A DNA stretch of 35,976 nt from Myxococcaceae bacterium (GCA_036489275.1 DASXGF010000271.1:1-35976); one strand, 5' to 3'; counted from the first letter of the stretch, positions 1 through 35,976 are shown. Numbers and translations: made by a program. The notes: a model not told the origin generated them from the sequence alone.

Positions 1-94
1 CCAGTCCGGGACAGACCGCCCCTGCCTCCTGAAATCCTGTTCCGGGTTCCCGTCCCCTGGTGGTGCCGCGGCGGCCACCGTCGCCCAGGGGTGC

Positions 95-790
95 ATGTTC
101 TCTGGCCCGGCGTCGCGGACGGTCCACCTGGTCGAGGTCGCCGAGCGGGAGCGGGATTCGCTCCGGCGCCTCATCGAGTCCCTCGACGTCGGGGTCGAGG
201 CATTCGGCTCCCTCCCCGAGCGCCCCGATCGAGGCCCGCACTCCTGCAACTGCCTGGTGTGGTCGCTCGACGGCGCGGGTCCCGGAAGCGAGTTCGACGC
301 CCTGCTCGAGGAGATCGGCGAGGGCACTTCGGTGGTGCTCCTCGGTCGAGCGCCGGCGCTCTCTCTGGTCACCCGCGCCCTCAAGGCGGGAGCGGTGGAC
401 GTGCTCCGCAGCCCGGTGGACGTGGGGGAGCTGCGACGGGTGCTGGACGAGGGATTCGAGCGGAGCGACTCCGAGCGGCAGCAGGGGGCGCGGATCCTCG
501 AGGTCGAGGAGCGGCTGGAGCGGCTCACCGTCCGGGAGCGTGCCGTCCTCCGACCGCTCATCCGTGGCCAGCTCAACAAGGAGATCGGCGCCGAGCTGGG
601 CATCACCGAGCGCACGGTGAAGGCGCATCGCGGGTCCATTCTCCGCAAGCTCGAGGTGGGCTCGCTGGCGGAGCTGGCCCGGGTCGTCACCACGCTCGAG
701 CTCGCCCGGCAGCACCGTGCCGAGCGCGCGGCGTTCGCGCGGAAGCAGATGCTGGGCCCGTCCGAGGCGCCGGCGTCACTGTCGGCCTGA
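95..790 (+). CDS. LuxR/FixJ-family transcriptional regulator with a degenerate (pseudo-)receiver domain
   Basis: ATG at 95. The C-terminal GerE/LuxR HTH (LTVRERAVLRPLIRGQLNKEIGAELGITERTVKAHRGSILRKLEV) matches FixJ/NarL output domains. The N-terminal ~120 aa keep a receiver-like layout (VHLVEV..., KAGAVDVLRSP), but the conserved phosphorylation residues look substituted. Confidence 0.85.
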   Translation: MFSGPASRTVHLVEVAERERDSLRRLIESLDVGVEAFGSLPERPDRGPHSCNCLVWSLDGAGPGSEFDALLEEIGEGTSVVLLGRAPALSLVTRALKAGAVDVLRSPVDVGELRRVLDEGFERSDSERQQGARILEVEERLERLTVRERAVLRPLIRGQLNKEIGAELGITERTVKAHRGSILRKLEVGSLAELARVVTTLELARQHRAERAAFARKQMLGPSEAPASLSA

Positions 791-875
791 GCCTTCCGCC
801 CCGGGCCACCACCGGACAGGGGCGCTGCCGCGGCGCTCGACCTCGGGCACGGTTCGAGGGCAGCCTGGGCAGGTG

Positions 876-1733
876 ATGCTCGACGCGCTCCTGACCGCAG
901 CTCCGCCGTGGCCGAGGCGGGTGGTCTGCCTCACCGAGGAGACGGTGGAGACCCTGTACCTGCTCGGGGCCGGCGACCGGGTGGTGGGCGTCTCGGGGTT
1001 CGTGGTGCGCCCGCCCGAGGCCCGTCGCAAGCCCCGCGTCAGTTCGTTCCTCGACGCCAACTTCGACCGGATTCTCGAGCTTCGTCCGGACCTGGTGCTC
1101 GGCTTCTCGGATCTGCAGGCGGACATCGGTCGCGAGCTGTGCAAGCGCGGCGTGCCGGTGCACCTCTTCAACCAGCGGAGCGTGGCGGAGATCCTCCAGG
1201 CAGTGCGTCTCACCGGCGCGCTGGTGGGCCTCGCCGACGAGGCAGATGCGCTGGCGACCCGGCTCGGCGCGGGGCTGGAGCGGCACGCGGAGGCCGCGGC
1301 GGCGCTTCCCCGGCGCCCGCGGATGTTCTTCGAGGAGTGGCACGACCCGCTGATCAGCGGCATCCGATGGTGCAGCGAGCTGATGGAGCTGGTGGGCGGC
1401 GTGGACGTGTGCGCCGAGAGCCGCGCCAGCCAGGGCGCGCAGGGCCGCATCTTCCCGCCCGAGGAGGTGGCCCGGCGCGACCCGGAGGGCGTCGTGGCCA
1501 GCTGGTGTGGCCGGAAGGCGAAGCCGGAGAAGATTCGCGCCCGCCCGAACTGGACGGGGGTGCGGGCGGTGCTCGACGACCAGCTCTACGAGATCAAGAG
1601 CTCGGTCATCCTCCAGCCGGGACCGGCGGCGCTGACCGAGGGCGTGGACCAGCTGGCGCGCATCGTCGCGGCGGTGGCGCGGGGAGAGCAGCTGGGACGA
1701 CCGCGCGAGGGGGACCTCCGCTCGGCGGCCTGA
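876..1733 (+). CDS. Periplasmic-binding-protein type 2 (BtuF/cobalamin- or siderophore-binding-like) protein, no signal peptide seen
   Basis: ATG at 876 (MLDALL...). The pattern RVVCLTEETVETLYLLGAGDRVVGVSGF...ILELRPDLVLGFSDLQ...IKSSVILQPGPAALTEGVDQLARI is typical of Peripla_BP_2/BtuF-like proteins. The upstream part of the 717 ORF is R-rich shadow. Confidence 0.75.
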   Translation: MLDALLTAAPPWPRRVVCLTEETVETLYLLGAGDRVVGVSGFVVRPPEARRKPRVSSFLDANFDRILELRPDLVLGFSDLQADIGRELCKRGVPVHLFNQRSVAEILQAVRLTGALVGLADEADALATRLGAGLERHAEAAAALPRRPRMFFEEWHDPLISGIRWCSELMELVGGVDVCAESRASQGAQGRIFPPEEVARRDPEGVVASWCGRKAKPEKIRARPNWTGVRAVLDDQLYEIKSSVILQPGPAALTEGVDQLARIVAAVARGEQLGRPREGDLRSAA

Positions 1734-1736
1734 GGC

Positions 1737-2525
1737 TCACTCGCGGGCGGCGAGCAGGGGCCGGAGCGCCCGGAGCGTCCACACGACCGCGAGCACCACG
1801 AGACACAGGGCGACGACCGCGAGGTACCGCGACACCAGCGCCTGCTCCGTCCAGCCGTGCGTCTCGACCAGCACGCTCGCATCGGAGAGCCCTGCGCCCT
1901 CGAGCTGCCCGAGGGGGATCTCCCCGGGATCCCGCCGCGCCGCCCACCACACCGAGGCCACGTCCGAGAACGCGGCCGCTCCGACGACCAGGAGCCCCCA
2001 GCGGAGCGCCCCGCGCCGGAACGGCGACTCCTCGCCGCTGAACACCGTGCACATGAAAGCGGTGCCCAGCACCAGGGCCCCGGCGTCGCCTGCGAAGGAG
2101 ATGAGGGCGCGCGCCGTCCGCGTCTCCGGCAGGAGCCCGAGCAGCACGACCGCACCGAGGACGGCGCCACCCACGATCCACGATTGCCGCCCGGAACGGC
2201 GACCGAGCACGAGCAGTCCAGTCGCGACTCCGAGGAGCAGTCCCACCAGGACCGGGGAGCGGCTCTCGGCCATGGGAGTGAACCAGGGCAGGGGAAACGC
2301 CGGGAACCCGAGGGCGAGCGCGGTCAGCGCGTGGCCGAGCTCGTGGAGCGGCATCCCGAAGAACATCCGCTGGAGCGAATGCCCGAGCCCGCTCCGCGAG
2401 AAGAGCGCCGCGATCACCAGCGTCAGCGGAACGGCAACCAGCCGCAGCCGGAGCTCGTCGACCGGCTCCAGAGGCACCACGGGCGCGCGCCTCGCGCTGA
2501 GCACCCCGGTGGCAGGTCGTCGCAT
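1737..2525 (-). CDS. Integral membrane M50B-like zinc metallopeptidase (HExxH)
   Basis: ATG at 2525 (MRRPATG...). There are several hydrophobic helices. The motif [15 protein letters not shown] resembles the HExGH signature of Peptidase_M50B-like membrane proteins. Confidence 0.65.
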
Positions 2526-2589
2526 CCTCGACCCGGAATGGTAGCCCAGAGTGGAAGACGCGCCCGGATCCGGCAGACTCCCTGGACGC

Positions 2590-3282
2590 ATGGCGCTCGT
2601 CCCCTGCCCGGAGTGCGGAAAGCCGATGTCCACGCAGGCTCCCTCCTGCCCACACTGTGGCTACGCGCCGCAGGTCGCCCCGGTCCGGTTCGCGGCGGTG
2701 GGCGAGGCGGGAGCAGCCGACCCGCCCCAGCGGCAGGAGTCGGTGGTCTGGGAGGGGAAGCCCTCGCTCAAGCTCCTCATGGTCCAGGTGCTGAGGACGC
2801 TGATCGTCGCGGTCGCGGCCATCGTCGCGGCGGTGTTCGTGCACCCCCTGGCGGTGGCGTTCTTCGAGGATCTCTCGGCAGGGAAGGGCGGACGCGGTCC
2901 GCGCGACGGCTCGCCGGCGACGCTCATCCTCATGGTGATCATCGGCTCCTACCTGGTGATCCGGGCGATCGTCCTCACCGTCTCGGTTTTCCGGCTGCGG
3001 ACGACCCACTACAAGCTCACCAACCAGCGGCTGATCGTCGAGCAGGGGATCCTGAACCGCGCGCTGGACGAGGTGGACCTGCGGACCGTCGACGACTCGG
3101 GCTTCTCCCAGTCGCCGCTCGAGCGCCTCCAGGGCATCGGAACGGTGTGGATCATCGCCAGCGACCGCTCCACGCCGAGGCTGACCCTCCGGGGGATCCC
3201 CGATCCCCGGGCGCTCCGCGAGAAGATCCGCGAGAACGCGTACCGGATGAGCCAGGGACAGGTCTTCACTCGCTCCACCTGA
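2590..3282 (+). CDS. Zinc-ribbon / two-TM / bacterial PH (bPH_2, YdbS/YdbT-like) domain protein
   Basis: ATG at 2590. The N-terminus CPECG...CPHCG is a zinc ribbon, followed by two hydrophobic segments. The C-terminal [31 protein letters not shown]...LQGIGTVWI...[10 protein letters not shown] matches the bPH_2 pattern. Confidence 0.75.
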
Positions 3283-3302
3283 GCCGCACCCGGGAGGATG
3301 CC

Positions 3303-3821
3303 GTGGCCATCGAGGTCGTCCAGGCCGACATCACCACCCTCGACGTGGACGCGATCGTGAACGCGGCCAACAGCGGGCTGCGCGGCGGCGGTGGGGTCGA
3401 CGGCGCCATTCATCGCGCTGCGGGTCCCGAGCTGCTCGAGGCGTGCCGGCGCATCGGCGGGTGCCCCACCGGGGAGGCGGTGCTGACTCCGGGCTTCCGG
3501 CTGCCGGCGCGCTTCGTCATCCATGCCGTGGGACCGGTCTGGCAGGGGGGAGGCCGCGGCGAGGCGGAGCTGCTCCGACGGACCTACCACTCGGCGTTCG
3601 ACGTGGCGCGCTCCGAGCCGTCGGTGCGGTCCATCGCCTTCCCGGCCATCTCCACCGGCGTCTACGCCTTTCCGCGGGAGGAGGCGGCGCGGATCGCGCT
3701 GGAGGTGATGCGCGAGCGGTCGTCTGAGCTGGACCGGATCGTCGCGGCGGTGTTCTCGGCCGCGGACCGCGAGCTGTACCTCACTTTACGGCAGCGAAGC
3801 CTCGGAGGAGGGCGGCCTTGA
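3303..3821 (+). CDS. Macro-domain protein (O-acetyl-ADP-ribose deacetylase / ADP-ribose-binding, YmdB-like)
   Basis: GTG at 3303, 5 nt after [46 protein letters not shown]...[10 protein letters not shown]...[15 protein letters not shown] are canonical macro-domain motifs. Confidence 0.9.
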
Positions 3822-4260
3822 AGAGCGGGGCTCGCTGCTCGTCGATCATCCCGTCGAACTTCTCCACGACCTTGCCGTTCAAGCCGATGACCCAGGTGTA
3901 CGGCAACGCCGTCCGGTCCCACTGCACGAGGAACGGCGTGTTCGCCCAGACGACCTGATCCTGGAACCACTGCGGCTGGGTCCGAAGCCAGGAGTCGAGC
4001 TTGTGGCCCGGCTTTTCCTGCAGGTAGGCCGGCAAGAAGACGACCCGGTCCGCGTAGGGCGCGATGGAGTCGGCGAGCACCGACATCTGGGCGAGGCAGG
4101 GCGTGCACCAGTCGGCCCAGAAGGTGAGGACGACGACGTGCCCCCTCAGGTCCTCGAGCGTGCTGGTGGCGCCTCCCTTGGCCCGGACAAGCTGCGGGCT
4201 GGCGCAACCGGCGAGGGCCAGCGCCACGAGAATCGGAAGGACGAGGCGTCGCAGGATCAT
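3781..4260 (-). CDS. TlpA-like thiol:disulfide oxidoreductase lipoprotein (thioredoxin fold)
   Basis: ATG at 4260 with GGAGA upstream. The signal peptide carries a lipobox ([19 protein letters not shown]). The WCTPC active site sits in [11 protein letters not shown]. The 3' end overlaps the macro gene by 41 bp. Confidence 0.85.
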
Positions 4261-4372
4261 CTGATCTCCAGGAAGACCGCCGTGTGGGGCGCGCGCGGCG
4301 ATTCGAGCGTGGTCACCTGGTCCGGTCATGACGTTCCCCCCAGGTCCGTCGCCCGACCGGAACCTTACCAGG

Positions 4373-5584
4373 CTATCCGCGCGCCGGCTCGATCCGCTCG
4401 CTGGTGGCAGGTGCAGATCGCTGGACGAGGAGCCCCGCCAGCGCACACGCGGCGCAGAACAGCGCCCACGCGCCCAGCTGCCCGCGGTCGATGAGGACCC
4501 CCGCGATCGCGGGCCCGAGGATCTGCGCCACCGATTGCAGGGACGTGTTCAGCCCCAGCACGACGCCCTGCTCGTTGCGGGCGACAGCCTGCGTCACGAG
4601 GCTGGTCAGTGCCGGGCGGAGGACGCCGGTGCCGACGGAGCTGAACAGACCCGCGACCAGAAGGAGCGGCAGCAGGTGGACGCCGGCGAGCAGCCCGTAG
4701 CCCACGGCCATCGACGCGAAGCCGGCGGCCACCAGCCAGTGCTCGCCGAAGCGTTTCACGAGACGCCCGAGGAAGCTCTGCACCAGGATGCCGAGGAGCC
4801 CGGCGTAGGCGAAGACGAAGCCCACTTCGCGGGCCTGGAAGGGGCGGCCATTCCAGGTGAGCCGCCGCTCGAGGAAGAGCGCCAGGCCGCCGGTGAACGC
4901 GGCGAAGGCCATCACGAAGCAGAAGAACTCCACCAGCAGTCGCGAGAGGCCTGGCCGCCGGAAGTACTGGAGGTACTCACCCCAGGCGAAGAGCGAGAGC
5001 CGCCGCCCTGCGGGTCCGGCCGGGCCCGCCGCGGGCGCGGGCTTCGTCGCGGGGAGGAGGAAGATCGTCGCCAGGATGCTGACGGCCGAGAGGGCGGCCG
5101 AGAGGAGAATTGGAACCGCCAGCCCGAAGGGAGAGAGCATGCCCGAGATCGCTGGCCCGAGCAGGAAGCCAATCCCGAAGCTGATGCCGATCAGCGCAAA
5201 GGAGCGCGCGCGGTTCTCGGGCTCGGTGACGTCGGAGATGTATGCCTGGGCAAGGACCAGGTTGCCGGCGGTGAGCCCGTCGATGATCCGGGCCAGGTAC
5301 ACCAACCACAGGCTGCCCGCGCCGGCGAGGAGCAGGCGCGAGGCGAAGGTGCCCAGCTGCGAGACGATGAGCAGCGGCTTGCGCCCGGTGCGGTCACTCC
5401 ACCGGCCGAGGAACGGGCCGCTCAGGAGCTGACAGAACGCGTAGGTGGAGACGAGGAGCCCGACCGCGGTGGGGCTCGCCCCGAGCTTCTCCGCATAGAA
5501 CGGAAGCAGTGGAAGGATGATCGTCAGGCCGAGGATGTCGGCCAGGACGATGAGAAAGATGGGGAGGAGCGGCCGATCCTTCAC
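4373..5584 (-). CDS. MFS transporter (tetracycline/drug:H+ antiporter-like, 12 TM)
   Basis: Shows an MFS signature (GRWSDRTGRKPLL) and many TM segments. I prefer the GTG start at 5584, preceded by GAGGGGAG. The TTG at 5623 (start of the track ORF) has no usable spacing to its SD. Confidence 0.85.
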   Translation of the reverse strand: MKDRPLLPIFLIVLADILGLTIILPLLPFYAEKLGASPTAVGLLVSTYAFCQLLSGPFLGRWSDRTGRKPLLIVSQLGTFASRLLLAGAGSLWLVYLARIIDGLTAGNLVLAQAYISDVTEPENRARSFALIGISFGIGFLLGPAISGMLSPFGLAVPILLSAALSAVSILATIFLLPATKPAPAAGPAGPAGRRLSLFAWGEYLQYFRRPGLSRLLVEFFCFVMAFAAFTGGLALFLERRLTWNGRPFQAREVGFVFAYAGLLGILVQSFLGRLVKRFGEHWLVAAGFASMAVGYGLLAGVHLLPLLLVAGLFSSVGTGVLRPALTSLVTQAVARNEQGVVLGLNTSLQSVAQILGPAIAGVLIDRGQLGAWALFCAACALAGLLVQRSAPATSERIEPARG

Positions 5585-5639
5585 GGGCGCTCCCCTCAGA
5601 CCAGAAGTCGCCTCCTGCGGCAACCCTCGCTGCGTTTCT

Positions 5640-6155
5640 CTACGAACGCAGGGCCTGGATCGCGGCGTCGCTGAACTGCTGCAGATCGTCCGGCTGGCGG
5701 CTCGTGATCCAGTTGCCGTCCCGCACCACCGGCTCGTCCTTCACGTTGGCGCCGATCTGCCGCAGGTCCTCCTGGATGGTCTTCCAGGCGGTCATCGTGC
5801 GGCCCTTCACCAGGCGCGCGCTGATCAGCAGCTGCGGGCCGTGGCACACCGCGGCCACCGGCTTCTTCGTCGCGTCGAAGTCCCTCACGAACCGGACGAA
5901 GCGCTCGTCGGCCCGGAGCTTGTCGGGTGAGTGGCCGCCGGGAAGCAGCAGCTCGTCGTAGTCCTGCGGCTTCGCGTCGGCGATCGACTTGTTCGCCTTC
6001 ACGCTGACCTTGCCCTTGTCGCCCTTCAGCTCCTCGCCGGTCTCGCGTCCGATGATGTCGACCTCGAAGCCTTCGGCCTTCAGCCGGTCGTAGGGAATCT
6101 TGAGCTCGCTGTCCTCGAAGCCCTGTCCCAGCAGGATTGCAACCTTCTTGGCCAT
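5640..6155 (-). CDS. DJ-1/PfpI-family protease/deglycase
   Basis: MAKKVAILLGQGFEDSEL...LLLPGGHSPD...PVAAVCHGPQLL carries the nucleophile elbow Cys-His. GAGGAGG lies upstream of the ATG at 6155. Confidence 0.9.
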   Translation of the reverse strand: MAKKVAILLGQGFEDSELKIPYDRLKAEGFEVDIIGRETGEELKGDKGKVSVKANKSIADAKPQDYDELLLPGGHSPDKLRADERFVRFVRDFDATKKPVAAVCHGPQLLISARLVKGRTMTAWKTIQEDLRQIGANVKDEPVVRDGNWITSRQPDDLQQFSDAAIQALRS

Positions 6156-6304
6156 GGTCGTCGCCTCCTCGGTGTGGCGGAGACACGACGCTGTGCACCC
6201 CGGCGCCGCCTGTCACCCCCGTCGGACACGCTCGCCTCCCCACGCAGCGCGCGGGCGACGGGCCGAGGCTCACCGTGCTCGCCCGGCGATACTGCGCGGA
6301 CGTC

Positions 6305-7396
6305 TCAGATCGTCGGCGTCCCCTCGTAGAGGTACGCGGTGTTCTCCAGCCGCGCGCCCTTGCTGTCGGCCACTGCGAACTGCGCCGGCTTCCCCGACGG
6401 ACGGGTGCTCCACATCGTCGCCCCCGCGTAGGCGCCGGCCTTGTTGACCGCGTAGAAGCTGATGCCGAATGCCGGCCGGCCCTTGTCGTCGAGCAGGCGC
6501 TTCTCCTTCGTCGTCTCGGCGATGCGGCGGAGCGTGTCGAGGCAGGCGTCCTTCGGCGAGCGTCCGGCGCGCATCCGCTCGACGATCAGGTGTCCTCCGG
6601 CGGTCAGGATGTTTGCCTCACCCCGCCCGGTGCTTCCCGCAGAGCCGATGGCGTTGTCCAGGAAGCAGCCCGCGCCGATGAGCGCCGAGTCGCCCACCCG
6701 GCCTGGCATCTTGAAGAACAACCCGCTCGTGCTGGTGCAGCCGGCGAGGTCGCCTTTCCCATCGCACGCCGAGAGGTGCACCGTCCCGTGACTGCGCGGG
6801 TCGCGGAACGGATCCCGCCCGTACCGGCGAATGAAGTCCTGCACGTCCGGGTCGAGCTTCGACGGATCCGGCTCGAGCCACTTGTCCTTCGCCGAGAGGT
6901 TCTGCTTCCAGTAGAGCCAGACCTTCCGCGCCTTGTCGGTCAGGAGGTTCTCCACCGGGAACCCGTTCATCTCCGCGAAGCGGCGCGCGCCGGGGCCCAC
7001 CAGCAGGATGTGGTCGGTGGTCTCCATCACCGCCTTCGCCACCCGGCTCGGGTTCTTGATGCCCTCGAGCGCGGCCACCGCGCCGGCCCGTCCAGTCGGC
7101 CCGTGCATCACGCAGCTGTCGAGCTGGACGACGCCGTCCTCGTTGGGAATCCCGCCGTAGCCGACGCTCATGTCGTTCGGGTCGTCCTCGACCAGGTTCA
7201 CGCCCGCGACGATGGCGTCCAGCGGATCTCCGCCCGCCTTCATCCGCTTCACCGCGAGCTCGGCAGCCTTGAGCCCGTTCGAGGAGGCCACGACCACCGG
7301 CGTCGATCCCGAGGCGCCCCCGGCGGTCGGCCCGGCAGCGCTCGCGGCGAACGGGGCCAGCGCCGCGGAGGAGAGGAACGTTCGTCGAGAGACCAA
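6305..7396 (-). CDS. Asparaginase-2 family Ntn hydrolase (isoaspartyl peptidase / L-asparaginase / glycosylasparaginase-like), Tat-exported
   Basis: TTG start at 7396, 8 nt after AGGAG. The start gives a twin-arginine signal (SRRTFLSSAALAPFAASAAG). The family pattern is present: GGDPLDAIV, VGYGG, a candidate autocleavage site HG|TVH, and GAGCFLDN...GSTGRGE. Confidence 0.85.
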   Translation of the reverse strand: MVSRRTFLSSAALAPFAASAAGPTAGGASGSTPVVVASSNGLKAAELAVKRMKAGGDPLDAIVAGVNLVEDDPNDMSVGYGGIPNEDGVVQLDSCVMHGPTGRAGAVAALEGIKNPSRVAKAVMETTDHILLVGPGARRFAEMNGFPVENLLTDKARKVWLYWKQNLSAKDKWLEPDPSKLDPDVQDFIRRYGRDPFRDPRSHGTVHLSACDGKGDLAGCTSTSGLFFKMPGRVGDSALIGAGCFLDNAIGSAGSTGRGEANILTAGGHLIVERMRAGRSPKDACLDTLRRIAETTKEKRLLDDKGRPAFGISFYAVNKAGAYAGATMWSTRPSGKPAQFAVADSKGARLENTAYLYEGTPTI

Positions 7397-7407
7397 GGTC
7401 GAGGCTC

Positions 7408-7623
7408 CTAGGGCGAGCGAGGGACGATGCGGCTCCACATGGAGAGGAGGTTGCGCACGACCGCCCCGTCGGGGGAAGGCGCCGCAGGCGGAAGGTCGAG
7501 CTGGAGCCCGTACGGCCCGAGGCGGTTGAACGGGTTCGACGTTTCCTGGTTCTTCAAGGGAACGGCCGGGTCGGCGGGCCGCACCACCGCAGCGAGGAGC
7601 ACGCGCGGGACGGGGGAGCGCAT
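7408..7623 (-). CDS. Candidate small ORF (71 aa) immediately upstream of the asparaginase-family gene
   Basis: ATG at 7623 and TAG at 7408-7410, 11 bp before the TTG of the next gene. By my count 64 of 71 third codon positions are G/C, and the bias fades upstream of 7623. No recognisable domain. The bias is shared with an antisense frame. Confidence 0.3.
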   Translation of the reverse strand: MRSPVPRVLLAAVVRPADPAVPLKNQETSNPFNRLGPYGLQLDLPPAAPSPDGAVVRNLLSMWSRIVPRSP

Positions 7624-7775
7624 CGGCGGGCGAGCATGCCACGACGGAGGCGCCTGGAAGCACGACGTTTCTGGGGCAAGTCACGGGCCACCCGGGGGAC
7701 GCGTGGTGGAATCGTCGCCGGTCCGGACGGGGGCCCGGGGTAGCATCCCCGGAACGCCTCACAGGGGAGGGGTAG

Positions 7776-9542
7776 ATGAGCGACGCGCCGCGATTCCTCG
7801 GAACCGCCCTGCTGCTCGCGAGCACCGCAGCCTACGCCGCCGATGCAGACCGGACCTCGGTGACCGCGGTCGGCAAGTGCGACGAGGCGAGCGCCATCGC
7901 CGCCCGGAGCTTCCGCTCGGCGCTCGCCGCGAAGCCCGGGGTGAAGGTGGCGTCGGAGGCGGAGACGGCGCAGCCGTTCGGCGGGACCACCGACCGCAAC
8001 CTGTCCGCGGTGACAGGCGCCATCTCCTCGGCGCGGAGCGACTTCTACGGTGGGCAGGCCGCGCAGGCGAAGACGACGCTGCACGGCGCGCTGGACGACG
8101 TGACGCGGCTGCCGCCGTCCGACGCGCGCTGGGCCGCCGAGCGCGACGGCCTCACCTTGCTCGCGCAGATGCTCCAGAAGTCGGACCCCAAGGGCGCCGA
8201 GGCCGCGCTCAACCGCGTCTTCCGGGTCGAGCCCGACTACCAGCCGGACACTGCGAACTATCCGCCCTCGTTCCAGAAGTACGTGAACGGCATCCGGAAG
8301 GCGGCGAAGAAGAAGAGCACCACGCGTCTGGACATCACCACCTCGCCGCCGGGGAAACCGGTCTACCTGGGCGGGCGCAAGGTCGGCGTGGGGCCGGTGA
8401 GCGTGCGCGTGCCGCCCGGCGAGTACCGCGTCGAGGCGGACTGGGGACATCGGGGCGCGGTCCGCACCATCACCGTGCCCACCACCCCGGTGGAGCTGAG
8501 CGCCGGCGTGGAGGGCGCGGTGTTCCCGGACGGCGGGCCTTGCATCGAGGCCACCGAGCCGTCGACGGCGCTGGCCCGCGCGGCGAGGCTCACCGGGGGC
8601 GCCCGCGTCATCGGCGTACATCCCGAAGTCGCCGGCGAGGACAGCTTCGTCGTGGCGACCTCGGTGAACGGGCAGGGCCAGGACGTGCGTGAGGCGCGGG
8701 TCAAGGTGCAGCCGGGCGCCTCCACCACCGAGGCCCTCGGCCTGCTGGCGGACTGGGCGGCGAAGGGCGGCGCGGCGGATGCTCCGGTGGAGGTGACCCG
8801 GGGGCCCGGGGCGAAGTCGCTCGTGGTGGCGCCGGTGGTGGCCGCAGGCGCCGCGGCAGGAGCAGCCGGAGCCGCGGCGGCGACGAGTCCGACGACGCCC
8901 GCTCCGGCGGCGGCCCCCGCGAGCACTGGTTACGATCCGAACGCCACGCACTTCGAGGCAGCGTTGCGCGTGGGCTTCGGGCTCCCGCTGGGGTCGGCAT
9001 ACCAGACGACCTCCGGGAGCGACGTCAGCCTCGGTGACTGGAGCTCCTTCACCATCCCGCTGCAGCTCGACCTGGGAGTCCGGCTCGGAGGGTCCTGGTT
9101 CCTCGGCGCGTACTTCTCCTACGGATTTGCAGGGTCTGCCTCAGTGGCGTTCGCCAGCTTCACGTGCGGAGTCAGCGACGTGAAGTGCTCGCCCAGCACG
9201 CTGCGCTTCGGAGGCCAGGTCCACTGGCATCCTCTCGGCAACGCCTCGACGGACCCGTGGATCGGGCTCGGTTCCGGATACGAGCGCGTGAACCTGGGGG
9301 TGAGCGGCTCGACGGGCGAAGGCTCACTCAACCTGAGCGGCTGGGAGTTCGCCAATGTCCAGCTCGGCCTCGATTTCGCCCTCGGCTCCGCCGTGAAGAT
9401 CGGCCCCTGGGTCAGCTTCTCCATCGGCCAGTACGGCTCGATCGGCGGCTCGAGCGGAGGCTCGGGCATCTCCGGCGACATCACCAACAAGACCATCCAC
9501 GAGTGGGTGATGGGTGGCGTCCGCCTCGTCATCCTTCCCTGA
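7776..9542 (+). CDS. Secreted PEGA-domain protein with C-terminal outer-membrane beta-barrel-like domain
   Basis: ATG at 7776 after GGGGAGGGG. Signal peptide MSDAPRFLGTALLLASTAAYA|AD. PEGA-like module (LDITTSPPGKPVYLGGRKVGVGPVSVRVPPGEYRVEA). An Ala/Pro linker precedes ~200 C-terminal aa of alternating hydrophobic, Gly/aromatic-rich strands (LRVGFGLPLG, LGVRLGGSWFLGAYFSYGF, WIGLGSGYERVNLG, WEFANVQLGLDFAL). Confidence 0.8.
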   Translation: MSDAPRFLGTALLLASTAAYAADADRTSVTAVGKCDEASAIAARSFRSALAAKPGVKVASEAETAQPFGGTTDRNLSAVTGAISSARSDFYGGQAAQAKTTLHGALDDVTRLPPSDARWAAERDGLTLLAQMLQKSDPKGAEAALNRVFRVEPDYQPDTANYPPSFQKYVNGIRKAAKKKSTTRLDITTSPPGKPVYLGGRKVGVGPVSVRVPPGEYRVEADWGHRGAVRTITVPTTPVELSAGVEGAVFPDGGPCIEATEPSTALARAARLTGGARVIGVHPEVAGEDSFVVATSVNGQGQDVREARVKVQPGASTTEALGLLADWAAKGGAADAPVEVTRGPGAKSLVVAPVVAAGAAAGAAGAAAATSPTTPAPAAAPASTGYDPNATHFEAALRVGFGLPLGSAYQTTSGSDVSLGDWSSFTIPLQLDLGVRLGGSWFLGAYFSYGFAGSASVAFASFTCGVSDVKCSPSTLRFGGQVHWHPLGNASTDPWIGLGSGYERVNLGVSGSTGEGSLNLSGWEFANVQLGLDFALGSAVKIGPWVSFSIGQYGSIGGSSGGSGISGDITNKTIHEWVMGGVRLVILP

Positions 9543-9571
9543 ATCGGGGCCAGAGCGGGGTTGCTCCCGGC

Positions 9572-9595
9572 GCGCCGAGCGGCGACTCTCGGCGC
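9572..9595 (+). terminator. GC-rich hairpin between the PEGA/barrel gene and the aminotransferase start
   Basis: gcgccgag (9572-9579) and ctcggcgc (9588-9595) form an 8-bp perfect stem with an 8-nt loop, ending 1 nt before the ATG at 9597. There is no U-tract, so it could be a terminator or a translation-modulating structure. Confidence 0.25.
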
Positions 9596-9596
9596 C

Positions 9597-10934
9597 ATGC
9601 CGTCCACTCCCACCGCCGCCGCCGGGGAGCTCTCCCTGGAAGAGCTCTGGATGCCGTTCACCTCCAACCGGGCCTTCAAGCGGGCGCCGCGGCTCCTGGC
9701 CTCGGCGTCGGGCATGCACTACCGCGACGTCGAGGGGCGGACGGTGCTCGATGGGACCTCCGGCCTCTGGTGCGTGAACGCGGGGCACTGCCGCCCGCAC
9801 ATCGTCGAGGCCATCCAGCGCTCGGCTGCGACGCTCGACTTCGCCCCCGGCTTCCAGATGGGGCATCCGGCCAGCTTCGCCCTCGCGCGCGAGGTGGCTG
9901 CGCTCGCTCCCGGCGACCTGGACCACGTCTTCTTCGCCAACTCGGGCTCGGAGGCGGTGGACTCGGCGCTGAAGATCGCGCTCGCCTACCACCAGGCCCG
10001 CGGCGAGCCCGAACGGGTTCGCTTCGTGGGACGGCTGCGCGGCTACCACGGCGTGGGGTTCGGCGGGATCAGCGTGGGTGGCATCGAGCCCAACAAGAAG
10101 ACGTTCGCCGCGCAGCTCCTGCCCCAGGTCGATCACCTGCCACACACCCACGACCTCGCGCACAACGCCTTCTCCCGGGGACAGCCGGCGTGGGGTGCGC
10201 ACCTCGCGGACGCGCTCGAAGAGATCGTCGCCCGCCGTGGTGCGCGCACCATCGCCGCGGTCATCGTCGAGCCGATGGCCGGATCGACCGGCGTGCTGGT
10301 CCCACCGAAGGGCTACCTCGAGAAGCTCCGGGCGATCTGCGACGTGCACGGGCTGCTCCTCATCTTCGACGAGGTCATCACCGGCTTCGGCCGTCTGGGG
10401 ACGCCCTTCGGCGCCGACTACTTCCGCGTCCAGCCGGACATGCTGACCGTGGCCAAGGGCATCACCAACGGAGCGGTGCCGATGGGAGCGGTCGTCGTGC
10501 GCCGGGGAATTTACGAGTCGGTGGTGGATGCCACCGAGTCGGGCATCGAGTTCTTCCACGGCTACACTTACTCGGGTCACCCGCTGGCCTGCGCTGCGGG
10601 CCTGGCCACCCTCGAGCTCTACCGGCGCGAGGGGCTGTTCCAGCGCGCGGCGGAGCTCGCTCCGTTCTGGCAGGACGCGGTCCACTCGCTGAAGGGACTG
10701 CCGCACGTCATCGACGTCCGGAACCTCGGGCTGGTGGCGGGCATCGAGCTCGAGCCACGCGCGGGGAAGGTCGGCGGCCGCGGCTACGACGCCCTGGTCG
10801 AGGCGTTCCGGAGCGGGCTGCTCCTCCGCGTCACCGGGGACATCATCGCCCTGTCGCCTCCGCTGATCATCGAGCGAGCGCAGATCGAGCAGATGGTGGA
10901 CCTCCTCGGCGGCGTGCTGAAGAAGCTGGCGTGA
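9597..10934 (+). CDS. Class-III PLP aminotransferase (omega-amino acid / beta-alanine:pyruvate transaminase-like)
   Basis: ATG at 9597. Motifs: LWCVNAGH, FFANSGSEAVDSALK, LLIFDEVITGFGRLG, PLP lysine in LTVAKGITNG, and HGYTYSGHPLACAA. Confidence 0.9.
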   Translation: MPSTPTAAAGELSLEELWMPFTSNRAFKRAPRLLASASGMHYRDVEGRTVLDGTSGLWCVNAGHCRPHIVEAIQRSAATLDFAPGFQMGHPASFALAREVAALAPGDLDHVFFANSGSEAVDSALKIALAYHQARGEPERVRFVGRLRGYHGVGFGGISVGGIEPNKKTFAAQLLPQVDHLPHTHDLAHNAFSRGQPAWGAHLADALEEIVARRGARTIAAVIVEPMAGSTGVLVPPKGYLEKLRAICDVHGLLLIFDEVITGFGRLGTPFGADYFRVQPDMLTVAKGITNGAVPMGAVVVRRGIYESVVDATESGIEFFHGYTYSGHPLACAAGLATLELYRREGLFQRAAELAPFWQDAVHSLKGLPHVIDVRNLGLVAGIELEPRAGKVGGRGYDALVEAFRSGLLLRVTGDIIALSPPLIIERAQIEQMVDLLGGVLKKLA

Positions 10935-10959
10935 GCCCGGGACGCGCGGCTGCGGGGGG

Positions 10960-11442
10960 CTAGAGCGTCCGGTACATCACCAGCGCGTCGACGAATCCCT
11001 CGGTCGGGTGCTGGAACGCGCCCGGCAGCCGGCAGAGGGTCTCGAAGCCCATCGTCGTCCACAGATGCACCGCCGGGGCGTTGGTACCCACGACGATGTT
11101 GAACTGCATCGCACGGTAGCCGCGGGCCCGCGCGTGCTCGAGCGAGTGGCCGCACATCGCGCGGGCGATGCCCCTGCCCGAGGCCCAGGGCGCGGTGGCG
11201 TAGCCGCAGTTGGCCACGTGGCTCCCCGGTCCGAGCTGGTTGGGGTGGATGAAGTAGGTCCCCAGCACCTGGCCGCCGTCCTCGGCGACGAACACCTCGT
11301 GGCCCGGGGCGCGCCACCAGGCGAGGACGTCGTCGCGGCCCATGTCCCTCGGGAGGGCGTAGGTCTCGCCGGCGCGGACGATGGGCTCGAGGACGGACCA
11401 GAGGGCGTCGGCATCGCTCGGGCGGGCGGGGCGGATGTTCAT
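10960..11442 (-). CDS. GNAT-family N-acetyltransferase (160 aa)
   Basis: ATG at 11442 (MNIRPARPSDADALW...). The acetyl-CoA-binding-like segment is APWASGRGIARAM. The rest of the 381-aa track ORF upstream is S/R/P-rich shadow. Confidence 0.85.
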   Translation of the reverse strand: MNIRPARPSDADALWSVLEPIVRAGETYALPRDMGRDDVLAWWRAPGHEVFVAEDGGQVLGTYFIHPNQLGPGSHVANCGYATAPWASGRGIARAMCGHSLEHARARGYRAMQFNIVVGTNAPAVHLWTTMGFETLCRLPGAFQHPTEGFVDALVMYRTL

Positions 11443-11539
11443 GGCCGGGAAGGGCGCGGAGGCAGCGGGAGCCCGGGCGTCCGCTTCGCTGGACAACGGG
11501 CCGTCCAGTCCGCATACCAGGGCGGGAGGCTCCTGGTCG

Positions 11540-13003
11540 ATGCGCCGCTGGACCGTGCTGCTGGTCGTTGCCCTGGGCCTCGCCGCGTGCAAGCGCGAGC
11601 GCAGCACCCCGGCTCCGGCTCCGGCGCCCGCACCGGAGGCGTCGCTGCCGCTCCTGCCGGACGGCGGGGTCGACCTGGGCCGGGGCGCCATCTCCGCGCC
11701 GGAGGTGGACCTCCCGTCCCTCGCGCCGCTGGTGGAGCGCATCAGCCCCGCCGTGGTCAGCCTCGCCGTGCTGGCCTCGCCGAAGGTGCCGCCTGGCCAC
11801 GAGCGCTTCTTCGGGCGTCGAAAGGCCCCGACCGAGGAGCGCGCCGGTTCCGGCTTCGTGGTCGACCGCTCGGGTCTGGTGGTGACCAACGACCACGTGG
11901 TCGATGGGGCGAGCGCGATCTCCGTGCGGCTGGCGGACGGCCGCCGCTTCGACGCCGACCTCGTCGGGCGCGACATGCCCACCGACCTCGCGCTGGTCCG
12001 GATCCGCGAGCCTCCGCAGGACCTCCCGGTGGAGCGGCTCGGGGACTCCGACAAGCTCCGCGTGGGCGACTGGCTCCTGGCGATCGGAAATCCGTTCGGA
12101 CTCAATACAAGCGTGTCGCTGGGTATCCTCAGCGCGACGGCGCGCGACCTCGGCTCGGGCCCCTACGACGAGTTCCTCCAGACCGACGCGGCCATCAACC
12201 CCGGAAACTCCGGCGGTCCGCTCTTCGACATGAACGGCGAGGTCGTCGGGGTGAACACCGCCATCGTCAACAGCGACAGCGGCGGCCGCATCGGCTTCGC
12301 CATCCCGGCGTCGCTGGTCCGGGCGCTCCTCCCGCAGCTGCAGCGCTCGGGCGGCGTGCGGCGGGGCGCGCTCGGCGTCTACAGCCAGGAGCTCACCGCG
12401 GAGCTGGCGACGGCGCTGGGCCTCTCCGGCCGCCACGGCGCGGTGGTGAACGGCTTCGTCCCGGGTTCCTCCGGCCGCGCGGCGGGCCTCGCAGTGGACG
12501 ACGTCATCGTCTCGCTCGACGGACGTCCCATCGAGTCGGCGCGCGCCCTCACCCGGCTCGTCGGCCTGCGCCGGCCCGGTGACGTGGTGAAGCTCGGCGT
12601 CCTCCGCGGCGGCCAGGCGGCGACGATCGGCGTGCGCCTCGGCGAGCGCACCGACCTCGAGGGCTCCGGCCCGCTCCGTCCCGCCCCGGAGCCGGAGCAG
12701 CCCGAGACCGGGCAGGTGGTGCCGATGCGCCTCGGGGTGGAGATCGGCGCGGTGCCTCCGGACGTCGAGGCGGCCGTCGGAGTGCACGGGGCCGGCGCGC
12801 TGGTGCTGTCGGTCGAGCCCGGCTCACCCGCCGAGCGCGCGGGGCTCCAGCCCGGGCTGGTCATCGTCGAGGTTGCGGGGCACCCGGTTCACTCGGCCGA
12901 GGAGGCCAGCGCGCTCATCCGCGCCGCGGGGAGCAGCCCTCCCATCGTCTTCCGGCTGGTGGGACCGGGCAGCATCTCGGCGGTGGCCTCGGTCCAGCCC
13001 TAG
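11540..13003 (+). CDS. htrA: HtrA/DegP-family serine endoprotease with two PDZ domains, lipoprotein-type signal
   Basis: ATG at 11540 after GGGAGG. Signal MRRWTVLLVVALGLAAC. Catalytic triad contexts are TNDHVV, TDLALVRI and GNSGGPLF, followed by two PDZ-like segments. Confidence 0.9.
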   Translation: MRRWTVLLVVALGLAACKRERSTPAPAPAPAPEASLPLLPDGGVDLGRGAISAPEVDLPSLAPLVERISPAVVSLAVLASPKVPPGHERFFGRRKAPTEERAGSGFVVDRSGLVVTNDHVVDGASAISVRLADGRRFDADLVGRDMPTDLALVRIREPPQDLPVERLGDSDKLRVGDWLLAIGNPFGLNTSVSLGILSATARDLGSGPYDEFLQTDAAINPGNSGGPLFDMNGEVVGVNTAIVNSDSGGRIGFAIPASLVRALLPQLQRSGGVRRGALGVYSQELTAELATALGLSGRHGAVVNGFVPGSSGRAAGLAVDDVIVSLDGRPIESARALTRLVGLRRPGDVVKLGVLRGGQAATIGVRLGERTDLEGSGPLRPAPEPEQPETGQVVPMRLGVEIGAVPPDVEAAVGVHGAGALVLSVEPGSPAERAGLQPGLVIVEVAGHPVHSAEEASALIRAAGSSPPIVFRLVGPGSISAVASVQP

Positions 13004-13527
13004 AGGGCCGGCGGCAGCGGCCGGACGAGGTTCCCGTCGCCGTCCGAGCCCTCCCGGGTGACCCCGGTCGCGTACTCCACGACGCCGAAGACGCCCGCGG
13101 GCCCGGGTGGCCGGCAGCTGAACCGCAAGCTGATGGCATCGGGGTCTCCTGGGCGGATGCGCCGGAGGTGCCGCTCCAGGGTGACCTCCTCGCCCTGCCG
13201 GACCCGCGCCGGCAGCAGCGGGGCCCTCTGCACGTCGGGGACCAGCACCTCGTCGTTGCCCAGGTCGGCGTGGGCGTCGAGCGCGAGCCGGCCCTCCCGG
13301 CCTGCGCGGACCGCGGCGCGGACCAGCATTCCCCCGTCGGACTCGCGGGCCAGGCTCCAGCGCTCCAGCCGCAGGCACGCGCCGAGCGCGTGCAGGTGCT
13401 CCTTCTGCTTGACCTCACGTTCGTGGAGCTCGCGCAGGAGCTGGAGCCGTGGGCCCAGCACGTTGCCCACGAAGAGCCCGAGCAGGAGGGCCACCAGCGG
13501 CACACCGATGATCCAGGGGCGAGGCAT
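13000..13527 (-). CDS. Hypothetical single-pass membrane-anchored protein
   Basis: ATG at 13527 (MPRPWIIGVPLVALLLGLFVGNVL...), with an alternative GTG at 13539. High-GC3 frame, no recognisable domain. The stop overlaps the htrA stop by 3 bp (4 bp counted as feature coordinates, 13000-13003). Confidence 0.6.
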   Translation of the reverse strand: MPRPWIIGVPLVALLLGLFVGNVLGPRLQLLRELHEREVKQKEHLHALGACLRLERWSLARESDGGMLVRAAVRAGREGRLALDAHADLGNDEVLVPDVQRAPLLPARVRQGEEVTLERHLRRIRPGDPDAISLRFSCRPPGPAGVFGVVEYATGVTREGSDGDGNLVRPLPPAL

Positions 13528-13585
13528 GACGCAACGCACTCACCCTACCGTCCCGCGCGGTGCTCGGCTAAGGGTCTGGGCGCCC

Positions 13586-15817
13586 ATGGTTCTGACCTCC
13601 ACCCTTCTCATGCTCGCCGCCACGCCTGCTCCTCCGCCGCCGGATCCGGTCCTTCGCCAGCTCGCCGAGACCCGGAAGTTCCAGAATGGTGCGCCGAACT
13701 CTCTGAAGATGGACCGGAGCGGCGCGCACGTCTTCTTCCTCCGCTCGCCGGCGGACTCGCCCGTTCAGTCGCTCTACGTCTTCGAGGTCGATGCCGGGCA
13801 GGCCCGCGAGCTGCTCTCGGCCGATGCGCTGCTCAAGGGGACGGAGCAGCAGCTCAGCGCCGCGGAGAAGGCGCAGCTCGAGCGGCGGCGTGTCGCTGCG
13901 CGCGGGCTGGTCAGCTACCAGCTCTCGGACGACGGGAAGACGGTGATCGCCCCGTTGTCCGGGCGGCTCTACCGGGTGGACGTCGCCGGCCTCCTCGCCG
14001 GACGCACCGTGGAGCAGTCGGTGAAGGCGCTGCCGCCCACCGGCGTGCTCGACCCGCGCCTGTCGCCCGACGCGAAGTCGGTCAGCTACGTGAAGGGAGG
14101 CGACCTCTACGTCAGCGACCTCGCCGGCGGGAAGGAGCGCCGCCTCACCACCGGAGGATCGGACCGCCTGACCCACGGGCTCGCCGAGTTCGTCGCCCAG
14201 GAGGAGATGGGCCGCTTCGACGGCGCGTGGTGGAGCCCGGACAGCAAGCAGATCGCCTACGAGGAGTCGGACACGCGGGGGGTGGAGACGTTCACACTCG
14301 GTGACCCGGCGCACCCGGAGCTGCCATTCCAGACCGTGCCCTATCCGCGGCCCGGCAAGCCCAACGCCAAGGTGCGGCTGGGCCTCGTCCCGGCGACCGG
14401 GAACCCCAAGACCACCTGGGTGAAGTGGGATGCGGAGAAGTACCCGTACCTCACGCAGGTGAGGTGGCCCCGGAAGGGCGTGCTCACCATCTACGTGATG
14501 GACCGGGTGCAGCAGCACGCGCTCCTGCTCGCGGTGGATCCGAAGACCGGAGCGACCCGGACGCTGCTCGAGGAGCAGGATCCGGCGTGGATCAACCTCC
14601 AGCACTTCGGTTCGGAGCGGCGCGGTGAGCCGTACCCGCTCTGGCTCCCCGACGGCTCGGCGTTCTTCTGGGTCACCGAGCGGAACGGAGCGCCCGAGGC
14701 GGAGATCCGCGGCTCGGACGGCCGGCGGCTCGGGAGCTGGGTGCGGCCGGACCAGCAGCTGTTCCGGATCATCGGCTACGACAACAGCGAGCGCGCGCTG
14801 TACTACCAGGCCAGCCCCGAATCGCCGGACCTGGTCGTGATGCGGGTCCGCGACGGCGGCAACCCGGAGCGGGTGGTGGGGCAGCCCGGCGAACGGGTCC
14901 AGGTCAGCGGGATGATCGCCGAGGACGGGCCGACGCGGCTGGTGTCGATCGAGACGCCCAGCTCGCTGCCGGACTGGTCGGTCTTCGACCGCGGGGGCCG
15001 GTTCATCGGGCGCATTCCGACCGTGCGCGCCACGCCGCTCCGTCCGCCGGCCCCGGAGTACCGGAAGCTCGGCCCGCAGGGCTTCTGGTCCTACGTCCTC
15101 CGCCCGCGTGACGCGCGGCCGGGACAGAAGCTCCCGACCATCGTCTCCATCTACGGTGGCCCGCACTCCAATCACGTGCAGTCCAGCGCGCGCACGCTCC
15201 TCACCGACCAGTGGCTCGCCGATCAGGGCTTCCTGGTGGTGGGGTTCGACAACCGGGGCACGCCTCGCCGCGGCCGGGAGTGGGAGCGCGCCATCCGCGG
15301 CAACTTCGCCGGGGTAGTGATGGAGGACCAGGTGGCCGCGCTGCAGCTGCTCGCGCAGCAGGTCCCCGAGGTGGACATGGCGCGGGTGGGCATCACCGGC
15401 TGGTCCTTCGGCGGCTACGCCTCCGCGCTGGCGGTGCTGAAGCGCCCGGACGTCTACAAGGCGGCGGTGGCGGGCGCACCGGTCACCGACCAGCGCAACT
15501 ACGACACCTTCTACACCGAGCGGTACCTCGGGCTCCCCGATGCGCCGGGCGACATCTACGAAAAGAACTCGCTCTTGCCGCTGGCGCCGGGCCTGGAGCG
15601 GCCGCTGCTCCTCGTCCACGGGACCACCGACGACAACGTCTTCTTCCTGCACTCGCTCCAGCTCTCGGACCGGCTGTTCCGCGCCGGGCGGGTCCACCAG
15701 TTCCTGCCGCTCTCGGGCTTCACGCACATGGTGGCGGACCCGGTGATGCAGGATTCGCTCGAGCGGCGCGTCGTCGAGTTCTTCCGGACGTCGCTCGGAG
15801 TCCCCGAGCCTCGCTGA
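13586..15817 (+). CDS. S9B dipeptidyl-peptidase IV-family serine peptidase (beta-propeller + alpha/beta hydrolase)
   Basis: Has the DPPIV N-terminal propeller pattern (EFVAQEEMGRFDGAWWSPDSKQIAY), nucleophile GWSFGGY, and GTTDDNVFF and GFTHM for Asp/His. Alternative in-frame ATG at 13526 gives a better n-region (MTQRTHPTVPRGARLRVWAP...) but would overlap the divergent gene's start. Confidence 0.9.
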   Translation: MVLTSTLLMLAATPAPPPPDPVLRQLAETRKFQNGAPNSLKMDRSGAHVFFLRSPADSPVQSLYVFEVDAGQARELLSADALLKGTEQQLSAAEKAQLERRRVAARGLVSYQLSDDGKTVIAPLSGRLYRVDVAGLLAGRTVEQSVKALPPTGVLDPRLSPDAKSVSYVKGGDLYVSDLAGGKERRLTTGGSDRLTHGLAEFVAQEEMGRFDGAWWSPDSKQIAYEESDTRGVETFTLGDPAHPELPFQTVPYPRPGKPNAKVRLGLVPATGNPKTTWVKWDAEKYPYLTQVRWPRKGVLTIYVMDRVQQHALLLAVDPKTGATRTLLEEQDPAWINLQHFGSERRGEPYPLWLPDGSAFFWVTERNGAPEAEIRGSDGRRLGSWVRPDQQLFRIIGYDNSERALYYQASPESPDLVVMRVRDGGNPERVVGQPGERVQVSGMIAEDGPTRLVSIETPSSLPDWSVFDRGGRFIGRIPTVRATPLRPPAPEYRKLGPQGFWSYVLRPRDARPGQKLPTIVSIYGGPHSNHVQSSARTLLTDQWLADQGFLVVGFDNRGTPRRGREWERAIRGNFAGVVMEDQVAALQLLAQQVPEVDMARVGITGWSFGGYASALAVLKRPDVYKAAVAGAPVTDQRNYDTFYTERYLGLPDAPGDIYEKNSLLPLAPGLERPLLLVHGTTDDNVFFLHSLQLSDRLFRAGRVHQFLPLSGFTHMVADPVMQDSLERRVVEFFRTSLGVPEPR

Positions 15818-15823
15818 CACGAA

Positions 15824-15855
15824 GGCCCGGGACGACGCGATTGCCGGCCCGGGCC
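15824..15855. terminator. Candidate bidirectional hairpin between the convergent DPP-IV and csp genes
   Basis: ggcccggg (15824-15831) pairs with cccgggcc (15848-15855), an 8-bp all-GC stem with a 16-nt loop, in the 62-bp convergent gap. No clear U-tracts. Confidence 0.35.
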
Positions 15856-15879
15856 CGTGGGGACGTCTCGGGTGCGTGG

Positions 15880-16083
15880 CTAGACCGGCTTGACGTTCTG
15901 CGCCTGCAGGCCCTTCGGTCCGCGGCTCACGTCGAACTGCACCTTCTGTCCCTCGGCCAGGGTGCGAAACCCCTCGGACTGGATGGCGGTGTGATGGACG
16001 AAGACGTCCTCGCCTCCGCCGTCCTGGGTGATGAAGCCAAAGCCCTTCGCATCGTTGAACCACTTCACGGTACCGGTTGCCAT
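15880..16083 (-). CDS. cspA: Cold-shock protein, CspA family (67 aa)
   Basis: [35 protein letters not shown]... carries the RNP1 (KGFGFI) and RNP2 (VFVHH) motifs. ATG at 16083. Confidence 0.95.
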
Positions 16084-16162
16084 GCGTCTCGCTTTGCTGT
16101 GCTCGCAGTCGGCAGGAAGCGCCGCGCGGTCTCCTGTCCCTAGAGGCGGAGGACGGCCGAAA

Positions 16163-16191
16163 ATTCTGCGCAGGCGCAACACCGCTCGCAA
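16163..16191 (-). promoter_or_regulatory. Candidate sigma70-type promoter for csp
   Basis: On the minus strand: TTGCGA (16191-16186), 17-nt spacer, CAGAAT (16168-16163). This would give a leader of about 70-80 nt, consistent with the long 5' UTRs of csp genes. Confidence 0.3.
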
Positions 16192-16288
16192 GCACGATGA
16201 CATCGGGCAGGAGGTTGACGCGCCGCGGCGTCGCGGGACGGCCACTGCGACAGGGTTGTAGCGCCCGAGGCTTCGACCTCGCGCGCGC

Positions 16289-17560
16289 TCACACCTCGAG
16301 CAGGAGCCGCTCGGGATCCTCGATGCACTCCTTGATGCGCACGAGGAACTGGACGGCCTCGCGACCGTCGATGAGCCGGTGGTCGTAGCTGAGGGCCAGG
16401 TACATCACCGGGCGGATGACCACCTGTCCGTCTCGCGCCACTGGCCGCTCGACGATGTTGTGCATCCCGAGGATGCCCGTCTGCGGCGGGTTGAGGATGG
16501 GGGTGCTCAGCATCGAGCCGAAGATGCCGCCGTTGCTGATGCTGAAGGTGCCGCCCTGCAGCTCAGCGAGGGTGAGCTTGTCGGTGCGGGCCTTCTGCCC
16601 GAGCTCGGCGACCTGCTTCTCGATCTCCGCCATCGACAGCTTGTCCGCGTCGCGGAGCACCGGCACCACGAGCCCGCGGCTCCCGGACACCGCGACGCCG
16701 ATGTCGTAGTAGTGCTTCAGGACGACCTCGTCGCCCTCGATGGAGGCGTTCACCAGGGGGAACGCCTTGAGCGCGTCCACCGCGGCGCGGACGAAGAAGC
16801 TCATGAAGCCGAGCTTGACCCCGTGGCGCTGCTGGAACTTCTCGGCGTACTGCTTTCGCAGGGCCATCACCGCGCCCATGTCCACCTCGTTGAAGGTGGT
16901 CAGGATGGCGGCGTTGTTCTGCGCGGCGAGCAGCCGCTCCGCCACGCGCTTCCGCAGTGGCGTCATCTTCACCCGCTCCTCGCGCGCACCAGCGGGGCGC
17001 GGCGCGGGGGCGGGCGCCGGAGCCGTGGAGGGCGTGGGAGCCGCGGCCGGCGCGGCGCCGCGGCCGCCCTCGAGGACGGTCAGCACGTCCTCCTTCATCA
17101 CCCGTCCGGCGGCTCCGCTCCCCCGGAGGGTGGCGGGGTCGAGCCCGTTCGCGTCGGCGATGGCCCGGGCAACGGGCGTCATCGGCGCCTGACGGTTCGC
17201 GTCCGCCGACGGAGCGGCCTGCGCAGCCGGCACCGGCGCGGGGCGCGGAGGCGCGACCGGAGCCGGTGCGGCCGGCGCAGCAGCAGCGGGACGGGCCGCG
17301 GGTGCCGCCGCGGTCGCCGCAGCGTCGCCGGCGATGCTCCCGAGCACGTCGCCGATCTTCACCGTGTCGCCCTCCTGATGGGCGATGGCGGCGATGGTGC
17401 CAGCGGCGGGCGCCGGAACGTCGATGGTGACCTTGTCGGTCTCGAGGACGACGACCGGCTCGTCAACCGCCACCGGGTCGCCGACCTTCTTGTGCCACTT
17501 CCCCACCACCGCCTCGGTGATGGACTCGCCCAGCGCGGGAACGGTGAGCTCAACGGCCAT
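16289..17560 (-). CDS. sucB: Dihydrolipoyllysine-residue succinyltransferase, E2 of 2-oxoglutarate dehydrogenase
   Basis: N-terminal lipoyl domain ([13 protein letters not shown]), Ala/Pro linkers, E3-binding domain ([14 protein letters not shown]), and a catalytic domain with SYDHRLIDG. Confidence 0.95.
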
Positions 17561-20468
17561 CGTGCGGCCCTCGTGACAGTGCGGCGTCGACCAGGAGCGT
17601 CTGCTCGAGCTCGTGGGTCTTCTGGAATCCGGTGGCCGGGCTCGCGCTCTCCTCGCGGCCCGCGTACCACAACGGGAGCGCCCGTCCCTTCGCCGATACC
17701 CGCCCGGTGAGCCGCGGCAGGACGAAGGACCAGGCCCCCATGTTCTCCGGCTCCTCCTGCACCCAGACCAGCTCCTCGAGCCCAGGGTAGCGGGCGATCT
17801 CCGCCGCGAACTGGGCCTCCGGGAAGGGATGGAGCTGCTCGAGCCGCGCGATGGCGATGGTCTCGTCGGACGCCTTCGCCCGGGCGGCGAGAAGGTCGTA
17901 GGCCACCTTGCCGGTGCAGAGGAGGAGCCGCGTCACCTTGCCCGGACCGCCGGGGGGCGGATCGGCGATGAGCCGCTGGAACGTGCCGGAGGTGAACGCC
18001 GAGAGCGGAGCGCTGGCCTCCTCGCGCCGGAGCAGGCTCTTCGGGGTCATGACCACCAGAGGCTTGCGCCAGGGGCGGATCGCCTGCCGGCGCAGGAGGT
18101 GGAACACCTGCGCGCTGTTGGTGGGGTAGCAGACCTGGATGTTGTCCTCGGCGGACATCGCCAGGAACCGCTCCAGGCGCGCGCTGGAGTGCTCGGGGCC
18201 GGCGCCCTCGTAGCCGTGGGGGAGCAGCAGGGTGAGCCCGTTCAGCCGCCGCCACTTGTCCTCGGCGGCGACGATGAACTGGTCGATGATGACCTGCGCC
18301 CCGTTGGCGAAGTCGCCGAACTGCGCCTCCCAGAGCACCAGCGCATCGGGGTAGTCCAGCGAGTACCCGAACTCGTAGCCCAGGCACCCGGTCTCGGAGA
18401 GCGGGCTGTTGTAGACCTCGAACGGAGCGGCGCCCGGCCCGAGATCTTGAAGTGGAACGTAGGTCGCCCCGGTCTTCACGTCGTGCAGCACGGCGTTGCG
18501 GTGGCCGAAGGTGCCGCGCTCGGTGTCCTGCCCGGTCAGGCGGACGTGGGTTCCGGCCCGGAGCAGCGTCGAATAGGCCAGGTTCTCGCCAGCGGACCAG
18601 TCGAGCGGAATCTCCCCGCGGGCCATCGCCGCCCGGCGCTCGAGGATCTTCCCCAGCTGGCGGAGCGGGGTGAATCCCTGCGGAACACGCGCCAGGTGCT
18701 CGAGCTGCGCCGCCAGCGTCTTCTCCGGCACGCCGGTCTCTACCTCGGGGATGCCCTCCTCGGGCCCACCGCGGTAGCCCTTCCACAGGCCCTCGTGCGC
18801 GCTGGGCTCGCGGAGCGCCGGCGTCTCCTTGGCCTGGTTGTAGGCCTGGAGGAAGTGGCGCTTGGCCTCCTCGCGGATCGCCTCGGCGTCCTCGGCGCTC
18901 ACTCGCCCCTGCGCGGCGAGCGTCTTCGCGTAGATCTCGGCCACGGGCGGGTGGTGCCGGATCGCCTCGTACATCAGCGGCTGGGTGTAGCTCGGCTCGT
19001 CGCCCTCGTTGTGGCCGTAGCGACGGAAGCAGACCAGGTCGACCACGACGTCGCTCTGGAAGCGCTGGCGGAACTCGGTGGCCAGCCGCATCACGTGGAC
19101 GCAGGCCTCGGGGTCGTCCCCGTTCACGTGGAAGATGGGGATGTCGAGCATCTGCGCGACGGCGGTGGAGTAGATGCTGGAGCGCGCGTCCTCGGGATCG
19201 GTCGTGTAGCCGATCTGGTTGTTGATGACGATGTGGACGGTGCCGCCGGTGTCGTAGCCGCGAAGCCGCGAGAGGTTCAGCGTCTCTGCCACCACGCCCT
19301 GTGCGGACATGGCCGCGTCGCCGTGGATGACCAGGGGAAGCACCTTCCGGCGGTCCTGGTCCTCCAGCCGCTGCTGCTTCGCCCGCGCGCGACCCTCGAC
19401 GACCGGGTGCACGAACTCGAGGTGGCTGGGGTTGAAGGCGAGGCTCAGGTGGATGCGCTTGCCCGCCGGGGTGGTGACGTCCGACGAGAAGCCCAGGTGG
19501 TACTTCACGTCGCCCCGACCCATGAACAGCCGCGGGTCCACCGGGCCGTTGAACTCACTGAAGATCTGGTCCGGGCTCTTTCCCAGCACGTTGGTGAGGA
19601 CGTTCAGCCGGCCGCGATGGGCCATGCCGATGACGACCTCCTCCACCCCGAGCTCGCCGCCGAGCTCGAGCATCGTGCTCAGCATCGGCAGCAGTGACTC
19701 GCCGCCATCCACGCTGAAGCGCTTGGCGCCCTGGTACTTGGTGTGGATGAACGCCTCGAAGGTGTCGGCGTAGGTCAGCGACTCGAGGATGCGCCGCTGC
19801 TCGGCGGGGCTGGGGTCCAGCCGGTTCTCGGTGTGCTCCATCCGCGGCATCAGCCAGCGGCGACGGGCCGAGTCGTACAGCGTCATGTACTCCACGCCGA
19901 TGTGTCCGCAGTAGGTGCGGCGCAGCCTGCCCAGCAGCTCCTTGACCTTCACCCGCTTGCGGTCGGCGAAGACGTCGGAGCTGTCCACCACCTGCTCCAG
20001 CTCCTCGGCGCTGAAGGGCGCGTCGCTGGCCATCGCGAGATCCGCGATGTGGTTCATCTCCGGGCGCGGGCGGCCGAGCGGGTCGATCTGCGCGTTGAGG
20101 TGTCCGCGCAGACGGAAGGCGTAGAGGGTCTGGTCCACCCGCGCCTGCAGCTGCATCGAGGCCAGCGCGGCAGGAACGTCGCCCACGGCGACCAGCTGCC
20201 CCTTGGCGGGCGTGACGGCCGCGGCGGCGCCGTTTCCCCCGTTGACCGCCCTGGCGACGGCCGAGCCGTTCGTCGGCCCGTGCCCGTTCGTCGGCTGCGC
20301 GCGTCCGTCCCCGGAGCCGAGCAGCGGACGTCCCTCGGTCCGCGCGCCGGCGAACAGCTCGCGCCAGCTCGGGTCGACCGAGCTCGGGTCCTCGAGCCAC
20401 CGGGCGTACAGGCCCTCGATGAAGTCGATGTTGGAGCCCGAGAGGAAGGTATCCGTGGGATTCGGCAT
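17550..20468 (-). CDS. sucA: 2-oxoglutarate dehydrogenase E1 component
   Basis: 972 aa. N-terminus [32 protein letters not shown], plus HRGRLNVL, the ThDP region [11 protein letters not shown], and [11 protein letters not shown]. The stop overlaps the sucB ATG by 11 nt. Confidence 0.95.
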
Positions 20469-20537
20469 GGGGTTTTCGCCGATGGGTTTTAACCTCGAAC
20501 CGCCAGCGAGGCGGAACTTTGTCCCCCTCAGGGCCGC

Positions 20538-22490
20538 TCAGGAACCAGGTGCCGGCGGAGTGGGTCGGTAGTGCACGGTTGCCGCCTCTGGACCCCCGTC
20601 CGCAGGGACCAGGCGGCTGGACAGCCGGCGCCGGTCCACCAGGCACACCGTCCCGCCCTCCCGGCAGTAGTACAGCGCCACCGCGAAGGTCGCCTCCGAG
20701 GGCGTTCTGAGAGGAGAAATTCTCGTCCGGGCCCGCAGAACCGCCCCGGCGGAATCGAGCTTCACCGGAGCGCTCGCCCCGGCCACCGTCAGCTCGACGC
20801 GCTGGGGTGCTCCCGCCGTGAAGGTGTGGCCCTCCGGAAGACGTACCTCGAGCACCAGCTCGGACCCCGCCGATGCGACGGTCGCATCCTCGAGGTGCTG
20901 CAGAGGCAAGGCCCGCGTGGCGAGGACCGGACGCTCCGTCAGGCCGCGGACGGCCGGCGGGTCGACCCCGGTGAGCGCGAGGGGGGACAGCGCTCCGCTC
21001 GCCGGGTCGACGGTCACCAGCCGGTGGTGGTCCGTGTCGGCGACGACCAGCCGACCTCCGGCCAGGGTGAGCCCACCGGGCTGGCCCAGGCCCCTGGCCA
21101 CGGTGCTCACCTGGCCGTCGGCGAGCGACACCCGGCGCAGCGCTCCGTTGAAGGTGTCGGCGACGAAGAGCACGCCGCCCGCGAGCAGCACGCCCAGCGG
21201 GTGCTGGAAGCGCGCGCGGGCCAGCGCACCATCGCGCAGCCCGAAGTCGAAGAGCCCCTCGCCGGCGAGCGTCTTCACCGTTCCTGCGCCAGGGTCCACG
21301 CGGCGGATCGCGCTGGCCTCGCTGTCGGCGACGTAGAGCACCTTGCCGTCGGTGGCCAGCCCGGACGGCTGGGCGAAGGTGGCCTGGGCCAGAGGTCCAT
21401 CGTCGAGGCCCTCGCGCCCACTCCCCGCGCCCGCGGAGAGCGCTCCGCTCCGCACGTCCAGTCGAAAGAGCTGGTGCGAGCCGGCCATGGCAATCCACAG
21501 CGTGTCGTCGACGAAGACCACGTCCCATGGGCTGCGGAGCGCGGCGGTCCGTGCATCCGCCGCGGGCTGCACCGCCCCCTCGGCCGTCTTGCCGGTGCCG
21601 GCGATCGTCTCCACCCCGCCGGTTTTCAGATCTACCCGGCGCAGGGCGTGGTTTCCGGTATCGGCCACGTAGAGGGCGCCGTCGCGCTCGGCGAGCCCCT
21701 GCGGGTAGCGAAAGGACGCGGCCTCCGGCGTTCCGTCGGAGAAGCCCTCGAGGCCCGAGCCGACGGCGCGCACGAGCCGCCCCGACGCGTCGAGGAGGAG
21801 GATGCGGTGGTACCCGGAGTCGGCGACCGCGAGCCCGCCTCCGGCGAGCCCGAGGACCTTGCCCGGAAAGGCCAGCGGACCGGTGTCGCGGACCGCGGGC
21901 CGCTTGAACTCGGCAGGCCCCGAGGCCAGCGCTCCCCGCGCGCGACCGTCGTCCAGCGTGGCCTGCACCCAGGCAGTGAGCGTCGACAGCTCGGGCTCGC
22001 CTCGGAACCACCCCACCGCGTAGCCGCGCGCGTCCACCAGGACGGAGGTCGGCCAGCCGTGGATGGCGTACTGCTCCCAGATGACCATGTCGCCGTCGGT
22101 GGCCACCGGATGGTCGATGTGGTGCCGCGCCATGGCCTCGGCCACCGCCGAGACCTCCTTCTCCGCGTCGAACTTCCCGGAGTGGATGCCCACCACCTGG
22201 AAGGGCTGACCGCGGAACCGTTCCTCGAGCGCGTGGAGCACCGGGAGCGCGTGGAGGCAGTTCACGCAGCCCGAGGTCCAGAAGTCGAGCAGCACCACCC
22301 GCCCCTTGAGCGCTCCGCGGAAGAGGAGCGGCCGGTCCGTCCCGAGCCAGGTTCCCACCCGGTCGAGGTCGGGGGCACGCGGGTGCCCTTTGTCGAGGAG
22401 CGCACGGATGGACACCGAGGGCTCCTGGGCGTCGGGCGCGGCGGCGGGGGCGACAGCGAGGACGGCGAGCAGGGACAGCGAGGGAGACAC
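20538..22490 (-). CDS. Secreted thioredoxin-like domain + NHL-repeat beta-propeller protein (NHLRC2-like architecture)
   Basis: GTG at 22490 after GGAAGG. Signal peptide SPSLSLLAVLAVAPAAAP. Thioredoxin-like FWTSGCVNC. Repeated NHL-type units follow (P.G+A....LYVADTGNHALRRVD, VLYVADSEASAIRRVD, VLFVADTFNGALRRV, LVVADTDHHRLVTVD). Confidence 0.9.
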   Translation of the reverse strand: MSPSLSLLAVLAVAPAAAPDAQEPSVSIRALLDKGHPRAPDLDRVGTWLGTDRPLLFRGALKGRVVLLDFWTSGCVNCLHALPVLHALEERFRGQPFQVVGIHSGKFDAEKEVSAVAEAMARHHIDHPVATDGDMVIWEQYAIHGWPTSVLVDARGYAVGWFRGEPELSTLTAWVQATLDDGRARGALASGPAEFKRPAVRDTGPLAFPGKVLGLAGGGLAVADSGYHRILLLDASGRLVRAVGSGLEGFSDGTPEAASFRYPQGLAERDGALYVADTGNHALRRVDLKTGGVETIAGTGKTAEGAVQPAADARTAALRSPWDVVFVDDTLWIAMAGSHQLFRLDVRSGALSAGAGSGREGLDDGPLAQATFAQPSGLATDGKVLYVADSEASAIRRVDPGAGTVKTLAGEGLFDFGLRDGALARARFQHPLGVLLAGGVLFVADTFNGALRRVSLADGQVSTVARGLGQPGGLTLAGGRLVVADTDHHRLVTVDPASGALSPLALTGVDPPAVRGLTERPVLATRALPLQHLEDATVASAGSELVLEVRLPEGHTFTAGAPQRVELTVAGASAPVKLDSAGAVLRARTRISPLRTPSEATFAVALYYCREGGTVCLVDRRRLSSRLVPADGGPEAATVHYRPTPPAPGS

Positions 22491-22590
22491 GGGGCAGCCT
22501 TCCGGGGCAAGGACCTACCGGAGGTCTACGCGGCGCGCCACCGGTCGGTTTCGGGTCTAGCCCCTCAGAGCCGTGCTAGACCCCGCCGCC

Positions 22591-23427
22591 ATGCTGCTTC
22601 AAGGCAAGCGCATGCTCATCACGGGCGTGCTGACCCCCCAGTCGCTGGCCTACGGCATCGCCGAGCTGGCACAGCAAGAGGGCGCGGAGATCATCCTCAC
22701 CTCCTTCGGACGCGGCATGTCCCTGACCGAGCGCTCGGCGAAGCGGCTGAGCCCTGCACCCGAGGTCCTGGAGCTCGACGTCACCAATCCCGAGCACTTC
22801 ACCCGGCTCACCCAGACGCTGAAGGCCTCGGGCAAGCCGCTCCATGGCGTGCTGCACGCGGTGGCCTACGCCCCGGAGGACGCGCTCGGCGGCAACTTCC
22901 TCAACACCCCGTGGGAGAGCGTCGCGACCGCGTTTCGGGTCTCGACCTTCTCGCTGAAGGAGCTCGCCGCTGCTGTGGCCCCGGTGATGACCGAGGGCGG
23001 GAGCATCGTCGCGCTGGACTTCGACAACTCCAGGCAGGCCTGGCCGATCTACGACTGGAGGGGGGTGTGCAAGGCCGGGATGATCTCGGTGATGCGCTAT
23101 CTCGCCCGCGACCTGGGTCCGAAGAACATCCGGGTCAACGCGGTGGCCGCCGGCCCACTGGTCACCATCGCCGCCAAGGGAATTCCTGGGTTCAAGCAGC
23201 TCGCCGACACCTGGGTCCTCTCGGCGCCGTTGGGATGGAACGCGCGCGACCGACATCCGATGGTCGCCAAGACCGTCGTCGCGCTGCTGTCCGACTGGTT
23301 CCCGGGGACCACCGCCGAGGTGGTGCACGTGGACGGCGGGCGCCACGCCATCGGTTCGCCCCCGGTGGACATCATGGAGCGGATCACGGCCGTTCTTTCG
23401 GACGCCGAGGGCAGCTCGAAGGAGTGA
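22591..23427 (+). CDS. fabI: Enoyl-[ACP] reductase (NADH), InhA-type FabI
   Basis: ATG at 22591 (MLLQGKRMLITG...). SDR fold with Tyr/Lys in IYDWRGVCKAG. LDFDNSR and APLGWN...PVAKTVVALLSDWFPGTTAEVVHVDGG closely resemble mycobacterial InhA as I recall it. Confidence 0.9.
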   Translation: MLLQGKRMLITGVLTPQSLAYGIAELAQQEGAEIILTSFGRGMSLTERSAKRLSPAPEVLELDVTNPEHFTRLTQTLKASGKPLHGVLHAVAYAPEDALGGNFLNTPWESVATAFRVSTFSLKELAAAVAPVMTEGGSIVALDFDNSRQAWPIYDWRGVCKAGMISVMRYLARDLGPKNIRVNAVAAGPLVTIAAKGIPGFKQLADTWVLSAPLGWNARDRHPMVAKTVVALLSDWFPGTTAEVVHVDGGRHAIGSPPVDIMERITAVLSDAEGSSKE

Positions 23428-23439
23428 GCCTCGGGCTCA
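23425..23439. terminator. Palindrome spanning both stop codons of the convergent fabI and paralog-A genes
   Basis: TGAGCC-TCG-GGCTCA has 6-bp arms and a 3-nt loop. The TGA (23425-23427) and the TCA (23437-23439, a minus-strand stop) are the outer triplets. Confidence 0.25.
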
Positions 23440-25752
23440 GAACCGCTTCAGCGCCACGATGTCGTTGTTGAACGGGTCGACGTAGTAGACGTTGCCCTGG
23501 TCCACCCCGCCGATGAGCGACGAGTTCTGCGCGATGCGCGGATAGCGGTAGAGGAACCGCGGCGTCAGCCCCGGGCCGAAGTGGAGCACCACGTCGCCGA
23601 GCGTCGCGCTGTTGAGCAGCACGGTGAGGCTTCCGTCGGTGGCCGAGCGCACGTTCTCACCAAGGCGTGAAGTCGACGACCCGTAGACGTAGAGGCCGGG
23701 AACGCGCGCGGTGGCCACGGGCCCTGCTCCGTCGGGCAGATAGGCCTCGAAGGTGGTGTAGGGCGGGTCGTTGCGCATGGTGACGACCGCCCCGACCGCC
23801 GGGCCACCGCCGACGAAGTTCCCTCCCTGCAGCGCGCCCAGCACCAGCGGCTGGTTGGGCATGCTCAGCCCGGCCTTGACCAGGTAGCTGCCGGCGATGT
23901 TGCCGCTCGGGGCGACGTGCACGACCTCGTAGCTGATGACTCCGGCGCCACCGCTGCAGTCCATGGTCAGGCCGAGCACGAAGCTGCCGTCCACCACCGG
24001 GAGCAACCGGTTCACCGTCTGCACCGCGCAGGCACCGCCGCCGAGCGCCGGAGCGCCCTGGGGCTGCAGCACGAAGCTGGAGGCCGGGAAGCCGAAGAAG
24101 GTCCAGGCCGGACCGCAGAACGCTCCCACGTCGTTGGGCGAGAGGTAGGTGCGGACCGCGCCGAAGGCGCCGGCCGTCCCGCCGGGAGTGGGCGGGGCGA
24201 GGGCCAGGTTCGGGTTCGCGTTGTTGTTGGCGGCGTCGAGCACCAGCTTGCCCGTCGAGGGCTGCAGGCAGGCGACGGTGTGCGTCGCCGGTGCGCCATA
24301 GCAGCCGTTGAACGCGCCGCTCATGATGTCCGGGATGCACACGAGGTCGTCCATCCGGGCCAGCACGGGCCCGGCCACCGAGCCGTCGGGCTGCAGCGAG
24401 TCGAGGTTGAAGGGAACGGAGTAGCCAGACGCCGGACGGGACCCGTTGATGGGCTCGCCCATGGCGATGACGTCGCTGCCGATCCGCTGGTTCGGGTTCG
24501 GCCGGGTGAAGAGCACGTTGCCGTGTCCATCGAAGTCGGCGGCGACGAATCCGGCGTCCTGCGGGAAGGGAATGGTGCCGCCGTCCGGGATGACCAGCGC
24601 GTCGGCTGCGCCGATGACGATCCGGAATCCCGCGTCGAAGGGGACGCTCGCGTCGAGCGAACCCGCGTCAACTCCCCCATCCGGACCTGCATCGGTGCCC
24701 GAGTCGGGCGTTCCGCCCTCGCCACCGTTGCCGGCATCGGATCCAGCATCGTTGCTCGGACCGGTGCCCGCGTCGGGGTCCGGCAGCGGTCCCCCGGAGA
24801 CCACGATGCTGTTCGGGTCGAAGGGGACGTAGGTGCCGTCGGCCGCGCGGAAGAAGCCGGGCAGCCAGTCGGAGGTCGCGTTCACCGTGGTGCTCTTCGC
24901 CAGCGCCACCTGGATTCCGCGCGCGGTGGCCACGGGCTTGGCGGCGTCGATGGCGATCCGGCCGGGGACGATGCGGTCCCAGAGCACGCGGCTGAGGAGG
25001 ACGCCCTGCTCGAGGTGGCTCGCGTTCCCGTTGGTCGCCCGGGCGTCGACGGTGAGGCTGACCGACTGGTCCACCTCCACCAGGACCTCGAACGGGACGT
25101 TGAACGGGTCACCGGTGTAGTTGTCGATGCCCAGCCCCGGAGCCTTGAGGAAGGTCACGTCGTAGAGCGGCGAGCCGCCGTCCGGGTTGGCGCGCTGGAC
25201 GATGCCGTCCGCCTCGCGGCCGGCGAGCCTCACGGTCGGAGGCAGGAGCAGCGGCCGGTCACTGCCCACGGTCAGGTTGAGCTGCGAGAGCGGCGCCACG
25301 CGCTCGGGGAGAGCCGCCGACAGCGAGGCGGTGGTGGTGTCGAGGAGCACGTTGATCGACTTGGTGCTCACGTGCCCGAGCATGTCGACGCCGATGAAGG
25401 TCAGCTGGAGCTGGGCGACGCCCGAGTCGGCGACCCCGCTCGTCACCAGGGTGCAGCGGGTGAAGTCCACGACCCCCGTGTACGGCGGCACGTTCCAGGT
25501 GAAGACGCCGGTGCTCGGGGCGCCGCCGCAGGTCACGGTGACGGAAGCCACCCCGTTCACCGAGTCAGCCTGGAGGCTGACCGGCGCATTCAGCGGGATG
25601 GTCTGCCCGTCGAGCGGCGAGAGGATGGTGAGCGTCGGGCCGACTCCGCCGTCCGCCGGGACGTTGGGGAGCTCGAGGTCCCAGCACGCCGGAAGCGCCA
25701 GGCAGGCGGCGGCGAGCAGCACCTCCCGGTACCTCACCGTCAACACGGACAA
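23437..25752 (-). CDS. Large secreted/lipoprotein-like protein of unknown family (paralog A, ~771 aa)
   Basis: Preferred start is TTG at 25752, 7 nt after GGAGGG (alternative GTG at 25746), giving (M)SVLTVRYREVLLAAACLALPAC. Collinear homology to the N-terminal ~690 aa of the upstream gene, including 8 conserved Cys. Contains an acidic D/A/G-rich insert. Confidence 0.8.
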   Translation of the reverse strand: MSVLTVRYREVLLAAACLALPACWDLELPNVPADGGVGPTLTILSPLDGQTIPLNAPVSLQADSVNGVASVTVTCGGAPSTGVFTWNVPPYTGVVDFTRCTLVTSGVADSGVAQLQLTFIGVDMLGHVSTKSINVLLDTTTASLSAALPERVAPLSQLNLTVGSDRPLLLPPTVRLAGREADGIVQRANPDGGSPLYDVTFLKAPGLGIDNYTGDPFNVPFEVLVEVDQSVSLTVDARATNGNASHLEQGVLLSRVLWDRIVPGRIAIDAAKPVATARGIQVALAKSTTVNATSDWLPGFFRAADGTYVPFDPNSIVVSGGPLPDPDAGTGPSNDAGSDAGNGGEGGTPDSGTDAGPDGGVDAGSLDASVPFDAGFRIVIGAADALVIPDGGTIPFPQDAGFVAADFDGHGNVLFTRPNPNQRIGSDVIAMGEPINGSRPASGYSVPFNLDSLQPDGSVAGPVLARMDDLVCIPDIMSGAFNGCYGAPATHTVACLQPSTGKLVLDAANNNANPNLALAPPTPGGTAGAFGAVRTYLSPNDVGAFCGPAWTFFGFPASSFVLQPQGAPALGGGACAVQTVNRLLPVVDGSFVLGLTMDCSGGAGVISYEVVHVAPSGNIAGSYLVKAGLSMPNQPLVLGALQGGNFVGGGPAVGAVVTMRNDPPYTTFEAYLPDGAGPVATARVPGLYVYGSSTSRLGENVRSATDGSLTVLLNSATLGDVVLHFGPGLTPRFLYRYPRIAQNSSLIGGVDQGNVYYVDPFNNDIVALKRF

Positions 25753-25864
25753 AGGGCGACCCTCCACCGGCCAGACGCCGCACGAGGGTACCAGACCACC
25801 GACGGGGGCGGGGAAAAGGGAGCCGCCGCCGGGGTGGTCACGACGACCCCCTGGTGTGTGCGTC

Positions 25865-28800
25865 TCAGGGAGCGGTGCAGCCGAAGACGCCGCCACATCC
25901 GGTGGTCGATGCGTTGAAGGACTGCGCGCAGAGCGAATTCCCGGAGAAGGTGTTGCCCGCGGTGAGATCGGGCGCGTTGCTCGCCCCCGTCAGCCACATC
26001 GCCACGATGCCGTAGCCGGCGTTGAACCGGACGGTGCTGTTGGTGAGCAGGGTCGCCGGCGGGACGTACTGCGTCTCGAAGTCGCCCACCAGCAGGCCTC
26101 CCTGGTCCTGGGTCGCCGGGTCCTTGCAGTTGGCGGAGCTGATTCCGTTCACGCCTCCCGCGTACTCGACGACCACGTGGTCGAGCTGCGAGCCGGTCGC
26201 GGTGTCGAGCCACAGGCCCACCCAGTCGCCCGGGGCCGGCGCCGCCTCCCCGGAAGTGAAGAGGATGGGCGAAGTGGCCGTGCCCTGGGCCACGAGGATC
26301 CCGACGACGTTGTTCGGGGAATTCCCGTTGGAGCCGAAGGTGACCAGCGCGCCCGGCGTGGTTGCGTTCGCTTTCGGGAACAGCAAGCGCGAGCCGGCCT
26401 CGACGGTCAGCTTGACCGGGGTGGTGCTGGTCCCGGACGGGCGCACGCCGAACCCGGCGGTCTGGATCCGCACCGGCAGGTAGGGGTGGATGGTGGTGTC
26501 GATCGTGACGTTGAAGGTGCCGACCACGTTCACCATCGGTCGGCCATTGCTCGCGGACGCGTAGCTGCCCTGGGGAACCGTGCCGAGCGCCATCATCCCC
26601 ATGCTGAGCACGTAGTCCGGAGCGCCCTGGACGGTGAGATTGGTGGAGTCCGCGGTGAAGGCCCCGCCGGCGTCGAAGTAGACGCCTCCGCCCTGCGGAG
26701 TGTCGATGGTGACGTTCTTCACCCGGACGTTCCCGGCGGGCGGGGCCGCGGCGTAGCCGGCCCCCACTCCGACGATGGTCGAGTTGGAGTAGGTGCCTCC
26801 GAAGGCGCCGCCGCGCTGGAGCGTGGTCCACGTCAGATCGATGAGTGAGGTGTCGCTCGTCGCCCGCAGGATTCCCCACGGCTGCGCCGCGTTCACCGGG
26901 ACGAAGGAGATGGACCCGCCCGGACCCGTGCCGGCGGCGAGCAGCACCGCCCCGGCATTGACGTTGATGCTGACGCCCGAAGCCAGGGAGACGTAGGCGC
27001 AGGGCTGGATGGTCACCGTCGCGGGCGCGTTGATGGAGATGCTGTTCGGGACCGAGTGGGTGACTCCGTTGCCGGCCCAGGTCTCGCTGGCCCCGATGTT
27101 GGTCGCGTGGGTGACGACGGTGCCGCTGGGCGCAGCACAGCTGGCGGCGCCGGTGACCGTGACGGTGGTGCTTCCCGAGCGCGTGGGGTCGGCGACGCTG
27201 GTCGCGGTGAGGGTGTACGTCCCCGGAGTCGTGCTGGTGAAGCTCGCGCTGTTCCCGTTGGCCGTCAGCGTGCCTCCCGAAGGCGAGGCGCTCCAGGACA
27301 CCGCGCCAGAGCAGGTCCCGCTGGAGCTCACCGTGGCGGTGAGGCTCGACGTTCCGCCGGGGGCGAAGCTGCTCGGGGTCGCGGCCACGGAGACCCCGTT
27401 CACGACGCAGCCCGTTCCGCCGCCGCTGCTCCCGCCTCGCGTGTCGAGCGCGACCAGGACGTTGTTGAGCGGGTCGACGTAGTAGACGGACGTCTCGCCG
27501 TCGGCGGCGACCAGGGTGGAGCTCGTGGCGAGCAGCGGGTAGCGGTAGAGCCAGCGCGGCGTCAGCCCCGGCCCGAAGTGGAGCACCACGTCGCCGAAGG
27601 TCGCGCTGTTGAGCAGCACGGTGAGGCTTCCGTCCGCGCCGGCCGACACGTTGTGCCCGAGCCGGGGCACCGGCGCGAGGTAGACGTAGAGACCCGGGAC
27701 GCGGGCGGTGGCCGCGGGTCCGGTCCCGTCCGCAGGCCACGCCTCGAACACCGTGTTCGGAGGCTCGTTCCGCATCGTCACCACCTTGCCGTCGGCGAGC
27801 GCGCCGAGGACCAGCGGTGGGGCGGAGAGCGTCGGGTCGGGCAGGAAGACGCCCTGGGGCGCGAGGTAGCTGCCCGTGACATTGCCGCCGGCGCTCACCT
27901 TCACGACCTCCCATCCCATGCCGGTGGGACAGTCCACGTCGAAGAGGACCGCGTAGCTCCCGTCGGGGAAGGGGAGCAGCCGGTTCACCGGTCCGGAGCT
28001 CGCGGCGAAGCACCCGGTGCCGAACACCGCGTCCGCCGTGCGCGGCTGGGGCACGAAGACGTTTCCGGGCAGGGCGAGGAGCGCCCAGGCCGGGCCGCAG
28101 CTGCCGACGTCGTTGGGCGCGAGGTAGGTCCGCGCGGCCCCGTGCGCTCCGGCGGTGCCTCCGGGGGTGGGCGGGCCGAGCGGAGTCGTGGTGCTCGAGC
28201 CCACCGCGGTGGTCTGCGAGCCGTCGGCCAGCGAGAAGCAGCGGAGGGTCTGGGTGGCGGTGGGGATGGCGTACCAGCAGCCGTCCTCCGAGCCGGTGAA
28301 GGCGTCGGGGAGACAGAGCAGGTCGTCCACCCGGGTGAGCGTCTGGCCAAGCACGCCGCCGTCGACGAGCGGCGCCACCAGCGGGAACTGCACGGTGTAG
28401 CTCGCCGCGGCCCGGATGCCTCCCGAGGGCTCGGCGAGGGCGATGATGTCGCTGCCCCCGCGCTGGACGACGCTCGGCCGGGCCATCAGCACCCGCCCTT
28501 GCCCGTCGAGCTCGGTCGCGAAGTAGCCGGCGTCGGCAGGGAAGGGCGTTCCGGCATCGGCGGACACCGGTCCGGAGGGGAGCGACGGCCCCACGACGCG
28601 GACGTTCGGCGGATCGAACGGGACGTAGATCCCGTCCGGGGCGCGGAAGAAGCCGGGGAGCCAGGGCGCGGTCGCCCCGGGGACCGCGTCCTTGGTGGCG
28701 AGCGGTACCTGCACCCCGGCCGCGGTCGCCACCGGGTCGGCCGCGGAGATGGCGATGCGGCCCGGGACGGCGCGGTCCCAGAGCACGCGGCTGAGGAGCA

Positions 28801-29557
28801 CCCCTTGCTCGAGGTGGCTCGCGTTTCCGTTCGTGGCGCGCGCGTCGACGGTGAGGCTCACCGAGCGCTCGACGTCGGTGAGGACCTCGAACGGCACGGC
28901 GTAGGGATCGCCCGCATAGGTGTCGATGCCCAGACCCGGCGTCCGAAGGAAGGTGACGTCGTAGAGGGCCGCGCCGCCGTCGGGATTCGCCCGCTGCTGG
29001 ACGCCGTCCGCCTCGCGTCCGGCGAGCCTCACGGTCGGCGGGAGCAGCAATGGCCGGTCGCTGCCCACGGTGAGGTCGAGCTGGGCGAGCGGCACCACCC
29101 GCCCGGGGAGCACCGCCGAGAGCGCCGCGGTGGTGGTGTCGAGGAGCACGTTGAAGCTCTTCGTGCTCGCGCGCCCCTGGCGATCCACGGCGATGAAGGT
29201 GAGCTGCAGCTGTCCGAACCCGGCGTCGGTGGCGCCGTTGGTGACCAGGCTGCAGCGGGTGAAGTCGACCACGCCGGTGTACGGCGGAACGTTCCAGGTG
29301 AAGACGCCGGTGCTCGGCGCTCCGCCGCAGGTCACCGTCACCGCGGCGACCCCGTGCACCGAGATGGCCTCGATGTTCACCGGCGCGTTCAGGGGGATCG
29401 TCTGTCCGTCGCGCGGCGCGACCACCGTCAGGTCTGGCCCGACGCCGCCGTCGGCCTGCACGTCGGGCAGCGCGAGGTCACGACAGGCCCCGAGCATCCC
29501 GGCCACGAGGCAGGGCGCGACCGCACGGAACCAACGCGTGGCCACGGTCACCGGCAC
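25865..29557 (-). CDS. Large lipoprotein-like protein of unknown family with C-terminal Ig-like (Big_2-like) + right-handed beta-helix-like extension (paralog B, 1230 aa)
   Basis: GTG at 29557. Signal/lipobox ...CLVAGMLGAC. Residues ~1-700 are paralogous to gene A. A G/S linker is followed by VSVAATPSSFAPGGTSSLTATV...TYTLTATSVADPTRSGSTTVTVT (Ig-like). Repetitive beta-helix-like turns follow, and the protein ends in a Cys-rich tail. Confidence 0.85.
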   Translation of the reverse strand: MPVTVATRWFRAVAPCLVAGMLGACRDLALPDVQADGGVGPDLTVVAPRDGQTIPLNAPVNIEAISVHGVAAVTVTCGGAPSTGVFTWNVPPYTGVVDFTRCSLVTNGATDAGFGQLQLTFIAVDRQGRASTKSFNVLLDTTTAALSAVLPGRVVPLAQLDLTVGSDRPLLLPPTVRLAGREADGVQQRANPDGGAALYDVTFLRTPGLGIDTYAGDPYAVPFEVLTDVERSVSLTVDARATNGNASHLEQGVLLSRVLWDRAVPGRIAISAADPVATAAGVQVPLATKDAVPGATAPWLPGFFRAPDGIYVPFDPPNVRVVGPSLPSGPVSADAGTPFPADAGYFATELDGQGRVLMARPSVVQRGGSDIIALAEPSGGIRAAASYTVQFPLVAPLVDGGVLGQTLTRVDDLLCLPDAFTGSEDGCWYAIPTATQTLRCFSLADGSQTTAVGSSTTTPLGPPTPGGTAGAHGAARTYLAPNDVGSCGPAWALLALPGNVFVPQPRTADAVFGTGCFAASSGPVNRLLPFPDGSYAVLFDVDCPTGMGWEVVKVSAGGNVTGSYLAPQGVFLPDPTLSAPPLVLGALADGKVVTMRNEPPNTVFEAWPADGTGPAATARVPGLYVYLAPVPRLGHNVSAGADGSLTVLLNSATFGDVVLHFGPGLTPRWLYRYPLLATSSTLVAADGETSVYYVDPLNNVLVALDTRGGSSGGGTGCVVNGVSVAATPSSFAPGGTSSLTATVSSSGTCSGAVSWSASPSGGTLTANGNSASFTSTTPGTYTLTATSVADPTRSGSTTVTVTGAASCAAPSGTVVTHATNIGASETWAGNGVTHSVPNSISINAPATVTIQPCAYVSLASGVSINVNAGAVLLAAGTGPGGSISFVPVNAAQPWGILRATSDTSLIDLTWTTLQRGGAFGGTYSNSTIVGVGAGYAAAPPAGNVRVKNVTIDTPQGGGVYFDAGGAFTADSTNLTVQGAPDYVLSMGMMALGTVPQGSYASASNGRPMVNVVGTFNVTIDTTIHPYLPVRIQTAGFGVRPSGTSTTPVKLTVEAGSRLLFPKANATTPGALVTFGSNGNSPNNVVGILVAQGTATSPILFTSGEAAPAPGDWVGLWLDTATGSQLDHVVVEYAGGVNGISSANCKDPATQDQGGLLVGDFETQYVPPATLLTNSTVRFNAGYGIVAMWLTGASNAPDLTAGNTFSGNSLCAQSFNASTTGCGGVFGCTAP

Positions 29558-29683
29558 CCCCTGCTTCGACCGCGTGGAACGAGCTTACCGGCCGTCGCCT
29601 GCGGAGGGTGAGGAAAGGTGCCCGGTCAAAGGGGACCCTGGGGATCGCTTCATCCAATGTGGCTTCCAGAGGAGAGCTGCGCC

Positions 29684-30892
29684 ATGCTCGCTGGCGCCGG
29701 ACGGCGCTCCACGAGGGGGTTGACCGTGACGTCGCTTCGCGTGGCAGTGCTGCTTGCCGTCACCGCCGCGGGCGTGGCCTCCGCGGCGGATCAGCGTCCC
29801 AACCTCCTGGTGCTGGACCTCGAGCCGCGCGGCGTGGGTCTGCCCGAGGCTCAGGCGGCGACGGGCAGCGTCGTGCGCGGCCTGCGCCAGCTCGAGGTGT
29901 TCCAGGTCCTCAGCTCGGACGACGTCCGGCAACTGCTCGCGCTCGAGCGCACCCGGCAGCTCTCCGGCGCGCGCGCCGAGAGCAGCGTCGGTCAGCTCGG
30001 TGCGGCGCTCAACGCGCAGAACGCCGTCGTGGGCAGCGTCACCCGCGTGGGTGGCAAGCTGCAGGTGGAGATCCGACTCCTCGATGCGACGACGCAGAAG
30101 GTGCTCTCCCAGAAGAGCCTGAACCAGGCCACCATCGAGCAGGTGGCGACCCAGCTCCCCGGTCTCTCCCAGGAGCTGATGGCGCCGCTGCTACGCGAGC
30201 AGCAGGGCTTCCTAGTGGTGAAGTCGAAGGAGGAGGCCGCCGAGGTCCTGGTCGACGACACGCTGGTGGGGAGCATTCCGTTGAAGGGCTCGATCGACCT
30301 GTCGCGCGGCGTCCACCGCCTCACCGTGCGCAAGGACGGGTTCATCGCCCAGACTCGCTCGGTCCGCGTCGAGCCGAAGCAGACCACCGTCGAGGAGGTC
30401 GAGCTCCAGCCCTCGGCCGACTACGCGAAGATCTACAAGGACAAGTACGGAAAGATCCGGGTCGGGGCGTGGATCGCCACCGGCGTGGCCATCGCCGGAA
30501 TCACCACCGCGATCGTCATGAACGCCTCGGCGAACAGCCAGTACAACGACGAGTTCAAGCCGCGACAGGCGTGGCTCCAGGGAGCCGCCGGCACCGGGCC
30601 GCAGACCAAGCCCCCAGACATCGCCAACAACCCCACGGCCAGCGCCGCCTGGGACAGCTGCACCGCGAGCGGCGCCGTCGCCTGCAAGCAGGCCGCGGAG
30701 GACGCCAAGAGCAGCGTGCAGGTGAAGCAGTACGTGGCCATCGGTACCGCGGTGGTCGGTGTCGCCTCCGCCGGCGTCGCCACCTGGCTCTGGCTCAGCG
30801 GCAAGGACCCGAACCGCTACGCCGACGTCGTGGCGGGCGTGAGCCCGAATCCCCAGGGCGGGATGACGGTCGCGTTCGCCGGCCGGTTCTGA
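29684..30892 (+). CDS. PEGA-domain membrane protein with LpoB/CsgG-like N-terminal domain and two C-terminal TM helices
   Basis: ATG at 29684. Signal peptide LRVAVLLAVTAAGVASA. The segment NLLVLDLEPRGV...VFQVLSSDDVRQLL...LGAALNAQNAVVGSVTRVGGKLQVEIRLLD is typical of that N-terminal fold. PEGA module: VLVDDTLVGSIPLKGSIDLSRGVHRLTVRKDGF. TM helices: VGAWIATGVAIAGITTAIV and VAIGTAVVGVASAGVATWLWL. Confidence 0.85.
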   Translation: MLAGAGRRSTRGLTVTSLRVAVLLAVTAAGVASAADQRPNLLVLDLEPRGVGLPEAQAATGSVVRGLRQLEVFQVLSSDDVRQLLALERTRQLSGARAESSVGQLGAALNAQNAVVGSVTRVGGKLQVEIRLLDATTQKVLSQKSLNQATIEQVATQLPGLSQELMAPLLREQQGFLVVKSKEEAAEVLVDDTLVGSIPLKGSIDLSRGVHRLTVRKDGFIAQTRSVRVEPKQTTVEEVELQPSADYAKIYKDKYGKIRVGAWIATGVAIAGITTAIVMNASANSQYNDEFKPRQAWLQGAAGTGPQTKPPDIANNPTASAAWDSCTASGAVACKQAAEDAKSSVQVKQYVAIGTAVVGVASAGVATWLWLSGKDPNRYADVVAGVSPNPQGGMTVAFAGRF

Positions 30893-30998
30893 GCCGGCGT
30901 CCCACCGAGCTCCCACCAGTTCCCCACAGAGAGGGTGCGACTCTACCCAGGGACGCCACAAAGATTCCCACAGAAATGAAATCTTCCGTTTCGACTGC

Positions 30999-31027
30999 TT
31001 GCCCGGATGCCAGGTGGAGGCTAGTGT
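30999..31027 (+). promoter_or_regulatory. Candidate sigma70-type promoter giving a (near-)leaderless transcript of the small ORF
   Basis: TTGCCC (30999-31004), 17-nt spacer, TAGTGT (31022-31027). The ATG at 31037 lies only 9 nt after the -10 element, and no SD is present. Confidence 0.3.
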
Positions 31028-31036
31028 GGGACCTCG

Positions 31037-31234
31037 ATGCGGCTGTCCGAGCACGAGCCCCGGAAGAAGCGGCTGGAGGAGGAGCGTGGCGCCATGCTCG
31101 ATGCCTGGCCGCTACCGGCCCAGGCCGCGGTCCCCGAGGCGGACGAGCCCCTGGACCGCGCGGCCGAGGGCGACGACGAGCCCATCACCGAGAAGGTGCC
31201 GGCGACGCCCCCGCGAGAGCCCAGCCGGGGCTGA
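31037..31234 (+). CDS. Candidate small acidic, Pro/Glu-rich protein (65 aa)
   Basis: ATG at 31037, TGA at 31232-31234. By my count 61 of 65 third codon positions are G/C. The composition (E/D/K/P/L) is protein-like, unlike the S/R/G-rich antisense ORF that shares the same third positions. No recognisable domain. Confidence 0.45.
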   Translation: MRLSEHEPRKKRLEEERGAMLDAWPLPAQAAVPEADEPLDRAAEGDDEPITEKVPATPPREPSRG

Positions 31235-31248
31235 GCAGCCCCGCAGAG

Positions 31249-31398
31249 CTCGACCGCGGCCGCGCTGACTGCAGGCCGTTCGACGACACGCTGCGGACCC
31301 CGACTGCGGCCGCCCTCACTCGACCGCGGCCGCCCTGACCTCGCTGACTGCAGGCCGTTCGACGACACGCTGCGGACCCCGACTGCGGCCGCCCTGAC

Positions 31399-31400
<2 letters not shown>
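31249..31400. repeat. Tandem direct repeat: two perfect 54-bp copies (31263-31316 and 31342-31395) within a ~70-79-bp duplicated unit
   Basis: cgctgactgcaggccgttcgacgacacgctgcggaccccgactgcggccgccct occurs twice with identical sequence. ctcgaccgcggccgc is also duplicated (31249-31263 and 31319-31333). There are four copies of GCGGCCGC[G/C]CT[G/C]AC (31257, 31308, 31327, 31386), and the last abuts the clpA stop. Confidence 0.9.
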
Positions 31401-33687
<2,287 letters not shown>

Positions 33688-33691
33688 GGTT

Positions 33692-34015
33692 CTAGATCTC
33701 CTCCGGTTCCATCGTCAGGCGAAGCGGGAACTCGTGCTCCCTGGCCAGCGCCTCCACCACCTCTATCTTCGTACGTGCCACGTCATGTGTATAAACCCCG
33801 GCGACGCCGATGCCCGAGTTGTGGACATGGAGCATGATGGCCACCGCGTCGGACTCGGACTTGTGGAACACCTCCCGGAGCACAGCCACCACGAAATCGC
33901 GGGTGGTGTAGTTGTCGTTGTGGAAGAGCACCTTGTAAAGCTGCGGCCGCTTGAGCTTCCGCTCGCTCTTGCTTTCCGTCTCGACTCCGCTGTCCGGGGA
34001 CTCGCGCTCGGGCAT
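33692..34015 (-). CDS. clpS: ATP-dependent Clp protease adaptor ClpS
   Basis: ATG at 34015 after AAGGTAGG. LYKVLFHNDNYTTRDFVVAVLREVFHKSESDAVAIMLHVHNSGIGVAGVYTHDVARTK is the canonical ClpS core. The stop lies 4 nt before the clpA GTG. Confidence 0.95.
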   Translation of the reverse strand: MPERESPDSGVETESKSERKLKRPQLYKVLFHNDNYTTRDFVVAVLREVFHKSESDAVAIMLHVHNSGIGVAGVYTHDVARTKIEVVEALAREHEFPLRLTMEPEEI

Positions 34016-34026
34016 CGGCCTACCTT

Positions 34027-35181
34027 CTAGTCCTTGAACCCGGTCTCTGCCCGCCATGCCGGCAGCCCCGCCTCGATGGCGGCCCGTTCATGGGCGAGGT
34101 AATCCCGGACCGCCCGGTCCAGCCCCCGGTGGAACAGCGCGTGGGCGCTGTAGGTGAGGCTGGGAGTGAAGCCCCGGACCAGCTTGTGCTCGCCGCCGGC
34201 GCCGGGCTCGAACCGGAGCAGGCCCCGCCGGACCACCTCGTCCATCCCGGCGTACAGGCAGACGTTGAAGTGGAGGAAGGGGTGTTCCTCGTAGCAACCC
34301 CAGTAGCGGCCGTAGAGCACCCGGTCGCTGGCGAGGTTGAAGGCCCCGGCCACGACCCGGTCCCCGGCGAGGGCCTGCACCAGCTCGACCCGGTGCCGGA
34401 ACCGCTCCAGCACCCGGGTGAAGAAGCGAGGGTTCAGGTAGCGGCGGCCCCAGGCGAACTTGTCCACGGTGGTGGCGTACAGCCGGAACGTCTCCCTCGC
34501 GTCGGCCTCGGCCAGCGCGTCGCCCCGGAGCACCCGGAGGGTGAGGCCCTGCTCGGCCGGGGCGCGGCGCTCGCGCTTCAGCTGGTTCCGCCGCTTGCTG
34601 GTGAAGCGCTGGAGGACGTCCTCCGGGGCACGGTACCCCTCGTTGAGGAAGTGGTACTGCACGCCGTGCCGGACGGCGAAGCCCAGCGGCTCCAGCGCGA
34701 GGGCCTCCCCCTCGGTGGGGAAGAGCACGTGGACGCTGGACAGCCGTTCCTCCCGGGCGAGCTCGAGGGCGCCGCGGGCGAGCTCCAGCGTCCGCGCCCG
34801 AGCGTCCTCCCCCGGAGCCACCAGGAACCGGCGCCCGGTGGCGGGGGTGAGCGGGGCGGCGACGACCAGCTTCGGGTAGTAGGGCACCCCGGCGCGCTCC
34901 GAGGCGTTGGCCCAGGAGAAGTCGAAGACGAACTCGCCGCTGCTGTCGGTCTTCCGGTAGGCCGGTGCGGCCGCAACGAGGCGGTGGCCCCTCCAGACGG
35001 TCAGGTGGCGCGGCTCCCACCCCGACGACGGCCCCACGCTGCCGCTCTCCTCGAGCGCCTCGAGCCAGCGCCACTCCAGAAAGGGGGCCGCGTCGTCGTC
35101 GACGAGGGCGTTCCAGGCCGCCTCCGGGACGTCGGAGATGGAGCGGAGGACCTTGAGCTGCGTCGGGAGCGACTGCGACAT
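34027..35181 (-). CDS. FemAB-like / DUF482-type GNAT-fold (acyl/aminoacyl)transferase-family protein
   Basis: ATG at 35181 (MSQSLPTQLKVLRSISDV...). The family-typical blocks, as I recall them, are PFLEWRWLEALEESGSV, GWEPRHL, YYPKLVVAAPLTP, SKRRNQLKRERR, LYGRYWGC and FEPGAGGEHKLVRGF. The stop lies 11 nt before the clpS ATG. Confidence 0.85.
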   Translation of the reverse strand: MSQSLPTQLKVLRSISDVPEAAWNALVDDDAAPFLEWRWLEALEESGSVGPSSGWEPRHLTVWRGHRLVAAAPAYRKTDSSGEFVFDFSWANASERAGVPYYPKLVVAAPLTPATGRRFLVAPGEDARARTLELARGALELAREERLSSVHVLFPTEGEALALEPLGFAVRHGVQYHFLNEGYRAPEDVLQRFTSKRRNQLKRERRAPAEQGLTLRVLRGDALAEADARETFRLYATTVDKFAWGRRYLNPRFFTRVLERFRHRVELVQALAGDRVVAGAFNLASDRVLYGRYWGCYEEHPFLHFNVCLYAGMDEVVRRGLLRFEPGAGGEHKLVRGFTPSLTYSAHALFHRGLDRAVRDYLAHERAAIEAGLPAWRAETGFKD

Positions 35182-35310
35182 CGGATCGAGCTGCCCCGCC
35201 ACGTGGGGCCCAATAACGATACACCCGGTCCGGCCGCCACCCACCGGGCGCTCCGCCGCAACGTGTTCATGCGGCTGGCACACATCGGTCCAGTGGCTGC
35301 TCCCCGCGGC

Positions 35311-35745
35311 TCAGCGGGTCAGCTCGCGGGCCAGGAGCTGACCGGCCACGGCGAGCCCCGCCCGGGCGCGGGCCTTCCCCGCGTCGGTCTCCATCACCCG
35401 CCCGGCCGCGTCGCTCGCCGTCCCGGCCGCGAGATCGGCGAGCAGGAGGAACGCGCCGATCTCGGGCGTCACCGGCACGGAGCGTCCGGGACGGAGGGGC
35501 CGGTCGCGGAGGCTCTTCGCCACCTTCTCCAGAAGGCCTTCCTCGTCCAGCTTCTTCGTCCCGCCGAGCAGCGCGGCCCAGGTGGCGGCGAGGAGGTCGT
35601 CGAGGAGCGGGCCGGAGAGCGCCGAGGCGAGCCGGCTGGCCGCCTCGTCGTGGTCTAGCTGGTGCGCGTCGGCGAAGGTCGGAGCGAGCTTCGCGACCAC
35701 GATGGCGCGGGTGGCGAGGTGGGCGAGGCGAGCCGGGTACCGCAT
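35311..35745 (-). CDS. Hypothetical alpha-helical protein
   Basis: High-GC3 ORF with ATG at 35745 (MRYPARLAHL...) and an alternative GTG at 35796. No recognisable motif and no clear SD. Confidence 0.5.
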   Translation of the reverse strand: MRYPARLAHLATRAIVVAKLAPTFADAHQLDHDEAASRLASALSGPLLDDLLAATWAALLGGTKKLDEEGLLEKVAKSLRDRPLRPGRSVPVTPEIGAFLLLADLAAGTASDAAGRVMETDAGKARARAGLAVAGQLLARELTR

Positions 35746-35901
35746 GACGGAGTCTAGGATGCAGGGCGCACGGTGGCCGCGCAACGCCTCATCCACGCGC
35801 CGCGTGGGCCGTCGTGGCGAGGTTCCAGGCCGAGGCGCCCAGGAGGTGCCCGGGACGATTCTCTCGTTGCATCACCCCGAGGGAGGGCGGAACCTGAGCC
35901 G

Positions 35902-35976
35902 ATGCGAGAGGCCGCCCGCCTGCTGCCGTCCCTGCTGCTGCTGTCGGGCGCCATGGCCATCGCGCAGGACGCGGGC
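35902..35976 (+). CDS. 5' fragment of a secreted protein (runs off the window)
   Basis: ATG at 35902 downstream of GAGGGAGGG. It encodes MREAARLLPSLLLLSGAMAIA|QDAG, a plausible signal peptide. Only 25 codons are visible. Confidence 0.35.
   Translation, partial: MREAARLLPSLLLLSGAMAIAQDAG

Follow-up and report, generated by a model that had tools for sequence, protein, structure and literature searches.

The window, a 35,976-nucleotide stretch of DNA from an uncultured myxobacterium of the Myxococcaceae, carries two adjacent, related genes that face the gene of a PEGA membrane protein across a divergent spacer. This arrangement raises the question of what the two encoded proteins do and whether they act together with the membrane protein. 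A first-pass annotation had placed the three genes between fabI and clpA, which is indeed where they lie (fabI at 22573-23427 on the plus strand, clpA at 31399-33687 on the minus strand); the wider neighborhood comprises fabI, NHL/thioredoxin, sucAB, clpSA and FemAB-like genes. One conventional Tol-type gene, a minus-strand ORF of ~456 aa for a TolB-like beta-propeller, is found at ~4373-5740; it is not adjacent to the lipoprotein-PEGA pair but lies ~18 kb upstream. The locus is organized as follows:

23437-25746, minus strand: short paralog, 769 aa plus stop, with lipobox, two Ig-like domains and beta-propeller
25747-25864, no strand: inter-paralog spacer, 118 bp
25865-29557, minus strand: long paralog, 1230 aa plus stop, with lipobox, two Ig-like domains, beta-propeller, PKD-like domain and beta-helix
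29558-29725, no strand: divergent intergenic region common to the long paralog and the PEGA gene
29726-30892, plus strand: PEGA membrane protein gene, probably 388 aa, with alternative starts at 29684 and 29618

Both minus-strand ORFs show a coding-type GC profile with a GC3 of 0.90-0.93. The ORF of the short paralog is open up to 25896, and its probable start is the GTG at 25746, preceded by GGAGG, which most likely shortens the protein from the 771 aa given initially to 769 aa; its orthologs measure 720-770 aa. No terminator-like site was found in the 118-bp spacer between the paralogs. For the PEGA gene, the GTG at 29726 is the most likely start, as homologs begin with MTSLRVAV and are 386-390 aa long. 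With this start, the divergent distance, first put at 126 bp, becomes about 168 bp.

The two minus-strand genes are collinear paralogs, as had been proposed (BLASTP 744 bits, 438/779 identities, 56%), and the C-terminal ~525 aa are restricted to the long one of the two. The cysteine motifs quoted in the first-pass annotation are all present. Counted over every sequence having the respective column in a 43-member family alignment, the eight cysteines of the shared region are invariant (C77, C102, C415, C427, C440, C487, C516 and C543 in long-paralog numbering). In the same alignment the lipobox cysteine is kept in 41 of 42 sequences, and all 41 aligned family members display an L-x-[AG]-C lipobox. 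Both window paralogs have the lipobox-type N-terminus ascribed to them. The long paralog, with ...LVAGMLGAC, conforms to the PROSITE PS51257 core, for which we used the rule [LVI][ASTVI][GAS]C, while the LALPAC of the short paralog falls outside strict PS51257 by virtue of a proline at -2; LPAC is the commonest lipobox of the family (23/41 members). These data support the view that the paralogs are exported, cysteine-conserved lipoprotein-type proteins, from which we infer lipidation and localization. Their predicted parts are:

29483-29557, minus strand: long-paralog signal peptide, canonical lipobox LGA-C, Cys25
28778-29464, minus strand: long-paralog Ig-like domains 1 and 2, aa ~32-260, with the C77/C102 pair in Ig1
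27443-28663, minus strand: long-paralog beta-propeller, aa ~299-705, ~7 blades, six invariant cysteines
27143-27415, minus strand: long-paralog PKD/Big_2-like Ig domain, aa ~715-805, AlphaFold2 strands 687-770
25868-27142, minus strand: right-handed beta-helix of the long paralog, aa 806-1230, with conserved cysteines (Pfam Beta_helix_4, PF28492, a name taken from a match marked weak)
25684-25746, minus strand: short-paralog signal peptide, non-canonical lipobox LPA-C, Cys21
24979-25665, minus strand: short-paralog Ig-like pair, aa ~28-256, placed by alignment to the long-paralog model
23440-24864, minus strand: short-paralog beta-propeller, aa ~295-769, by homology to the modeled long-paralog domain

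AlphaFold2 models of the long paralog (full-length pLDDT 78.8) contain the two N-terminal beta-sandwiches that had been suspected to be Ig-like, with strands at 11-108 and 115-225 in mature numbering (pLDDT 80-92). Foldseek searches with this pair returned generic Ig arrays only, including SGBP-B (6e57) at very low TM-scores, and the Pfam Big_7 cut-off of 24.1 bits was reached neither by the short paralog (22.2) nor by the long N-terminal fragment (16). With a predicted lipid anchor, an Ig-like stalk and putative distal binding modules, the proteins resemble the SusE/F and SGBP-B glycan-binding surface lipoproteins of Bacteroidota. In place of a CBM-like sandwich, however, they carry a propeller or beta-helix at the distal end, and genes for a SusC-type TonB-dependent transporter or SusD are not present at the locus.

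The remainder of the shared region, initially described as beta-rich, is all-beta in the AlphaFold2 prediction and was resolved as a beta-propeller with Foldseek (long-paralog domain model with a pLDDT of 84.6 and a pTM of 0.85). The best 50 matches in the PDB are almost all beta-propellers, mostly 7-bladed, and include sugar-binding PLL lectins and rhamnose-glucuronate lyase (E about 1e-5, TM 0.3-0.45, identity 7-14%, probability 1.0). For the predicted domain, this similarity is generic and at the level of the fold only. The overall fold is that of 7-bladed binders such as Photorhabdus PLL lectins, E. coli YncE, the clathrin terminal domain and the methylamine dehydrogenase heavy chain, but the domain has no sequence family or binding motif in common with them, and the six-cysteine propeller pattern is specific to the lipoprotein family. 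Residues 301-705 gave no Pfam match even at an E-value of 10, the propeller families NHL, SGL, PD40/TolB, PQQ, Kelch, WD40 and BNR included, and the shared C-domain matched nothing in NCBIfam and no PDB sequence. Profile and structure searches together place the shared region in no characterized family, in line with the first-pass annotation, and the lipoproteins revealed no catalytic or ligand-binding motif. The short-paralog propeller additionally holds an Asp/Gly/Pro-rich insertion at 24562-24795 that is missing from the long paralog.

The two halves of the shared region evolve at different rates. Against orthologs, no part of the short paralog is under stronger constraint than the Ig pair (dN/dS 0.09-0.25 versus 0.18-0.67 for the propeller), the overall range of 0.09-0.67 staying below 1. 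Between the window paralogs, dN is 0.126 in the Ig pair and 0.369 in the propeller at equal dS (0.64-0.70), so that the conservation of the N-terminal part is attributed to selection; gene conversion as its cause is ruled out by the equal dS.

Beyond the propeller, a profile search linked the PKD-like domain to the Ig-like domain of the beta-1,3-glucanase BglH (7quz, E 2e-8). The window protein itself scores 12.4 bits against a Pfam PKD cut-off of 23.5, and a PKD match at E ≤0.01 occurs in 13 of 40 module homologs. The last module is modeled as short periodic strands (pLDDT 80-96) with a secondary structure that fits a beta-helix; it shows weak PF13229 matches, and the PDB contains no relative of it at the sequence level. 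PF28492 is precomputed on orthologs that are 73-83% identical and on stand-alone homologs that are 48-78% identical. The latter are predicted lipoproteins of ~470-570 aa from Burkholderiaceae, Gemmatimonadota and Myxococcaceae MAGs, which are 48-58% identical to the last 525 aa of the long paralog and have the PKD-like domain, beta-helix and conserved cysteines in common with them but lack the Ig-Ig-propeller base, a conserved neighborhood and a PEGA partner. Relatives of the window proteins carry other C-terminal modules on the same base, i.e., CarboxypepD_reg with NHL/SGL, He_PIG, Big_2 with PKD, or four Big_7 with BNR_4. The family scaffold is modular.

TraA and SitA are recognition and toxin-delivery proteins of cultured myxobacteria, and the lipoproteins could similarly be polymorphic factors of cell-cell recognition or toxin delivery, with variable C-termini setting specificity. 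Such a role would suit a family that is lineage-restricted and multi-copy, evolves faster in its distal part and exchanges its C-terminal modules. We nevertheless consider it very improbable: the sequences as well as Pfam and NCBIfam scans revealed no toxin, PA14 or MYXO-CTERM-type feature, neither paralog is followed by a small immunity-like gene, dN/dS remains below 1, and the folds found at the C-terminus (beta-helix, NHL, BNR) are of carbohydrate type.

Among 1.84 billion cluster representatives, only 114 belong to the family, and each of these comes from a MAG of uncultured Myxococcaceae/Myxococcota; no cultured organism is among them. The family evolves faster than its neighbor genes, and the slot beside the PEGA gene holds 0-3 lipoprotein copies, which bears out the accessory character assigned to the locus. 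At locus L001, the interval from clpA to the PEGA gene has acquired an IS element. A family gene is divergent and adjacent at every locus with a PEGA protein of at least 73% identity and enough flank. The same arrangement recurs in a clade with ~51% PEGA identity (L029/L065, L066, L067 and L076) and ~32% lipoprotein identity, where the backbone differs at the two loci with flanks available (L065 and L076); the lipoprotein partner at L029 matches the family profile with an E-value of 1.5e-46. The divergent pairing of lipoprotein and PEGA genes is real and old.

The pairing is not obligatory, though. PEGA genes without a lipoprotein, adjoining fabI and clpA, occur in a clade of 65-68% identity (L004, L056-L063, L068) and at L028, and unlinked lipoprotein paralogs without a PEGA gene occur at L017-L024. 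Of the conserved module postulated previously, the adjacency across divergent genomes and backbones therefore stands, but obligatory co-occurrence does not. Likewise, the divergent trio reduces to a recurring pair, since the second, long paralog exists in some genomes only, and any interaction of the lipoproteins with the PEGA protein would not be obligatory, as they are also found without it.

These exceptions would fit a scenario in which the lipoproteins act alone, binding or degrading polysaccharide or prey material as surface or secreted proteins, with the PEGA gene as an uncoupled conserved neighbor of a recombination-prone slot. The variable copy number (1-3) with an IS element nearby in L001 and the occurrence of the PKD and Beta_helix_4 unit on its own in proteins of other phyla point in the same direction. 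Gene order, however, seldom outlasts a divergence to ~51% and ~32% identity on a different backbone in the absence of selection, and the divergent spacer contains conserved blocks (GGTGAGGAAAGGTG-N-CCGGTCAA), for which Rfam gave no match. We regard independent action as possible, if rather unlikely. Conservation is much higher in the PEGA protein (88-93%) than in the lipoproteins (52-83%), which also fits a housekeeping protein beside a variable slot.

The PEGA protein itself is predicted to comprise, after a signal peptide:

~29801-30187, plus strand: alpha/beta N-domain with a weak TolB_N/FlgO signal
30212-30412, plus strand: PEGA domain (Pfam), residues 199-265
30461-30520, plus strand: hydrophobic helix 1, followed by a loop with two invariant cysteines
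30734-30796, plus strand: hydrophobic helix 2, followed by an invariant DPNRY and a C-terminal Phe

The earlier description as a PEGA protein with two transmembrane helices agrees with a Pfam PEGA score of 28.6 bits (cut-off 20.8), with PF08308 on nearly all homologs, and with two hydrophobic helices besides the signal peptide. The LpoB/CsgG-like domain, in contrast, could not be confirmed. LpoB and CsgG gave no match, and the N-domain stayed below the Pfam cut-offs for FlgO (16.0/22.6), TolB_N (15.4/22.4) and DUF3280 (14.3/30.1), at E-values of 0.01-0.05.

These weak signals bring to mind Tol-Pal, in which TolB, built from an alpha/beta TolB_N domain and a 6-bladed propeller, works with lipoprotein and inner-membrane partners. 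The pair likewise brings together a beta-propeller with a lipoprotein anchor and a membrane-embedded partner with a TolB_N-like signal, and could serve periplasm-facing envelope maintenance of the Tol-Pal/LpoB kind as a 'split TolB', with an inner-membrane TolB_N-like and PEGA protein and an outer-membrane propeller lipoprotein. The high conservation of the PEGA protein, the JGI name 'TolB-like protein' for some of its homologs and a TonB_C gene directly downstream of PEGA in L029 are consistent with this. In the pair, however, the elements are split over two proteins, every TolB_N-type match is sub-threshold, and the propeller is ~7-bladed, Cys-rich and not specifically TolB-like, TolB being absent from its best 50 matches. 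The PEGA profile retrieved nothing relevant from the PDB, and no TolQ, TolR, TolA or Pal genes lie beside the pair. Furthermore, 0-3 copies, fast evolution and swappable heads are unlike an essential maintenance partner, which makes a split TolB quite unlikely.

The role as an adhesin, matrix or predation/motility component that was suggested initially is conjectural. We tentatively favor the reading that the paralogs are lipid-anchored ligand-binding envelope proteins, probably glycan-binding, with the Ig pair as their docking site for the PEGA membrane protein. Both would be disulfide-stabilized extracytoplasmic proteins on one scaffold, running from an acylated cysteine through the constrained Ig pair and the faster-evolving ~7-bladed propeller to interchangeable C-terminal modules. 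Binding, and perhaps cleavage, of an envelope or extracellular ligand would fall to the propeller and C-terminal heads, with a polysaccharide as the most plausible ligand; the conserved Ig pair may attach the lipoprotein to the PEGA protein by docking on the periplasmic domains of the latter, and both genes may be co-regulated from their shared divergent spacer. In actinobacteria, the beta-propeller-type lipoprotein LpqB is encoded beside, and modulates, the membrane protein MtrB. The present pair resembles it as a propeller-like lipoprotein genetically paired with a membrane protein, but it has no sequence relation to LpqB-MtrB, its partner is not a histidine kinase and it belongs to another phylum.

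There is, in our estimate, a small chance that the PEGA protein and the Ig-Ig-propeller lipoprotein assemble, in uncultured Myxococcaceae, into an undescribed trans-envelope 'socket and tool' device of two proteins. The periplasmic TolB_N-like/PEGA part would be the socket that receives the invariant Ig pair, and substrate or target specificity would depend on which of the swappable distal heads is present (propeller variants, beta-helix, NHL, BNR). If true, such a device would mean modular handling of polysaccharide or prey envelope material.

The window has a G+C content of ~70% and for that reason contains many spurious open reading frames; genes were chosen as those frames with a coding-type codon-position GC profile. 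The following gene order was obtained:

Before fabI, - strand: sucB, sucA and the gene of an NHL/thioredoxin protein
22573-23427, + strand: fabI
23437-25746, - strand: short paralog
25865-29557, - strand: long paralog
Ending at 30892, + strand: PEGA protein gene
31399-33687, - strand: clpA, followed by clpS and a FemAB-like gene

The short paralog most plausibly starts at GTG 25746, which is preceded by GGAGG and yields a product of 769 aa, homologs being 720-770 aa long. Likewise, the most plausible start of the PEGA gene is GTG 29726, with GAGGGGG upstream and a product of 388 aa, similar to its homologs of 386-390 aa that begin with MTSLRVAV. With this start, the divergent spacer measures ~168 bp. 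Two further frames on the - strand, 31021-31368 (115 aa) and 35311-35871 (186 aa), are without Pfam or NCBIfam match; the former sits downstream of clpA and may not be a real gene.

The first-pass annotation had described two adjacent paralogous lipoprotein genes with equivalently placed cysteines, and this observation is real and was correctly described. By BLASTP the two products are collinear over 779 columns with 56% identity (744 bits), the final ~525 aa being exclusive to the long gene. In an alignment of 43 members, the lipobox cysteine and all eight cysteines of the mature shared region are conserved, and 41 members out of 41 have a box of the form L-x-[AG]-C. The box of the long paralog, LGAC, is canonical. 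That of the short paralog, LPAC, fails PROSITE PS51257 owing to proline at position -2, yet is the commonest box in the family. Both N-termini are thus of the export type. The extension of the long paralog carries eight further cysteines, invariant among its orthologs. An even count of invariant cysteines behind a signal peptide fits putatively disulfide-bonded extracytoplasmic proteins.

Structures were predicted with AlphaFold2. The model of the mature long protein (68 sequences, mean pLDDT 78.8; mature numbering) starts with two beta-sandwiches (residues 11-108 and 115-225), which a poorly ordered connector joins to a large all-beta domain (270-674). After a Gly/Ser linker come a further sandwich (687-770) and finally ~370 residues of short, evenly spaced strands. 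A Foldseek search of the whole model against PDB and BFVD returned only generic Ig arrays with TM below 0.2 and was uninformative for the propeller and the beta-helix; residues 301-705 were therefore modelled separately (pLDDT 84.6, pTM 0.85). The top 50 PDB matches of this domain were almost all beta-propeller domains, mostly seven-bladed, including the clathrin terminal domain, the methylamine dehydrogenase heavy chain, Photorhabdus PLL lectins, YncE, prolyl-oligopeptidase-type propellers, galactose oxidase and fungal rhamnose-glucuronate lyase. Probability was 1.0, with TM of only 0.3-0.45 and identities of 7-14%, so that the predicted beta-propeller fold of the shared C-terminal domain is settled but its specific family is not. 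In Pfam, the N-terminus gave only a sub-threshold Big_7 match and the propeller none even at E 10, and nothing above threshold was found for the shared region in Pfam, NCBIfam or PDB sequence searches. By all these sequence methods alike, the family is an unnamed one. The first-pass annotation had recognised no named family here, and the fold and profile searches (Foldseek, Pfam, NCBIfam, PDB) likewise place the shared region in no characterised one.

The extension of the long paralog constitutes an evolutionary unit of its own. Its first domain resembles the Ig-like domain of the beta-1,3-glucanase BglH (7quz, E 2e-8), the match to PKD being weak. Over the other 425 aa, identity is 48-58% to hypothetical proteins of ~470-570 aa in more than 200 clusters, from Burkholderiaceae, Gemmatimonadota and Myxococcaceae MAGs. 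These homologs stand alone, each with a PKD-like domain and an N-terminal, Cys-containing leader of its own, so that the long paralog amounts to the family base fused to a PKD plus beta-helix unit that is widespread. Many of them carry a precomputed Pfam match to PF28492 (Beta_helix_4), older Beta_helix matches being weak. A search of the PDB with a profile of the beta-helix module gave a match limited to the PKD/Big_2-like part, and the neighbourhoods of the stand-alone Beta_helix_4 homologs had nothing in common and offered no functional hint. A cross-phylum identity of 48-58% is unusually high for a hypothetical protein and suggests either an enzyme or horizontal transfer. In the window, the PKD plus Beta_helix_4 unit lies at 25868-27415 (- strand); loci L025-L027 have it as a stand-alone predicted lipoprotein.

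A word-indexed search returned 66 family clusters, all metagenomic, the few named ones being labelled 'Myxococcaceae bacterium'. With the shared-region profile (A5), an exhaustive HMM search across 1.84 billion representatives returned only 114 proteins at E <=1e-3, 64 of them at <=1e-30, and a scan of 185,579 species genomes located 20 loci in ~13 uncultured Myxococcaceae/Myxococcota MAGs. Most members consist of the base only (610-770 aa). Longer members carry as C-terminal heads PKD+Beta_helix_4, CarboxypepD_reg+NHL/SGL, He_PIG, Big_2+PKD or Big_7x4+BNR_4; the base is thus fixed and the heads are exchangeable. Literature searches turned up no account of this family, Beta_helix_4 or myxobacterial PEGA proteins. 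The family is new and very narrow; its folds are common ones, and its genetic partner is conserved yet facultative. In kind it belongs with the known modular Ig/propeller envelope lipoproteins and does not represent a new type of system.

Identity of each gene between the window and related MAGs.
clpA: 94-98%
fabI: 88-92%
PEGA protein: 79-93%
Long paralog, base (aa 1-705): 76-83%
Long paralog, beta-helix extension: 62-78%
Short paralog: 56-82%

Against orthologs, the Ig pair has a dN/dS of 0.09-0.25 and the propeller one of 0.18-0.67. Both genes are real and under purifying selection, with a constraint that weakens from the N-terminus to the C-terminus. The near-identical N-terminal blocks of the two paralogs, seen already in the first reading of the sequence, are present. 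Between short and long paralog, dS is about equal in the Ig pair and the propeller (0.64 and 0.70), while dN is 0.126 and 0.369, respectively. Equal dS with a threefold gap in dN rules out gene conversion and attributes the blocks to selection.

The PEGA protein begins with a signal peptide ending in ASA and an N-domain of ~130 aa, followed by the PEGA domain, which scores 28.6 bits. Next come two hydrophobic helices rich in Gly and Ala, between which lies a loop of ~70 aa with two invariant cysteines, then an invariant DPNRY motif and, at the C-terminus, a Phe that is likewise invariant. Cell-surface proteins served to define the PEGA domain (PMC2447325). Under a simple topology with a periplasmic N-domain and two transmembrane helices, the loop (30521-30733, + strand) would be cytoplasmic. 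For the N-domain, only sub-threshold matches to FlgO, TolB_N and DUF3280 were obtained, and a profile search of the PDB returned nothing relevant, so that the earlier label 'LpoB/CsgG-like' was not confirmed. A Tol-Pal/LpoB-like role in envelope maintenance would match the weak TolB_N signal and is a poor match to a fast-evolving, dispensable partner with swappable heads; we consider it unlikely.

The window clade, with PEGA proteins at least 73% identical to that of the window, conserves a backbone of FemAB-like gene, clpS, clpA, PEGA, a variable slot, fabI, NHL/thioredoxin gene and sucA. The slot holds one short-type gene in L001/L014, L011, L013 and L015, and two genes in the window, L005 and L007-L010, as well as in L002/L003, where both copies lack the extension. 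An additional family copy lies on the clpA side of PEGA in L012/L048, L043 and L046 (L012 5398-7353). Plasticity around the PEGA gene is also seen in one MAG in which a DDE_Tnp_1 transposase gene separates clpA and PEGA (L001/L014 7132-8190). The 650-aa protein adjoining fabI (20538-22490, - strand), with a thioredoxin-like/redoxin domain and NHL repeats, belongs to the backbone of most related MAGs, is absent from L007 and L012, and evolves fairly fast (64-87% identity).

In a sister clade with PEGA identities of 65-68%, fabI directly adjoins PEGA without a family gene (L004, L056-L058, L060, L061, L068). In PEGA proteins of this clade (P0122-P0147; columns 40-95 of the PEGA alignment A6), the signal peptide is followed by ~40 additional residues rich in Ala and Pro; this stretch occurs in loci without a neighbouring lipoprotein gene (L004, L056-L063) and is missing from clades in which the pair is kept. 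Scanning metagenomes with the PEGA profile recovered the divergent pair in every locus of the >=73% class with enough flank, and also in four loci of the ~51% class (L029/L065, L066, L067, L076). The partner in L029, a protein of 653 aa encoded ~100 bp from PEGA, aligns to the family profile with an hhalign probability of 100 (E 1.5e-46, 32% identity), lipobox and Cys motifs included. The backbone of L029 is different, with TonB_C, PHP and Lactamase_B genes downstream and neither fabI nor clpA. In this locus the TonB_C-domain gene directly follows PEGA on the same strand (9251-9979, +), and upstream of the lipoprotein gene there are genes for a Pel9A-like beta-helix protein and for an unknown protein of 862 aa. 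L004 had suggested that PEGA merely belongs to the backbone and that the lipoproteins were inserted late; this was dropped, as the ~51% clade keeps the divergent pair in another backbone.

Another locus with ~50% PEGA identity, L028, has no partner. Distant paralogs (35-40% identity) occur at unrelated loci without PEGA (L017-L024), and at least one genome, SMAG_U15085, holds both linked and unlinked copies. Taken with the pairs of the ~51% clade, PEGA-only and unlinked loci indicate that the divergent pair is old and repeatedly retained, but not obligatory. Of the trio proposed as a module in the first-pass annotation, the PEGA-lipoprotein pairing recurs in both classes; the conserved unit is a pair and not a trio. 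That the lipoproteins act alone, with PEGA only a conserved neighbour, is the main competing explanation and in our view somewhat less probable than the composite reading given below.

The divergent spacer (29558-29725) contains two conserved blocks across 15 loci (alignment A8). The block GGTGAGGAAAGGTG-N-CCGGTCAA is found in the window at ~29606-29632. The block GTTCTGTACAGTTTCG is absent, ~26-31 bp that hold it being missing, and is kept in the closest relative of the window, L030 (5817-6077; PEGA 98% identical). This gap may reflect a difference in regulation or a variant of the assembly. A promoter and terminator scan and Rfam yielded no element in the spacers. A candidate covarying hairpin in the divergent spacer shrank to a 4-bp GGTC/GACC palindrome without compensatory changes and was rejected.

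We tentatively favor a composite reading, to which we give somewhat less than even odds. The paralogs would be lipid-anchored in the envelope. Propeller and heads would bind a ligand, probably a glycan, given the folds (seven-bladed propellers including lectins, beta-helix, NHL, BNR) and the PKD-like domain, which a glucanase has as well. The Ig pair, as the most constrained part, would contact a conserved partner, most obviously the divergent PEGA protein. A role in recognition or as a toxin, as for TraA/SitA, has nothing positive in its favor and seems highly improbable.

In this soil lineage without a cultured member, the family stands out by its clear domain plan, and both its disulfide pattern and its genetic partner are conserved. 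If the pairing does not reflect a complex, the locus would add a further lineage-specific group of Ig/propeller lipoproteins, unsurprising but of use for annotation, as the shared region merits a family model. If it does, the complex would give a function to a widespread, unstudied PEGA/TolB-like membrane protein, and would illustrate how relatives of myxobacteria diversify their tools for the envelope, the anchor staying fixed while the heads are swapped.
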